From Patiria miniata (lineage: Eukaryota), in the NCBI RefSeq assembly GCF_015706575.1, contig NW_024037061.1, positions 979,897 to 1,043,896 of the forward strand: a stretch of DNA of 64,000 nucleotides, read 5' to 3'. Shown one piece after another: positions 1 through 64,000 of this stretch. Within the stretch, counting starts at the first letter, position 1. Every line of letters starts with the position of its first letter. The notes beneath the pieces are model-generated. The model ran no database searches and was not told the DNA's origin. It worked only from the letters and a program-made list of their open reading frames with translations. The position numbers and the translations under genes are program-made.

Positions 1-299
1 GTAGAAGGGAAAAACCACCACTTGTTGAAATTTCGTGCAAACTCCGCACGAGCGGCCGCGGGATGTGAGAAATGCCAGTTCGCTAACAACGGTCGTAAGA
101 GGGCGCCACTCAAAACTGCTATACCGAACGATCGCAATTACGAACAATTTCTGTGGATCCAATGATGTTCGGTATAGTGGTGTTTCAATGTACAACCAGA
201 AGTAACAAAGAAATAATTCCACGCAAAACAAGACTTTTCTACAAATTTCTAGCAAATTTTTGGGTTCACAATTTGAACAGGACACCCTAAACTGCAAAG

Positions 300-700
300 T
301 GTGCAAAATGAGATCACAGCAATAGCGCCCTCAGTTGTCGGGAAAGCATGGAACATTATTAAGTCCTTAGGAGGAGAACCAACCAAGTACCATACTGCGT
401 GATGTGGCGCACAACGCAGATGTACCGGTGTAGTGTGAATTTAGGACTACGAAATACCGACTCACTGGTAGTACTGCACATGCCTACATGAGGATTGTGA
501 ACATTTAACCAATAAAACGGTGCTGGCTCCAGATTTCTCAGGAGTCCAAATTTCATGTGACACTGGAAAAGTGTTTAAGACCAGCCAGCCATGTCTTTAT
601 CATTCGTTTTAAACCAGCCACGTGACAAACTCTCGACCAATAGGAATGGGTAAACTGTCTTAGGTATTCACGAATATATTACAAAGCTACTTTAATTGAG
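300..700 (-). repeat. Interspersed repeat; second copy at 29700-30000 (+) (ccattcctattggtcgagag..cacgtggc.gg..gataaagacatggct.gctggtcttaaacacttttccagtgtcaca..ttggtt.aa.gttcacaatcctca.gtaggcatg)
   Basis: About 250 bp of homology. Explains ORF-track ORFs 359-556(-) and 29742-29969(+), which share the peptide HWLNVHNPHVGM. Confidence 0.65.
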
Positions 701-762
701 AAGAGAAGCCTCCAGGTTTCATACATACCCTTTTTCATACATAGACCTTTTCGGAATCCTAC

Positions 763-889
763 CTTGGAATGTTTTCTTTACCCCATCTCTGTGAGCTGAT
801 AGTGCTAGCACTCAGTACTGAGCTCAGGTTAACGGGCTGTGTGTCCGTTGAACTAGTCTCACTGTGAGATCCGGGCGTATCTCGATCAT
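763..889 (-). CDS. REV3L: REV3L candidate exon 6; (G)DDRDTPGSHSETSSTDTQPVNLSSVLSASTISSQRWGKENIP
   Basis: Phase-compatible open exon with acceptor ttgccag and donor GTAGGA. It falls in a poorly conserved region of the protein, so support is splice and phase only. Confidence 0.45.
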
Positions 890-1120
890 CTGGCAATAAA
901 AAATAAAACAAATTATATCACGTTGCATAAATAACGTTCCATTTTTTTTTCTTTGAGATGACTTTCTTTGTATGATGGAATTTTTGTTTTGGAAAGATAT
1001 TTTATTTTCTTTTTTTTTAGAAGATGTAAATATTTAAAAACAAAGTTGATTTACAGAAGTTGTACTTAGTAAGTAGGGAATTTATATCGAATGAATATAA
1101 AGTTCAATCTCAAAACATAC

Positions 1121-1202
1121 CATTCTCGTTTTTTTCTCTACGGAACTTGACAGCCGCAAGGTGAATCAAGTTCATGCCATACAGGTTGTAGTCGATAAAA
1201 AA
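1121..1202 (-). CDS. REV3L: REV3L exon 5; FFIDYNLYGMNLIHLAAVKFRREKNEN
   Basis: Matches human LFIDYNLYGMNLINLAAVKFRK. Acceptor acttacag, donor GTATGT. Phase 0 to 1. Confidence 0.85.
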
Positions 1203-1264
1203 CTGTAAGTAAAAAAATAAAAATATAACATTTAAAAATTACTTGAAAATATTAAACTGCATGA

Positions 1265-1458
1265 TCAGGCACGTTTGTTTATGGTGTAAATCGAGGATTT
1301 TCTTTTGTTCCTCTTCCCTTTTCCTTTGTTTGTATGCTAACTTTTTCGCAACAGCTCTCACTGGTTTTCTAATCGAGTCGTCCTCGATTTGGTTCCTGTC
1401 CTCGATTCATCGATGATGTTGCTTGTGTGTGTCCTCGATTTACACCATAAACAAACGC
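1265..1458. mobile_element. MITE of about 195 bp with TIR GTTTGTTTATGGTGTAAATCGAGGA (REV3L intron 4)
   Basis: Terminal inverted repeats are directly visible. Two further copies lie in tandem at 14140-14525. Confidence 0.75.
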
Positions 1459-1700
1459 AGGAATTCTGTTTACCAAAACGAAATGGCAAATTTTTCCCCC
1501 AAAAATTTCAATTTGCCGGATGACCGCAGTGACGGTATAATTACGTCCGCATACGGCGCACCATCAGCAAGCAGACCATGAGCAGCAGAGAGCGCTTCAG
1601 TGTGTTGCTACGATGTGTAGCCACTCCCCTGCCTCCCCCCTTTTTTTGGTGGGGAGGGGGTGGTTTAAGCCCCTCATATACAACCCCTCCCCCAACTTAC

Positions 1701-1782
1701 CTGTAGGATGAATGGAATGTGGGCCTCGTGAGGTTGAAATACTTTGTTCATGACGGCTCCGCTCTGTAGCAGCTCAACGGCT
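1701..1782 (-). CDS. REV3L: REV3L exon 4; (R)AVELLQSGAVMNKVFQPHEAHIPFILQ
   Basis: Matches human RICELLQSGAIMNKFYQPHEAHIPYLLQ. Acceptor tgtgtcag, donor GTAAGT. Phase 2 to 0. Confidence 0.85.
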
Positions 1783-2125
1783 CTGACACAAAAAAGTTCA
1801 TTCAATTTTAAAGGCATATAGGATCATTTGCTTTTCATGCATTTTGTTTGTTTCCAATAATAACACCGCTCAAAATCCAAAGTACCGGTAGAAAGTTCAA
1901 AACCTAACCTGCTGAAGTGTCAGCTCAGTGCGTAAAAATGTTTCTAGAAAACTGTGAAATACCCTGCACAGCCAATAAAAATGTCAAAATAAAATTCAAC
2001 AGACATGATAGAAGACTATAGTGTGGCAAGTAATTGTTGATATTTACAATAAGCTCCTGATGCTAAATTCAGTATACAGATTTTTTCAATTCAAACTTGC
2101 TATTCTAGGTGATCAGTATAATTAA

Positions 2126-2643
2126 AGGGACACTAGGTCCTGAAATCCCCGAAAATGTTATGTTTTGGATTGTTTACTTAGCCTATTTCAAACATCTGGT
2201 TGAAAGGAAACCAACCTAATGTCTTACCCTTCCCGAGAAAATACGAAAAAAAACCCGCTTGTTTACATCAGACATGACGGAGTACGAATACATTTTTCGT
2301 GTCGTTCTCAGTGTGCGATATACACGTTGTGTGTCTCGGGAACAGCGGTGACCAATCACCAATGCAAAAAAAGTGGTTTCTTCAACGTCCGCAAAAGGCG
2401 AACACTTTACGAATGAAATCACAACTAGCATCCAAACAGCTCCAATTTATGGGGTCGCAAAAGTGGACCCCGAAATTCATTCTGGCACGCATAATACAGG
2501 AGTAACACAAAAACGCCCAGTTTTGAAAGGATAGTTGTGTGGATGTTTATATCCTACTTTGAAATGTTATTTTCCGATTAACATCATCTCGTTCAAAGCG
2601 CGTTTTGTAGCCCAATTGGGCTGTTCCAGGACCTAGTGTCCCT
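2126..2643. mobile_element. TTAA-flanked MITE (piggyBac-like target site), TIR AGGGACACTAGGTCCTG (REV3L intron 3)
   Basis: Perfect 17-bp TIRs with TTAA at 2122-2125 and 2644-2647. Confidence 0.7.
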
Positions 2644-2750
2644 TTAACCTGGGCTGAAAGTTACCGACTACAGTGAGACACATGTAATACTTTCATCTAC
2701 TCAACAATGTACCTTTTATACGTCGACATTAATTCCGGTTGTGGGCTTAC

Positions 2751-2825
2751 CTTTTCACCATGAGCGGATTATAGAAATAGACCTTGAGAAAGCGACGTGA
2801 TCTGCTGTGGTAGCCATACATTGGC
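2751..2825 (-). CDS. REV3L: REV3L exon 3; (V)PMYGYHSRSRRFLKVYFYNPLMVK
   Basis: Matches human MPFYGYHEKERHFMKIYLYNPTMVK. Acceptor ttgcaacag, donor GTAAGC. Phase 2 to 2. Confidence 0.8.
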
Positions 2826-3298
2826 CTGTTGCAAAAACAGAAAAAGAAAAATTTAACGTGAACTGTTATATTGAGGATGGCTTACATATGAGGTAACTTA
2901 GTGATAAGAATGTGACGTTTACATGTTTAAACAAAAAGACATTCTAAATCTGTTTAAAATTTTCCCCAAAATTTACTCGAATCCCGAATAAAATAAAAGG
3001 ACTTGTTTCGAGGAAAAGTTGCATGCATGAATTAAGCATGAATACCACTGTTTTTTTACCTGTGCAAACAGGAAATTTACTGTTCTTCCTTTTCCCATTG
3101 AATTAACCACAGCCAGACTCCATTTTTATCCTTGAAAATACAATTTAAGTTAATATTTACACAGAGCTTGATAAACTTTGCCTTTCTACAAACGAAAGAA
3201 ACAAAAAAGTAATAAATGAACGAAAACAGGAAGTGAAACAGAAAGCAATTTTGTGGCAAGTGTTGGACTTTAGCCAAGCGCGTAGCTTAACTACTTAC

Positions 3299-3488
3299 AC
3301 TGCCTGCACGCCGACAACTTTAAAGACGTGCTGCGTGTTACCAGACGCCTTCCCCATAGCAACCTGCAGGGCCAGGTCTAGGCTGGTGGCAAATTGCCGC
3401 AGGTCCTTGTCGGTTGCGAACTCCTGCGGGCCGCATTTCACGTAGAAGTACGGGAAGACGCCGTGGATGTGTAGGCATGTCTTCTGAC
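3299..3488 (-). CDS. REV3L: REV3L exon 2; (G)QKTCLHIHGVFPYFYVKCGPQEF...NTQHVFKVVGVQA
   Basis: Matches human REV3L GQKTCLHLHGIFPYLYVPY...TAQHVFKV. Acceptor ctctctacag, donor GTAAGT. Phase 1 in, phase 2 out, consistent with the flanking exons. Confidence 0.8.
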
Positions 3489-3810
3489 CTGTAGAGAGAG
3501 TGCATCGAACCACGAGGTCGTGGAATGAATATGCATGAGAGAAATGAATAATTCATGAGGTTGGCTTTTGTCTATCCAGTATGTAAGGGAACACCCCATA
3601 GATGTGAAGGTACATCTTCTGACCTGCGGGTAGAGTGGGTCAACCTATGAGGTCATGGATATGAATATGCATGAGACAAATGTTTAATCATGATGTACAT
3701 GTACGGTATGTACAGGAACATGGCGTGTTTAGGCATATCTTCTGACCTACAGGAAAGCGGGTCAAACTCGAAGGTCTTGGAATGAATATGCATGAGACAT
3801 CAGTTTAACA
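3440..3810. repeat. Tandem repeat, three units of about 125 bp, duplicating the REV3L exon 2 acceptor region into intron 1
   Basis: The units share ..catgtcttctgacctgtag..gaatgaatatgcatgagaNaaatg. Unit 1 overlaps the real acceptor and the start of exon 2. Confidence 0.75.
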
Positions 3811-3911
3811 GAGTGTGTAGTCTGGCCAGTCCACGTTAACATTTTATACCAACGTCTTGGCACCAAACACTGACTAGTCTAACTACAGACTCCCGTGTTT
3901 GAATTTACCTA

Positions 3912-4280
3912 AGGCCAAAAAAAAAAAGTCTCCGGTTTCTGGTATGCGCGCGTGTCGCCGTAGCCATGCACGTCGGCAAAATGAAAAAGTTTTTTTTTCA
4001 ATGAAAGATGATGTCTCAAAACCGCCAAACTCACTGGTTTGACTGGAATCCTGCTGCTGCACAATTTTAACGTGTTTTTAGATTGGGTTATGGTCAAGAA
4101 TAAGCTTTATGTAGCCTCTCTGGGCTCCCATATATTTGCACTAAGTTTAGTCGGGCACCATTTGCAGTCATCAGCCGACATTTGAAGCAAAAAAAATCAG
4201 GTAAAAAAAAAAAAAAAAGCCGCGTCGCCGCACCACTTTTTGGGCAAGCTCCATACCAGAAACCGGAGACTTTTTTTTTT
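3912..4280. mobile_element. PIF/Harbinger-like (Tourist-type) MITE, TIR GGCCAAAAAAAAAAAGTCTCCGGTTTCTGGTATG, TSD TAA
   Basis: TIRs of about 33 bp flanked by TAA at 3909-3911 and 4281-4283. A 3-bp TTA/TAA TSD is characteristic of PIF/Harbinger elements. Confidence 0.65.
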
Positions 4281-4998
4281 GGGCCTAATGGTTATCTGCG
4301 TGATTGACTGAATGGGAGTTGAGGTCAACAATTTTCATTTTAAAGTACTCATCAATTCCTAATGTTGTAATTGTAATGCTTTCTTTCTTTCGAAATTCCA
4401 ATTTATTGCCCTTCAATGGATGGGCCCAGTCAGGACACAAAATATATACAATGTATGCAAAAAACTAGGACGTTACACACGTTGCAGATCCCTATGCATG
4501 GTGCCCTGATGTGCTGTATTTTTGTAAAATCTCAGTGTTTTTTTTAGGTCAACTTATTGTCTATAGACCGAAATGTAAACCCCTGTCCACTGCGCACATG
4601 CATGGGAAACAACATGTGTATCTTTTCAATGCCACACTACTGCACATTTCAGCACTGAGTCTGTGTCATGTACAATACCATGTGCACATGGCACGGAACA
4701 CTGTGAGGGACATATTGAATGCATTGCCAACGGGGGTTGACCCTCTGCTGATGAGGTTACGTGTTTGTGAACATTCACAATAAAATTAGTGGTCCGTACC
4801 GGTACTTTGTGCTTATTTGCGCACCCACAAGTACATGTGCACACATCTTTCCCACTGAGGCTTTTAAAACCAGCCACAAAGCTTTCATACTGTTCATGCA
4901 TGGAGACTGGTTTCACTTTCAAATGATTCAGCCTCGAATAAAATCTTCAATAATTCAACCTCTACTAAATCACTATTTACAGAACGTCATTGGCTTAC

Positions 4999-5137
4999 CG
5001 AGGGGCGTGGCTCCAAATACGCGCAGAACCGGCACCTGCTTGACCTCCGACCCCCGGAAGTCCGAGTAGGCCACATCCAGGTCTCTGATTGGCTGGGCCT
5101 GGTAGTGATTGACCGTTACGATCCGAACGGAAAACAT
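4999..5137 (-). CDS. REV3L: REV3L exon 1 (start codon 5137-5135); MFSVRIVTVNHYQAQPIRDLDVAYSDFRGSEVKQVPVLRVFGATPLG
   Basis: Reverse-complement translation matches the N-terminus of DNA polymerase zeta catalytic subunit (human MFSVRIVTADYY...VPVVRVFGATPAG). First in-frame ATG after an upstream stop. Donor GTAAGC, phase 1. Confidence 0.85.
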
Positions 5138-5280
5138 GGCGGCGGTCAGCCAGATGTCATCCCCTCAATACGATGCTCTGACAAAATTGTTAAAAGTTGG
5201 GAAAAAATATTGAAATCACTTGCTTGAAGAACTTAATCACTTTGCATTTAATTATAAAGTTGAACACAGATATTGACTGG

Positions 5281-5390
5281 AGCGGGTTTGAACCTGTGAC
5301 CTCCGGATTGCCGTTCCGGTGCTCTACCAACTGAGCTATCCAGTCCTACCGGGGGTACTTGTATGTTGGCGGTTCCCCAATTTGTCAATG
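5281..5390 (-). mobile_element. tRNA-derived SINE, family A copy (head ggggaaccgccaacata..GGGCTGGATAGCTCAGTTGGTAGAGCACCGGAACGGCAATCCGGAGG..)
   Basis: tRNA-like A and B boxes but poor acceptor-stem pairing. Identical flanking head and tail in four copies. Lies about 145 bp upstream of the REV3L ATG. Confidence 0.7.
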
Positions 5391-6904
5391 TCATTGTTCG
5401 AGGGCACTATCCCCCACTATAATCAGAGACCGCCAACATGTACATGCAAACGTGTGTTCACCGTCGATCGTGGACGTCCTATTGTCCCTCTTTTGTTTGT
5501 ACTCTAACTTCTTAGGAAGACTCCCATAGTTTTGTACACGACCCCAATCGCGGACGTATGCTGGGAATCGTGGACGATATTGTTGTCTTTTGGTACAAGG
5601 TTTGAAAAGATGAACACGTACATGTATACATGCAAGGCATCACACCTAAGTTCACGATGCTCGTAACATCAGCAATGCCGTTAACTTGAGGAATAGCCAA
5701 CAGGGATCATGCATAGAGAATACAGCTTTTTATTACACATTAAATAAAGCACAAGGACATGAAAGAGAAAGTGACTATTATGCATACATGCATGTAGCCA
5801 CATACATAATAGTGCATCTACATGTAGTCAGTTTCTGTTTGTGGTTGATTTTACATAATACATTTTCGCTTTCTTAAATTGCAAAGTACATGTACATGGT
5901 TAGATCATGTTTCGTATTGTGCACCACAAAACAGGAATATGCAAAGCACACGTGTAGTGCAAGGCTCTATATGGATGAACACGTACCTTGTAATTAGGTA
6001 AACATTCGAAAATGAAAGTTTGCACAATTGATGCACTCATGTCTCCGACGCGTGCAATGGGGTGAGATTCGGAGGGGGGGGAATAAAAAATCCACCAACA
6101 ATCCACACTAATGGCCAATAAGTTTATGGATGTTGCCTATAAAGGGTAAAAGATGAGCTAGTGTATTCATAAGTTTTCTCCTATACTTTGCTAAAGCTGA
6201 AAGTGACTAGGACAAGGAAATACAAGAGATGATACCTTTGTGTAACACAGAGGCAAACACATTGCAAGGAAAAGGGTACTTAAGACAATTTCAGTTTCTA
6301 ATAGGCACTTTCATTTATCTCATAATTGCTCAATCGAAAATATAACAGTTTTGCACTGGCTTCAAAGTTATGATGTGATAAGGGTTACGTACGAACAAGG
6401 AAAGACATTTTGAGACAAATGTCCAGTCTGTTCCTACGTACTAATCCTTATTATAAAATATCAAATAATTCTTCACATTGACTCTGAGTTTTCTAGGTTT
6501 TGACTGACAGCATTCCTCCAGGGTACATCTTCTTAAATCAGACAACATTAGGGGATCATTAAATGTTATGCTTACAATGTACTTTGTGACTTTATCTAAA
6601 ATGTCTGTCCTTCGTTACGTACATGTACGTAACACTTTTAAAAACAATATCCACCGTATTTTCTAATTACATTGTACACAGTTGTTGAACTTACTTGCTA
6701 CAGCAATGGGTGGCCTTCCCCTTCTATTCCTCGGGGAATAATAGCTACTTGTCACTCTCTGTTGACATTTTTCAACAACAATGTTCGGTACCTTTTGTAC
6801 ACAAAAACCGAGAGGCAAGAATGATGTTCGGTATAGCTAAATGTTCGGTATAGCGGTGTTCGGTACAGCGACGTTCCACTGTACATATCGGGTACTGTAT
6901 GCTT

Positions 6905-7330
6905 ATGGGCAATTCCACGGTTACTCACGTTACATTTTTGATGTACTTTTGAGTTTCCTTGGGCTGTAATTACCTCACTGAAAAGGTTTAATAACTGTTA
7001 TCCCCATGGTAGATAGAGTAAACCTAGACCTACCTAAGCACCAAAGATGACATCCAGAAAAATGTGCTACATGTATGTATGATAAATAAGACGCACAAAA
7101 TCGGTTACTCACGTTACATTTTCGTAACGTGAGTAACCAATTTTGTACGTCTTGTTTATCATACATACATGTAATACATTTTTCTGGATGTCATCTTTGG
7201 TGCTTAGGTAGGTCTAGGTCTACTCTATCTACCATGGGGATAACAGTTATTAAACCTTTTCAGTAAGGTAATTACAGCCCAAGGAAAATCAAAAGTACAT
7301 CAAAAATGTAACGTGAATAACCATGGGATT
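6905..7330. repeat. Near-perfect hairpin of about 425 bp (arms of about 210 bp, centre near 7123)
   Basis: 6910-7120 is the reverse complement of 7126-7330, for example ttactcacgttacattttcgtaacgtgagtaacc at the centre. Confidence 0.8.
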
Positions 7331-10044
7331 GCCCTTATGTAGATAAATGTATTAACGATATATCACACTGTAGACGTATGTACATGGGTACAGTGCTTAA
7401 ATTACAAATGAGATACATTGTGGTACTTACTGGTACAGGAACAAGTACAAGTACAATGTCATTGCACATGTACCAGGTCAAGCAGGTACTTACATATGCA
7501 GGGGACAAACTGAAAGGATTTCAGAATCGTAAAATGCCATATGCTGTATTGTAATTCCCTTTGTCTACTGAATAAAGTTTGCATGTGTAATTTACACATA
7601 TATATTCTATACTACACATATGTTAACCATTAGCACATACATGTATGTATGTGTTTATTCACAGAAGAATCAATCAATAAAAACAAAAAGTGCCAGGGTT
7701 GTTTCGGGCGCTATACAGCAGGCATGCTTTTTTTTTTGTACAGCAGTACAGGGAGAAATACATGCACCGGTACATGATGTACGTAGGACGGTTTCAGGCG
7801 CAAAAATGTGACTAAAAGGGTTAAAGTGCGTACATGTCGTACAATGTATATGTGGGACATACATGTACATCGCAAATGTCCATGGTTTCTTTTCAGTCAC
7901 TCTACCTTTTGAGCATTTATGGCCTGCAAGTTTGGCTCCCAAAAAGGGGGTTACACACATACATTGTAGAGCTACATGTATCTAAGTCGGGAGCGATGAA
8001 ATTTAAAGTGACATCATGATACGACATCACATGACATGTGACGTCACATTAAAGGTGCAGTTTTCTAAGGCCTACATCTACAGAACAACATGTATATTGG
8101 TCCTGATCACTCTGCATTCTTCTTTTGCACAAGTTCTATCATCAGGCTATAACATGACATACATGTATGTATTCTAATTGCCGAAACAGCCATATGTTTG
8201 TCCACACAATAAACTGTTATTATAATACACGTTTATACACGAGGCGCGCTAGACATTAACAGACCATGCTACAATAATTCACATACATGTCTATCCAACA
8301 CCAGACACAAAAAGACTGTAAGCCATTCATCGCCATGGTAATCATGATAAATCTTGCCTGTCGTCATGACAACCAGCACTTCGTGGGCATCGTTCAGCAT
8401 GTTTAACAGCTAATTTTAATGCTTTTAAGAATCCTATGTAATAAATCTCAAGAAAACGGGATTGAACATTTGCAAATGAAAATATTTCAGAGTAATTTGG
8501 CACACGAAGCACTCTTTAAATACATGTATAATGTTTGCGCAGATCGTAATAGTCTGGTTCTAGACAATTTCAGAACTTTAAGAACAGTCACATCCCATTC
8601 TTGAAAATTTAAATAATTTTGTACATAAAATGTCTGTCAGAAAAAAAAAGATAGGTATTAACATAATACGTGCAGTATGGTATGCAATGGTTGTCTCAAA
8701 TTTATGTTGCCTGTGAAAATTTATCATTTGTTCAGTTTGAGTAATTCATACGTATGTAAATTGCAACTGCAGGTGTTTGGTTGCTGCTAATGTAGAAAAC
8801 ATGCATAATGTGCATGTTTAATACACGTGTAATAAAATTGTATTGACATAATTTATGTCTTTTACATGTGTAGCTACCAGTAGTACAACAAGTAGGCCTA
8901 ATATTGTTTCAAGGTCATTTTACTTAAATATTGGAAATTGTCCGTATGGTGGCAAATTTACTATGCATGATGCACCTTTGCTTCAGAACTATCAGCCAAA
9001 AGAAATGTGCATATTTGTATGAAGAATTGTTACCTGAGGAATTTTCAACAAAAACAAATTGCATTTTTTATTCACAGCCTCTGCAACCCTATTGAAAAAA
9101 TAAGGCTCTTGTTTTGGGTTATACTTTTGTGCAAAAACAGATTAGCCCTGTCATAGACTGGTTCTCAGTCTATACATTATCAGTTACAAAAGGGGTGAAG
9201 TAATATGTAATTATTCTTAAACTAAACCTGCCAATTGTTTCAGTCTGTGTGAAAAAAGAGAAAAAGAAGAACAAGTTAAAAACAACATCATTGTTTAAAA
9301 CTCAGACGCAACGTTACAATTTGTTTGGCCTGAATTTAAAATTTTCCTTCAATTTTCTGCAAATCTCTTCCCCCCCCCCCTTTTTTTTTTGCTTTAACTG
9401 AAGATCTCAGCCCAAAACCACTGAGACTACATGTTCCGGGTTTCGAAGATTATACCAACACTAGACAAAGCATGGCCAAGGCACTGTCAAATACATCCAT
9501 CACCATGGCAACCGCACAGGTTGCTATGGAAACAGCAACTGGCATAGTGTCCGCTTCTGATTAAAGAACCATTCCAGCCAACGAAGCATGAATGGTTCGA
9601 TTCTTTCGTAAGGTAAAATGATAATAGTTGGAAATATCGTAAAAAAAAGAGAGAAGAATACGAAAGTTGTCACACGTCTATTGTACCTTGGAAATTTGCT
9701 GATTTTGTGTAATTAAATTGCTTCACGGAATATGGTATCGGTACATGAACATTTTGTACATAATTGCGGTCATTAAAATAGGATTGCTGTAAGTCTGAAG
9801 CTAGCATGGTATACAAATAATAATTTCAAGGTGACATGGTGTATTCTATCTTGTCACCCCATGAAATTATTCTTTCCATTGCACGAATGTGAAACATGCA
9901 TCATTTGTTTTATAGAACACCAGAATAAACCCTCGTAATTTGATTGGTAAACTTGCAAACTGGTAACTACATGTATGAATGAATACACAGGGTAAGTAAG
10001 AAAAAAATGAAACCCAAATGGAAGGACCAATTTCCAAATGAAGT

Positions 10045-10430
10045 TTTGCTTGTAGCACTTTCAAAATCTAGGATATGAAAGCCCAATCAATAAGCTTTCT
10101 TTTACTACAAGAATCATTCCCAATCACTCATGTACTTTTCAAGAATTTTCAATACAAACACCATTTTAAAGTTCTGTCCTCGGATTACAAAAAAAGTAAG
10201 TGTTCCTTCAGCAAAACGGAATCAATTCACACACCTTTGTGAATTGTTTTGACCAGTCTTGCTGAAACAGCACTTACCTTTTTTTGTGATCCGTGGACAG
10301 AAATTTAAAACGGTATTTGTGTTCAAAATTCCCAGACTTGAAAAGTAAATCGATTGATTTGAATGAATTTTGTACTAAAAGAAAGCTTATTGATCGGGCT
10401 TTCATATCCTAGATTTTGAAAGTGCTACAG
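10045..10430. mobile_element. Foldback MITE of about 385 bp, TIR gtagcactttcaaaatctaggatatgaaagcccaatcaataagctttc
   Basis: TIRs of about 45 bp with a palindromic interior. Confidence 0.7.
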
Positions 10431-10989
10431 GCAAAACTTCATTGAGGAATTGGGCCTGCCATATTTTTTTTTTTTTTTTACTCACCCTGTACAGCATCGG
10501 AGCCATCAGATCTGTGCTATACCCCAACCAATAGTGTGACCATTCAATGGAAGTTCTATTTACCGTGGAATTGAACTTCATTTTGCAGTGCAGTGCACCG
10601 TGCAATGGGGTGAATAGTTCAATGACAAATGATCAACGACCAGCCAATCAGATGACTGGGATTTATTCAGGTGTTGAATAAGACCTGTCTAGGTTTGCCG
10701 GATATAATTTGATCTGAAGCTAGTTTGGAACATATCTCACAGTGATCTCAAATTGGAGTGAATACATTTTTGTTGGCGGCGCCAGTCTTTTGCCGTCAAA
10801 ATTGGCTCCAAATATGTTTAGATTTAGGCCAAATCCGGTGCAACATCAAATTTGTCAAAAAAACCCAAACAGAATTGTCAATGTTTATACCCACAACTTT
10901 GAAATAACAGGCCCGTAGGCAGGGGAGGGGGGGGGGAGGTCTGGGGTCGGACTACCTCCCCCCCCCCCCCCAATTTTGTTTTAAAAATT

Positions 10990-11165
10990 TTAACAACGGT
11001 CCAATGTGGTACAATGGTCACGGTGTTCGACTTGTATGCCGTGGTACATGGGTTCGAATCCCGACCGTGGGAACATGGTGCTTGTGCTCTTGAGCAAGGC
11101 ACTTTACCATTATTGCGTCATCCTTCGGATGGGACGTTAAGCCGTAGGCCCTGTGTGTTGTGTAA
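10990..11165 (+). mobile_element. tRNA-derived SINE, family B (GGTTCGAATCC B-box, then ..cttgagcaaggcactttaccattattgc..)
   Basis: tRNA-like 5' part with a conserved body motif, gtgtccttgggcaagccacttcacc or a variant, shared by many copies. Confidence 0.65.
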
Positions 11166-12129
11166 GGCATTTGTCATTTGAGTTTTAATAATCATCTGTT
11201 TGTTAGACCATGGAGGAATTCCTCCATGGTTAGACACAAACAGGTCCACTTTGTTGTAAACATGACCTTCCCCTTCCACCAGACTGGCCATGGCCCTGCA
11301 GGAACAATCTGGAACATCCCTGGGGGGGGGGGGGGGTGGCAAAATCTGGTTGGTTGATCAGCTTTGAAAGGTCTGAACAAAATGTCTGTATTTTGCACAC
11401 CAAAGCAGTCTGAACTTAGGGTCCATAAAAAGTTCATGTGCAATACCTGTACAAATGCATAATACCGGTACTTTTGTACCAGTACAAAGCATGTCTAGCA
11501 TACATTGTACATAGAATTAATAGTCACATTTATCATGGAAAGAGGCTATTGGGCTCCACACAACCCAACCGTAAGGACACAACCCTCACTGTAAATTTAA
11601 AGGCCATGCTACATTGCACCTGTACCTGTGCATGACAGATCTACATGTGTACATTGTACTTATACATTAGCCCCTTTCTTTCCAATTCATGAACTTGGTG
11701 AACTATTTTTTAGGAAACGCCCACAACCACCATTGTTGACTACAATGCATCGGTGACTTGAATCTGAACAATTGTTCGTTTTTGGCAGGGTTTTTGGGGT
11801 AAAATAACAAATGGTTGAATGCATCTGTGAACTGAATCTCAACAATTGTTCGGTTTGGGTTTTTTTCCCTCGGTAAAGTGAGAAACGGATACAAAATATA
11901 ACTAAAAATGGGAAGTGATTGCTTTTCTCATACAAACAGTATTTTTCTCGATTGGTTGTTCATGTACAATCTTTTCCTACTGCCTACTGAAATTTTTGAG
12001 TCAAATTTTGTCACTTTTATGCCTTGTGTAAAACAAGATGAAATGATTAGGGCCTAACAGTAAAGTTGCATTTCCCTGCGATATTTTCGAGTTCCCCCCG
12101 AAAAATTAGTCTACCGGTGTACAGTACAA

Positions 12130-12390
12130 TGAATTGCGTAGCAAGAGTCTATGATATGTGAGCTGATTCGATGATTAATTACGCAAAAATGACTGTGTCT
12201 TTGCCATGACAATCTGACCATTCAGCGGGCGCTTTCTATATCGGGTCTCGTCATCTGTTATATAACCTAGACACGGCATCTAGTGGTTTTTTTACATTGT
12301 GAATTGAGATAAAAGTCTGTGGTCACGTGCTCTGTAACGATATGTTACGCGATACGCCGAGCAAAAATAGAGCCGGCCAATGATGGTCAT
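12130..12390. repeat. Interspersed repeat (..gcaagagtctatgatatgtgagctgattcgatgattaattacgcaaaa..ctgaccattcag..); second copy at 36670-36840
   Basis: About 170 bp of homology between the two loci. Confidence 0.6.
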
Positions 12391-14139
12391 TTCTACCATG
12401 TACATGTAGATCTACTGTATGCGCGCCCGGCCATTTTTGTGCATCAGAATCGGCCCACATAACAACACATTACACTAGACACCACCTTACACTAGGGGGC
12501 GCTGTTCATATACTTGCGCTTATATCAAAATGGCGCATTTTAAGCTTTTGTACTTTTTTCTCCATTTTCCAGTGCTACATGAAAATTGTTTGGTTCTTTA
12601 GAAAAAAATAGTTCGCAATGCGCATTTTGTTGTTTCTCATGTGCGATTATGATTCAATAGCCCATGCCCCCCATGGTCAAAAAGTGTGTGGGGGGGGGGG
12701 ATATATACTCCATCCCCCCCCCCCCCCCCCCCACCCACCCCACCCCGGAGATTTATGCCCCGGGTCAGGGAACCAGCCTACAGGACAATTTTGTTTTTTT
12801 TCCAGCATCTACGAACACAAAACTTCAAACAAGTCAGTGTACTGTAACAATATTTGCTATAAAATACTTTCCCCCCCCAAAAAAAAAAATCATCAATTTC
12901 TTAAAATTACAGCAAAAGCAAATTTGTTACATTTGCACCTTTAAACCTGTCCTGCCATTTTACCAGGGTCTGGACTTGTCAAACTGAATTAGGAATTAAA
13001 TTACATGTAGAAGAGGTCATGTGGCCTTTTACAGAAAATACAACCTCATCTAACCAATTTAGGCCAAACAAAATAAATGGGGTGTTTACGGTAACAGCCT
13101 GAAAAAAATCAAGGCACCGGTCGGTAAGGAAATAATTGTATTTTGTCATTTTTTTTCATCCCAGTTCTTGCCTGTTCTTTTGCAATGCTTGAGACTCAAC
13201 CATGTACATTGTTCATGTACTTTTTGGGGGCAAAATGGCAATAAAAAGTTTGAGGTCGGCAATTTGGCCACAAAAATTTCAGGGTTACGGTAAACACACA
13301 ATTTTGTTGTTTGGCCTTACAGTAAGTAAACATACATATTGTACATGTTGTATATTGTACAAGTACATAGTACATGAAGCATCCCATATTGAAGCATATT
13401 GTCAAGAAATAATACATAATTTACAATAAAGATCCCAGAAAAAAATAAACAGTTGCCTTATGTTATTAATAAACTGTACCAGTTCATGTTACGAATGTAG
13501 CTGTTTGACAAGTGTAAAAGGGTCCTCATGCTAATATTCTCCAATAAAGAAAACAAATCATTTCATTTACATACATGTACATCGATTGCACCCAAGTCGT
13601 TCAAATTTTATAAATGTCTACATTTTGTAAGTCTGTGGCAATACCGGTATATATTGACACTTCATCTTGATGTGGAGTCTTAATTGATGCAAATATCCTG
13701 TTGTCATGGAAACTGACTCAGATGCTCCACAAGGTCCTCTGTGTGTTAATTATTTTGTGTGGTCAAATTGCATGTCTCTGTATTAATAACGCCGTTCGGC
13801 CGGATTCCAGCTATTCCCATGGCAACATTTCACTTTATTTCTTGAGGCACACATGTTCACAGAGGTGGAAAGATTCAAGCGTTGCTACGGGAGCAATGAC
13901 TCTCGTTAGATTGCCGACGTCAACATTTTCTTGAGTTGCTACCAAAATTGAACTAGTTTACTGTGATGTACTCAAAAAAACATGGCAGTTTAAGTTGAAA
14001 AATTAGTTTTGAGATATTTTTGGCAACAGCACATTTAGAGAGCAAGTTTTTTTTTTGTAAAGAAGGCCGGTGGGGGGGGGGGGGGGGGGGTGGAGGGGCA
14101 CATATACATGTAGTACACACAGGAATATATGTACACCCC

Positions 14140-14525
14140 CGTTTGTTTATGGTGTAAATCGAGGATTTTCAATTGTTCCTCTTCCCTTTTCCTTTGTTTA
14201 CAGCTCTCATTGGTTTTGTACACGTTTTCTAATTGAGGTTGTCCTCGATTTGGTTCCTGTCCTCCATTCAGTGACGATGTTGCACATGTGTGTCCTCGAT
14301 TTACACCATAAACATGATAAACATGCACACACATGTTTGTTTATGGTGTGAATCCAGTTTTTTCTTTTGTTCCTCTTCCCTTTTCCTTTGTTTGTACTTT
14401 AACTTTTTCGCAACAGCTCTCATTGGTTTTGTACATATTTTCCAACTGACGAGTCCTCGATTTAGTTTGTGTCCTCGGTTCATCGATGATGTTGCACGTG
14501 TGTGTCCTCGGTTTACACCATATAC
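14140..14525. mobile_element. Two tandem copies of the same MITE (TIR GTTTGTTTATGGTGTAAATCGAGGA)
   Basis: Copy 1 at about 14140-14330, copy 2 at about 14331-14525. Both have complete TIRs. Confidence 0.75.
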
Positions 14526-15029
14526 AAACTCATCCAGTCTTGTTCCCTAATTGTGGTCACAAACACTTGTCGCTGCAAGGTATTTGTGGGGACCTAAAAC
14601 GCTGTGGGGACAGCAGAAAGTCCCCATAACTCGGTCCTAATTTGCCTAACAATAACAAACTTCCCCATAATGTGGTGTAGGCCTACCCATATACATTTTG
14701 TACTACATACATGACATACATGTATACGTTGTATATACTTTTATTTTGCCCAATGGAATTTTTGGAATAATAGCTGGCTAAAGAGCGAGTAAAGTTGGCC
14801 TGATTTAGTTGTAGTCGAGTAAATTGGCCACATTGTAATCAAACTACATGTATCTAACCTCTTCATTCGTCATATGTCATGTACATGTATGTTGGTAAAT
14901 CAAATTAAAAACCTTGTATGCATTTGCAATGATACTCACTAGGCCTACGCTAATAATAATAACAATAATAATAAAAGTGGGTATTTATAAAGCGCACGTA
15001 CATGTATCCACCAGGACTGGTGCTCAAGG

Positions 15030-15345
15030 CGCTACATAGTTATTACCCCTGCTCATTGGGCCCATGAAACATTCGAAATACCATCTCAGCTCCCTGGGGA
15101 GTATACAGCTCGATGCAGCCTGTTAGGCGCAAGGAAGCTAATTCAATCACAATAACCATCTCTGCCCTCACAGGTACCCATTTACTCATGGGTGGGGAGA
15201 AGTAATGAGTGACAAAGTGCCTTGCCCATGGGCACACACACCATAGCCACAGGCTGAACTCGAACCCACAACCTGCAGCTTTAACCGCAGACCACGAATC
15301 CAATGCCCTTAACCACCATGCAACACCCATTAAAAAAACAGCTGC
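15030..15345 (-). mobile_element. SINE family B-related copy, reverse orientation
   Basis: The reverse complement contains gtgccttgcccatgggcacac and a B-box-like tgaactcgaacccacaacc. Confidence 0.5.
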
Positions 15346-15609
15346 TGCACATGGGAATTCAATTAGTGAGAGAAATAGGAAAAACAAATAGTGACTTTAA
15401 TTAGCTTGAGTTACTCCAGCTGACATGCTCATCAGGAATTCACATCTAACGCTGGAGACAGAACTGTATTTAAGTAAGATCATAAGAAACCCTAAAAAAA
15501 AACGGCCTCCACAAAATGGTCCTTTTCCCCTCTCTATTATCCCAACCCAGATGCCATTTACCATGCAGCAGTCATTCACAAATGATAGACTTAATGATCG
15601 ACTTAAAAC

Positions 15610-15790
15610 AGAACAAGTTCTACGCTTTCATTGAAAACATTTTCAGTTCGAACTCCCCGCGTGCCGTTTGCTGTCGCTTGCTGCTGCCGCAGCAGCGTGC
15701 TAGGTGTGCATGCACGCGCGTGCGTAATCTTCATACGGGGAGTTCGTACTGAAAATTTGTTCAACGAAAGCGTGGGATTGCAGTTTATTT
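15610..15790. repeat. Foldback or hairpin of about 180 bp (ttcagttcgaactccccg / cggggagttcgtactgaa)
   Basis: Inverted repeat visible directly. Confidence 0.6.
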
Positions 15791-16535
15791 TTGGTAAACA
15801 CGCCACCTGCAGACATAGGCCTAGGCCTATTTGCCATTCAAAACCAGCGCAGCTCGCAGGCCATGCAGGCACAATTCTGGACACAATATGTAACTGTGTA
15901 AGCGACATTTCAGCTTCCTCCGTCAGGTAAAAATATGAAAAAAATGTGTTTTATTATTTTTCGCTATGGCAGGAGAGATTCCTACCCTGGACTCTATTGC
16001 GTGTACACAACGGAGTCCAACCTGGGCTATATTATTATTGAATCACGAATGATAATTTGTACACGTAATTTTTCGTGCCCTGGCCAGTTTTCAACATGGC
16101 GCGGTGTCCACGAAATTTATGCTCCCATCAAATGTCAAAATATCAATTAACTACCTCGTTTTCTCTATTCTAAATCCATCCCAAAAAACTCAGGATTCAA
16201 ATGATACCTTTTCATGAAGATAAGTGGTCGCCCACTCTGCAAAACACCTGGAAAAATATCAGCAAAAAATCGACACACACCTCCGCTCCAGACCAGAATC
16301 GTCGTGTTGAAGCAATGTAGTCAACAGAGGGCGCTCGACTCAAAACATACTTGTAAGAATTAAACTTGGACAAGTCTGATGTTTTCTGTGAACTCTCATA
16401 TTTTTGGCTCAAAATGAATTTCTATTTTTATCTTTCTCCTATGCTGTGAAATCGTTACAATATTAGTAATAACAACAAAAATGTTGTCTTTTCAAGGAAT
16501 CTGCATGTTTCTAATTTAATGTCATATCACTTAAA

Positions 16536-17060
16536 GGGAATATACATCATTTGCTTTTTCTGTAATTTTCAGAAATGAATGGAGTTGGGGGGTTGGAAAT
16601 ATATAGCAAATATAGTTACACGGACTTTTTTGAGGTTTTGGGTTCGAAAATGCTATAAAAACCAAGAAAAACAATCATTTTCCTGTAGTCTGGCTCCCTG
16701 ACTCCATTTAAGAAGAAAAAGAGCAGTTTACATATATTGGGGAATTGTAAGGTCAGGGAGCCAGTCTAGCTGGCTTGTACCCGTTCATAGGTGTGTAATC
16801 GATTGCAAACAAGTGCGATGGTCAACTGGGGCCAGTATTTGAAAAAAAGCCAGTTTTTTCCAATGCTGATCGGCCGATCAGCGTTGGAAATTGGTACAAA
16901 AATACCACTTTTCTTGAAAATGACAGTATACCAGGTGCCATGATTTTACAGGATGCTTTACACTGTCATTCACTAACAGTCCAGCAAGGTATTTCAAAAT
17001 GATTTGGTAGTTTTATTTTTTGATGTTTGCAAATGTTGTATTTTCCCTTTAACTTTGGAC
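16536..17060. mobile_element. TTAA-flanked MITE family 2, TIR AGGGAAtATACAtCATTTGC
   Basis: TIRs with flanking TTAA. Internal palindrome ccaatgctgatcggccgatcagcgttgg. Partial copies lie at 58140-58340 and 60170-60390. Confidence 0.65.
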
Positions 17061-17394
17061 TGATGCAAGTTTAATAAGTCATTGGGTGAAGTCTAAAAAT
17101 AGAGTTTACGTTATTATTTACTGTCTAAAATTAGATGGTCATGAGCACTGATCTCCATATACACAGGCTGAACTTGCTAGTTCTAGTTCCACACAAACAC
17201 GACAAGGAAACGATCCTGTTCCGGCTAAATCGGACAGCTATCTTTTCCACAATTGAACTTGAAGTGATCGGATGTGCGGCTGCATAAAAAGGACAGGTAA
17301 ATGCCGTTTTGTTGAATTTTTCCGGGTGTGTTTTGGTTGGTTGTAAGTTGTAATGATCGTAATTCGTATATGCTGATATGCGGGGCCTGCTGAA

Positions 17395-17420
17395 GTGAAG
17401 GGGCCGGGAGGGGGCGTGGA
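17395..17420 (+). promoter_or_regulatory. GC box (ggggccgggagggggcgtgg) about 500 bp upstream of the PARP4 ATG; candidate core promoter element
   Basis: Sp1-like GGGGCGTGG motif in otherwise AT-rich DNA. A possible non-coding first exon with donor gacag|gtaaat lies near 17290. Confidence 0.25.
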
Positions 17421-17924
17421 CATCTGTTACTTCTATTTTTTTTTTTTTTTCACATTGGCTTACTGTCTAGCTCCCAGCTACATGTATTAGCCCCATAAAT
17501 GTGGCCAATTTACTGGACTACCTCCGTAAATAAAGGCCACACTTCCACCATGTACAAAAATATGTCGAACTTTGTCAAATTTTGATTTTCACATTAGGCT
17601 TAGTTTGTACTTGTAGGCCCTAGTTTATTTTGCTTTAGAAGCATACTCGCCCTCTTAAATTATAGGCTAATCAGAAAGTGCTGCCTTTTTCAGATGTCTG
17701 TTTTTCGTGAAATTTCCCGATTCGTTTGCACACGTTTGCGTATCAAAATTTCATCAGGAAATTTCACGAAAATTTCTATATTTTAGCATATTATAGCATA
17801 TAATATGCTATAATTTGTCTTCAACTTGACCAATACAAACCATGAAAAGAAAGTCTGTAAAATTTTTAATAATTGATGAAATTTTCATCTTCCCTCCCTC
17901 CCCCCCCCCCCCCTCCAGAAGAGG

Positions 17925-18056
17925 ATGGGCATTTTCAGTAACTGCCAGATATCTCTGGATCTCGATGCAATCCAAGTCCCTTTCAAAAAGAAACAACTTC
18001 TTAGGAAACAGGTGACCAGCAATGGAGGAGTCATCTCTTATATACTCACCAAGAAG
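17925..18056 (+). CDS. PARP4: PARP4 exon 1 with start codon; MGIFSNCQISLDLDAIQVPFKKKQLLRKQVTSNGGVISYILTKK
   Basis: Matches the human PARP4 N-terminus MVMGIFANCIFCLKV...QQQKKKLQ (BRCT start). First in-frame ATG after the stop at 17877. An acceptor-like cag at 17918 suggests an upstream non-coding exon. Donor GTAAGT. Confidence 0.8.
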
Positions 18057-18200
18057 GTAAGTCAGGGCGCCAGACTGTATTGACACAGTGACGAGTGGAT
18101 ATGTTTGGCATGATCAACGGATCTGCACTATCGTGATCTGCCGTCGACCGCACTTAAAATGGGTCATTAGTGAATCATTTTTGCTCACATTTTCTCCCAG

Positions 18201-18399
18201 ACCACATATCTCGTTGCCAGCAATGGGCCGAAGACCGCCGACTCCTACAAGGGCCGTACGGCCCAGAAGCAAGGGGTACCGATCGTCAGTGTGAGTTTCA
18301 TCGAGAGATGCGTGGAGGAGGGAAAGCTGCTGGATCATGATGACTTCCTGCTGGTGGGCAAGACTACAAGCATGCAGTTCAGCTCTGGTAAAATCACAA
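18201..18399 (+). CDS. PARP4: PARP4 exon 2 (BRCT domain)
   Basis: Acceptor tttctcccag, donor GTAAGT. Translation TTYLVASNGPKTADSYKGRTAQKQGVPIVSVSFIERCVEEGKLLDHDDFLLVGK is BRCT-like. Phase 0 to 1. Confidence 0.8.
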
Positions 18400-18881
18400 G
18401 TAAGTATGCGTTCTCTATGGGCTCTGTGCACATTTTTAATGCACTACTAGTCTTGGTTGCAGCCTTAGAGTCTAAATTCCTGGCAAGCAGGGTTATAAGC
18501 CACCAATGAATCAAATCCAGTCTACTCTTGGTAACTTCTCATACCCGAGAAACTCTTAGCTTACCACATATGCATGCATACATTGAATACAACACGCATG
18601 AGGTATGATCAGCATTTTTAGGGTCTATGCGCCAAAGTTCCCAAGATTGGATGTGATATGGTTAACTGGCGTTTGACTAAATTCTGGTTGAAACCAGGAT
18701 TTTCAATGTTGTTGGCTAAGTCGACTTTGGGACCAGACTACTGCGATAGGTCACATCGCTGGTTACTTGTACCAATAGTTTTGCTCATCTTAATTTATAA
18801 CAGGGAGCAAGACCCCCTCACCCCCATCCCCCCCCCCCCCCTCTTCAAATAATTGTACTGAATTTGACTGTTTGCCAATAG

Positions 18882-18948
18882 GTACTAAGACACAACAAGA
18901 GCCAAAGAAGCAAATGAAAGTGTCCTCCTTCAACATCAACAAGTTCAA
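18882..18948 (+). CDS. PARP4: PARP4 exon 3
   Basis: Acceptor tttgccaatag, donor GTGAGT. Phase 1 to 2. Encodes STKTQQEPKKQMKVSSFNINKF. Confidence 0.7.
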
Positions 18949-19318
18949 GTGAGTTTAGACCTTCATTTAACCAAGCAAGTTTCAAGTATAGTGCCAGGGT
19001 TTAAAATTCTGATGTCAGTTCCTTATAAGCTCCAACAAAAAGATGACAGTTAATCTTAAAGCTGTTGATTGAGGAACTGACAATTTTTTTTACAACTATT
19101 TATCACATTATATCCTTTATATTTTATTACCTCAAGACATGCCAGATAAACACAATTGAGAAAGATATTCTTTTAGGCATAACCTAAACAGCATGCCTGC
19201 ATTCAGCGTGGACAACCTTCATAAGTCTTCGTTCGCGAAGCCAAGCCATGATGATGAAACAAAGTTTTACGAAGTCAATACCATGTTTCATTTATTTAGT
19301 TATCTAAGACAATGTCGG

Positions 19319-19560
19319 GGAGTGTGGCCTAGTGGTTAGGGTTCATGACTCATATCAGAGAGTCAGGGGTTCAAATCCAGCTGCTGACCATATGTTGTGT
19401 CCATGGGCAAGCCACTTCACCTCAACTTGCCTCTTTCCACCAGGGAATATAAATGGGTACCGGCATTAGCTTGGGAGCAACCTGCGATGGACTGGCATCC
19501 CATCCAGGGGGATTAGAAATATTCTCAGTCGTTTCATACCAAGCAAAACGGAGATAAATG
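19319..19560 (+). mobile_element. SINE family B copy (PARP4 intron 3)
   Basis: gtgtggcctagtggttagggttcatgactc..ggggttcaaatccagctgctgaccatatgttgtgtccatgggcaagccacttcacc.. Confidence 0.7.
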
Positions 19561-19656
19561 CCTGATTGACCTAATTGGCTCGTGATGGACTTCATGTTTT
19601 ACTTTACTAAGACAAGGAGCCAAGTTTTTTAAAAGATGACTTTCTTTCCTACTTAG

Positions 19657-19735
19657 GGTCTGGCCATGGGGAAGCATTGATGCACCCGCTTATCCAGAGG
19701 AAAAGTATGAAGTTGCGAAGAGTGTTCTTCTTCAG
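19657..19735 (+). CDS. PARP4: PARP4 exon 4
   Basis: Acceptor ctttcctacttag, donor GTGAAC. Phase 2 to 0. Encodes KVWPWGSIDAPAYPEEKYEVAKSVLLQ. Confidence 0.7.
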
Positions 19736-20266
19736 GTGAACAAAATTAATTCTTATTTCTGCGTTATGAATGTTCACACCTCACACAAATTGGGGTCTAA
19801 AAATTTGTCGTGATATAAGAAGCAAGTGCCTTAATCAAACTTATTTCATTAACGTCATGGCATAATTGACCTATCACCGTTTTTGAGTTGGCCACGCCCC
19901 TTTGACAACCCTATGGAATTTTTGACTGCTAAGTTTTGTTTGTTTCAGATGTTGCGCATTTCGCGCCATTTGTATATCATGTAATTGGACAAAATTTCAC
20001 CAGCTGCGTTGACGTGATTCTAACGCGATAGGTCAATTACCTTCATTCTAGCTTTCAAGTTTGAACAGACTCATGATGACATCAGTATCTGAAGTTTCAT
20101 TGAGACATTTGCCCTCGAGACATTTGCCCTCGAGACATTTGCCATTGAGACATTTGCCAGAATTCATTCACTTTAACCAAAAATTAAACTGGAACGTTCA
20201 GAGAGAATATTTGAAAGAGACATTTAGAGCAAGCATTTTGACAAGTTGTTTTGATTTTTTTTCTAG

Positions 20267-20428
20267 AAAACGGACGTCAGGAGCAAAGATCGAATCTTCT
20301 ACCAACTGGAGTTGCACGTGGTGCCCGATGACGTCTTCAACCTCGCTAGGAGCTCGGAAGACACCGAGCCGGAGATTGCGTACACATTCCGGGTCTTTAC
20401 TCATCGTGGTGTACTGGACAACATCATG
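20267..20428 (+). CDS. PARP4: PARP4 exon 5
   Basis: Acceptor ttttttctag, donor GTAGGT. Phase 0 to 0. Encodes KTDVRSKDRIFYQLELHVVPDDVFNLARSSEDTEPEIAYTFRVFTHRGVLDNIM. Confidence 0.75.
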
Positions 20429-20559
20429 GTAGGTTGCATGGGCATCCATGTGATGCATCAGCACCAAATGAACATGAATTCATTTTTTTTTAAAAGAATT
20501 TAACAATAAACCACACAGGAAAACTGATCAGCGTCCCTTAAACAAAGACACTTGACAAA

Positions 20560-20665
20560 ATGAGGAACCACCAACATAGGGCTGGATAGCTCAGTTGGTA
20601 GAGCACCGGAACGGCAATCCGGAGGTTGCAGGTTCAAATCCAGCTCCAGTCAATTGCTCTGTTCA
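20560..20665 (+). mobile_element. tRNA-derived SINE, family A copy (PARP4 intron 5)
   Basis: Same head (ggaaccaccaacatagggctggatagctcag...) and tail (ccagtcaattgctctgttcaacttcaacaaa) as the other copies. Confidence 0.7.
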
Positions 20666-21014
20666 ACTTCAACAAAAACAAAAAGTAAGAATTGAAATAT
20701 TTATATATTCTGCAGAGCAGGGGCTTTCTAATGGTAAAAACATTGGCAGTACTGAGTTCAGTAACTGAAATATAGACCGCCAACTTAAATTGAAGATGTA
20801 AAATTAATTTTTGAGAAAATGTCATTGTATAATACCAGAATACTACAGTTGTATTGAAGTGAATGGACATATAAATCAGGACGAAAAAGGTTTCCAAGAT
20901 CATTGATAGAAAATAGATTGTATCTTTCTTGAAAATGTCTTTACGACAATGTTTATTTCGGTGTTTTAATTGAAGAATTAAAAAAAATTGCCTCTTTTTT
21001 CTTCAACTTTTCAG

Positions 21015-21164
21015 GATGAAGACTCGGGAACAAGAGAGGTACGCTACTGCAGTACCAGCGAGGAAGCCTTAGAGCTTTACAGCTTCCTCTATCAACAGCA
21101 ACACAACATGAGTAGGAGCAAGAAAGTGGCATCGCGTTGGATCGGCTCGCCCAAATACAGACAG
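21015..21164 (+). CDS. PARP4: PARP4 exon 6
   Basis: Acceptor cttcaacttttcag, donor GTATGC. Phase 0 to 0. Encodes DEDSGTREVRYCSTSEEALELYSFLYQQQHNMSRSKKVASRWIGSPKYRQ. Confidence 0.75.
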
Positions 21165-22310
21165 GTATGCGACCTGAGAGAGTCTCAAGGCTTTAGTGAA
21201 AGGGTGTAACAACATTTTTAAAGAGAGTTTGGAGTGGGACTTTCTTCTTCGGCAATACACAAAGCTGGTTTATTTTGAACTTCTTTTGAAATCTTCTTTA
21301 GTAATGTCCCTGAGCAAACCTGTTTACCGCAAGAGAGGATGTTTCCATTACAGGTGGAGTGATGGTTCTGTCAGTCAGGGTTCGACTTGAGCGGTAGCCC
21401 ACTAGCCAAATGCTAGTCAAAACAGCGGCCGGCTAGTCAAACTATTCCCTAAGTAGCCCGGCTGGCGAGTCAAAAAATTACTGGGATACGACAAAGATGA
21501 AAGGACAGGAAGAAATCATTAAATTCAGAAAGCAAACCTGTATCAATTTTGATCTTTTTTTTCCCTTCAATATATTCTTCCTTACTTTTCTTTTGTATTA
21601 GTCACCCAAATCATTCGACCATTGGTTTTGATGTCACAAGGCTTAGAACGTGGTACCTTAATTTTGAGTTACTAAATGTCCCTCTTGGGCAACTGGAATC
21701 AGTCAACATTTTCAACCGCATCTTTGTAATTTTATGTCTGTGGGATATATAAGAATAGCTGAATGTGCTCTTTCTCAGGCAGATGAAAAAGTGGTAAATG
21801 AAAAAACAAAATGTCATCACTACTTGTTTTGTGAGAAAATCCTCACTTTTGTGATAAACCTGCAGATTGTATTCCCTATTAACCCTCCTGCTGTTTGAAC
21901 AGTCACGGACAGTCAAACATTCCATCCACTTCCCCTGCCATGCTTTTTATATAGGCTAGTCACAAGCAGTCAGATCATATTGTGAGCAGGCACTTTGACT
22001 AGTCAAATTCAGTCAACAGACAAAAGCAGGAAACTGGTGGGCGCGCGCAGCTGGCTTGTCAATCACCTACAGTCAAAGCATAGCTGTATCAAGCTACATA
22101 AACAGTCACAGCCAGTCAATCCTGCTTTATGTAGGCTGGGAGCTCTTAACTGTTGAAAATAGTCACTAGATTGATTTTGACTGAAAGGACAACTTAATGT
22201 ATGTTTGCATAGGAATGTTTTAATAGGCATAGACCATTCATTTTGATGGTTTATTGGCGAGATGATAAGGAGAAGCATTACACTCAAATTCCTTCTTCTC
22301 TTACGTCCAG

Positions 22311-22451
22311 ACCCAGCTGAGCATCGGGGAGCACGAGGACGATGAGATGAGCGGAGAAGTAGCATCCTTGGTGGCCAGTCTGTGGAAGGAGACACTTGGA
22401 GAGCTGGAAGACATCTTAGCTGTTGACGTCAAGACGCTCACCGCGGAAAAG
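22311..22451 (+). CDS. PARP4: PARP4 exon 7 (PARP regulatory helical region)
   Basis: Acceptor ttctcttacgtccag, donor GTAGGA. Phase 0 to 0. Encodes TQLSIGEHEDDEMSGEVASLVASLWKETLGELEDILAVDVKTLTAEK. Confidence 0.75.
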
Positions 22452-23120
22452 GTAGGACGAGATGTTATTACACTTCATTCATATTCATGAGCCAAATGTG
22501 CTTCCCTCATTGGTTGATGTTCCAATAGGTCAGGGAACTAAAATTAGCTAAGGGCCAAGGATGAGTTTTAGACAAGTTGTGGACATTGCATCAGGTTTAA
22601 GTTGCAAGATTCTGAACAACTTCTCCACAATCTTCCCGCAATGAAGTTGTCAGTATTGATGAGTCAAGCAGTTGCTATTGAAAATTTCCCCAGAACATGT
22701 CCGGACAAATGCAGAGGCTTCTTTCGGACAAAGTGACCCGCAACTTGTCCTGAACTGACCCTGGATATAAATTGAGACGAACCCTAACCAACACGGGCGT
22801 ACTATTGCCCAGCAAGTCGGTCGTACTAGGGAATTACTAGATAAGCTCCTAGACTCCCAACTATGTAATTTCAGTTGCAATGGCTAATGAAGTTGCTGGT
22901 GGTACCATACTAAAACCTTTATGACAGACGACACTTACATAGTAGCTAATCCGCCTGCGCACGACGCACATAATACCTCTCAACTTTTCCTTAGTTTAAG
23001 ATATTAGTAGCTAAAGATTAGCTCCTACACTCCCAACAATGCAATTGCAAATGAGGTTGCTGGTGGTACCATACTAAAAACTTCTTCATTTGTCTCATGT
23101 TTTTGTTTTTCTGTCGACAG

Positions 23121-23318
23121 ATTTCCAAAGCCGAGAGTATCCTCTTACAAATCAGAAAGGCCTTGGATTCCCGAAGCGATGGGGCTGATGACGACGAGCG
23201 AGAGATTAGCATTGCGGAACTGACCCAGGAGTTCTACAGTCAGATACCTCACAAGACCCAGCAGAGGAAAGACATCAGGACCAAGAGCCTGATTGCCAAA
23301 AAGCAAGAGCTATGCCAG
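23121..23318 (+). CDS. PARP4: PARP4 exon 8 (PARP regulatory region)
   Basis: Acceptor ttttctgtcgacag, donor GTGATT. Phase 0 to 0. Encodes ISKAESILLQIRKALDSRSDGADDDEREISIAELTQEFYSQIPHKTQQRKDIRTKSLIAKKQELCQ. Confidence 0.75.
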
Positions 23319-23334
23319 GTGATTGTCTTCATAA

Positions 23335-23550
23335 GCATTAACCCGAACAGTGCTCAACCCATCAAACCCCAATGTTTTGTTGGAATTTGTCAGGATGGGT
23401 ACAGTACCCCTAAACTGACAGTCTTTTACATTGGGTTGGCACACCTCCAGAATCACAGTCAGAAACATGTGTGTGCAGTTTCCCATATGGTGTTGGAATT
23501 TGCCAGGATGGGTATGGTTCCTAGTAAATCATGCTAGGGAGTTAGGGTTC
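23335..23550 (+). repeat. Interspersed repeat family C copy (aacccatcaaaccccaatgttttgttggaatttgtcaggatgggtacag...)
   Basis: About 200 bp, nearly identical to 39940-40145. Confidence 0.7.
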
Positions 23551-23559
23551 AAGTTGTGC

Positions 23560-23890
23560 TAGTTGTTAGGGTTTGTGGCTCATGATGAGGGGGTCAGGGG
23601 TTCGAATTCCAGCTGCTGGCCATATGTTGTGTCCTTGGGCAAGCCACTTCACCTCCACTTGCCTCTCTCCACCCAGGAGTATAAATGGGTACCGGTATCA
23701 GCTGGGGAGTAACCTGCGATGGACTAGCTTCCCATCCAGGGAGGAATAGAAATCCAGCTGCTGGACATATGTTGTGTCCTTGGGCAAGCCACTTTGCCCC
23801 CACTTGCCTCTCTCCACCAGGGAATCAAAATGAGTACCGGCATTAACTGGGCAGTAGCCTGCGATGGACTGGCGTCCCATCCAGGGGGAA
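23560..23890 (+). mobile_element. Cluster of two to three tandem or nested SINE family B copies (PARP4 intron 8)
   Basis: ggggttcgaattccagctgctggccatatgttgtgtccttgggcaagccacttcacc.. is repeated. Confidence 0.7.
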
Positions 23891-24146
23891 CAGAAGTTTT
23901 GGTCCTCAAAAATCAAGCTGTTCGAGTTCTATAACTCATACCAATTTACTCATATTTCTTTTCAAAAAACGAATAAATTTCCTTTCGTTGATCATGTGAT
24001 GATGTAACAATCCTTTCTTAGCTTTGTTATACAATGTACACTTTTTCCAAGTTGTAAATTTTACTAGGCCTACATGAATATATGTGAATACATTTTGAAC
24101 AAAAATTATCTCCCACCCCCCTTTCTCGACTTTTTTGTTGCTTTAG

Positions 24147-35253: not shown

Positions 35254-35935
35254 ACAGGGTGAGTCAAAAAAAGCGGAACCCAAACCCCCAAAAATATATT
35301 TCATATTTAAAAAAATATGTAGCACCAAAAATAATAATGACTGGAAAGCCAATTTCATAAAGCTACTTTTAGATGAAAAAATACTGAAATTGCTCAATCC
35401 GTTCAAAGAATATCACCATTTAAACGCAACGACCCTAAAACCTGTCTCGTCCAAAAAAGCAATTTATTGTGCGTTTTGACTGTTTGGAACAACAAAGAAA
35501 ATGACACAGAATACTTGTTTCAACAACTGTCACCACCTGTAGTGCACAATATCTTTATTAACAACCCCGGTTAGGCAAACAATATAATTTATAAAATCTA
35601 CTTTTTTTAAAAGATGGGCCTTCAAAAAGACTTTGTTGAATATTTAAACGTTTAAACTGAGGTTTTATCGCTGGTGATGTTTAAAGACAATTGTGATGCC
35701 GATTCTTGAAATCACATTTATTTTTTTGGACGAGACAGGTTTAGGGCCATTGTGTTTAAATGGTGATATTCTTTGAACGGATTGACCAATTTCAGTAATT
35801 TTTTCATCTAAAAATAGCTTATGAAATTGGCTTTCCAGTCATAATTATGTTAGGTGCTACATAGTTTTTAAAAATGAAATATAATTTTTGGGGTTTGGGT
35901 TCCGCTTTTTTTGACTCACCCTGTAGAAAACAGTG
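35254..35935. mobile_element. Foldback MITE of about 680 bp, TIR ACAGGGTGAGTCAAAAAAAGCGGAACCCAAACCCC (PARP4 intron 26, abutting exon 26)
   Basis: Long arms at 35254-35470 and 35700-35935 are reverse complements. The left terminus creates a CAGG|GTGAGT donor and the right terminus an acceptor-like ccctgtag. Confidence 0.75.
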
Positions 35936-36176
35936 CATCGGAGCAAAAGAATGTAAAAGTTGGATGAAGGATCGTTGTTGACACGTGTATTACATTGTAT
36001 TTACATGTATTTCCTAATGAATACTACAACCAATTATTTAGTGCTTTGGCTTTTCGGGATGGTACAGAGTGTAACAGATATTATTTTTGGGGGCAAGGGA
36101 GGGGATCCAGAGCCTTATGGGTTTCTGTTAATGAAGTACATTGTAAATATCAAGCATTTTCACATTTTATTTGCAG

Positions 36177-36236
36177 CATTGGTCGATTTTGCAATGAGTG
36201 ATGAAGGAGCACTAGACGACTACCTTTGTTTTAGTC
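36177..36236 (+). CDS. PARP4: PARP4 exon 27
   Basis: Acceptor cacattttatttgcag, donor GTGAGT. Phase 1 to 1. Encodes ALVDFAMSDEGALDDYLCFS. Confidence 0.6.
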
Positions 36237-36969
36237 GTGAGTATTTGGTTTCAGATATTGAATGAAATTTCTACTTCATTTTGGTCGTATTGCTAGGGTG
36301 TCAATCACTTCTCAAAAGCGGGGGGGGGGGGGGGGGGGAAATACCTTGATCAGAATTAATGCGAGTGCGAAGCCCTAACACTGGGTTTCAGGGCCCACTT
36401 AAGAGCCCCGATTTTTTTGGGTTCTAGACGCTCTGTGGTGCAATTTGAGGCAATTTCTGACCACTTTAACCAATTTTTTTTTTAGCAAAAAATTATCATT
36501 TAAACATCATTTTCGAGTTTGGAGTCATTGAATCAGCTATTCTGAGCTATAGAATCATTATATAAGCTACTATTTGTATTCAGAGGCAAACAAAGTGGGG
36601 AGGACAAACGATATGATATCCCCCACTTTTACCCCCCCCCATAAGTCTATAGAATATCCCCTTGCATAGCAAGGGTCTATGATATGCGAGCTGATTCGGC
36701 GATTAAATATGCAAAACAGTACTGCATCTTGACATTGAAATTCTGACCATTCAGTGGATGCCTACTATCAGGTCTTCAGTAACCTGCTGCTGTATTACAA
36801 AAATACGGCAGCCAAATTGACCAATCAACGGCTAAGTCCACATTTCTGATCGAAAATGATGTCAGAATTTCTAAAGTCGACTCCGCTCCGCTGGCTGCAG
36901 GGTCACATAAAATTTGGATTGCTCACATGTGTCAGACGTTGGTTATTGTACAACGGTGGATACTTAAAC

Positions 36970-37762
36970 TAGGCGGTATCTCAAAATACAGCCGTGAAAC
37001 TTCCAAGTTCTGAATTGTTTTTTGCCAGAGCGTCACATTTTCATTTTGATGTATATTTACTTGTCTTTCTTCATGCAGCAGCCTACAGTCCCACTTCGCC
37101 AGGATATTACATGGGCGAGGGTGAGTACACAGTGGAATAGACCTTGCGCAGCAGCCATCTTAATAATTCATTAGCAATGAATGCACAACGGTCCACGCAG
37201 GCACATCCCAGCAAAACAAATGCATTGCCCTCTAAGATGGTTGCCATGCAACCGGTCTATTTGAAAGCGCTTTTGCAGGTGAAGCATTTGGAGGTGGGTT
37301 TAACGCTGGCAGTGGAGTAGATTCGCTCGTACCCCCTGCCCTGCAAACAGGACGCTGGTCAGGGCTGACGTCATTTGAGCTCTCAATGGATATATTTGCA
37401 TGACCTGTGACGTAGAACGCATCTTACAAACTAGCTTCTTGTGCCCATAATATGCAAATCTGACAGAAATACAAGAATCATAAATTCCAAATTTTCAGGC
37501 CACAGAAAATTGTATGCCAAAATTTATCATTTTTTTGTTGATTTTCCCAAATGAACTCCTTAGCGACGCACGTTTCTAAAAATGCAATCAGATGAACAGA
37601 ATGTGGTGTTTACATTCGTGACTTGTCCTCATTAATGCTAAATATTCATTAATGCTCCAGGCTGCATCTCATAAATACGGCTGTGCAACTTCCAACTGGT
37701 TTTGTTCTAGATGATCACATTTTTCTGTTGATGTACTTGTCTTTCTTTGTGTAGCTCCTTCT
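36970..37762 (+). repeat. Segmental duplication of the intron-exon junction that generates paralogous PARP4 exons 28 and 29
   Basis: 36970-37078 and 37660-37754 are homologous (..atctcaaaatacagccgtgaaacttccaag..ttgatgta..cttgtctttctt..gcag/gtag). Confidence 0.7.
37079..37120 (+). CDS. PARP4: PARP4 exon 28 (symmetric phase 1-1 cassette exon; paralogous to exon 29)
   Basis: Acceptor ttgtctttcttcatgcag, donor GTGAGT. Encodes PAYSPTSPGYYMGE. The roughly 100 bp of upstream intron is duplicated in front of exon 29. Confidence 0.55.
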
Positions 37763-37973
37763 TACAGTTCTGCTTTGGATTCTTATGCTGAGGACGACGA
37801 AATGTGCATGGAATTTGAAGAAGAAGGTGAACGATTTAGAAGAGGATTTGACGCTGGCGAGGAGAAATATGCCATGATGGAAGATTGTTATGAAGCAATG
37901 GAGATACGTGCCGTAGATGCGAAATCAGATGCTGACGACTGGGAAGATGACGACGACTATGATTCTGACAGTG
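37755..37973 (+). CDS. PARP4: PARP4 exon 29 (acidic region)
   Basis: Acceptor cttgtctttctttgtgtag, donor GTGAGT. Phase 1 to 1. Encodes APSYSSALDSYAEDDEMCMEFEEEGERFRRGFDAGEEKYAMMEDCYEAMEIRAVDAKSDADDWEDDDDYDSDS. Confidence 0.65.
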
Positions 37974-38152
37974 GTGAGTTGATTATAATGGGCCGTATTC
38001 CCCAACAATTGAGGGCGCTATAACATTGCCATTTCTGGGGGCGTGAACAGACACGAATGCTTGGTTATTGACATAATTTGATTCGAACATTGCTACAAAT
38101 GAAGAAATACATTTCAACAATGTATTTTAATGTAATTGTTTTTCGTTTCCAG

Positions 38153-38218
38153 AAGTATCGGAGAATGATCTACTGGAGTTCCTGGAGGAACAGGAGAAAC
38201 TTGATGAACAGCTACTTT
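38153..38218 (+). CDS. PARP4: PARP4 exon 30
   Basis: Acceptor tgtttttcgtttccag, donor GTAAGA. Phase 1 to 1. Encodes EVSENDLLEFLEEQEKLDEQLL. Confidence 0.6.
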
Positions 38219-39035
38219 GTAAGAACAGAAATAAGGAAGTTTTTGTTTTAATTTATTTTCGTTTTAATTGGAAAAACTGACTTTCCATATCAAGAACATG
38301 ATAATTTACAGAAGCTGTTTTGAGATGTCTGCGATCTATTATTGGGTAATGGAAATTGTTACTGCAATTGACTCTTCAAAAGAGTGGACTCGTGATTCTT
38401 CCAAATTTGAAAATTGATTCTGTTCGATTCTGACGTGTAGTCGCCCAAGCTTAAAGGGAAAGTGCTCAAAATCTTTTAAGATGATGCCTAACTTGATGAA
38501 CTGTTAGCTCTTTGAACAAAAATGAAATGCTGTATATTTGGAGAAAACGGGAACAAGCATAAACACAATGTTTTGGATCTCGATTTCAATTTCAAAGTTG
38601 CCGATTCGTAGGTTGAATTGCGCCCTCTCGTGACTCAATCTGAAAATCGGCATTCAGGACACGATTCGTATTCAGCCAGTTGTTACCCATTCACGGATTC
38701 GCCCAATGCAACCCAACTACAAATTTGAACCCGCGGGGGCTGATTCACGGAAATTTCCAAAAATGTGTCGCTTGACATATCTTTGGAAATAGCCTTTTGT
38801 TGTTTTTCTTGAAAATGACAGCTTGACAGAGGGAACAATTTCACAGGGAGTTTAGTGTCATTGTCATCTTTCATTAAAGTAGCTTTCTAACTATAATTTA
38901 GCCGGTTGTTTTTTTAATCGATGCAAATGGTCGACCTTACCTTTAACTTCCTCCTATAAAAAAGAAACTTATATTCCTCTAAATTTCTCGTGCAAATTTA
39001 TTTTATTCGTTTGATTCCTCACATAGCATCGATGC

Positions 39036-39154
39036 CGCCACGCACCAGAGTCAGAGGCAAGGCTAGAGGCGGTAAGATGATGTTTGGAGAAAAGAAGGCG
39101 GAGGGATTACTTTCTCGAGATGTTGATTTGGCTCCGGATCAGTCGGTGAGAATG
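39036..39154 (+). CDS. PARP4: PARP4 exon 31
   Basis: Acceptor tttgattcctcacatag, donor TCG|GTGAGA giving phase 0, which the next exon requires. An earlier GTAAGA donor at 39081 would break phase. Encodes SSMPPRTRVRGKARGGKMMFGEKKAEGLLSRDVDLAPDQS. Confidence 0.55.
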
Positions 39155-39939
39155 TTTAAGCCCAATCCCGAAGGACACAAAATGCTCAAATTTTGTTATT
39201 CTCTCCTTGTACTATGTTTTCCTTTGCATAATCACGAGCAAACTCGGCTTTTAATTCCTATGTGTCATATCAACCCATTAGCATTGTATTACACTGCTAT
39301 GTATTCATTGAAAAAAAAAAAGCTAAGTAATTTGTCAGTCACACCACAAACCGTCGTATTGCAGTTTTTGGTGTTTTGAGAAAAAAAAACGATTTAAAGG
39401 TGACCATATTTTTGTAGGCTCATTCCTTATAACTTCTGTGTAAGAATTCACTCGGTTTTGTTTCAGCTACAAAATTAATGTTGAAACTTCATTGTACACG
39501 ATCCGTTTGCTTATTTTAAGATATTCAGTTCCCAAGATACACGTCACTCTATCAAACTTACTTTATTGTAGTTCATACAACGCGCGTAATAGTGGCCACG
39601 TGTTAGATACGATGGTTCGTGAAACGATGATTTCTCACTGTCCATGCTGGTGCTGTTTAGTTACGTCACAGCGCTATGGGAATTAGTGCGCAAAGTGGTG
39701 TATCGGGATACGACCCTTTGTGTTGAAACATTTTTTATTTTTTGGAGATACGCCGCACAGTCTAATTAGCATTCTTATTTATTTAGAACTCAGATCGGAA
39801 TAAAACTTTGTGAGGATGAGCACTCTGATGAAATAAAAACGTTAACGATAAAAACTCAACTTGGCCAAAAACAGTTTTTGTCCTGTTCCTGTTACCTTGG
39901 TTTTTTGTAAATTGCCATTCAAGCATCATTAATCCTAAC

Positions 39940-40145
39940 AGAACTCAACCCATCAAACCCCAACGGCATGTTTTGTTGGAATTTGTCAGGATGGGTACAG
40001 TACCCCTAAACTGACAGTTTTTTACATTGGGTTGGCACACCTCTAGAATCAAAGTCAGAATATGTGTGTGCAGTTTCCCATATGGTGTTGGAATTTGCCA
40101 GGATGGGTGTGGTTCCTAGTAAATCATGCTAGGGAGTCGGGGTTA
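39940..40145 (+). repeat. Interspersed repeat family C copy
   Basis: Nearly identical to 23335-23550. Confidence 0.7.
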
Positions 40146-40388
40146 AGAATGACTTTGAGCAATTTTTTATAATTCATAATCACTCTTGGACGACGACTGC
40201 GTTAAGGAGTGCATCAGAATTATAAAATCATAGATGTCATAAACAATGACAGGTAAAAAATGGACCACATAGAATGACACAAATATGACGATTTCTCCAT
40301 CATGCAACATTTGACAAGATCAAACAGCCAGAATGGAACAAATCGTTTTTAGTTAACGTTTGTTTTTGAATAATTTTCATTTTTGTAG

Positions 40389-43296
40389 GTAAAGAAGACA
40401 GAAGAGGAGTATGAAAAACCAAAAGAGAGGGCAATTATGTGGGGCAGTGCACAGCGCCATCGGCGACGTGAAATTCCAGATGAGGAATTGAAATTACAGG
40501 GCAATACTGATGGGATCACCTTTGCAGAGCCTGCTGATAGCTCACTTGCCGAAAGAAGTCCACATCGTTTTCCATCACCAGCCACAGGGTTTGCATTCTC
40601 TGCGCCTTCACCTGCGTCGCAGGCCGCTCATCCTGCACTTCAGGCCGGTGATCCCGCCGTCGCTGAGGCCTTGTCCTCAAGCTCTGTAAGCACTGGTTTC
40701 TTTACATCCACAGCACCTCGACAGGCTCGTGCCTCTAAGTTTAAATCGATGCTACCTCCTGCCAGACTTTATAAAGCAAAAGGAGTCTCACTTCAGGGAG
40801 AAGCCCCCACTGGAGGTCTGTTTGGAGGACCTTCTCTTCGCTCTGGCTTTGATGAGGGACTGACCCTAGGTCATCAACCCCCACTGGAAGCTGGTGTTCC
40901 AAAGCCTCAAACAGTAACCGGGTTTGGGGGAACTTCCGTAGCCCCTTCTTATGGTAGAGTGTTTGGTGCCCCTTTTTCTGGTGGTATGTTTGGAGGACCT
41001 TCCCTTCCCTCTGGCTTTGTTGAGGGACGGTCCCTGGGTCGTCAACCGCCACCGGAAGCTGGTATTCCAGAGCGTCAAGCAACAGTCGGGTTTGGGGGAA
41101 CTTCCCCAGCCCCTTCTTCTGGTGGACTGTTTGGAGCCCCTTTTTCTGGTGGTCTATTTGGAGGACCTTCCCTTCACTCTGGCTTTGATGAGGGACAAAC
41201 CCTAGGTCGTCAACCGCCATCGGAAGCTAGTATTCCAGAGTTTCAAACACAGTCTGGTGGTCTGTTTGGGAGACCTTCCCTTCACTCTCGCTTTGATGAG
41301 GAACGCCCCCGGGGTCTTCAAACCCGACTGAGAGCTGGTATTCGAGGACATGGTGAAACAACACTGAGCGACAATCTGTTGGAGGAAACTTCCGAATCCC
41401 CTTCGTCTGGTGGTCTGTTCGGCGAACCCGTGGTACCCCCGGTTGGTCAAAGGCCAATACCAGCATTTCGCAAGCAAATACCAACCACTAGCATGCTTAA
41501 GGGATCTCCCAAGCCCAAGTCTGATGCTGGAGTGGCACCAATTCAACCCCCATGCCGAGAAGCCAGAAAATCTGCCCCTCAAGAGCCAGCCAAGGGCGAT
41601 TTGCTCTCTAAACCCCCAGAAGAAGCAGCTATGCCTGAATCATTCAAGTCAAACTCTAAAGGAACCGTAGGATTTTCCGACAGAAAGCCACAACAAATCC
41701 GCCTTGAAGCAGGAGGAGTTTCTTCAGGGTTTAGTTTTGGAAGTGTCCCACAGCAGCAACAAACGGCTGGCGAGTTTGCGTCCACAAGAAAAAAGGATCT
41801 GTCAAAGCTACTTGGGATCTTACAGCCAGAGCAAACAGAACCCATTTTGCATGCACGGTCCATGGCATGGCCAATGCAAGCCGCTAATTCTCCTGCTAGG
41901 TTAACCGCTGCCCCGCCCCGTCGCTTTGCTGCCACTGCAGCACCATCCCCACCGCCTTCCCGTAACGCTGAGGTCAGTACATATTCTGCATCACCACCAC
42001 CTCCTCCAACTGCCTTCTTTGCGGGGATACCCCCTCCCCCACCACCCGCCCATGATGGTATAGCGCCCGGACAGCCCCCACTTCCTCTGGACATGATGAG
42101 ACGCACAATTCAAGAGGCTTTGGAGCGGTTTTCCAGTCCGTCTGGGCGGCCTCCCCCTCTGCCACATGCAGGAGCATCAAGCTTAGGGGGATTGTCTGGA
42201 AAAGCAACCCCCGCGACATTGGGTCAAGTACGACAGAGGCAAGAAATGGCTGACGATTTTGCGTCCACTAAAGTGTCTGCGTCAGCAGGACAGACCTCTG
42301 TCACCTCTGGTCTGTTTGGGAGCTTACAGTCACAGCAATCAGAAACCACATTGCATGCACAGTCATTGGCATTGCCAATGCAAGCCACCAGTCAGTCCGC
42401 TGGGTCACCCCCTCCTGTCCCGCCCTGTCCTCGTCTTCCCCTGCCCCGTCGTCCACCCCCACGGCTTCCCTTTAGACCTAGACCACGTGATTTATATGAT
42501 GAATCACCACCACCCCCTCCACCTGCCCGTTCAAGGATGCCCCCTCCCCTTCCCCCACCACTTCCTGGTAAAGAAAAAGCACCCCGACAACTAGGAAAGG
42601 GAATTCAAGAGCCTCAGCTTGGACAGCCTGCTGCTGCGCCTCTGCCACGTGCAAGACATTTTAATACAAAAAGTTACTCGGCACTACTCGGGCTTGAGAG
42701 TACGGCTGAAATACCAGATCACGCAAGGGTTTCGAGAAGCAGCAATAAAGAAAGCTCAACACCCGTGGAGAGTAACAAAGTTAGAATAAGACAGGAGCTC
42801 TCGTCAGACATGCGGAGAAACCTGAAGAAAGATGCAGCCGAAGTTCCGCCACAGTTTTTCGATACTATAATGGCGTTCGGGAGTGATGATGCTGAGGAGA
42901 CATATACATGTATGGCTGCCGATGAGAGTCATAAGCCAAGTGATGAAGGATATGCTCCTGCAAAAGTCCGGGGAAGTTTGAAGAAGAAAAAGAAGAAAGC
43001 ATTTTTTGCCGTGTCAGAGGACCGTGGTAAAGATGTTGACGAGGAGCAGATCGGTAAAGAAACTGAGGAAATCCCAAGTCTCCAAAAGGCTTCCCTGATT
43101 CAAGATGCCAGAAGCCAACCGGTTGTAGAGCTCTGCCGTATGTCTCCAAAGATGAGACCTAGAGGCATAGGGCCTAAAGTCAGTCCAAAGCCTCCACCAC
43201 TTAGCCACACTAAGGACATCGTCAGTGATTTGTTGGGTGAGATAGAGATAAGCACAGCCATCAGTGCACCACTGGGCTTTGGCACAACAGAGTCAA
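40389..43296 (+). CDS. PARP4: PARP4 giant exon 32 (about 969 codons): proline-rich, low-complexity C-terminal region with four tandem repeats of about 57 aa (GGLFGGPSL.SGF.EG..LG.QPP.EAG.P) and PPPPPP stretches
   Basis: Acceptor tcatttttgtag. Continuous ORF from 40389. The in-frame stop at 43326 is bypassed by a perfect donor TCAA|GTAAGT at 43296/43297 (phase 1), which matches the phase needed by downstream exons. Confidence 0.7.
40800..41340 (+). repeat. PARP4: Coding tandem repeat (four units of about 171 bp, 57 aa) inside PARP4 giant exon 32
   Basis: GGLFGGPSLRSGFDEGLTLGHQPPLEAGVPKPQTVTGFGGTSVAPSYGRVFGAPFS / GGMFGGPSLPSGFVEGRSLGRQPPPEAGIPERQATVGFGGTSPAPSSGGLFGAPFS / GGLFGGPSLHSGFDEGQTLGRQPPSEASIPEFQTQSGGLFGRPSLHSRFDEE.. 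Confidence 0.8.
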
Positions 43297-44078
43297 GTAA
43301 GTTACTCTTTGCTTTACCTTCTAGTTAACCCATATGGGCATATTGAGTGTTTGTGGCGAAAGGTAACAGCTTTTTTTTTTCTCCGGTCATCTGGCGTGGT
43401 CACCTGGTACAAGGGGGTAGGAGGTTTGGGGGAAGTAGGATCTTTCTGGGGGGAGTACTGTTCAAAGGGAATGATCATGGGCACTTTCAGACAATAGGTG
43501 ACGCTCTTCATGGTGCTACAATTGCCAATGTTTTGGCAACGTTAAAAAGGGCACTCCTGGGAAAAAAAGGTTCTTGAAAGGTATATTTGAAAAGAAATCT
43601 GATACACTTACTTGCTCAGAATGCTTGGCGCATTTGAACTTTGAATTCTCCAGACCAAAGACACTGTTGCTAATCGCATGATTCGGGGCAAGCTCTTGCA
43701 TAGTTACGTAAGAGACACTCAGCACCAATGCATTGTTCACACTGGGTGGGAATGGCACAAAGACACCAGATCATGCCGGAGCTGGGGGTTGCTAGCGTAA
43801 GGCTTGCCCCGAATCATCTGATATAGTAACAGTCTCTTGGGTCGGGAGAGCGCAAAGTTTAAAAGGTGCAAAGCATTGGATTAAGTCAGCATTTCAGATT
43901 TTATTCAAATTTCACTCACAAATGGCTTATTTGAGTGCATGAAGTTTCAAAGTCCAAAAGGGAAATGATAGTTTTATAACATTTTGAATTACGAGGTTCA
44001 CCTACATTCAAAGAAACACATTTCACAAAACAATGTATGCTTGTATTCAATGATGTTGTTCTGTAATTTATGAAACAG

Positions 44079-44146
44079 AATTCCGAAAGCATAATGGAGA
44101 TTTCAGTCTCGAGGCTATCATAAAACTTCTGAAACATCAGAATGAG
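44079..44146 (+). CDS. PARP4: PARP4 candidate exon 33 (KFRKHNGDFSLEAIIKLLKHQNE)
   Basis: Acceptor tttatgaaacag, donor GTAAGT. Phase 1 to 0, compatible with the giant exon upstream and the next exon. Could be an alternative cassette exon. Confidence 0.45.
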
Positions 44147-44916
44147 GTAAGTTGATGGATATTATCTTTACTTTTCATTGCTATTATTATTTTCATTTTT
44201 TTGGGGTATAAAACAGTGACGTGAATGCAAAGTTGTCGACGTAAGTTTATAGGTTGCCATAATTGCAAAAAATTTCAATTCAACAGTACAGTGTCTCACT
44301 CTTTGTGGAGGTAAAGTTACAACAATGCTGTAGTAATGTGATTTTACTGGGTGTGTTCGTTAGCTCACCTGGGTCAACACGGGTTAGCCCCGTGCCGTTC
44401 GATTAGCTCTGATGTCATTCTCGTGGCTCACCCGGGCCAGCCACCACAGACCCTGCTCGTGGAGCAGAGTCACTGGTGGAAGTACGTCACGCATGCGTTG
44501 TTCATTCCCTAGAAACGGACAAATATGGCGGCCGGACAGCGAAAATTTCATGCGGACTAAAAGTTGACTCGATTTGAAGTCTAATGACAATGATTGAGCT
44601 CATTGCGACTTTTCAGGCTGTAATTTCAACCCAACTTTTTTGCGTTTTGAAACGGACTGAAGAGCAGTAAATCTCAAACTAAGACCCAATCGGATATGGG
44701 CGTTTTGTCAGCGGCTACGCCACGGCTTAAGGCTTCACGTGAGGATCCTGATGGCCCGCGGTGCAACGTTCCATTAGCTGGGCTGTCGTGGCTGACCCGT
44801 CTACCTTCTACGCAGAGGGGGAGACTGTTCACTCAGAAAAAAATGATTTTGTTACAGTGCACTCATTGGCTGAAGAATACAGCCTAACGCCTCACTGTGA
44901 ACTCTTGTTAAAACAG

Positions 44917-45016
44917 GACGGATCATGGGAGTTGTTCATGGGCATCAAAGAGCACGTCGGAGTTAGACTGAAGCCGGTCAAGAACATGCTGAAAGAAGCT
45001 GGCGTGAATTCACTCG
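44917..45016 (+). CDS. PARP4: PARP4 candidate exon 34 (DGSWELFMGIKEHVGVRLKPVKNMLKEAGVNSL)
   Basis: Acceptor cttgttaaaacag, donor GTGAGC. Phase 0 to 1, compatible with the terminal exon. Confidence 0.45.
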
Positions 45017-45377
45017 GTGAGCAGAATACATTAGTCATCATGGGCCTTTTCTTACAACGTTTGCAAAAATTCAAAAACGGGGGAAAAGTTTTGACACAAT
45101 TTGTTCTCCCTACTATCTGACTCTGGCCACTGAGGATTATCATTGGTTATACATAACGGTACACTGGTTCTATCTCCAGGGGTAAACAAAGGACTTTTTT
45201 AAGGGTGTTTTCACGGACTCCTAATCCGTGAAAATTTAGTTAACTGTAATTTCAAGGGAAAATGGCTCTTTAACGAATGTTTAAGGGATGAAAATGTTCC
45301 ATGATTAAACTCCATCGATTCTCTGTTAATGCAAGTGTAACTTATTGCATACCTTGTTTGCTGTTGCTCTTAAACAG

Positions 45378-45622
45378 GCGAAGACGTTGCCTTGAAGATC
45401 CAGAAGCTGGTGGCCACCTATCTGGTCATCCTGTACCTGAACCACTTCTTGGCACAGTCGCCAACGATGAGCAGGCAGGAGAGAGAACGGATCACCCAGG
45501 CCGTTCTGAATGCGGAGAGGTTCGTCAGTCAGGCTGAGGCGGAGTATCCATCCCTGGCACGTCGCCTGGAGCTCGGAAGCAGCTGGGACGATGTCTGCCA
45601 GGACATCTTCAAGATGATGTAA
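45378..45622 (+). CDS. PARP4: PARP4 terminal coding exon, stop TAA at 45620-45622 (..EDVALKIQKLVATYLVILYLNHFLAQSPTMSRQERERITQAVLNAERFVSQAEAEYPSLARRLELGSSWDDVCQDIFKMM*)
   Basis: Acceptor ttgctcttaaacag with phase 1 in. Long clean ORF ending in a stop. Phase-compatible with both the giant exon and candidate exon 34. Confidence 0.7.
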
Positions 45623-46282
45623 CTCCTTATGTAGTGCAGAGAGTCTAAGATCCCAGAAATGTTAAAAAGGATTGCAGAAATGTTAACCAAATTTGTTTTG
45701 ATATCTAACGTAGACATGTATATCACCACATAAGATCAAACCACTGTTTTCTTAAAAACTTTTAGCTGGCGTTGTTTACAAAAAATCTCAAAAACTATAA
45801 AATATTTAAATTACCATTTAATCAGATGTTATACCAAAATTAACTGGTATCGGTTTTTGTTTAGTTACAAACACTTTACATCCTAATTTGTTGGGTTTTA
45901 GCCAAAATTTCAAAAATGTGATTCGATTGAAATTTATTTCATTTTTCTTTTAGTTTAAACGTCTGAGAATGGTGTGTAATGTTTACTTCAAATTAATCAT
46001 GTATAATTGAAGTTACATGTATGTTTGGGATTCAAGATATAAGCAGTATATGTTTCCATCTGAAGAAATTGTGTTACTGATTGATCTGTGTTATACTAGA
46101 AGCTAACACGACCCTGTTGCAAACTCCAGACATTGGGGTGTGGGGGCACACCTCGAAACAAAACACATGATGCTTATGGTTTTTGCCATTGGGAATTGCT
46201 TGCCTGGTGAATGATCACTGGCTACATGTTATAGTGGGATAATAGTTAATACAGCCCTTGAAGAAAAGACATTGACAAATTG

Positions 46283-46385
46283 GGGTACCGCCAACATAGG
46301 GCTGGATAGCTCAGTTGGTAGGGCACTGGAACGGCAATTCGGAGGTCGCATGTTTTAACCCTTTCCAGTCAATTTCTTTGATCGA
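46283..46385 (+). mobile_element. tRNA-derived SINE, family A copy (PARP4 3' flank)
   Basis: Same family. Confidence 0.7.
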
Positions 46386-46864
46386 TTTTCATTGTTTTCG
46401 TTTCACGGTTCAACTTTTCTCGGCATTCTTTTGTAGCATGTTAATGAATATGGGAAAAATGCACTTTCTTTATATACTGTATATATATTTTTTCTTTCTT
46501 TTATATACTGAAATATGCGGAGGAGAAGTTTGTGTGTCGAATGCCGGTTGGCAGAAAATGTAACAGACTTAACCGATAACTTGCCTGTTTACAAACCACG
46601 AAAATGAATGTGTAAATTTAACAAAATGTAATAAAACTAGAAAAAGTGTATAATTTCAATACTTTATACAACATTACTAATTTAGTATTATAACCATTAT
46701 AAATCATTATAGCAGTTTACCAGTTTATTTAAAGAAATATTTCTTAATGTTTACAATGTTAAAAAAAAAAATTAGTCAAACCTAAAACGGTGTTCTCAAA
46801 CTTCCGAAATGTGTGTGGCACCCACTAATTAAAATGGCGGCGCCCGTGTTAATTGCCATTCAGT

Positions 46865-47215
46865 TCAAGTAGTGCAAGGGCGGATCGGGGGGGGGGGGGG
46901 TAACGGGGGCCATCCCCCCCCCCCCCCCAAAAAAAAAACCCTCATGTTTTTTAAAGTGACCTGGCGATAATTAAGGCTGGCACTGTATACACCACCATTT
47001 TTTCCTCCAAAAAAAATGGTTGAAGTGGTCAGAAATGCCTCAGATGGCACCACAGAGCATCTAGAATCAAACAAATTCGGGGCCCTAAACATGCAGGTCC
47101 TCGCGAAACCCTCCCCGTAAATTTATTGGCCCACTTTTTGGGGGACCAACTTTTTTGCCCCCCCCCCAAAAAAAATTGTGTTCTGGATCCGCCCTTGAAG
47201 TAGTGAGGTGCAAAT
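46865..47215. mobile_element. Element of about 350 bp with 12-bp TIRs (GATCCGCCCTTG) and internal G(n)/C(n)/A(n) homopolymer blocks
   Basis: gttcaagtagtgcaagggcggatc ... gatccgcccttgaagtagtg. Related left-end copy at 50640-50790. Confidence 0.5.
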
Positions 47216-47862
47216 TTGACTTGTTTGTGGTCTGTTTAAACACCCTGGAACAACCTAGTCTGAAGTTAGTCAGTGAATTCAAGGTTCCAAGTAAATATTG
47301 ATTGGCAAAGAACGATAGATAAGTTGTCCAACAGAGAGATTGCTGCAGTGGCATGTTTAATCTCCTTCATCCACATTGATGCAAATTGGACCACATTGAC
47401 ACATCATCCCTTTCAACAACTGTCAATATCTCTGGATGTAGGTGTCCAACTGAGATGGGGAAAACAGCATTGTGTTGAGAAATAATCATTCGTTAAGCGT
47501 ATATAAGTTGTTATTATTAAACAAACAAAATAGGAGCTATAGTCTTTGTTTATATTTTTGTCTCTTAATGCATCATTTTTTGGATAGACACTGTCATGAA
47601 AGACAGTAGATATGGAACACTTACTTTTTTGTATCAACTATTTACGCAGAAAAAATAAAATCAGTCATGAAAATCAAATCTTTCTTCATTTGTTTGAATG
47701 AAGCAGTCTGTATTGAAAGTGTTGCAACAAAAAAATTGAAAGAACCCGAGTTCTCAAATTTGAAAGCGAACCGCAGGAACCACTCGATAGTCTAAAAACG
47801 ATCGCTTGGAAATGAACTTCAATGCCAATTTCACAAGTTCGGCCAGGAAATTCGACATTAGG

Positions 47863-49250
47863 CCAAAAGAAAAAAAATAGTAGGTCTCTGGCCAGAGCTC
47901 CATGGCCAGACCAAAGTTCCGGAATTGATGCGGCGACGCGTTTTTTTTTTTTCGTGCTTTTTTTGCTTTTTTTGTCTAAGCATGGATTGTACGGACAAGG
48001 TTTATTGTGTCCTCATATACATTGGTGTCCTCCATAATTTGCCTTGGTACCTCCTAGCCTTGGTCAATGCTCTCGTCGTTATTCGTCCCGTACGCGGTCA
48101 ATCGTCGGCACTGATATCCTCACGCGCTATGCACATGCATGTAAAAAAAACAGCGCGAACAGCGACCTCATGCGGCCACGATTTTTTTATGCAAATCAGT
48201 TGGGGACGATCGAGAGCCTTGGTCAATCGTCGGCAACAGCTTATGTTTTCTTTATTTTGCGATGGATTTCTAGCGCACGACCTCGTATGCGAATACAGAT
48301 AAGTGTCGGCGGGGCTAATATGTGGAGTGTCCAATCACACCTTGGTAAATCCGGACGTCATCAAATTATTTGCAGCTATTCGCCTTTTGCGGACGTGACA
48401 GGAACCACAGTTTTTGTGCATTGGTGCCGTGTGCAGAGACACACAACGTGTACGTGTATGGATTATGTACGGTGCTACGTTTCACTATGCAAGTTTCCAC
48501 GCAACGATCGACCAATAAGAAAACGACATTTAAGGTCAGCTAAGGCTATTAACATAATGAGCACCACCCCCAAAACCTCACATGGACGATTGAACCAAGG
48601 CTCTCGATCGTCCCCAACTGATTTGCATATATAAAAATAGTGGCCGCGTGAGGTCGCTGTTCGCGCTGTATTTTTACATGCATGTGCATAGCGCGTGAGG
48701 ATATACATGTATGCCGACGATTGACCGCGTAATAACGACGAGAGCATTGACCAAGGCTATAGGTGCCTCCATGATCATTTGCTTTGGTGCGGTTTCCCCA
48801 TTCCTTGGTAGAAAGCCTACATTGTATTTAGCCCATGCCCTTAGGTACTTGTCTGTGTTTGTTCACATCTGTTAGTTAAACTTAGTTAAACGTGTTTGCT
48901 TTATATAGGGACCATTGCTTACAAGCTTTGCTTCTTAATGGATCCCTCTGCAGTATCACTTGTTCGTTAATTGCATCTTTATATATCCATTTATTTATTT
49001 ATTTATTTATATATTACTTTCTATGGTTAACCTTTGTTGGATTAATACTGTGGAAATAAATAAACCTGAAACCTGAACCTGAAATTAGAAACGTTGCGGC
49101 ATTAGAGGGCGCTGTTGTAGCTACCGCGGACAATTTGAAGGAAAAAAAGGTTGACGGGCATGATTAAAATCGACGCGCGCGCTGACCAGAGACCGACTGT
49201 TTTTTTTTTTTTTTTTTTTTGTTGGCCTTATCGATTTTTTTTCAATATCG
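47863..49250. mobile_element. Composite element bounded by the two terminal types of the GGCC..GGTCTCTGG MITE family (ends at 47863-47945 and 49130-49250), enclosing the long-TIR element 48044-48760
   Basis: The left end matches the reverse complement of the right terminus of 62118-62500 and the right end matches the reverse complement of its left terminus. TTA follows the right end. Confidence 0.4.
48044..48760. mobile_element. Foldback element of about 700 bp with roughly 165-bp terminal inverted repeats (ccttggtcaatgctctcgtcgttattcgtc...)
   Basis: Long, near-perfect TIRs at 48058-48220 and 48585-48755. The ORF-track ORFs here are artefacts of the palindrome. Confidence 0.7.
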
Positions 49251-50639
49251 AATTATACGGCCTATACTGCAGCTTCCCCCTTTTAATGGCACTTTAGCCT
49301 GTTGCAATTCGCCTAAATATTCGAGAAATGTGGCCTGGGCAAACACAACTGGTTGAAAATTAGCAGTGAATTTCCAAGTTTTGAAAATCTAAGTTAATCG
49401 GAGATGTTCTAACCTGATTTGGCAGCATGAGCTTCGTTGCTCGCATGTTGCTGGTATTTACCTCATCAGTGGGTCTCATATTTAATGATGGTGGTCCAAC
49501 AGTTGCTGTAATGTGCAGGATATTCCTTATGAAAATCTTGGAGAAGTTTATTAACTAAAGAGTAAGTAAAATTGGCCTGATTTTGTTTTGCATATTTTTC
49601 TGGACTCGAGGTCCCAGTCTGGGGTAAGATAAGTGACACTGGGGAAAATACACTCTGTGAATTAAGCACGATCTTTAATTTAGCTACTCGATTCAGCTAA
49701 AAAAAAAAAGATGAAATTCTCAATTCAGGCACGATTTGGTGTTAATAAACAAAGATGAGATTTTACCTTTTTTGTGCTTAGGATGTTACATCAGATCCCG
49801 GTAACGGTATTCCAAATGTCTGTGTTGTATGTTGAGCTGATCGACAGGATAATATCAATTCATATACCAAAGCCTCGGAGACTTGTATTCCATAAGCAGC
49901 TTAGTGAGAAGGTCTGCAGGCAGATTTTCCATCGGAGCATTATAGCTACGACGTTTACACTATCATATTCCACTGCAGTTTCTTCTCCGATTTAAAACAT
50001 CTCATCGTTTGACCAATGCAAGTTCACGCCAATTGGCGGTGATATCCCTACACGAAACACATTCATCATACACACAATTCTCCGCAAGGCATTTTTTTTT
50101 TGTCAAGGGCCAACTAAGGAATTCCCAGTATTTTCATCTTGACTAAACTTAAACAACTGAACTAAGAACCCGCGTTTTTCCCCATTTGCTCAGCATTGCT
50201 TCATAGCATGATTACGTAAAATCGCCTCTCTTTAAAACTAACAATTATGCCACGAGGAATGCGTGCCTTTTCACCATCAGTCGTGGCAGAAAGGAAGGAA
50301 CTGATTGAAAGGCTAGGAATGTATCTTTCGGTTTTGACCAATATGTGGAACGCTTGGAATTTACACAGATTTTATTTAAATCGACATGCTGACATCATCA
50401 TAGTGATCGGACAATCTCTCTCGTTGTAGTGGGGAAGATAGGGGAAATATTCGGGGGAATTGTGCCTTTGATGATATGGCATTTGGCACGCAGTCAGAGA
50501 ATGTCTTACGAAAATATTTGGCTATAGGGCCATCGAAGATTTGTTCTTTGAAAAAAATATAAGTAGAATATCAATCAATTTCAAAATTTCAAAATGGCTG
50601 CCATTCTACCTATATTTTTTTCAAAGTACAAATCTGCGA

Positions 50640-50790
50640 TAGCCCTATGGCCAAATATCTTTGTCATGCAAGGGCTGATCGGGGGGGGGGGCAACATGCC
50701 CCCCAACCTCCCCCCCCCCCCCCAGAAAACCCGGACCAAATTCGTGTTTAAAGTGACGTCGCAATAAAGGGCAGGCACTGCCGCTAAATA
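50640..50790. repeat. Second copy of the G/C-homopolymer element left end (gcaagggctgatcgggggggggg..cccccc..aaa), adjacent to a 150-bp hairpin at 50500-50650
   Basis: Homologous to 46865-46990. The hairpin is atatttggctatagggccatcgaagatttg.../...caaatctgcgatagccctatggccaaatat. Confidence 0.5.
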
Positions 50791-50929
50791 AATAGCTCAC
50801 TGCTCGCGACTATGTCGTATGTTGTCACTCAGTCTGCTTACTCGGCACTGATAAACTCAACACATCGGTTTTGCCTATTATACCTTGGTTGCCGATATTA
50901 TAAGGACATGTACTAGGCTAAAAAAATCG

Positions 50930-51330
50930 TGGGAAAATATCGTTGAAAAAGTAGAAAACGAACGTCCACACTAACATATATATACCGGTTTCGTTTATCT
51001 ACCATAAGAAAGAATTTCGGGGTATAAAGTAATATTGGTCCTCAAAAATCGAGCCGTTGTGGAGCGCTAGCCGTCATTCCAGTCAAATCAGCAACAGGCA
51101 AAACTCAATATTTATAAAAGTGTGGGACCTGAACAGTGAATTGAATATTTTTATGCGGCGCCAGTCTTTTGTTGACGTCTTGCTCAAAATTCGACGCATA
51201 AAATACGTGCATCCACAATGTCCAAACCCCTGCAATGCCAGTTGTAAAGAAACAGGGTTCCAAAACCTTCCTATAACTGAAAAGCACGCGGACATTTTAT
51301 GGTTTTCCAGTGTCTAAGAATTTCAGGTAT
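50930..51330. repeat. Interspersed repeat; second copy at 53775-54330 (..atatcgttgaaaaagtagaaaa.gaacg.c.aca..aatcgagccgttg.gag..agc.gtcattcca.tca...gtgtgggacc...gcggcgccagtcttttgttgac)
   Basis: Shared blocks at both loci. The motif gcggcgccagtcttttg also occurs at 10780. Confidence 0.55.
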
Positions 51331-52113
51331 TTAATAAGTAAACAATGTAAAACGTGATTGATTAAACAAAGTCTGGCCGAATGTCCACCTTAAACGTTCC
51401 TCTTGACGCATGTAGTAGACTGATACGAGTCCGTTTTTTTTAACGTCAATCGTTGTTCAATCACCGGCTGCATGAGCGGAGTTCATATCCAATTCCAGAC
51501 TTGAACAAAGACTGCCATATCTTGACTTTCCATTCTGTCAGTGATATATCGATCGGTGCCCGCCTATCAATGCCGTGATTATAGCCCTATATCGGTGAAG
51601 AGCAAAAGTCGTTTATTATGTACAGCCCCTCAGCGCAAATTCCATTATTTTGACAATTCATCGACGTTTTCCCAGCGAATGTAATTATCTTTGATTTCAA
51701 CCACCGAGCCACAGTTTCATGCCAGTGCAAATAATTAATGTAAGGAGACTATAGAGAGCCTGTTCCACAATTCCATCTTAGCTCATCACACCGATGCAGG
51801 TTACTGAAGCGATCAAACCTTTAAGCATTATGCCTATACCAATTTATCTTCTGTAGAAACAAAGCTAACGACTGAACAGAATGATGAGGCAAGATAGCTG
51901 AATGAAAACACATAAAGACATACCTCAATGTTCCAAAGAAAATTCAAATCAACAGCAGCAGAAAACACGAATAGGCCAATACTTCGAACTCTGCAGAAAT
52001 CACTTAATGTAGGCTATATGTAATTGTGCGACTCAATGTTTGACATGCAGTGACTACTTTATATTTAGCTCGAAAGGAGATTTAAAGTGTTTTTCGCCTG
52101 TAATGTTACATTT

Positions 52114-52878
52114 TTAGGCAGAGTAGTAAACACATCGAGTGCTGACCTCCTGAAACTTCTCCGGATCATCAGCGCGATTTGCATCATTGAGCTGACACAG
52201 TTTCTGTTCTTGTTTGGTGCCCTTGATGTTGAAGGAGCGACATCCCGGTTCCTTCAGGCAGGCCGAGGCGCATCTCGAGGCGCTCTTGGTGACGAATTCT
52301 CTGATGACATGATCGACGAGGCACGAGTTTAGTTGCTGCTGCTGGGCGTTGCCTTGAGAGAAGCCCTGGTGCTGAATGTGTGCTGGTGATCGCAGGACGC
52401 ACATAGCTTTGGGTGGTTCTGTGCACGGGACGTCATTCCATCCTTGGGTTGTTGAACCAAAATAGGCGCAGTAATCACTAGAAGGGCTGGAACCATCCCT
52501 GATGCTGGGTTCTCCGGGCCTCCAGTTTGAGTACGCCTGCCCGACCTCCTGGCCCTCGCACCTCCATGCTCTATCGATGAATTTGCAACCAACCCACAAC
52601 CAACTTGGTCCTGCGTTCTTTGTCGTGGTTGCCATGAATGTATTCTCCTGTTCTGAGTGAGGAGCGGCCATCACCGCACCCATATCACGGCAACTAGCCT
52701 GGCCTTCGTCCCAGCTCGCCCCCTGGCCGGTGAGACGGTAGCAAGATGAGCCCCAAGGAATCCATAACGGCGGGCAGTATACGACAGCCGAAGATGGGGT
52801 GCAGAAATCGAAACAAAGCATCACAGCAAATGCGAAACTGACGCCTAAAACTGCGGCTTGACCTCCGTCACAGTACAT
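52114..52878 (-). CDS. Intronless secreted C-type lectin domain protein with a C-terminal PAN/apple-like domain (254 aa)
   Basis: N-terminal hydrophobic signal peptide. The CTLD core is CPPLWIPWGSSCYRL..ASW..ASC..MGAVMAAPHSEQENTF..WLWVGC...W.C...YSNWRPGEP....CAYF....WNDVPC...KAMCV. The PAN-like part is C..ASAC...C.SFN......C.L. Confidence 0.7.
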   Translation of the reverse strand: MYCDGGQAAVLGVSFAFAVMLCFDFCTPSSAVVYCPPLWIPWGSSCYRLTGQGASWDEGQASCRDMGAVMAAPHSEQENTFMATTTKNAGPSWLWVGCKFIDRAWRCEGQEVGQAYSNWRPGEPSIRDGSSPSSDYCAYFGSTTQGWNDVPCTEPPKAMCVLRSPAHIQHQGFSQGNAQQQQLNSCLVDHVIREFVTKSASRCASACLKEPGCRSFNIKGTKQEQKLCQLNDANRADDPEKFQEVSTRCVYYSA

Positions 52879-55800
52879 CTCGGAATGAAAGATGTTGGTC
52901 GTCCGAAAGAAGTCACAAAATGATTTGAATTAATATCAACGTTTGACAAAGTCGTTGTAGGCGAAATCCAGTGCAATATACGATGTTCAATATGGGCTGT
53001 GTAGTTCTGCCGCTCAATGTCTCCTTTCTCGTGACTCCAACGTCACAGGTATCGTCACTCTATATTAGTGCGCTTACCCAGCACTGAATTCAACTCATCG
53101 GGTCTGCCTATACAGCCAATTTACTGCCGATGTAATTATGTATATATATAAGGACAGGTATTTGACGTCCTCGTCCTCGAAATTTAATAAGCCTTATTAA
53201 GCCGCCCGCAGGTCGACCTTGCGACGACACAGAGCAGTCGGCGACTGACTTTTCAGGATCAAGCTACGCCTGAGCTACAACCATCGGTATAAAAGTATCG
53301 GTCGGTCGCTGATTTTCGGTTTGCGACCTGATTGTAGCTGCGACGATATTAATCCGATCGGCATCATCCGGTGTCGTATGAAAATCCGCGACCAGTATTA
53401 TCATACTAATGCATGCGCAATACTACCAGCGAGTCCATATATTTCATGAAGTCGGATATTCACGCTCATCGCATTTCACTGTGTAGCCAATCAACATGCG
53501 GCAGAAATGGTCGAATGAACAGACGTGGCCGTGGATGGCCGTGGATGGCCGCTTGATTGTTATCAACACGCACAGCGACATTTTGAAGACGCCGCATGAA
53601 CACGTGTTGCGGAATCGTTCTCGCGTCGCGGGTGACATTAACATGGTTGTGTTTATTGGTTGTGAATCACACAATTTCTCAGTTTTTGTGACCCAAATCG
53701 CAGGTCGACCCGAGGTTACCGTTAACTTAAAGGGGCAGTTCGAGAGAAAGCGCCAATTAATTTAGGCTCCAAAAATTGCAAAGGGAAATATATCGTTGAA
53801 AAAGTAGAAAATGAACGACTACACCAACACAATACCTTCATCTGACTACCAGAAGATATCTCGGTGTACAGAGTAATCGAGCCGTTGGAGTTCTAGCAGT
53901 CATTCCAATCATACATGTTTCTTTTCAATGCTTTCTTCAAACGCGTATGGGTATGGCTATGTTCGATATGGCTCGCTATAATGGATACCGTACGAGTAGA
54001 CGCAGGCCTGCGTGCGGGACCATTTTATGAAGTGCAATTTACTTGGGGAGAAAAACATACGTCGGTGAAGGGTGAAACACAATATTCAGTCGACTCTCGT
54101 TAATACAAACACTAGTAATACAAATCCTGGTTATAGCAAACATAAAGCCTTGGTCCCACGGTGCATTTATGTGTACAGTGAATAGGACCGGCACTCCACT
54201 TAATACAAAATTCTGATACAACAAACGTTTTGGCTGGGTAAGTGTGGGACCCGACACATGGCATTGAATCTCCGCAGTAAATTGGAACATTTAATGCGGC
54301 GCCAGTCTTTTGTTGACTGTCTGGCTGCATAATCGATCTACTTCTACTTCTATGCTGCTACTCGTTTACAGCCTTTTCAGCAACTTAACGAGGACTGTGG
54401 TGTCCTGTCTCAAATGGTGGACACTTGTGCTCGAAATACGTACACACAAGGCCAAAACTGTACGCCAGATGGACAGAAAATGAGTAACTACTTAGTTTTC
54501 TCCATAATTGAAAGACCTTATTGCATTTTATGGCTTTCTTGTAACAATAACTTTGGTAAAGTAAACAACCTTAAAAAATCAATTTTGTTTTAGAAATTTG
54601 GTCGAACGTTACCCCTTTAACGTATCCTCGACCGACTAGAACTACTAACGTCGATCGATGTACAATCACTCGGTTCGTTGGACTTGCCGCTACGGGAAAG
54701 CAATAAACAGTTTCTGGTCACACTCTTGGTAACAATAGTTATTATACGGTCAATAATTCAAATCAAACCATGCACGATTGACCAATCATTAAAATACACG
54801 ACAGCACGTGGTGACCTGCGCCATCATGAGCGCCGACCGCCGGTTTTTATTGTGGGTTTCCCTTATTACAGACGAAATGTTTAGGGGAGCGTGAATACAT
54901 GTATATTGTGTATCAATATTCCAAGTGACGCAAAATTAAATTAAACGCTGCCTTTTACCGAGTCGCTGGTTATACGAAACAAGACTTGGCAAGTAAAGTA
55001 ATGTTCCCAGACTTTTCATGCATGCAGTCAATGGGTCAGAATTAGCATATTCATTGCCTCTACGAGTAATCATATACGATAGCACTGCCCAGCTCCCTTC
55101 AACAGGCTTTAACCATTCTAAGTCTCAAGTAACAGTCAGATAGGTATAGGAGACTTGGACGGCCTTATGGTACTATAGTGAATAAATGAAAATCTCATGG
55201 TTGTTTTATTCTAATCTTGCCATTCTCCTCATTTTTGTGGCCACTCCTTAGCTTATTGGTGGACAGTAAAATAAATGGAAACGGCGCCACCAAGAGCCCA
55301 ATCAACCCCAAGATTTGTTCGAATCGTTTCATGTAATGACGCATTCTTTGCGCCGACGCATAGTACTAGCACACGTGCAATGCTTTAATTTGCCGAATAA
55401 AGGATGCGTCTTTTCATTGTCACGACTTCAACCACGGACTTTCGGCCGAGTATCCACCGCCCCATCGATGTGTGCTGGTTTACTAAAAGGTGAAGGAAAA
55501 AAAAGTTCAGACGGAAACCCATAGGTCGGAAAATATCGCAGGCATGCTCTTCAATAATGCATGCGCATGATGAAAGATGTAGAATCTACTGTCTGTGTTC
55601 GATTTTTTTTCTTTCGATTTTGTTCCTCTTTCTAGCAATACAAAACTTATTCAATTTTCAATGCGACGTCGACCAAAATGATCCACCCATAAGTAGTGAA
55701 CATAGTTGAAATAATTCGCCCGTGTATAAGTCACTTCTCGCAGGGTTATCTGGTTTCCGTCCCCATCAGAATCGATAATGTAGGGACCGGGAACCAGTCT

Positions 55801-56204
55801 ACTCGCAAGACGAATCCATTTACGCCCTAAAGCGAACTGTCAAAATACAAAAATAGTAAGTATTTTCCATAGGCCTAACCAAAAAATCATACAAGCTGAA
55901 AATTCGTCGGGAAAAAGAATGATTATGGTCGAGAGCACGGGCAATAGTCTAGGCCATTACTCAGATGCAATCAATCTAATGAGCGAAGTAATGAGCTGTC
56001 ACCAGTGCCCTTGGATAGACGGTGGGGACCAGCAATAACCACCTCTTTCTTTGTTCCTCCACGTAGCACACGTAGGAATGGCGTGCAAATGCAACAGTTT
56101 ATCCCGCGCCAAGTGTTAACAGAGACATCTCTACTTCTAATATAGAGATACGTGTATCTCTACTTCTACTATATCTCCTTTTATTTGCTATTTTAATAGA
56201 CATC

Positions 56205-56920
56205 TGTATTAGAGTTTGAGATATCTCTGAGGGTTGAATGTTCCTCTGCTGTGGGATTGTGCTCTAAAATCAAGTCCGGTTTGCTTATTTTTTTTAAATT
56301 ACTTAGACATTTTTTGGTAAAATTTGTATTATTCATCAAATGGATTTTTGTTTTATGTTTCACAAGTTCTTTTTTCAAACTTAGCCAAATAACAGTGTGA
56401 GAACCCCTTTTAAGTTGGGTTGAACTACTGACCCTGAAAATCCTAGCCAATCACATGCCCCTCCGACAAGAACACATGTTTTTTTTGTAATAAAATCTGT
56501 ACAGAGTTTGTGATTTCTCTACTTGAGGACTTAATATTCCCTCCCTTCAGGATTGTGCTCTAAAATCAAATCTGGTTTGAATATTGGGTTTTTGCCCTTC
56601 ACTGACATATTTTACAAACTCTGTGTACTCAGTCTTGCCCCGAGTGATTGTGAGAAAATAATCATTCGGTGGGACTTGAACCCATGACCTCCTGCTTCAC
56701 TAAATAATGTCCATCTCAAAGATAAGCCTTGTTTAATTTTTTATTTCCTCCGACATGTTTGGGTAAAAATGTTATATTTCACAAGTTCTTCATTCAAACA
56801 TAGCCAAACAACAATGAGAGTGCCCCATTAAGTTGGGTTGAACTGCCGACCCTGAAAATCCTATCCAAAACACCAGCCCCTCTGACAAGAACCGCATTGA
56901 TTATGTGATAAAATCCTTTA
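56205..56920. repeat. Tandem repeat, two units of about 360 bp, each containing a reverse-oriented tRNA-like 3' end (tggtgggacttgaacccatgacctcctg)
   Basis: Units at 56205-56520 and 56520-56920 share ..gattgtgctctaaaatcaa.tc.ggtttg..cacaagttctt..caaac.tagccaaa.aaca.tg.gag..cc...taagttgggttgaact.c.gaccctgaaaatcctagcc. Confidence 0.7.
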
Positions 56921-57731
56921 TAGTCAGTCTAGCTGGCCTTGCAGAACTAGAGCTTTCGATTTATACTAATTGCCAAGACACTTGCATTTTAAAAATTATT
57001 CCCAAATGAAACTGTTGGAATATAACAACTTAAAAAACTTCAAAATCCTGACTCCCTCATAATATACATTATATTACCAATAGTGGCAATATAAGGGGAC
57101 CAAATATTTCTAATTTTTGTAAAATCTGAACTTTGAGAACAAAATACCCCTTGAGGATATGAGTTTGAATTGTATAAGAACACCATCAAATGAAAGTTTC
57201 ATGGAAGACACTGTGCCCAAATTAGGCCCCCAAAGTTGGTTGTGTTACCGTCATTCGACTGATCCCACAAATCTGGAAATCCCCGGTTTTTTTTTTTTTT
57301 TTCACTTGAAAAAAAAAAAAAAAAAAAATTACCTTAATTTGCTGTTACTTTGTAATGCCATAATTCTGAATTTAGTTACAAAATGTACCTAAGTGGTAGT
57401 ACAGTTTGAATTTAATGTAATTTGTACGCATAACTGAGGCCGAGGCTTGGAACACATGTGTACATGCACTATAAATTGTATCCCACGCATGTACATGTCC
57501 ACAGTATATTTGGCGCATGCAGTACATGTAGCTAATAAACGTTAAATGTTAAATGGAATTGAGAAGGGGGCCAATAGTAAACCATGTACATGTGTTTCAC
57601 CCCCCCCCCCCCCCTGAAAAAAACACCTGACTGACCAACCGACCCTCCTGATATTTTTCATGTGAGGGCCGTATAACAATTTGTGTTTAGCCTTAACAGT
57701 TTAGTTAGAAGCACCACTAAATGTAATAAAC

Positions 57732-57823
57732 ATCATCTCTTCTTCCAAGTGAATTTCTTCCGAGCTCCGGCTTGCCCTGGCTTCTTTCTCTCCTTGACGC
57801 GGGGGTCTCTCGTCAAAAGACCA
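57732..57823 (-). CDS. MRPS9: MRPS9 terminal exon ((A)[29 protein letters not shown]), stop at 57734-57732
   Basis: Near-identical to the human MRPS9 C-terminus [30 protein letters not shown]. Acceptor tttcttaag. Phase 1 in. Confidence 0.85.
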
Positions 57824-58139
57824 GCTTAAGAAAAAAACAAGGGTGAAAATGTGTGTCCTTGAGCAGTACACTTTATCCAAACTTACAAGTAATACTCCAA
57901 GCATAGCTACACTCTATCATCCTTTTGGTATTCTAATGTGTATAGCTTTAAAGAAGTTAAAGCATTACGTTAATAAGCATCTGTAGTACATTGCATTGCG
58001 CTGTATTTATTCCTGAAAAATCCACAAAACCCTTATTTGATTATTTGAAAGCATGAGGTGAATTTCCCTTTTGAAATCAAGGGCCCTTTTCATACCAGGC
58101 TTTCGATGTTTATCTTTGACTGAGCCCTATGTTTCTGGT

Positions 58140-58340
58140 GAATCCCTTAAAGGGAATGTACATCATTGGCTTTTGCTGTAATTTTCGGAAATGAACTATT
58201 TTGAGGGGTAAGTGTAATAGATCAAGTATTGTTTCACTGACTTGTTTGAGGTTTTGTGTTAAACAAATACTGGAAAAACCAAGAAAAACATTAATGTTCA
58301 AGTAGTCTGGTTCCCTGTTGTATATTCCCCTTAAGGCAAT
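58140..58340. mobile_element. Partial copy of TTAA-MITE family 2
   Basis: Begins cttaaagggaatgtacatcattggcttttgctgtaattttcggaaatgaa.., homologous to 16536 onward. Confidence 0.55.
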
Positions 58341-58841
58341 CAGTTACACCACAGGAGGCCAGTCCAACCGGCACTGCTTCATTCCTGCTGGGTCTACCTT
58401 TTTGAAACCCCATACATGTTACATGTACAGAGGTCTGACAAATTCATGATTTCCGTTGTTTGTGCATCAATTTCAGTGGTCAAAGAAAGAAAACATGGTT
58501 TAATTACCCGACAAAAACGAATTCGACATTACATTTAATATTTAATTTATGAAAAATCTAAGTGCGTTTAGACCACTAAAGAATGATTCAGGTATGCGAA
58601 ACAAGTCGTTAAGTCAAGCGATATGAATTGTTCCCTGCTGGTGGTAGGCATTCATCTGGTGCTGAACTGCCGAAAGGAGATAACAGCTTAAAAGAGATAA
58701 GAAAGCCTGGTTCAGTCTTGAAGAAAAACCCGAATATAAGACCACTAGTTGGGTTTTCTTTTCAAAGAGGATTCACGGCATAAAAGTGGCATAACCGGAC
58801 TGTGTAATAGCTAAATTCTCCCACCAATAATCTCAACTCAC

Positions 58842-59011
58842 CTTGCCTCATCTTCTCGACCGTTGATTCATCTACAAAGCTCCGCAGGGCGCGCGCTGTG
58901 GCGAGCCGCACCGCCCCCGACTGGCCCGACTTGCCCCCGCCCCTCACTGTGCAATCCAGATCAAACCGGTTCAACATGCCCAAGAAATGAAACGGGAACA
59001 TGACCTGTATT
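58842..59011 (-). CDS. MRPS9: MRPS9 exon ((R)[56 protein letters not shown])
   Basis: Matches human MRPS9 [44 protein letters not shown]..WMRQ. Acceptor tgtgtacag, chosen so that the spacing to the YF motif equals the human spacing. Donor GTGAGT. Phase 2 to 1. Confidence 0.8.
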
Positions 59012-59716
59012 CTGTACACAAATTAATAACACTTTGAAAATTACTAATTATTTGGAAAAATATTAACAAGATTTTGGTTAACAAAATTTTAATCCTTGAC
59101 AATTGAGCCGTTGGAGTACTAGTCTTGATTAAAACTCTAGTGCTGGTCTTGATGGCACATATTGAACACCATACTTTAGATTTATACCTAATTTATAGCG
59201 ATTTGTGATAAATGCTACATGACTATAACATTACTGCACCTGTTTTGCCTCCATTTACCAGTTTACAAACTTTTCATTAACATGTTTCCGAATTGTTACA
59301 AACAATGTTTGTTAAGTATTTAATTTATTTTGTTAAAATTTGGTAGTTATTTTTTATGGGGAAACTTAGGGGGCTTATTTTGGGTCATGTTTTGGGGGAC
59401 AGACATATACAAAAACATACGCATGCGCATCGATTGAAACAAAATCGGTGTTCCGAACACTGTCGGCAAGAGTGTATTTTATGACGACAGCATTTGGTCA
59501 ATTAGTATTAGTCAATTATTTTTGGTCAATTATTATTGGTCAATTTGCGGGGACAGACAGACAGACAGACACACAGACAGACCAACCAACTGACCGACCA
59601 CCAAGTGACTATAGGCAGGCCCTCTGGGACCAGCAAAATTCTATATTCATATAGGAATAAATTTAAAAAATAATTCCTTTCAGTACATTAAAAGAAAAAG
59701 AAACACCCTTGATATA

Positions 59717-59868
59717 CCTGTGTTGTACTACTGAGAAGTAGTCGAGAAAGCTATGTCCGTTGACGGTAACCTGCCCATTTCCCTGGTCCCTAACAATCAC
59801 GTTGGCTTCAGCCTCCTTCCGTGTGCCGTGCCCTTTAGCGAAGGCTCGGCCCGTCTCGTCAAATTGGA
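59717..59868 (-). CDS. MRPS9: MRPS9 exon (uS9 core: IQFDETGRAFAKGHGTRKEAEANVIVRDQGNGQVTVNGHSFLDYFSVVQH)
   Basis: Matches the uS9 signature G.G.RK.A.A.V....G.G.I.VNG.....YF and human MRPS9 (..GKISVNGVDYLLYFPVTQD). Acceptor tag|ATC, donor GTATAT. Phase 0 to 2. Confidence 0.75.
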
Positions 59869-60169
59869 TCTAATGCACATGAAATAAAAGTAACAAATTG
59901 AAGTCTGACCTGTTAATCACCTGCCATCTCTAAATAGATTCTAGGATCACAAAGTTCTATTTTGTTTTCACCATTTTACTCCAATGGAAAGGATGTGACT
60001 TTGTGTTCAATTTTGTAAACGCTTAGCAAATATTTTAAACGTTTAGCAATTCACAAAGGCTGACATGTGATCGACATGATAAAGCAACTATGATTTGGCA
60101 TAATATATAGTGGGCAGTCATTGAAAAAGTCAAACCTAACTACGCAAAGAAACTGAGCAATAACTAAAT

Positions 60170-60390
60170 ATGAAAAAATAGGAGCAGTTTTTGAAAAAAA
60201 GCCAGTTTTTCCCAACGCTGGTCGGCCAACCAGCGTTGGAAAAATACAGTTTTTCTTGAAAATGTCAGCACACCAGGAGCCACAATTTTACAGGGTGCTT
60301 TAGACTGTCAATCCCTCAAAATTCAGTAAGGATCTTTTCGTTTTTTGATGTTTGCAAGTGTTGTATTTTTCCTTTAAATTTTTTTCAATT
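60170..60390. mobile_element. Partial copy (3' half) of TTAA-MITE family 2
   Basis: Homologous to 16840-17060, ending gcaagtgttgtatttttcctttaa. Confidence 0.55.
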
Positions 60391-61487
60391 ATATAGGTTT
60401 TCCCGGCTATTTTAACACTTGTATCACACGAATTCCCTATATTGATACTTTATTTTCGTCCCCGATCATCGCAAAGCTCACTTCTCATTTTGAATTTCAG
60501 AAAACCACCACTATATTTCATTTAAGGTTCAGTTTAATTCAAATTGTTAGCGTTCCGATTCGTCTAAAATCTTTGCAATTCGTCTCGTGAAGCAATCGAC
60601 GTTGAATTGACAAAGCAAATTCGTTTTTGGAAATTCGTTTTCATGTTGTTGTCATTACATTTCATCCCTGGTGACTTAAATCGTATACGATTAGAAAATG
60701 CACCCAATCTTTAGACTTATTTGAAGAATTATGCGTATTAAAACAATGATAATTCAACATATATTTCCTTATATGTATAAATAAAAGTAGTTAGCTGTAA
60801 GGTATGAAATTTTATTTCCGTGTTTCACAATTAACATTAGAGTCAGGAATTGACATTTCACAATATGCACTTATGACATGGACACTAAGTATTAAGTTCA
60901 AAGACCTTCTTAATGTTGTTCTTTGATAGACATGCCTTATTTCTGTTGTTTTATTCATATACATACATGTATATCAAAGAGCAACATTACGAAGGTGTTT
61001 GATCTTAATGCTTAATTTCCATATGCTAAGCAAAGAGCCTATAGTGAAAGTTCTATTTCTGATTTTAATGTTAATTGTCAAATAAAACTCAAAACTTACA
61101 GCTATACTTTCATTTATAAGGACACATTTGTTAAAAATTTAAATTTAATTAATGCGCAAACAAGTCCAAAGATTGGGCACATTTTTAATCGTAACGTTTT
61201 AAGTCGCGAGAGACGAAATGTAACGGCAAGAACATTAAAACGAATGACAAAAAACGAAATTGCTTTTTCAATTCAACGCCGATTGCTTCACGAGACGAAT
61301 TTCAAAGATTTTGGACGAATCGGAATGCTAACAATTTGAATTATACTGAACCTTAAATGAAATCTAGTGGTGGCTTTTTGAAATTCAAATTGAGAATTGA
61401 GCTTGGCGATGTTCGGGGACGAATTTTAAGTATTGATATAGGGAATTCGTGTGATACAAGTGTTAAAATAGCCGGGAAAACCTATAT
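60391..61487. mobile_element. Foldback element of about 1.1 kb with roughly 300-bp inverted arms (MRPS9 intron)
   Basis: 60391-60700 is the reverse complement of 61190-61487, with ends atataggttttcccggctattttaacacttg ... caagtgttaaaatagccgggaaaacctatat. Confidence 0.75.
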
Positions 61488-61521
61488 TTAATGGGACGAA
61501 TTGATGATATGTTGAACTTAC

Positions 61522-61647
61522 TGGTTCTATGACTTCGCGGCTCAAGACGGCAACCAACTCCTCTCTGAATTTCAAGATGTAGTCCTCAACTTCTTTGGCA
61601 TATGGCTGCTGTAAGATTCTCTCCAGTAATAGCGTGAATTTGTTGTA
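61522..61647 (-). CDS. MRPS9: MRPS9-like exon (YNKFTLLLERILQQPYAKEVEDYILKFREELVAVLSREVIEP)
   Basis: Acceptor tgtctttccag, donor GTAAGT. Phase 0 to 0. Confidence 0.5.
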
Positions 61648-62117
61648 CTGGAAAGACAAAAAATGAAAAAGAAAATCATGTTCTGTTGGTTCATTGATTT
61701 ATTTTTAGTATCTTTTTTGGTACATTATTAACACCTGTTAGTATTAATTTCATATTTCATATTGATTATCATACATATTCCAATATTACGATGTCAGTAT
61801 GCGCATGTTATCAGTTCTAAACTGTGAAGCAAATTCTCCAAAATCCTCTCTGCAAAATTTTGCAGGATTGGGGTTACATGGCAAAAGCGTGTTGCTGATT
61901 TCGGAGGATGCACTGTGTCAAGGTCTTGGGCCAGACCTTGTGTTGTTTATGCTCAGCCTAGCTAGGCCGAGTTTATACTTGAAATCCTCCGCACTGCTAC
62001 AGGATGTCACTGGCTCTGCCTCAACATTTTGACAGTGATTGACACAGGATTTTGCAGCATTGAGGCAGTGATCACCCCTCCAAGGACCACATTCAAGAAA
62101 TAGCGGAGAATTGAGGT

Positions 62118-62500
62118 TAGGCCAAAAAAAAAATAAGTCGGTCTCTGGTCAGCGCGTGCGTCGATTTTAATCATGCGCGTCAATCTTTTTTTTTCCCAAA
62201 ATGTTCCGCGGTAGCTCCAACAGCGCCCTCTATTGCCGCACCTCCTCAATTTTTTTTACCAAAGAGCACCAAGGAATGGGAAATTGCACCAAGGCAAATT
62301 ATCAGGAGCACCAAGGCAAATTATGGAGGACACCAATGTACATGAGGACACCAAGTAGCAAAATAGTACCCCACCTTGTCTGTACAATCCAATCTTGAAA
62401 AAAAAAAAAAAAAGCCAAAAAAAAAAAAAAGCCGCGTCCCCGCGTCAATTCCGGAACTTTGGTCTGACCAGAGACCGAATATTTTTTTTTTTTGGCCTTA
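62118..62500. mobile_element. PIF/Harbinger-like MITE, related family (TIR GGCCAAAAAAAAAAtaagtCGGTCTCTGGTCAG), TSD TTA (MRPS9 intron)
   Basis: Imperfect TIRs. TTA flanks both ends. Confidence 0.6.
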
Positions 62501-62695
62501 TCTGTTATTTTTACATGGAGGAAGTTAGAGGATTTTGCAGGATTGATGTTACATGCTATTTTCACATGGAGGTAGTTGGTGGATTTTGTAGGATTGAGGT
62601 CACATCCTAGCAAAAATGCCTGGGAGTTAGGAATAATGAATATGAAAAAAAAAAATTGAATAATCAAATTATAGAATTGAATTGAACGAACTTAC

Positions 62696-62771
62696 ATCCG
62701 AGTCTGAGATTTCCTCCACAATCATCGATCCCACTGCCTTCTTATCAATCCACTGGCTTCGTACTAGATCC
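62696..62771 (-). CDS. MRPS9: MRPS9-like exon ((L)DLVRSQWIDKKAVGSMIVEEISDSD)
   Basis: Acceptor ctgaataacag, donor GTAAGT. Phase 2 to 0. Confidence 0.45.
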
Positions 62772-63520
62772 CTGTTATTCAGGACCACCACGAAATAAAA
62801 AAAAATAGAACCTCTTTGAATAGACTAGATCTTGTGCACCGGAAATAAGGCTGTTGCATTTACAATAACAAGAATGGTGAGGTGTTCTTGCAAAATGAGA
62901 TGGAAGTGGGCCGAGCCGTTGAGGAGAAAAATGCAAAAAAAAAACCTGACTGGGGGTAATTTTCTTCAATTTTCAGATTCTGTGATATCTGTTACCTTTT
63001 GTATACTGCACATAAATAATGAAAGGTTTGCGGAAACACCATGTGTGAATAATTTCTCAACTAAGAGAATGGTTCTGAAAAGAACCAGAGGTATAAACTT
63101 GACGTTCCGGTCAGTATGCTCTGACCGTCTTCAGGAGAATGTCTTCAGGAGTCTCCAGGAGCATTCTCCTGAAGACGGTCAGAGCATACTGACTGGAACG
63201 TCGAGTTTATACCTCTGGTTCTTTTCAGAGCCATTCTCTTAGTTGAGAAATTATTCGCACATGGTGTTTCCGCAAACCTTTCATTATTTAGTATCTCCAC
63301 CATGCAAAGCCTCAAATCTTACTTATACTGCACATGTTTTGAAGACTAACAAAATGTGGATTGAATGTGTTTTTTAAAGACAAACAATTGGATGGAGCAG
63401 GAATTATCTGTTAGACCCTATGACAATGCCCGCCTCATTACATTGTGTCAACCAAATCACAATCTATCAGCAATCTTATTTATGACTTAAGAATACTTTG
63501 AAGTATTAAAGAAAACTCAC

Positions 63521-63606
63521 AGTTTTTCTGCCGTTGGCTTCAAGATTCCTTTCGTGATGCAGCTGTTCTCAATTTCGATGACTTTGTTCAGCTCAGTGTG
63601 GGTCTC
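63521..63606 (-). CDS. MRPS9: MRPS9-like upstream exon (ETHTELNKVIEIENSCITKGILKPTAEK)
   Basis: Acceptor tctcacag, donor GTGAGT. Phase 0 to 2, matching the next exon. Assigned to the gene by phase continuity only. The gene start is probably beyond the window end. Confidence 0.4.
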
Positions 63607-64000
63607 CTGTGAGAAGCAACATTGACAGCAAACTCAACATCTTCAAGCAAACTTTGCCGAACTTTAAAAGACCCATGAAATAGAAATTGGTTTAATGCAT
63701 CCTTGATAACGCACTTCTAAGTACCAAATAACTTAATTTCTTCATGCTGCACTTTTCAAGGGAGTTTTGGTGCCTTTTGGTTATGCTAATTGCATATTTC
63801 CATATTCATGGCCAAAACTGTTATGTCATTCACGGTAGAGGCTTCAGTGATGCAACTTCTTGGACAAACGAAATTGCGAGCATTTTTGATTCTGTGCTAA
63901 ATGTTCGATTCAGTGCATGAAGGTATTAAAGTCAACAGACAAAATTTGTGCACATTCAAATTATTTGTTCTCTGTGAGCAAATTCCTGGGTTCATAATTT

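Follow-up and report, generated by a model that had tools for sequence, protein, structure and literature searches.

The T2 MITEs of Xenopus belong to the RepeatMasker class Kolobok-T2, and human MER85 is a MITE derived from piggyBac. Kolobok elements generate TTAA duplications and have 5'-RR...YY-3' termini, a combination that has been stated in contrast to piggyBac (PMC9587614). Hikosaka and colleagues defined the T2 family by its TTAA target and terminal AGGRR (PMC6004289), and TTAA-flanked TIRs of full-length Xenopus Kolobok transposons include AGGGGAACTATC, AGGACATGTC, AGGGGAACTATCATGA and AGGACATGTCAACCCC (PMC6004289). A survey of 157 piggyBac-like elements showed a highly conserved C at the first position of the TIR, and mutagenesis cited in the same study indicates that loss of the terminal G of piggyBac abolishes excision (PMC5381638); coral piggyBac MITEs and their partners start with CCCTT or CCCAT (PMC2872659). 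The genome of the bat star Patiria miniata carries Kolobok, in the form of the KolobokP lineage (Kojima and Bao 2022, PMC9587614).

We analyzed a window of P. miniata nuclear DNA (the whole 64,000-nucleotide stretch; ~40% G+C and rich in interspersed repeats) and characterized the TTAA-flanked elements E1 to E4. These are very probably Kolobok-superfamily (T2-like) MITEs, a superfamily assignment that depends on the TSD and a short (2-5 nt) terminal signature; the families are probably undescribed members, in P. miniata, of a well-known kind. Like the Xenopus T2 MITEs (Xmix and relatives), they are associated with TTAA and terminal AGGRR, are a few hundred bp long and non-coding, and fall into unrelated subfamilies that share their ends only (PMC6004289). 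They differ from the T2 MITEs in that the host is an echinoderm and not a frog, the similarity is limited to the terminal motif, there is no Xstir-like internal tandem-repeat expansion, and the window elements give no sign of recent activity.

Elements and families in the window

The elements and their flanks, numbered from the first base of the window, are as follows.

2122-2125, no strand: TTAA flank left of E1, a putative target-site duplication
2126-2643, plus strand: E1, a MITE of 518 bp; TIR AGGGACACTAGGTCCTG, perfect over 17 bp
2644-2647, no strand: TTAA flank right of E1
12764-12944, minus strand: E2m, an E2-family copy of which the 5' ~175 bp are present (element 12764-12940, TTAA 12941-12944)
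16531-17052, plus strand: E2 with both TTAA flanks (element 16535-17048, 514 bp; TTAA at 16531-16534 on the left and 17049-17052 on the right)
38451-38946, plus strand: E3 with both TTAA flanks (element 38455-38942, 488 bp)
53727-54620, plus strand: E4 with both TTAA flanks (element 53731-54616, 886 bp)
58147-58334, plus strand: E2s with both TTAA flanks (element 58151-58330, 180 bp)
60176-60377, plus strand: E2t, a 5'-truncated E2-family copy (element 60176-60373, TTAA 60374-60377)

The TIR of E1 matches at 17 of 17 positions and at 19 of 20 once extended, and not one out of 2000 random pairs of 40-mers reached its local TIR score of 18. E1 has no coding capacity and is present as a single copy within the 64-kb window; a 21-mer from its TIR had no match in an exact scan of metagenome, genome and viral contigs. 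The two ends of E2 (AGGGAATATACATCATTTGC / AGGGAAAATACAACATTTGC) agree at 18 of 20 positions (p about 5e-4), and an exact scan of metagenome and genome contigs with the E2 TIR 21-mer returned one chance bacterial match only. E1 and E2 have no internal sequence in common and therefore represent two families. No copies of the window elements were present on L001, a contig of a related echinoderm.

Three further copies belong to the E2 family. E2s retains 167 bp at the 5' end and 13 bp at the 3' end, is 78% identical to E2 across the common 5' part and has the ends AGGGAA and GGGGAA, with a TIR that is marginal in random-pair TIR scoring. It is a complete internal-deletion derivative in which both ends are kept, as is typical of cut-and-paste elements. 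E2t corresponds to the 3' ~200 bp (74% identity to E2) and terminates in ...TTCCT followed by TTAA. E2m (72% identity to E2) has an AGGTGC end adjoining TTAA, and it ends abruptly beside a G-run/C-run motif at 12690-12733. Identities of 72-78% among the E2-family copies point to an old family, and recent activity of E2 is therefore not supported.

A preliminary description of this DNA had reported two MITE families, and at least two are present, consisting of non-autonomous TIR (class II) elements with constant TTAA flanks. Its placement of TTAA-flanked E1 at 2126-2643 stands, with the perfect 17-bp TIR; E2, given as 16536-17060, is a genuine element with slightly different coordinates (16535-17048). 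The two partial copies that it listed fared differently: the one at 60170-60390 is borne out as the 5'-truncated E2t, whereas that at 58140-58340, although an E2-family copy, is the complete 180-bp E2s with TTAA on both sides. The suggestion of an active or recently active system is not supported for E2, given the 72-78% identity of its copies.

An internal palindrome (CCAATGCTGATCGG/CCGATCAGCGTTGG, 14-bp arms) is also present in E2, at about 16857-16890. E2t retains it at 60209-60261, with one change matched on both arms (A-T to G-C). Since the same change occurs on both arms, the palindrome may be maintained in the E2 family, perhaps as a putative protein-binding site or hairpin.

The ends of E3 (AGGGAAAGT / AGGTAAGGT) form a weak TIR that is not significant alone. 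Its 3' subterminal ~140 bp share 66% identity with E2, and on this similarity E3 is a diverged, distant relative of E2. E4 ends in AGGGGCA-GTTCGA / AGGGGTAACGTTCGA, and its TIR alone is likewise not significant (p about 0.11); paired inverted TTAAAGGGG 9-mers support the element, making E4 a probable fourth element or family. E3 and E4 thus have the terminal motif only, with no significant TIR.

TTAA flanks and the target site

TTAA adjoins all 12 recognisable element ends (E1-E4, including the E2-family copies), as expected from the TTAA flanks that had been claimed for this DNA. Four of the four ends of E2-family copies that were found via internal homology, and not via their flanks, are also next to TTAA; with 392 TTAA sites in 64,000 nucleotides, the chance of this for those 4 ends is p about 1e-9. 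No direct repeat is present in the 8 bases outside each TTAA pair. This argues that TTAA itself is the duplication, as opposed to a TA or 3-bp site, and that TTAA is not part of a longer TIR with a different duplication outside it. In a scan for TIR pairs beside each palindromic tetranucleotide, long hairpin repeats gave internal ‘flanked’ pairs.

We infer, rather than observe, that TTAA is duplicated upon insertion, because TTAA is palindromic and the window holds no empty site: joined flanks of each element, compared to the window by blastn, gave no paralogous empty sites. A junction-spanning match near 60176 was rejected as an empty site, being only the start of an unrelated inverted repeat with 294-bp arms.

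TA and TAA/TTA are contained in TTAA, so the elements might be Stowaway-like Tc1/mariner MITEs (TA; AAGGG...CCCTT) or PIF/Harbinger MITEs (3-bp TWA) that have an extra T or A by chance, and TA-flanked Tc1/mariner-like MITEs do occur in the window (35253-35925, TIR CAGGGTGAGTC). However, the outermost T (left) or A (right) is present at 12/12 ends, for which the chance is about 0.3^12, and the 3-bp model for PIF requires unequal termini plus a conserved extra base. An origin from either of these superfamilies is extremely improbable. Two TA-flanked elements were found.

35253-35925: TA-flanked element with long inverted ends starting CAGGGTGAGT(C/A)AAAAAA
about 9990-10490: TA-flanked element with inverted ends of the same kind

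They are probably Tc1/mariner-type MITEs, of a different superfamily from E1-E4.

Terminal motifs and the distinction from piggyBac

All 12 ends start with RR (AG at 11, GG at one) and none starts with C. The full AGGRR motif is present at 9 of the 12 (the variants here are AGGGA, AGGGG and AGGAA), while the non-AGGRR ends, GGGGA, AGGTA and AGGTG, are in old or diverged copies. The composite TTAAAGGRR occurs at 9 sites in the 64-kb window (3.8 expected), each of the 9 at an element end; the piggyBac-type TTAACCCYW occurs at 2 sites, unpaired, compared to 2.8 expected.

The preliminary description had taken TTAA as diagnostic of piggyBac and the termini as those of a possibly divergent piggyBac family. 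On this reading, the A...T termini, non-canonical for piggyBac, would be bound by a DDD transposase that inserts the element at TTAA. TTAA is present at every element end, the TIRs of 17-20 bp are near the piggyBac range of 12-19 bp, and positions 2-3 of piggyBac TIRs are known to vary (PMC5381638). The coral piggyBac-derived CMITEs also resemble the window elements in having TTAA flanks, short TIRs and a small size (PMC2872659). However, Kolobok targets TTAA as well (PMC9587614, PMC6004289), and a target common to both superfamilies does not discriminate between them. The ends do: the first C conserved in 157 piggyBac-like elements (PMC5381638) is found at 0/12 ends here, the coral MITEs begin with CCCTT/CCCAT (PMC2872659), and the arrangement in piggyBac is TTAA-CCC(T/A)T...(A/T)GGG-TTAA, compared to TTAA-AGGG...CCCT-TTAA in the window, where the terminal C/G is absent. 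In addition, TTAACCCYW is not enriched, and the 150 longest window ORFs encode no DDE_Tnp_1_7 domain. AGGG...CCCT is the canonical signature of Kolobok, a known superfamily that accounts exactly for the termini, and we regard divergent piggyBac MITEs as a highly improbable explanation. In the earlier interpretation the class and target site are thus correct, while the superfamily (piggyBac) and the recency (for E2) are not.

Ends of Kolobok-transposase loci

We examined whether such ends accompany Kolobok transposases in other genomes. A ~214-aa fragment of the Xenopus Tr7 transposase, rebuilt approximately from a machine-read supplement, gave 2 matches in a word-indexed search; one of these, P0019, was used as a HMMER seed and recovered 4470 homologues, of which 150 were used to build a profile. 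Matches to the profile came from Xenopus, other frogs, ticks, fish, bivalves and one sea urchin, and many contain a THAP domain. Five transposase-bearing loci were then taken from public assemblies for inspection of their ends, and 4 of the 5 have clean TIRs (AGGGA, AGGAG or AGGGG) that are immediately flanked by TTAA on both sides.

L003: TTAA followed by AGGGAACCTCCACTCT, TIR 16/16, 5090 bp
L008: TTAA followed by AGGGATCCTCCACTCT, TIR 16/16, 6033 bp
L007: TTAA followed by AGGGGATAGGCAAAGA, TIR 15/16, 4411 bp, with THAP, transposase and P2RX7_C/KolX genes
L004: TTAA followed by AGGAGAACGGAAGG, TIR 14/16, 4309 bp

At the fifth locus, L005, the TIR (17/17) starts with GA, and TTAA is present at one side only. 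With four transposase loci having TTAA directly followed by AGGRR, the end architecture of the window MITEs is that of real Kolobok transposons. Autonomous Kol0-type Kolobok elements (Xenopus XKol, L003, L004, L007, L008) share with the window elements the arrangement TTAA-AGG(G/A)(A/G)... and have TIRs of 14-16+ bp; they extend over 4.3-6 kb and more and encode a THAP + DDE transposase (with KolX in L007), unlike the window elements, which are 180-886 bp long and non-coding.

The same Kolobok element was found in L006 (8693-12653) and L007 (8681-13099), with 99.6% identity over the shared 4 kb. It contains THAP, transposase and antisense P2RX7_C-like (KolX) genes, is 3'-truncated in L006, and fits Kol0, a lineage that Kojima and Bao have described.

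A group such as the Sola-type transposons generates 4-bp TSDs. Another or undescribed superfamily of this sort, with a 4-bp duplication, a chance preference for TTAA and purine-rich ends, might also produce elements like those in the window, as the Kolobok call uses the TSD plus a 2-5 nt motif and no transposase is present in the window. Set against this, the whole of TTAA-AGGRR, and not only RR, matches four independent elements with Kolobok transposases and also the published T2/Kolobok definition (PMC6004289), so that a different superfamily is unlikely. Very unlikely, too, is a TTAA-targeting transposase with non-canonical ends, either a piggyBac lacking the terminal C/G or an undescribed superfamily that has converged on Kolobok-like ends. 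More likely than such a transposase is a milder variant, in which a canonical TTAA-specific Kolobok lineage is present in echinoderms; the searchable open literature does not list echinoderms as hosts of non-P Kolobok (PMC9587614).

Comparison with KolobokP

The KolobokP elements of P. miniata are from the same genome and superfamily as the window elements we assign to Kolobok, and they have a similar LTDR unit length and RR/YY ends (PMC9587614). LTDR units are ~430-480 bp long with their own TIRs of 18-20 bp (Table S1 of PMC9587614). The window elements could accordingly be solo LTDRs of published KolobokP families, since they occur in the same species with a similar TIR length and a similar size (E1, 518 bp; E2, 514 bp; E3, 488 bp). 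Their ends are different, however. The published PaMi LTDR consensi begin with GGGTGC.../GGTAGC... and end with ...GCACC (PMC9587614), as opposed to AGGGA in the window elements, and the sequence supplement of that study contains 0/5 terminal 12-mers of E1-E4 (four left ends, one right). A blastn comparison of the window with three PaMi LTDR consensi (those other than KolobokP-2, 2N1 and 2BDR) gave no match, and no sequence similarity between KolobokP and the window elements was seen. KolobokP is also a composite of the form LTDR-INT-LTDR without strong target preference (PMC9587614), whereas the window elements are strictly at TTAA. We thus rejected identity with KolobokP solo LTDRs, because the ends differ and there is no sequence similarity to the three consensi compared; the probability of this origin is negligible.

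Autonomous partner and proposed mechanism

The window contains no remnant of a Kolobok transposase (tblastn with 152 Kolobok proteins, best E 0.04), and a Pfam scan of its 150 longest stop-to-stop ORFs detected no transposase domain, including DDE_Tnp_1_7. Among the best 120 matches to the Kolobok profile there is no P. miniata protein and a single echinoderm protein, P0270 of Lytechinus pictus.

Kolobok elements are mobilised by a trans-acting THAP/DDE transposase that binds their ends, cuts the element out and inserts it at TTAA, the target being duplicated during repair (PMC6004289, PMC9587614). By analogy, we infer a similar mechanism for the window elements. The enzyme would be a Kolobok transposase from another locus of the genome, with a DDE catalytic domain and a THAP zinc finger for DNA binding, and would recognise the terminal and subterminal repeats starting with 5'-AGGRR; the element would be excised and reinserted at a TTAA, and repair of the staggered cut would leave a single TTAA at either end. 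Copies with internal deletions, the 180-bp E2s among them, may have arisen through incomplete gap repair, and would still be mobilisable because both ends are retained.

Host genes and other repeats

Host genes in the window include the following.

3298-3552, minus strand: POLD1-like N-terminal exon (POL3_N)
about 23.1-30.9 kb, plus strand: vault-PARP/PARP4-like gene with PARP_reg, PARP, VIT and VWA exons
40437-43328, plus strand: ORF of 963 codons that appears to form a large 3' exon of the PARP4-like gene
52114-52878, minus strand: single-exon C-type lectin + PAN gene whose ORF matches a RefSeq protein of P. miniata at 100% identity (254 aa)

E1 lies ~650 bp from the POLD1-like N-terminal exon (3298-3552, minus strand) and is for this reason probably intronic; E3 is located between exons of the PARP4-like gene, and E4 is ~850 bp upstream of the C-type lectin gene. 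The latter has a paralogue (83%) on the same contig. Pfam searches with the 150 longest ORFs gave host domains only (PARP_reg, PARP, VIT, VWA, BRCT, Lectin_C, PAN, Ribosomal_S9 and POL3_N), and exons with Ribosomal_S9/S16 and BRCT were detected in the window. The 963-codon ORF is of low complexity and proline-rich, with no Pfam match, and contains three 168-bp tandem repeats (40810-41313) encoding units of the GGLFGGPSL-SGFDEG type.

Several other classes of repeat were noted in the window.

5274-5345, minus strand: tRNA-Ala(GGC)-like sequence
20580-20652, plus strand: tRNA-Ala(GGC)-like sequence
28108-28180, plus strand: tRNA-Ala(GGC)-like sequence (all three Rfam tRNA, 55-62 bits, and ARAGORN)
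19348-19523, 23586-23900, 25272-25690 and 26344-26685: second SINE-like family with the B-box-like motif GGGGTTCGAATCC
6904-7337, 30150-30314, 50508-50664, 60391-61487 and 63013-63290: near-perfect, foldback-like long inverted repeats
10928-10971, 12690-12733, 46890-46933 and 50681-50724: ~44-nt G-run/C-run motif
23372-23549 and 39968-40144: ~180-bp direct repeat, copies 95-97% identical and 16.6 kb apart

The tRNA-Ala(GGC)-like sequences, with a weaker copy at 46296-46396, sit in a ~100-nt repeat with copies that are 92-95% identical. As the GGC anticodon is unusual in eukaryotic tRNA-Ala genes, they look like tRNA-derived SINE heads or a dispersed pseudogene family. The second SINE-like family has at least 8 partial copies with head-to-tail pairs, all in the region of the PARP4-like gene, and includes a 3 x 114-bp tandem array (26344-26685).

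The foldback-like repeats include examples with 214-nt arms and a 6-nt loop and with 129-nt arms and a 20-nt loop; a 1.1-kb element with 294-nt arms begins 14 bp past the E2t copy. The ~44-nt motif consists of 9-11 G, about 10-20 mixed bases and 14-20 C, and one copy is exactly at the E2m breakpoint. It could represent the ends of another element, or a homopolymer artefact of sequencing or assembly. Both copies of the ~180-bp direct repeat are in the PARP4-like gene region, the first adjoining the PARP_reg exon ORF; they represent either a young repeat or a segment that was duplicated locally.

Implications for TTAA-flanked MITEs and P. miniata

The copies associated with the POLD1-like, PARP4-like and C-type lectin genes are in or near genes, which is usual for MITEs. 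TTAA flanks alone are insufficient to assign a MITE to piggyBac; it is the first 2-5 terminal bases that part Kolobok (RR, often AGGRR) from piggyBac (C...), and with a piggyBac label on the window elements one would wrongly expect this sea star to have a piggyBac partner for them. The elements described here suggest past activity of a canonical TTAA-specific Kolobok lineage in P. miniata, beside KolobokP with its weak target preference.

Follow-up and report, generated by a model that had tools for sequence, protein, structure and literature searches.

PARP4, the vault PARP, is an ADP-ribosyl transferase that resides inside vault particles, and homologues of it are already known across animals. 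The locus described here, in Patiria miniata, raises the question of whether an invertebrate deuterostome encodes a PARP4 that extends from the N-terminal BRCT domain to a C-terminal domain for docking in the vault. In the 64,000-nt stretch of DNA that we analysed (the window; positions count from its first letter), we put at roughly 85% the probability of a single intact gene that codes for an invertebrate-deuterostome orthologue of PARP4, most likely an echinoderm's. As an orthologue of a known gene it is ordinary, its sole unusual feature being a very long, fast-evolving disordered linker in one 2.9-kb exon.

Gene model and PARP4 identity

Rebuilding the exon chain gave an open reading frame of 7,848 nt on the plus strand, from the ATG at 17925 to the TAA at 45620-45622, encoding 2,615 amino acids (~290 kDa predicted; C-terminus ...CQDIFKMM). 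It has no internal stop, all 34 introns are GT-AG, and its parts share one strand and follow each other in order with compatible frames. The earlier note had chained 35 exons with preserved phase, and that chain was reproduced. The count itself is reproducible but not fixed in our model, because two ab initio exons, 27 (60 nt) and 30 (66 nt), are optional, being phase-neutral, and because exons 33 and 34 can be replaced by one longer exon from 44816, 44837 or 44858 with the frame kept. Also ambiguous are the exon 7 acceptor (22317 or 22311) and the exon 13 donor (26375 or 26366).

Homology is the basis for exons 1-26 and 33-35 (weakly so for exon 33). The junctions of exons 3-6 and the BRCT-to-vWA exons were placed exon by exon by tblastn with homologues (for exons 17-24, six homologues plus the Amphiura locus). 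Exons 27-31 were predicted ab initio only, from a dynamic-programming chain stable over penalties, and a database search of the C-terminal half gave them no homology support. Exons 28-31 exceed 97.6-100% of stop-free intronic windows in codon-usage score, on which these exons were selected. In the middle exons, splicing would follow the model. The claim of a 'complete' gene stands for both protein ends, while the exact number of exons, like exons 27-31 themselves, is a prediction.

Residues 1-1250 are collinear with human PARP4 residues 3-1215 in one stretch (E=2e-267), compared with only ~1e-23 for PARP1. Pfam recovers BRCT, PARP_reg, PARP, VIT and vWA in the PARP4 order, all above gathering cut-offs. 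Of 539 database matches at E<=1e-20, the named ones among the 120 listed are PARP4, PARP4-like or unnamed/hypothetical models; the closest among those listed are Amphiura filiformis (65% identity) and two hemichordates (58-60%). Orthology to PARP4 and the order of the five domains had been read from the letters in the earlier note, and the Pfam search and human comparison that it had proposed as checks support the orthology and confirm the order.

Features of the predicted PARP4 gene in the window
Feature	Segments	Span	Strand	Basis
Whole PARP4 coding region		17925..45622	+	35-exon model, 2,615 aa, ATG to TAA
Exons 1-2, BRCT domain	17925-18056, 18201-18399	17925..18399	+	Pfam BRCT_2 E=1.9e-9; BRCT; tblastn
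Exons 3-6, counterpart of human PARP4 WGR-like region	18882-18948, 19657-19735, 20267-20428, 21015-21164	18882..21164	+	homologue-guided junctions
Exons 7-9, helical regulatory domain (HD, PARP_reg)	22317-22451, 23121-23318, 24147-24304	22317..24304	+	Pfam; PDB 8sx1 alignment
Exons 10-13, ART catalytic domain	24658-24795, 24914-25012, 25780-25963, 26189-26375	24658..26375	+	Pfam PARP E=2e-31
Exons 14-16, VIT domain	27255-27385, 27515-27733, 28303-28508	27255..28508	+	Pfam VIT E=1.2e-36; tblastn
Exons 17-24, vWA and rest of ITIH-like module	28940-29021, 29333-29663, 30570-30828, 31038-31137, 31905-32075, 32344-32424, 33086-33268, 33445-33567	28940..33567	+	Pfam, tblastn
Exons 25-27, 14-3-3-like helical region	34641-34799, 35127-35214, 36177-36236 (tentative)	34641..36236	+	custom profile
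Exons 28-31, acidic linker, probably disordered	37079-37120, 37755-37973, 38153-38218 (tentative), 39027-39145	37079..39145	+	ab initio, splice sites
Exon 32, low-complexity linker, 2,908 nt, 969 aa		40389..43296	+	979-codon open frame, splice sites
168-nt (56-aa) in-frame tandem repeat, 2.7 copies, 85% identical		40810..41258	+	TRF
Second duplicated module in exon 32	41812-41882 and 42316-42386		+	self-BLAST
Exons 33-35, MINT/MVPID homologue	44079-44146, 44917-45016, 45378-45622	44079..45622	+	phmmer, profiles, hhalign

Domains of the N-terminal half

As predicted, the protein would begin with the BRCT domain, a WGR-like region, the HD and an ART bearing the H-Y-E triad. Next would come an ITIH-like module (VIT and MIDAS vWA) and a degenerate 14-3-3-like helical segment, then a linker of ~1,150 residues, acidic and thereafter Pro/Ser/Gly-rich, disordered and mostly encoded by one 2.9-kb exon, and last the MVP-interaction domain.

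The N-terminus, MGIFSNC, aligns with residue 1 of hemichordate homologues. The BRCT domain (residues 2-93; BRCT_2 38.1 bits, cut-off 27.3; BRCT 28.9 bits, cut-off 21.3) matches crystal chains 9dfo and 9dev, from the BRCT of human PARP4 (E=7e-6). Between BRCT and HD, residues 94-300 sit inside the single collinear alignment to the human protein, with exon 3 matching Amphiura 'KVSSFNINK'. Pfam WGR had no match in the predicted protein; in human PARP4, the WGR-like domain of this interval is seen by HHpred or AlphaFold only (PMC10450202).

PARP_reg follows at residues 302-390 (34.6 bits, cut-off 26.8) and the Pfam PARP domain at residues 415-587. The ART residues H (LLFHASR, 24746-24766), Y (GSGIYFAD, 24981-25004), Y (STSAKYS) and E (DDEFAVY, 26189-26209) align residue by residue with the human PARP4 catalytic domain, so that the three motifs singled out previously fall on the human H, Y and E. 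Against human PARP4 HD-ART (8sx1), this part scores 260.6 bits (E=1.8e-76), the best scores elsewhere being 92.6 bits for PARP1, 89.9 for PARP2 and 56.7 for PARP3. The predicted protein would be catalytically active.

The VIT domain covers residues 658-768 and VWA_3 residues 908-1060 (E=7.9e-22). The MIDAS motif noticed earlier is present in the DxSxS...T...D form, as D914-L-S916-N-S918 followed by T986 (GNTD) and D1011 (FFFSDGH), 72 and 97 residues after D914; by the canonical I-domain pattern, these residues would be the metal ligands. Exons 17-24 (28940..33567) run to '...FTSFVAVE...LSYLGW', and the collinear human match stops at residue 1250, position 33543.

A helical region after the ITIH-like module had escaped the earlier note. 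A custom profile, built from the homologous region of nine invertebrate PARP4-like proteins, scores 96.6 bits including the upstream conserved block, across exons 24-26 into exon 27, and an Amphiura match lies at 34665-34748. By this profile, exons 25-27 encode a homologue of the half 14-3-3-like domain found after the ITIH-like module in PARP4-like proteins of invertebrate deuterostomes. Pfam 14-3-3 (PF00244) had no match at E<=1 in residues 1218-1509; on these comparisons, the segment is homologous to its invertebrate PARP4-like counterparts yet not recognisable as a 14-3-3 domain.

The C-terminal domain and the giant exon

The conserved last exon ending IFKMM was pointed out in the earlier note, which did not identify its vault-docking domain. 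Exons 33-35 carry the motifs 'QNEDGSW', 'NSLG', 'LVAT' and 'EYPSLARRLELGSSWD'. A phmmer search of the whole PDB matched human PARP4 residues 1575-1703 (E=3.3e-7), the next match having E=0.99; the human MINT/MVPID extends over residues 1562/1570-1724. With a vertebrate C-terminal profile, exons 34 and 35 were the best two of 2,206 six-frame fragments, and the spliced exon 33-35 peptide reached 58.5 bits. Aligned by hhalign to MINT/MVPID, the three exons gave 98.6% probability (E=1.2e-15, 125 columns). Profile and pairwise comparison alike show exons 33-35 to encode a homologue of the human MVP-interaction domain.

In the human complex, S1614, K1618, Q1682 and R1689 contact MVP (PMC12280208), and Arg1689 is the centre of a conserved MVPID surface patch (PMC10450202). 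The phmmer alignment, a comparison of the PARP4 side only since the partner MVP lies outside the window, pairs S1614 with S and R1689 with R, K1618 with D (a charge reversal) and Q1682 with E. The Arg1689-centred motif reads 'YPS..RLELG..WD' here. The changes at two of these four residues speak against a single vault-docking PARP4 gene. By analogy with human PARP4, the C-terminal domain would bind MVP.

Upstream of this domain lies the single exon of ~2.9 kb that had been noted before. Its acceptor (ttttgtag|GTA, with a polypyrimidine tract) sits exactly where an open frame of 979 codons begins, and its donor (CAA|gtaagt) lies 30 nt before that frame's stop codon. Such a frame would arise by chance with a probability of roughly (61/64)^979, ~4e-21. 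The coding status of exon 32 is argued by the open frame alone. Exon 32 had no homologue at E<=0.01 among 5.8 billion proteins.

Many annotated invertebrate PARP4-like models are 1,250-1,530 aa long and end in 14-3-3, actin or ubiquitin segments, not MINT; no downstream actin, 14-3-3 (Pfam level) or ubiquitin exon was found within the window. Because so many models are short and lack MINT, the gene may have a shorter isoform or end further upstream. Could the locus then comprise two transcription units, a shorter PARP4-like gene ending after the 14-3-3-like region and a downstream gene with the 2.9-kb ORF and the MINT-like exons? The ab initio status of exons 27-31 would allow it, as would the empty database search of the C-terminal half, the lack of a MINT match in 36 of 37 invertebrate PARP4-like entries checked and an in-frame ATG at 40437 in the ORF. 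We nevertheless consider it unlikely. MINT/MVPID is known solely at the PARP4 C-terminus, VWA5A showing fold-level resemblance only (PMC10450202), and an Asterias protein (P0027, below) joins an ITIH-like module and a weakly MINT-like C-terminus in one chain. A strong acceptor at the ORF start and a GTAAGT donor just before its stop form an internal-exon pattern, in a series of parts that share strand, order and frame. As to the missing MINT matches, no entry exceeds ~1,550 aa among the database matches, where long full-length models may be missing.

Exon 32 is rich in proline (13.9%), serine (11.2%), alanine (9.8%) and glycine (9.5%). Its description as 'PPPPPP-rich' was overstated, only two hexaprolines occurring. 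Its 969 residues also contain six GLFG motifs and 13 FG dipeptides. The 168-nt repeat carries GGLFGGPSL...GFGGTS motifs, and together with the second duplicated module it indicates that exon 32 grew through internal duplication. Since differences between repeat copies spread over all codon positions (10/10/5), with no sign of amino-acid-level constraint between copies, the exon's sequence is barely constrained.

GLFG-type FG-repeat nucleoporins have tens of FG/GLFG repeats, a Q/N/T/S-rich spacer and a nucleoporin anchoring domain. We rejected exon 32 as a protein of this type: half of its 6 GLFG and 13 FG motifs come from one recent 168-nt tandem duplication, and it has neither a nucleoporin Pfam domain nor a homologue.

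Several features might mark the 2.9-kb frame as a nested intronless gene, or as captured or transposon-derived sequence in a PARP4 intron that is spliced around: it is an orphan, its GC content is 0.49 against ~0.41 for the window, its codon-usage score is negative (model trained on exons 5-23), and it holds tandem duplications whose copies differ without codon-position bias. We regard this as very improbable. The exon length of 2,908 nt is 3n+1 and is required for in-frame MINT exons in this model, so that in the best chain they lose their frame if it is skipped; the borders of the open frame coincide exactly with the splice sites, no Pfam or transposon domain was found in the exon, and the human PARP4 linker at the same position is also long, rapidly evolving and disordered (PMC10450202). 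A PARP4 copy in decay or without function (pseudogene or redundant paralogue) is a scarcely credible reading of the locus: PARP4 duplications are reported in sea urchin (PMC4245714) and asteroid/holothurian matches are 47-49% identical versus 58-60% for hemichordates, but 7.8 kb of coding sequence run without stop or frameshift, the introns are canonical throughout (34/34), and the catalytic triad, MIDAS motif and conserved MVPID motif are intact. The lower asteroid/holothurian identity suggests that echinoderms have more than one lineage of PARP4-like genes.

For a single PARP4 gene, and by analogy with human PARP4, the enzyme would be anchored by its C-terminal domain to the inside of the major vault protein shell, and the long linker would hold an NAD+-consuming ADP-ribosyl transferase and an ITIH-like protein-binding module within the vault lumen. 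Bands of ~200 kDa are seen in purified sea urchin vaults, and a VPARP homologue is encoded in the sea urchin genome (PMC550661). Because a recognisable MINT/MVPID with its Arg1689-centred motif is kept here, we tentatively suggest, at somewhat less than even odds, that the vault-docking domain is older than vertebrates and that in invertebrate deuterostomes, too, vault PARP resides in the vault lumen. MVP residue conservation has led to the proposal that PARP4 occupied vaults only from vertebrates on (PMC12280208), which pre-vertebrate docking, if true, would contradict. Anchor and enzyme would then be separated in this lineage by a fast-evolving disordered tether of >1,100 residues, whose GLFG and polyproline motifs could draw further partners into the vault or onto its surface.

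Comparison with known systems

ITIH heavy chains and VWA5A are secreted or otherwise functionally unrelated proteins that have the VIT and vWA module in common with Patiria PARP4 (ITIH4 and ITIH1 match residues 904-1221, E=8.6e-10 and 3.5e-7); they lack BRCT, HD and ART, and the match is weak relative to PARP4. Closer relatives are Ptychodera flava P0003 and Branchiostoma P0006 and P0008, with cores 56-58% identical to Patiria and a helical segment after 'FTSFVAVE...GW' that aligns with exons 24-27. Pfam 14-3-3 matches occur in P0003, P0006 and the Amphiura protein P0001. In the hemichordate and cephalochordate the segment is clearly a half 14-3-3 domain (E=4.6e-21 and 7e-31), whereas the Patiria version is too diverged for Pfam. 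No MINT domain was detected in models of the P0003/P0006/P0008 type.

Among echinoderms, the brittle star Amphiura filiformis has a 'PARP4-like' protein (P0001, GCA_039555335.1, locus L001) with 65% identity over the HD-to-vWA query. Exons at its locus are collinear with Patiria from the BRCT exon to the 14-3-3-like region, as far as 34748, and no counterpart of exons 26-35 was found in the 18 kb of that locus covered downstream. In public form the model is fragmented or chimeric, with its BRCT exons annotated as a separate 129-aa gene and a 40-residue actin N-terminal fragment at its end. Asterias amurensis 'PARP4-like' P0027 (1,442 aa) has the ITIH-like module, the 14-3-3-like helical region and a weakly MINT-like C-terminus (motifs 'QGQDGSW' and 'LVAT'; 13 bits total to the MINT profile; BLASTP E=1.6e-4 to the Patiria C-terminus). 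It differs in a core only 49% identical, a linker of ~100 residues, the lack of a giant-exon equivalent and a 'RLELG..W' motif degenerated to 'GFELDWG'. It is probably an annotated echinoderm precedent for an ITIH-like module and a MINT-like C-terminus in one protein.

Human PARP4 (1,724 aa; PDB 11jf, 9bw6 and 9bw7, full length in the vault; 8sx1, HD-ART; 9dfo, BRCT) has, like the Patiria gene, the BRCT to ITIH-like order, collinear over ~1,215 residues, and the H-Y-E residues, and then, as in the Patiria model, a disordered linker and a C-terminal MVP-interaction domain. From the ITIH-like module to the docking domain, the linker measures ~1,150-1,230 residues in Patiria versus ~350 in human (1215 to 1570). 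Patiria differs further in that this linker lies mostly in one 2.9-kb exon with GLFG-type and polyproline motifs and recent internal duplications, in a degenerate 14-3-3-like segment after the ITIH-like module, and in Asp and Glu at the equivalents of Lys1618 and Gln1682, while those of Arg1689 and Ser1614 are kept.

Domain content and identity of the predicted protein

Peptides recognisable as PARP, VIT and vWA are scattered over many short open segments of the plus strand between 17.9 and 45.6 kb, in eukaryotic DNA of ~41% GC. A rough concatenation of open segments returned the Pfam BRCT, PARP_reg, PARP, VIT and vWA families, and a Pfam run on the full conceptual protein recovered them in the order claimed by the earlier note: BRCT at residues 2-93, PARP_reg at 302-390, PARP at 415-587, VIT at 658-768 and VWA_3 at 908-1060. 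Its interpretation as a PARP4 orthologue was supported by the alignment to full-length human PARP4, which formed one collinear stretch (model residues 1-1250, human 3-1215; E=2e-267). Against crystal chain 8sx1 of human PARP4, the helical regulatory and catalytic domains (HD-ART) scored 260 bits, versus 92 bits against PARP1. The catalytic H, Y, Y and E all aligned with human PARP4 in the 8sx1 comparison, and the vWA residues D914xS916xS918, T986 and D1011 have the spacing canonical for a MIDAS.

Searching the rough concatenation against a database of 5.8 billion proteins yielded 539 matches at E<=1e-20; among the 120 listed, those named were PARP4, PARP4-like or unnamed/hypothetical models. 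Identity within this list was 65% for the brittle star Amphiura filiformis, 60% for Saccoglossus and 58% for Ptychodera, followed by cnidarians, annelids, molluscs and amphioxus (50-56%) and vertebrates (~45%). Judged by sequence identity, the gene is closest to an ophiuroid and hemichordates among the matches listed.

At the other end of the protein, the last exon or exons returned no Pfam family, in a Pfam version without the PARP4-specific PF26156 and PF26166. In a phmmer search of the whole PDB, the spliced C-terminus (137 aa) matched only human PARP4, at residues 1575-1703 (E=3.3e-7; next match E=0.99). The MVP-interaction domain of human PARP4 was delimited to residues 1562-1724 by two-hybrid and pull-down experiments (PMC2169495), is known as MVPID (residues 1570-1724; PMC10450202), and has been resolved by cryo-EM in place at the vault wall (PMC12280208). 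When the window was cut into 2,206 six-frame fragments and these were scored with a profile of 28 vertebrate C-termini, fragments of exons 35 and 34 ranked first and second; the spliced peptide scored 58.5 bits, and profile-profile comparison gave 98.6% probability (E=1.2e-15, 125 columns). Of the human residues Ser1614, Lys1618, Gln1682 and Arg1689, which all contact MVP (PMC12280208), the phmmer alignment retains the equivalents of Ser1614 and Arg1689, with Lys1618, the partner of human MVP D214, replaced by Asp and Gln1682 by Glu. On these alignments, exons 33-35 are predicted to encode a clear homologue of this C-terminal domain (MINT). When 1.84 billion representative sequences were searched exhaustively by phmmer with the exon 35 peptide, two short fragments only were returned (P0121, E=3.5e-7; P0122, E=6.3e-4). 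The second comes from an AT-rich Logan contig of 2 kb (SRR6399684), which carries no information on exon connectivity.

Exon chain and probable gene unity

The final model joins 35 exons (7,848 nt, 2,615 aa, ~290 kDa) across introns that are all GT-AG and 118-1,243 nt long, reproducing the earlier count of about 35 exons with phase-preserving junctions; the observation as a whole was confirmed in the sequence. For each pair of tblastn blocks in the conserved part, all GT/AG pairs nearby were tried and the joined peptides were scored against 6-8 homologues; exons 1-24 were obtained in this way, with canonical sites. Between 20267 and 33268, 19 exons share one stop-free frame, the other two frames holding 33 and 48 stops, and exon 3 (18882-18948) is backed by the Amphiura peptide 'KVSSFNINK'. 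Homology weakens 3' of 33567. Exons 25 and 26 align to a profile of the region after 'FTSFVAVE' made from nine invertebrate PARP4-like proteins (96.6 bits, upstream block included), and Amphiura also matches at 34665-34748; as a guide for downstream exons, the Amphiura locus is collinear with the window only as far as 34748.

The sole basis for exons 27-31 is a home-made dynamic programme, which combined codon log-odds with splice matrices and had exons 5-23 as its training set. Ab initio chaining alone shredded the region into 51 tiny exons under permissive settings and split up the 2.9-kb ORF under stricter ones, because the composition of the giant exon 32 is unlike the training set. Applied to 33445-40389 only, with the giant exon forced, the programme gave output that was stable over penalties. 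Exons 28-31 exceeded the codon scores of 97.6-100% of equal-length stop-free intronic windows and exon 27 only reached the 85th percentile, in a comparison that is lenient because the exons had been selected on the same score. Exons 27 (60 nt) and 30 (66 nt) are optional, since neither affects the reading phase. Exons 33 and 34 could be replaced in frame by one exon starting at 44816, 44837 or 44858, with weaker acceptors and 55 versus 58.5 bits to the vertebrate profile. A coding exon number of 33-35 is the defensible statement.

Just 5' of the exon 34 acceptor, 44860-44916 reads '...CELLLKQ' in frame with exon 34 and resembles '...IIKLLKHQNE' at the end of exon 33. There are therefore two ways to make the conserved 'LLxxQxxDGSW' motif, a doubling that may reflect alternative splicing or the remnant of an exon extension.

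Both ends of PARP4 lie on the same strand in the correct order with frame-compatible exons between them, and the interval showed no homology to any other gene. Actin, ubiquitin or 14-3-3 segments end several invertebrate PARP4-like models among the matches listed (PMC4245714); the window contains no actin, ubiquitin or Pfam-level 14-3-3 exon. We put the probability that the exons form a single gene at roughly 0.85. Two separate genes are unlikely beside this shared strand, order and frame.

The 979-codon frame of exon 32 opens after a stop codon whose final two bases serve as the acceptor AG, with a pyrimidine tract 5', and the donor (CAA/gtaagt) lies 30 nt upstream of the closing stop codon. 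A frame of this length has a probability of ~4e-21 by chance, and is not chance. The 2.9-kb ORF does lack database homologues, as detailed below, and could be nested here while standing outside PARP4, a reading that with splice sites at both of its borders is highly improbable. Least probable of all is a PARP4 pseudogene, set beside the stop-free 7,848-nt coding sequence.

Neighbouring features and related loci

Coordinates of genes, exons and repeats in the window
Feature	Position	Strand	Evidence or remark
PARP4, 35-exon model	17925-45622	+	
PARP4 exon 32 (giant exon)	40389-43296	+	
PARP4 exons 33-35	44079-44146, 44917-45016, 45378-45622	+	carry the frame through to TAA
REV3-like (DNA polymerase zeta catalytic subunit), first coding exons	3298-3552, 4976-5164	-	REV3_N E=2.5e-12; POL3_N E=1.7e-10
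C-type lectin then PAN/apple domain, 271-codon open segment	52117-52929	-	Lectin_C E=2.3e-12; PAN_1 E=2.9e-8
Ribosomal_S9 (uS9) domain, two exons	58765-59022, 59666-59869	-	E=3.5e-13, 3.1e-5
tRNA-Ala(GGC)-like	5274-5345 (-), 20580-20652 (+), 28108-28180 (+), 46255-46380 (+)		ARAGORN; Rfam tRNA 55-62 bits
Second interspersed repeat family, ~115-200 bp	19317-19558, 23559-23895, 25240-25722, 26334-26684		in PARP4 introns
220-bp repeat, 92% identical	23336-23553, 39927-40147		just 3' of exon 8 donor; ~240 bp 5' of giant exon

The REV3-like gene stands head-to-head with PARP4, ~12.7 kb upstream of the PARP4 ATG. Downstream of PARP4, the lectin and PAN/apple segment probably represents a single large exon from a lectin gene, and the uS9 exons presumably belong to the mitochondrial ribosomal protein S9 gene. 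The tRNA-Ala(GGC)-like sequences, two of them within PARP4 introns, are mutually 86-93% identical over 80-140 bp and appear to be SINE heads of a tRNA-derived family, not tRNA genes. The last member of the second repeat family is a 115-bp tandem array of 95% identity that starts within the 3' end of exon 13, leaving the exon 13 donor ambiguous (26375 or 26366).

The closest relatives' public models are short, fragmented or chimeric. That of Amphiura has its BRCT exons split off and an actin N-terminal fragment at its end. In Asterias amurensis, one 1,442-aa protein (P0027) combines an ITIH-like module (VIT plus vWA), a 14-3-3-like region and a weakly MINT-like C-terminal segment, whose total score to the MINT profile was 13 bits and whose BLASTP match to the Patiria C-terminus had E=1.6e-4; tblastn of the Asterias locus matched the 'VADLLSKEEVDALSYLGW' exon only. 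None of the proteins among the matches listed exceeds ~1,550 aa, and longer full-length models may therefore be absent from the database.

Half a 14-3-3 domain forms a C-terminal appendage in hemichordate and amphioxus proteins and, weakly, in the brittle star (P0003 of Ptychodera flava, P0006 and P0008 of Branchiostoma, P0001 of Amphiura). A short actin N-terminal fragment ends the PARP4-like models of Ptychodera and Amphiura, and ubiquitin is the C-terminal appendage in several gastropod models. Within the Amphiura locus (CM076873.1), the exon 4 counterpart occurs five times at 139-bp spacing (12481-13126) and the exon 14 counterpart four times at 135-bp spacing (30089-30640); either the assembly is at fault here or the exons were duplicated in tandem.

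The giant exon as a predicted linker and its proposed place in the vault

Protein database searches returned no homologue for residues ~1360 to 2478, no match at E<=1e-3 for the concatenated exons of the C-terminal half (920 aa) and none at E<=0.01 for the whole giant exon. Exons 28-31 encode strongly acidic sequence. The earlier description of a PPPPPP-rich exon of ~2.9 kb held for its length and its proline content, and less so for its hexaproline runs, of which there are only two. Exon 32 encodes 13.9% Pro, 11.2% Ser, 9.8% Ala and 9.5% Gly, with six GLFG motifs and 13 FG dipeptides. We rejected a nucleoporin-like reading of the GLFG motifs: the repeats are too few, and half stem from one recent duplication.

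The exon harbours 2.7 in-frame copies of a 168-nt tandem repeat, at 85% identity, as well as a second module duplicated at a distance of 504 nt. Differences between repeat copies are spread evenly over the three codon positions (10/10/5); the open frame and composition appear to be maintained, and the amino-acid sequence not. A tether in which sequence counts for less than length and disorder would fit this pattern.

If the human complex is a guide, the helical domain at the C-terminus would dock onto MVP repeats 3-5 within the vault, and the linker would keep both the NAD+-dependent ADP-ribosyl transferase and the ITIH-like module tethered in the lumen. In the sea urchin, vaults include components of ~200 kDa and the genome carries a VPARP homologue (PMC550661). 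The gene itself is expected, such genes being routinely annotated in invertebrate genomes. A 2025 structural paper found PARP4-binding MVP residues in vertebrates only and proposed late vault occupancy by PARP4 (PMC12280208); a MINT homologue in an echinoderm-type PARP4 makes it testable whether docking is ancestral or a vertebrate innovation. A curated full-length model, with BRCT at one end and the MVP-interaction domain at the other, also gives echinoderm vault work a better reference, because the relatives' public models have the defects described.

In human PARP4, too, a disordered linker lies between the ITIH-like module and the MINT domain; it is reported to be fast-evolving in primates and subject there to positive selection, a point taken up in PMC10450202. 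Compared with this human linker, that of Patiria is about three-fold longer through in-frame duplication and almost without sequence constraint; it is an expanded example of the human type and no new kind of feature.

Follow-up and report, generated by a model that had tools for sequence, protein, structure and literature searches.

Partial tandem duplication of an exon in a PARP4-like gene of Patiria miniata, with a 42-nt mini-exon candidate in the upstream copy

A PARP4-type gene in the analysed window (the whole stretch of 64,000 nucleotides from Patiria miniata contig NW_024037061.1) contains a local tandem duplication. The copied stretch comprises the splice acceptor, a minimum of ~96-108 nt of intron directly before it and 110 nt or more from the beginning of the 219-nt exon that follows. 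The downstream copy (37659-37973, copy B) is an intact exon. The upstream copy (from 36971, copy A) is now unable to act as a full-length exon; what it offers is a candidate exon of 42 nt. Judging from the sequence, we lean slightly towards the view that this is a mini-exon, constitutive or cassette, produced by duplication and later truncation and not used in mutual exclusion with the 219-nt exon.

The PARP4-like gene and its linker exons

The duplication lies in a multi-exon eukaryotic gene on the plus strand, extending from ~18 kb to 45.6 kb of the window. When open segments were compared with Pfam, BRCT, PARP catalytic (E=1e-30), VIT (E=2e-38) and VWA_3 (E=2e-22) domains were matched in this order on the plus strand between 18.2 and 31.1 kb. 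With the region from vWA to linker as query, the top database matches were PARP4-like proteins of Lingula, Dysidea, Anneissia and Tegillarca (52-60% identity). Domain order and PARP4-like matches together thus confirm the gene as PARP4, as it had been called in the first-pass annotation of this DNA.

Neighbouring exons were modelled from open reading frames, tblastn matches of orthologues and enumeration of splice sites (Table 1). For the 42-nt and 219-nt exons, the numbers 28 and 29 are plausible according to exon count downstream of 24 kb. Direct reading places the AG of the 42-nt exon at 37077-78 and its GTGAGT at 37121-26, those of the 219-nt exon at 37753-54 and 37974-79, respectively. 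Each is open when one base is taken from the exon before it. Lengths, 1-1 phases and GTGAGT donors of both exons are therefore as initially described. The same applies to the proposal that inclusion or skipping is neutral to the frame, since the modelled phases across 36177-39145 are consistent with the 42-nt exon either in or out.

Four consecutive exons of 60, 42, 219 and 66 nt (36177-38218) are all of phase 1-1, so that any of them can be skipped without frame break, and the acidic linker looks modular. Because the flanking exons (36177-36236 and 38153-38218) have this phase as well, symmetry is a property of the whole linker and is not a signature of the duplicated pair.

Homologues of the C-terminal exons (40389-45619) were looked for and none was detectable. 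Part of the same PARP4-like gene is a single open exon of 979 codons (40389-43325), which contains several poly-proline tracts and a 168-bp coding repeat in 2.7 copies (40810-41258). Units of this repeat, such as SGGLFGGPSLHSGFDEGQTLGRQPP, are reminiscent of GLFG repeats. The 963-aa ORF of this exon had no homologue in a search of 5.8 billion proteins.

Table 1. Modelled exons and duplicated segments in positions 33,445 to 40,389 of the window
Feature	Position	Strand	Phase	Remarks
Exon	33445-33567	+	0-0	
Exon	34641-34799	+	0-0	
Exon	35127-35214	+	0-1	
Exon, 60 nt	36177-36236	+	1-1	Precedes candidate mini-exon; GTGAGT donor; outside duplication
Copy A, duplicated intron end	36971-37078	+		Aligns to 37659-37754; blastn E=5e-11
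Candidate mini-exon, 42 nt	37079-37120	+	1-1	
Second colinear block, exon-interior relic	37277-37317	+		Matches 37825-37864 of 219-nt exon
Copy B, duplicated intron end and acceptor of 219-nt exon	37659-37754	+		Aligns to copy A
Intact exon, 219 nt	37755-37973	+	1-1	
Exon, 66 nt	38153-38218	+	1-1	Follows 219-nt exon; outside detectable duplication
Exon	39027-39145	+	1-0	
Exon	from 40389 onward	+	starts in phase 0	

Extent of the duplication and state of the two copies

Local alignment of 36971-37096 with 37659-37775 yields a score of 43 (z=20), reached by none of 300 shuffles (mean 11.8, sd 1.6, maximum 19.5). The duplication was recovered by repeat search, MAFFT and blastn (E=5e-11). In its intron part, 78 of 109 columns match (72%), which rises to ~82% without the 14 gap columns. 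Tandem Repeats Finder missed the duplication, because its period is over 500 and identity is low. Blastn found the duplicated segment nowhere else on either strand of the 64-kb window, which identifies it as a local duplication as opposed to a dispersed repeat. The initial observation that ~100 bp of intron and acceptor are duplicated is thereby substantiated. About 18% of aligned intron positions differ between the copies, corresponding to a Jukes-Cantor distance of ~0.2, and the duplication is therefore old.

Recognisable in copy A are TTGATG as a likely branch-point region, the polypyrimidine tract TACTTGTCTTTCTT and an acceptor of sequence CAGCAG. The similarity had been considered to be limited to intron and acceptor, which proves too narrow: the alignment crosses the AG and continues ~18 nt into both exons, and a second colinear block, located in the intron after the 42-nt exon, matches the interior of the 219-nt exon (37277-37317 vs 37825-37864). 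In this block 32 of 41 positions match (78%; blastn E=0.005; z=5.3, reached by none of 300 shuffles). Its reading frame is homologous to that of copy B, the peptide GEAFGGGFNAGSG in copy A corresponding to GERFRRGFDAGEE in copy B. From the position of its counterpart in the 219-nt exon, 110 nt or more of that exon must have been duplicated. Taken together, the similarity is adjacent, on the same strand and beyond chance, it includes a splice boundary as well as exon sequence, and it has no third copy in 64 kb, as is the case in exon duplications. Comparison of the tails (37318-37658 vs 37865-38400) gave no signal above shuffles, and neither of the exons 36177-36236 and 38153-38218 displays similarity above shuffles to copy A or copy B.

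Exon homology of copy A ends 18 nt in. The two homologous blocks are separated by ~180 nt in copy A versus 49 nt in copy B, and in copy A they lie in different frames. Read-through past the donor of the 42-nt exon hits a TAG at 37138-37140. At DNA level, identity between the 42-nt exon and the first part of the 219-nt exon is 49%, as compared with 72% and 78% in the flanking blocks. Since homology is lost at 18 nt, the exons are paralogous only in the acceptor and the first six codons; the proposed paralogy of the pair holds for this part and does not extend to the remainder. A second copy A exon starting at 37279 was also considered, as splicing of 37120 to 37279 restores the homologous frame. 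It was rejected because its donors are unsupported: the only phase-1 donors after 37279 and before the stop at 37401 are GAG/GTGGGT, which would give a 15-nt exon, and the poor GCA/GTGGAG.

Copy B is taken as parent-like because its frame is continuous across both blocks. The 219-nt exon encodes a 73-residue acidic segment of the linker, and HMMER search of 1.84 billion representative proteins with its peptide retrieved no homologue at E up to 0.001. This is consistent with a linker that evolves fast and, judging by its composition, is probably disordered. A resemblance of the linker to the Tegillarca PARP4-like protein (YSSDSVYDD...), noticed by eye, was dropped, as the best alignment between them is not significant (E=1.7). 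Given that the linker does not align to this protein, orthologues are unable to show which copy is ancestral.

The 42-nt candidate exon

The 42-nt exon encodes (P)AYSPTSPGYYMGE(A). Like a skippable exon, it has a length divisible by three, an open frame and usable splice sites. To score these sites, position weight matrices were built from 22 introns that we modelled ourselves in this gene, with the paralogous acceptor excluded from the acceptor matrix. At 12.4 bits, the acceptor of the 42-nt exon exceeds each of the 22 modelled ones (leave-one-out median 5.3), and the donor of this exon, with 8.8 bits, ranks 4th to 5th of 22 (median 6.7). In 12.8 kb of modelled intron, this is the sole symmetric acceptor-donor pair with acceptor of at least 9 and donor of at least 8 bits; for comparison, the whole minus strand (64 kb) contains three such pairs.

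The acceptor of copy A is strong because it was copied from a working acceptor. As its strength is inherited, the donor is the informative part. Donors of such strength occur about once per 3-4 kb, and for the 19 in-frame positions ahead of the first stop codon, 0.005-0.007 of them are expected. So rare a strong in-frame donor favours retention of the copy as an exon by means of a new donor, in an argument that is made after the fact, is inflated by the exon-like look which drove selection of this stretch, and relies on small matrices. An open stretch of 42 nt is found by chance about half the time, and very short exons are sometimes poorly recognised. Since its splice sites match or beat the 22 other modelled sites, the 42-nt exon is probably spliced in; we consider its presence in at least some mRNAs somewhat more probable than its absence. 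The CAGCAG at 37076-37081 is a tandem (NAGNAG) acceptor, whose second AG scores 5.9 bits versus 12.4 for the first. Use of the second AG would move the exon start to 37082, an in-frame shift of 3 nt with loss of one codon (Ala).

Exon peptides around the duplication gave no match in a word-indexed protein search. Exact 30-mer and degenerate-pattern scans detected no related sequence in metagenome contigs, nor did an exact-product look-up of contigs retrieve one. Rfam and tRNA scans of the region returned nothing, and the region has no minus-strand ORFs of note.

These features suggest the following history. An old local tandem duplication copied the intron end together with half or more of the acidic-linker exon, counted from its start. 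Copy B retained the original role, and copy A lost its interior by indel or replacement. A GTGAGT, in frame 42 nt beyond the acceptor and ahead of the first stop, would now bound a frame-neutral mini-exon. Branch region, polypyrimidine tract and AG appear to have survived in copy A at first-rate quality; with acceptor signals retained and a consensus donor at hand, the spliceosome should recognise 37079-37120 as a short exon. Inclusion would add 14 residues (AYSPTSPGYYMGE and a junction codon) to the disordered linker and leave the rest of the protein unchanged; skipping would likewise be frame-neutral. From an exon that is recognisable and frame-neutral, behaviour of a constitutive or cassette mini-exon is to be expected.

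The 42-nt exon encodes YSPTSP (37084-37101), the sole occurrence of this peptide in six-frame translation of the window. YSPTSP is identical to the heptad core of the RNA polymerase II CTD and is also a motif for proline-directed phosphorylation. The acidic parent reads SYSSALDSY where the mini-exon reads AYSPTSPGY. If expressed, the exon would provide the PARP4-like protein with 14 residues bearing an S-P/T-S-P motif. One might imagine a regulated micro-exon that acquired a new function after the duplication, its inclusion toggling a phospho-regulated docking site in the linker of the vault PARP. We regard this as a long shot, and the YSPTSP match is treated as coincidence pending evidence.

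Alternative explanations and related systems

Chance similarity, or a dispersed repeat (SINE or MITE) that inserted twice instead of a local duplication, might be considered in a window that is repeat-rich and has a MITE-like element just 1 kb upstream. However, a score 20 sd above shuffles and two copies only, with no third on either strand of 64 kb, make this explanation almost certainly wrong. [quoted passage not shown] If they were mutually exclusive, exactly one of the 42-nt and 219-nt exons would be present in every transcript. The exons are indeed adjacent, of common origin and in the same phase. Furthermore, the duplicated intronic element upstream of each could in principle act as a selector pair, as in a model of competing structures that result when one arm of an intronic stem is duplicated (PMC9013439). 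Nevertheless, a standard screen for mutually exclusive exons relied on sequence similarity, conserved frame and length difference of at most 60 nt (PMC5740500), and while the phase agrees here (1-1 in both), the lengths differ by 177 nt and homology at protein level is confined to six codons. A mechanism of exclusivity is lacking too. With both exons included the frame is kept, so that exclusivity would not be imposed by nonsense-mediated decay, and nothing else imposes it; the intervening intron of 634 nt causes no steric block, and both exons use GT-AG sites. Inverted matches that could serve as docking/selector pairing in 36237-38152 are short, AT-rich and none of them is above background, and shuffles fold as well as the RNA that surrounds the first acceptor (36770-37135; z=-0.36). 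The classic architecture is therefore not borne out, and mutually exclusive use of the pair appears very improbable.

Much more weight is due to the explanation that copy A is a pseudo-exon in decay which enters mRNA never or to a negligible extent, the GTGAGT 42 nt on being a coincidence. Most of copy A has decayed, its homology being gone after 18 nt, its frame disrupted and a stop present at 37138. The coding part is the most diverged (49% identity), which is expected if the ancestral peptide was not preserved, and studies of tandem exon duplications report numerous unannotated intronic copies of which only some are expressed (PMC9013439). On the other hand, acceptor and donor both score among the best modelled for this gene, chance would place only ~0.005 donors of such strength at the in-frame positions available ahead of the first stop, and a strong acceptor-donor pair left unused within an intron would need active silencing. 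In view of the evidence on both sides, a dead duplicate is a real possibility, if short of an even chance, and the frame-neutral mini-exon bounded by a new donor is the explanation we prefer.

Tandem exon duplications were reportedly surveyed by Letunic, Copley and Bork in 2002. A related process is pseudo-exon activation, or exonization, in which a new splice site in non-functional sequence makes a short exon. The candidate described here resembles it in having a new donor past a competent acceptor, in being short and frame-neutral, and in lying in a disordered region of the protein. In contrast to exonization, the acceptor comes from the duplicated boundary of a genuine exon and not from a transposable element or random intron. 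Clusters of mutually exclusive exons, such as the human set of Hatje et al. 2017 (PMC5740500), Dscam and ATE1, are similar in adjacency, phase and duplicated upstream intronic element. Dscam and ATE1, however, use competing RNA structures, and none was found here; unlike in such clusters, the exons are of 42 and 219 nt, their joint inclusion is compatible with the frame and the intervening intron is long.

The closest likeness is to tandem exon duplications with decayed intronic copies (Ivanov and Pervouchine 2022, PMC9013439). There as here, an exon is copied head to tail with flanking intron, the copy is found in the would-be intron and its expression is uncertain from case to case. The present duplication differs in that only the acceptor and six codons are alignable, and in that the copy is cut to 42 nt by a donor without counterpart in the parent exon. 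It is a further case of this well-described class, tandem exon duplication with a partly decayed intronic copy, and is no surprise to specialists. It illustrates neatly that, after a partial tandem duplication of an exon, a short candidate exon without effect on the frame may be left behind in a disordered, fast-evolving linker; it has little meaning beyond this gene and opens no long-standing question. Annotators should nonetheless be cautious, as gene predictors may arbitrarily keep or drop 37079-37120.

Several other elements were noticed in the window. The intron between exons 35127-35214 and 36177-36236 harbours the MITE-like element (35253-35925), with long inverted arms pairing 35253-35313 with 35865-35925 (95%) and 35376-35439 with 35740-35803 (92%). 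Its left arm contains a perfect decoy donor, AGG/GTGAGT at 35259, which is in frame with the upstream exon and could mislead gene predictors. A run of ~22 G at 36320-36341 is followed ~290 nt downstream by a complementary C run (36627-36640); the two may be the ends of another small inserted element upstream of the duplication. SINE-like intron repeats are located at ~19.3 kb, 23.5-23.9 kb and 25.2-25.6 kb, and also at 20.58 kb and 46.3 kb, and yield similar spurious ORF fragments, e.g. GSNPAAGHMLCPWASHFTSTCL and GWIAQLVxHxNGNxEVA. On the minus strand downstream of the PARP4-like gene, 52117-52929 and 58765-59869 contain long open segments resembling other genes. One of these segments has 271 codons and is cysteine- and tryptophan-rich; others resemble, by eye only, a member of the ribosomal protein S9 family. 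Finally, an intronic 90-bp unit occurs twice in tandem at 33635-33810, with 95% identity between the units, and is far younger than the exon duplication.

Follow-up and report, generated by a model that had tools for sequence, protein, structure and literature searches.

[quoted passage not shown] The locus lies in the window analyzed here, a 64,000-nt (64-kb) stretch of contig NW_024037061.1, where the original prediction, made from the sequence alone, placed an intronless gene for a secreted C-type lectin with a C-terminal PAN/apple module. The frame lies exactly at the predicted position and has the predicted length of 254 aa; it starts with ATG on the minus strand, and it ranks second by length among the open reading frames (ORFs) of the window. 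Its product matches XP_038059037.1 of P. miniata (UniProt A0A914A5A7) with 100% identity over full coverage, a protein automatically named "C-type lectin domain family 6 member A-like" in RefSeq. The gene model and both domains are already recorded in RefSeq/UniProt. The features of the gene are as follows.

52114..52878, minus strand: lectin coding sequence (CDS), complete single exon, 254 aa plus stop (ORF list; XP_038059037.1 / A0A914A5A7)
52786..52878, minus strand: candidate N-terminal signal-peptide region, aa 1-31 (hydropathy scan)
[quoted passage not shown]
52504-52512, minus strand: EPS triplet, aa 123-125 (motif scan)
52432-52440, minus strand: WND motif of the CTLD (motif scan)
52324..52398, minus strand: Gln-rich linker, aa 161-185 (family alignment, pLDDT <50)
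52132..52323, minus strand: PAN/apple domain, aa 186-249 (Pfam, PAN-only AF2 model, Foldseek)

Echinoderms carry a hugely expanded set of CTLD proteins, of which the lectin is an annotated, uncharacterized, ordinary member. We found no paper that joins C-type lectin, PAN domain, and echinoderm, none that names XP_038059037, XP_038059832 (a paralogue described below), or A0A914A5A7, and nothing on the gene in the text of the P. miniata single-cell atlas. We are highly confident of the structural and gene-level description given here. The explanation that we favor as a whole, at somewhat better than even chances, is that of a soluble glycan-recognition lectin from an intron-free CTLD-PAN family; on its functional part, which would follow from the architecture, our judgment is evenly balanced.

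Domain architecture

Both predicted domains pass the curated Pfam cutoffs, and the fold search agrees. Lectin_C (PF00059) matches aa 54-161 (E value of 2.3e-12; 48 bits against a curated cutoff of 22.6), and PAN_1 (PF00024) matches aa 184-253 (E value of 2.7e-8; 34 bits against a curated cutoff of 21.4), scores that are well above chance level. The sequence and fold evidence are independent, and hence the CTLD and PAN assignments both stand.

The CTLD motifs quoted in the original prediction (WLWVGC, GEP, and WxDxxC) were correctly read: WLWVGC lies at aa 93-98, with its WVGC occupying the WIGL position of the CTLD, GEPS at aa 122-125, and WNDVPC at aa 147-152. Compared with the sequences in the PDB, the domain gave 164 CTLD matches at E ≤ 0.01, including DEC-205, Endo180 CRD2, DCIR/DCIR2, MGL, and CD23. 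A full-length AF2 model built from 12 family sequences is weak, with a mean pLDDT of 57.6, domain cores at about 70 to 79, and a binding loop (aa 110-134) below 50. Searched with Foldseek, this model reached a TM score of 0.77 to the ASGR1 and MGL CRDs (E value of 1.7e-8 for the ASGR1 CRD) and returned 507 PDB matches at E ≤ 0.001, of which the best 50 listed are all C-type lectin-like domains; CEL-I is among the CTLD fold matches.

All 14 cysteines downstream of the leader are conserved. In the CTLD, C35, C46, C63, C137, C152, and C160 are invariant in both a 12-member and a 27-member alignment, and conservation in the family extends to an additional pair, C98 and C107. Judged by position, the disulfides would comprise two core pairs and the N-terminal pair of the long form. 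The PAN domain carries Cys186, Cys203, Cys207, Cys213, Cys228, and Cys249, a six-cysteine pattern that we take to be the one known for apple domains. All six are invariant among the closest homologues and in the PAN-only alignment; the four inner ones are invariant in 27/27 relatives, and some distant members differ at C186 and C249.

A model of the PAN domain alone is considerably better defined (pLDDT of 83.3, pTM of 0.76). The best 20 PDB matches of this model in Foldseek are all PAN/apple modules, with probabilities of 0.95 to 1.00 and TM scores of 0.5 to 0.69 but modest E values of 0.026 or worse. The HGF N domain, the apple domains of factor XI (FXI) and prekallikrein, and an Eimeria PAN module come first, and Sarcocystis SML-2 and TgMIC4 apple-5 rank lower. 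The PAN profile gave only weak, subthreshold matches to FXI apple and MIC4 among PDB sequences (E values of 0.05 to 0.1). Against a database of 5.8 billion proteins it returned zero matches at E ≤ 0.001 and missed even the family members, probably because a word index copes poorly with so short a profile.

As for the predicted signal peptide, the only strongly hydrophobic segment of the protein in a hydropathy scan, at about aa 8-25, is N-terminal and compatible with such a peptide; the same scan gave no second membrane-spanning candidate. Less typical are an n-region without a basic residue and an ambiguous choice between candidate cleavage sites after Ala18 and Ala31, both of which have small residues at -3/-1. 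Across the family, identity in this region ranges from 7 to 60%, yet it is hydrophobic in every member.

The linker is poorly conserved. Most family members have a cysteine just after the leader (C26) and another in the linker (...YCF...). In both Patiria paralogues, the linker cysteine is absent and an extra Cys22 is present, which hints that the disulfides may have been rewired and that the signal may be cleaved before residue 22.

Family distribution, sugar-binding site, and evolutionary rates

The closest paralogue in P. miniata, XP_038059832.1, is 83% identical and lies on the same 19.3-Mb scaffold outside the window; tblastn revealed no further CTLD or PAN coding segment within the 64 kb. 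A word-indexed protein search recovered 18 relatives. An exhaustive HMMER scan recovered 3260 proteins at E ≤ 0.001, mostly giant multi-CTLD proteins, among which end-to-end relatives of ~250 aa form about 25 clusters at 50% identity. Lectin_C was detected in 27/27 full-length relatives and PAN_1 in 22/27. Named ~250-aa members come only from P. miniata (several chromosomes), Acanthaster planci (several scaffolds), and Asterias amurensis, and the others are ENA contigs. By sequence, the lectin is thus placed in a ~250-aa CTLD-PAN family of sea stars with tandem and dispersed copies, a family that is so far echinoderm and asteroid-only.

PAN domains also occur in larger proteins with several CTLDs. 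XP_071953361.1 of the crinoid Antedon mediterranea has 4 CTLDs and a C-terminal PAN, XP_038044167.1 of P. miniata has 2 CTLDs and a PAN, and XP_033624642.1 of Asterias rubens has 12 CTLDs with the PAN internal. The terminal unit of the Antedon protein is 30% identical to aa 147-252 of the lectin, and CQLND and C-x-YY are common to both. This likeness between crinoid and asteroid proteins indicates that the CTLD-PAN combination is old within echinoderms.

Does the CTLD still bind sugar? Aligned to a sugar-bound solved CRD, Endo180 CRD2, the lectin has EPS in the place of EPN, Asp135 (the loop acid, two residues ahead of Cys137) in the place of the loop Glu, WND opposite WND, and 5 extra loop residues. 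An insertion of 5 to 6 residues between the triplet and Cys137 is shared by the Patiria paralogue pair. The triplet differs among members, being EPS in the window, EPG in the 83% paralogue, EPN in the ENA relatives, and QPD in Acanthaster, and the second motif appears as WND, WTD, WLD, WFD, or MDD. The putative primary Ca2+/sugar site is largely kept and noncanonical. DCIR, whose CRD is of the EPS type, binds mannose and fucose glycans (PMC3679074), which makes Ca2+-dependent sugar binding by the lectin CTLD plausible. On the other hand, the Asn-to-Ser and Glu-to-Asp changes together with the loop insertion could remove this activity, and the EPG paralogue is still more degenerate.

Substitution rates were calculated by the Nei-Gojobori method for three Acanthaster paralogues. 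Overall dN/dS is 0.33 to 0.44, and no overall value is >1. The PAN domain (0.19 to 0.26) and the CTLD core (0.17 to 0.31) are clearly under purifying selection, while the sugar-binding long loop reaches 0.61 to 0.73 and the linker 0.57 to 0.67. Conservation along the protein is highest in the PAN domain, with a mean pairwise identity of 59% in the family against 48% for the CTLD and of 94% against 82.5% between the Patiria paralogues. The low rates of core and PAN, the higher rate of the loop, and the turnover of the triplet indicate a constrained scaffold with a labile recognition loop. "Rapidly evolving," as the gene had been called, therefore describes the sugar loop and not the PAN domain or the CTLD core.

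These data bear on the alternative that survives best, namely, that the CTLDs of the lectin and of its EPG paralogue are sugar blind and bind protein, with any lectin activity residing in the PAN/apple domain. Protein-binding CTLDs are known from snake-venom snaclecs and NK receptors, and SML-2 and MIC4 are apple-domain lectins. As a sugar-blind CTLD would predict, the triplet reads EPS in the lectin and EPG in its paralogue, with EPN or QPD preserved in more remote relatives; the Glu and Pro of the triplet are nevertheless retained, and the EPS CRD of DCIR does bind glycans. Similarly, the loop insertion of the Patiria pair and the Asp replacing the loop Glu would fit, but WND and a carboxylate in the loop are kept. 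The superior conservation of PAN and the galactose-binding apple lectins among the structural matches of the PAN model could place lectin activity in that domain, whereas the best sequence matches of the CTLD, Endo180 CRD2, DCIR2, and MGL, are sugar-binding CRDs. We consider a sugar-blind CTLD unlikely, though by no means negligible, and prefer the reading of a CTLD that recognizes glycans.

Intron status and genomic setting

An in-frame stop lies 51 nt 5' of the lectin ATG, and 18/18 homologues are colinear with the unbroken ORF in tblastn, indicating that the coding sequence is a single exon, as had been predicted. Since an AG dinucleotide after a pyrimidine-rich stretch directly precedes the ATG, an intron in the 5' untranslated region is possible. 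Two candidate signals flank the gene.

51612..51617, minus strand: candidate polyadenylation signal AATAAA, 496 nt past the stop (motif scan, consensus match only)
53144..53150, minus strand: TATA-like element, candidate core promoter, 272 nt 5' of the ATG (motif scan, consensus match only)

Is the lack of introns peculiar to this copy? Intact asteroid copies, tandem and dispersed alike, are intron-free in 7/7 inspected cases. Four copies stand in tandem within one 20-kb stretch of Acanthaster, intact at 5328-6119, 10001-10783, and 17676-18464 and frameshifted at about 13323-14103, and outside the CDS these tandem copies lose their similarity within about 50 nt. In Acanthaster, proteins of 260, 262, 247, 254, and 268 aa are encoded by genes of 783, 789, 744, 765, and 807 nt, respectively, and the array has an additional intact copy of 263 aa; the dispersed copies (744, 765, and 807 nt) lie between unrelated spliced genes. 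An asteroid-like ENA contig likewise carries a single-ORF copy of 777 nt encoding 258 aa. The only spliced relative found is the crinoid multi-CTLD gene of Antedon, which covers 7.8 kb in at least 7 exons, with its last CTLD split over two exons and the PAN on an exon of its own. As all inspected asteroid copies are intronless, the absence of introns is an old, family-wide trait. The family possibly stems from a spliced, crinoid-like multi-CTLD+PAN gene that was retroposed long ago or lost its introns.

Alternatively, the gene might be a processed retrocopy that arose recently from a spliced parent and is maybe silent or pseudogenizing. The coding sequence is indeed intronless, but so are all inspected relatives of the same architecture, including those in tandem arrays, and no spliced parent is therefore needed; tandem arrays are products of DNA duplication. 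The gene is a lone copy between unrelated housekeeping-type genes, as a retrocopy might be, but its ORF is intact, each structural cysteine is kept, and the family is under purifying selection. No poly(A) tract follows the AATAAA, the nearest A8 run being 176 nt beyond. Degenerate direct repeats are present on both flanks (50914-51085 versus 53763-53911, 69% identity; 51134-51184 versus 54275-54326, 85% identity), but they are 170- to 270-nt elements at about 0.9 to 1.0 kb from either end of the ORF, unlike short abutting target-site duplications, none of which appeared in a repeat scan of the flanks. The repeats (overall 50914-51184 and 53763-54326) were also examined as possible remnants of a tandem array: they occur only twice in the window, nothing like them lies near the Acanthaster or ENA lectin copies, and the simplest reading is that an interspersed element is present in two copies. 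With the hallmarks absent and intronlessness shared by the whole family, a recent retrocopy was rejected as very improbable. The earlier term "retrogene-like" applies at the level of the family, whose asteroid copies are intronless and whose crinoid relative is spliced, and not to this locus, which has neither a poly(A) remnant nor target-site duplications.

The neighboring genes were recognized by their domain exons.

18.2-18.5 kb, plus strand: PARP4-type gene, BRCT exons (domain search)
24.5-26.4 kb, plus strand: PARP4-type gene, PARP catalytic exons (domain search)
27.4-28.5 kb, plus strand: PARP4-type gene, VIT exons (domain search)
29.3-31.2 kb, plus strand: PARP4-type gene, VWA exons (domain search)
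59666-59869 and 58765-59022, minus strand: MRPS9-type gene, Ribosomal_S9 exons (domain search)

The set of BRCT, PARP catalytic, VIT, and VWA exons is, by domain content, that of the PARP4 architecture; these exons extend over about 18 to 33 kb on the plus strand, and probable C-terminal exons reach about 45.6 kb. PARP4 and MRPS9 had both been correctly named as neighbors, but MRPS9 had been placed on the opposite strand: it is the PARP4-type gene that is on the opposite strand and convergent with the lectin gene, and the MRPS9-type gene (57.7-59.9 kb) shares the lectin's strand and lies upstream of it.

This arrangement raises the question of whether the ORF is just one of the exons of a longer spliced gene, for example, a read-through or extension of MRPS9 or an upstream multi-CTLD gene. 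The MRPS9-like gene on the same strand and the pyrimidine-rich stretch with AG right before the ATG would permit it, but the MRPS9-like terminal exon ends in its own stop near 57.73 kb, about 4.85 kb ahead of the lectin gene, the in-frame stop closes the lectin frame 51 nt before its ATG, and the window holds no other CTLD or PAN coding segment. In addition, the RefSeq protein equals the ORF exactly, and homologues from at least 3 species share its start and end positions. A larger gene is thus even less credible than a recent retrocopy, and the single-exon model is retained.

Proposed function and comparison with known lectins

In the favored reading, the lectin would be exported and act as a soluble humoral factor for glycan recognition, of the agglutinin or opsonin type. 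The CTLD would serve as a variable recognition head, and the PAN/apple domain would offer a second, constant surface for carbohydrate binding or for protein binding and oligomerization. Among PAN analogues, carbohydrate binding is known in apicomplexan apple lectins, and protein binding and oligomerization are known in factor XI. With a variable CTLD and a constant PAN, one molecule could bridge a variable glycan ligand and a constant partner. An immune role may be proposed by analogy.

A more far-reaching scenario, which we regard as speculative and doubtful, concerns the family as a whole. Its founder would be the terminal CTLD-PAN unit of a multi-CTLD receptor gene with introns, copied by retroposition in the distant past and then multiplied through tandem and dispersed duplication. 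Its members would form a dual-module humoral set in which the triplet toggles among EPN, QPD, EPS, and EPG, and the invariant PAN docks every member on a single shared partner, for instance, a coelomocyte receptor or a clotting or matrix component. If true, sea stars would possess a modular opsonin system with a "variable head, constant handle."

A biomineralization role, that of a skeletal matrix C-type lectin comparable to sea urchin spicule matrix or brittle star skeletal lectins, was rejected and is scarcely to be entertained: secreted single-CTLD proteins are known in echinoderm skeletons, but the skeletal proteome of P. miniata is essentially without C-type lectins, its two marginal matches having 2 CTLDs or CUB+FN3 (PMC5460417), and the lectin has no acidic or Pro/Gly-rich repeats and carries a PAN domain, which spicule matrix proteins lack.

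The combination of CTLD and PAN is documented outside echinoderms. Nematode proteins with CTLD plus PAN/CW are a recognized class, C. elegans clec class IV, with "1-2 CTLD + 1-2 CW" (PMC5297725). They are secreted and, like the lectin, join a CTLD to a PAN-superfamily module, both proposed to bind carbohydrate or protein. The nematode module is of the CW/PAN_3 subtype, whereas that of the lectin is PAN_1 with a six-cysteine apple-type pattern, and there is no sign of common descent: the echinoderm unit recurs instead in multi-CTLD proteins of crinoids and asteroids. These multi-CTLD proteins, named "macrophage mannose receptor-like," also place the PAN after CTLDs but are larger, with 2 to 12 CTLDs and, in the crinoid, a spliced gene, in contrast to the one CTLD, one PAN, and intron-free gene of the lectin.

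Each domain taken singly also has well-known relatives. The long-form CTLD fold is shared with mammalian DCIR (CLEC4A), other group II CRDs, and Endo180 CRD2, and the unusual EPS triplet is shared with DCIR. However, these are membrane receptors with signaling or endocytic tails and without PAN, and the lectin differs from the DCIR and Endo180 CRDs by the extra C98/C107 pair and a longer binding loop. The lectin PAN has the same fold as the apple domains of FXI and prekallikrein, the HGF N domain, SML-2, and TgMIC4, at 13 to 20% identity. In those proteins, the module is in tandem or joined to kringle, protease, or other adhesin modules, whereas here it is joined to a CTLD.

The weight of these results for general biology is small, and their value for echinoderm immunology is modest. 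A compact, intron-free, and easily expressed family with a conserved PAN module and a variable triplet could provide sea star research, including work on wasting, with a tractable set of candidates for humoral recognition, and it offers a small case study of an intron-free family beside spliced multidomain relatives.

In its small size, its CTLD, and its predicted secretion, the lectin resembles the GalNAc/Tn-specific lectin of Patiria pectinifera, echinoidin, and CEL-I of a sea cucumber, and a galactose-binding, coelomocyte-aggregating C-type lectin of the same small secreted kind is also known from sea cucumbers (PMC8713890). One P. miniata family member is automatically named after the P. 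pectinifera lectin. To our knowledge, the characterized soluble echinoderm C-type lectins all consist of a CTLD only, and the PAN module would then set the ~250-aa family apart from them.

Cysteine changes and the tandem array of the lectin family

In the alignment of the CTLD-PAN family, the cysteine that most members carry in the linker between the two domains is lost in both Patiria paralogues, the window lectin and XP_038059832.1, and both have gained Cys22 (codon at 52813-52815 in the window protein). Read from the aligned sequences, this loss and gain suggest a compensating disulfide rearrangement, and the same pattern suggests that the signal peptide would be cleaved at an early site.

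In Acanthaster planci the family forms a tandem array, with genes spaced ~4 kb apart:

DF978536.1, 5328-18464, one orientation throughout: four CTLD-PAN genes
DF978536.1, 4153-4281: 43-codon fragment beside the array

The intact copy at 5328-6119 is absent from the gene list of the locus, and the copy at ~13323-14103 carries a frameshift near 13830. Nucleotide similarity among the copies ends within ~50 nt of the coding sequence.

Repeats around the lectin gene and elsewhere in the window

Direct repeats bracket the Patiria lectin gene, ~1 kb from either end of its open reading frame, and a hairpin lies downstream of its 3' region:

50914-51184 and 53763-54326, colinear: degenerate direct repeat pair
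50508-50664: near-perfect hairpin, inverted arms of 78 nt, 83% complementary, 1-nt spacer

The direct repeats share 69% identity over 176 nt and 85% over 52 nt, and only these two copies occur in the 64-kb window. Either a pair of interspersed-repeat copies or the scar left by an old duplication unit could account for them. For the hairpin, a MITE-like or foldback element is a possible identity.

ARAGORN reported three further elements:

5274-5345, minus strand: tRNA-Ala(GGC)-like element
20580-20652, plus strand: tRNA-Ala(GGC)-like element
28108-28180, plus strand: tRNA-Ala(GGC)-like element

Two of the three lie within the PARP4-like gene, and translations of open reading frames near these elements have a 'GWIAQLVEHRNGNPEVAGSNPA'-type peptide in common; copies of a tRNA-derived SINE are suggested rather than genuine tRNA genes.

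Neighboring genes and a 963-aa open reading frame

~18174-33274 and 44752-45619, plus strand: PARP4 (vault PARP)-type gene, with BRCT, PARP catalytic, VIT and VWA exons in that order
40437-43328, plus strand: uninterrupted 963-aa open reading frame
~57733-59869 (extent without 5' exons), minus strand: mitochondrial ribosomal protein S9-type gene

The PARP4-like gene, convergent with the lectin gene, has two further conserved-looking C-terminal exons without a Pfam match. The 963-aa frame, which also gave no match in a Pfam search, has a local GC content of ~49 to 50% against a background of ~40%, is rich in Pro, Gly and Ser with poly-Pro tracts, and repeats the unit 'GGLFGGPSLxSGFDEGxTLGRQPPxEAGxP'. 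Its position, with the VWA exons of the PARP4-like gene on one side and that gene's probable C-terminal exons on the other, raises the possibility that the gene includes it as one giant, low-complexity exon. The MRPS9-like gene shares its strand with the lectin gene; its Ribosomal_S9 exons lie at 59666-59869 and 58765-59022, and its terminal exon ends near 57.73 kb.
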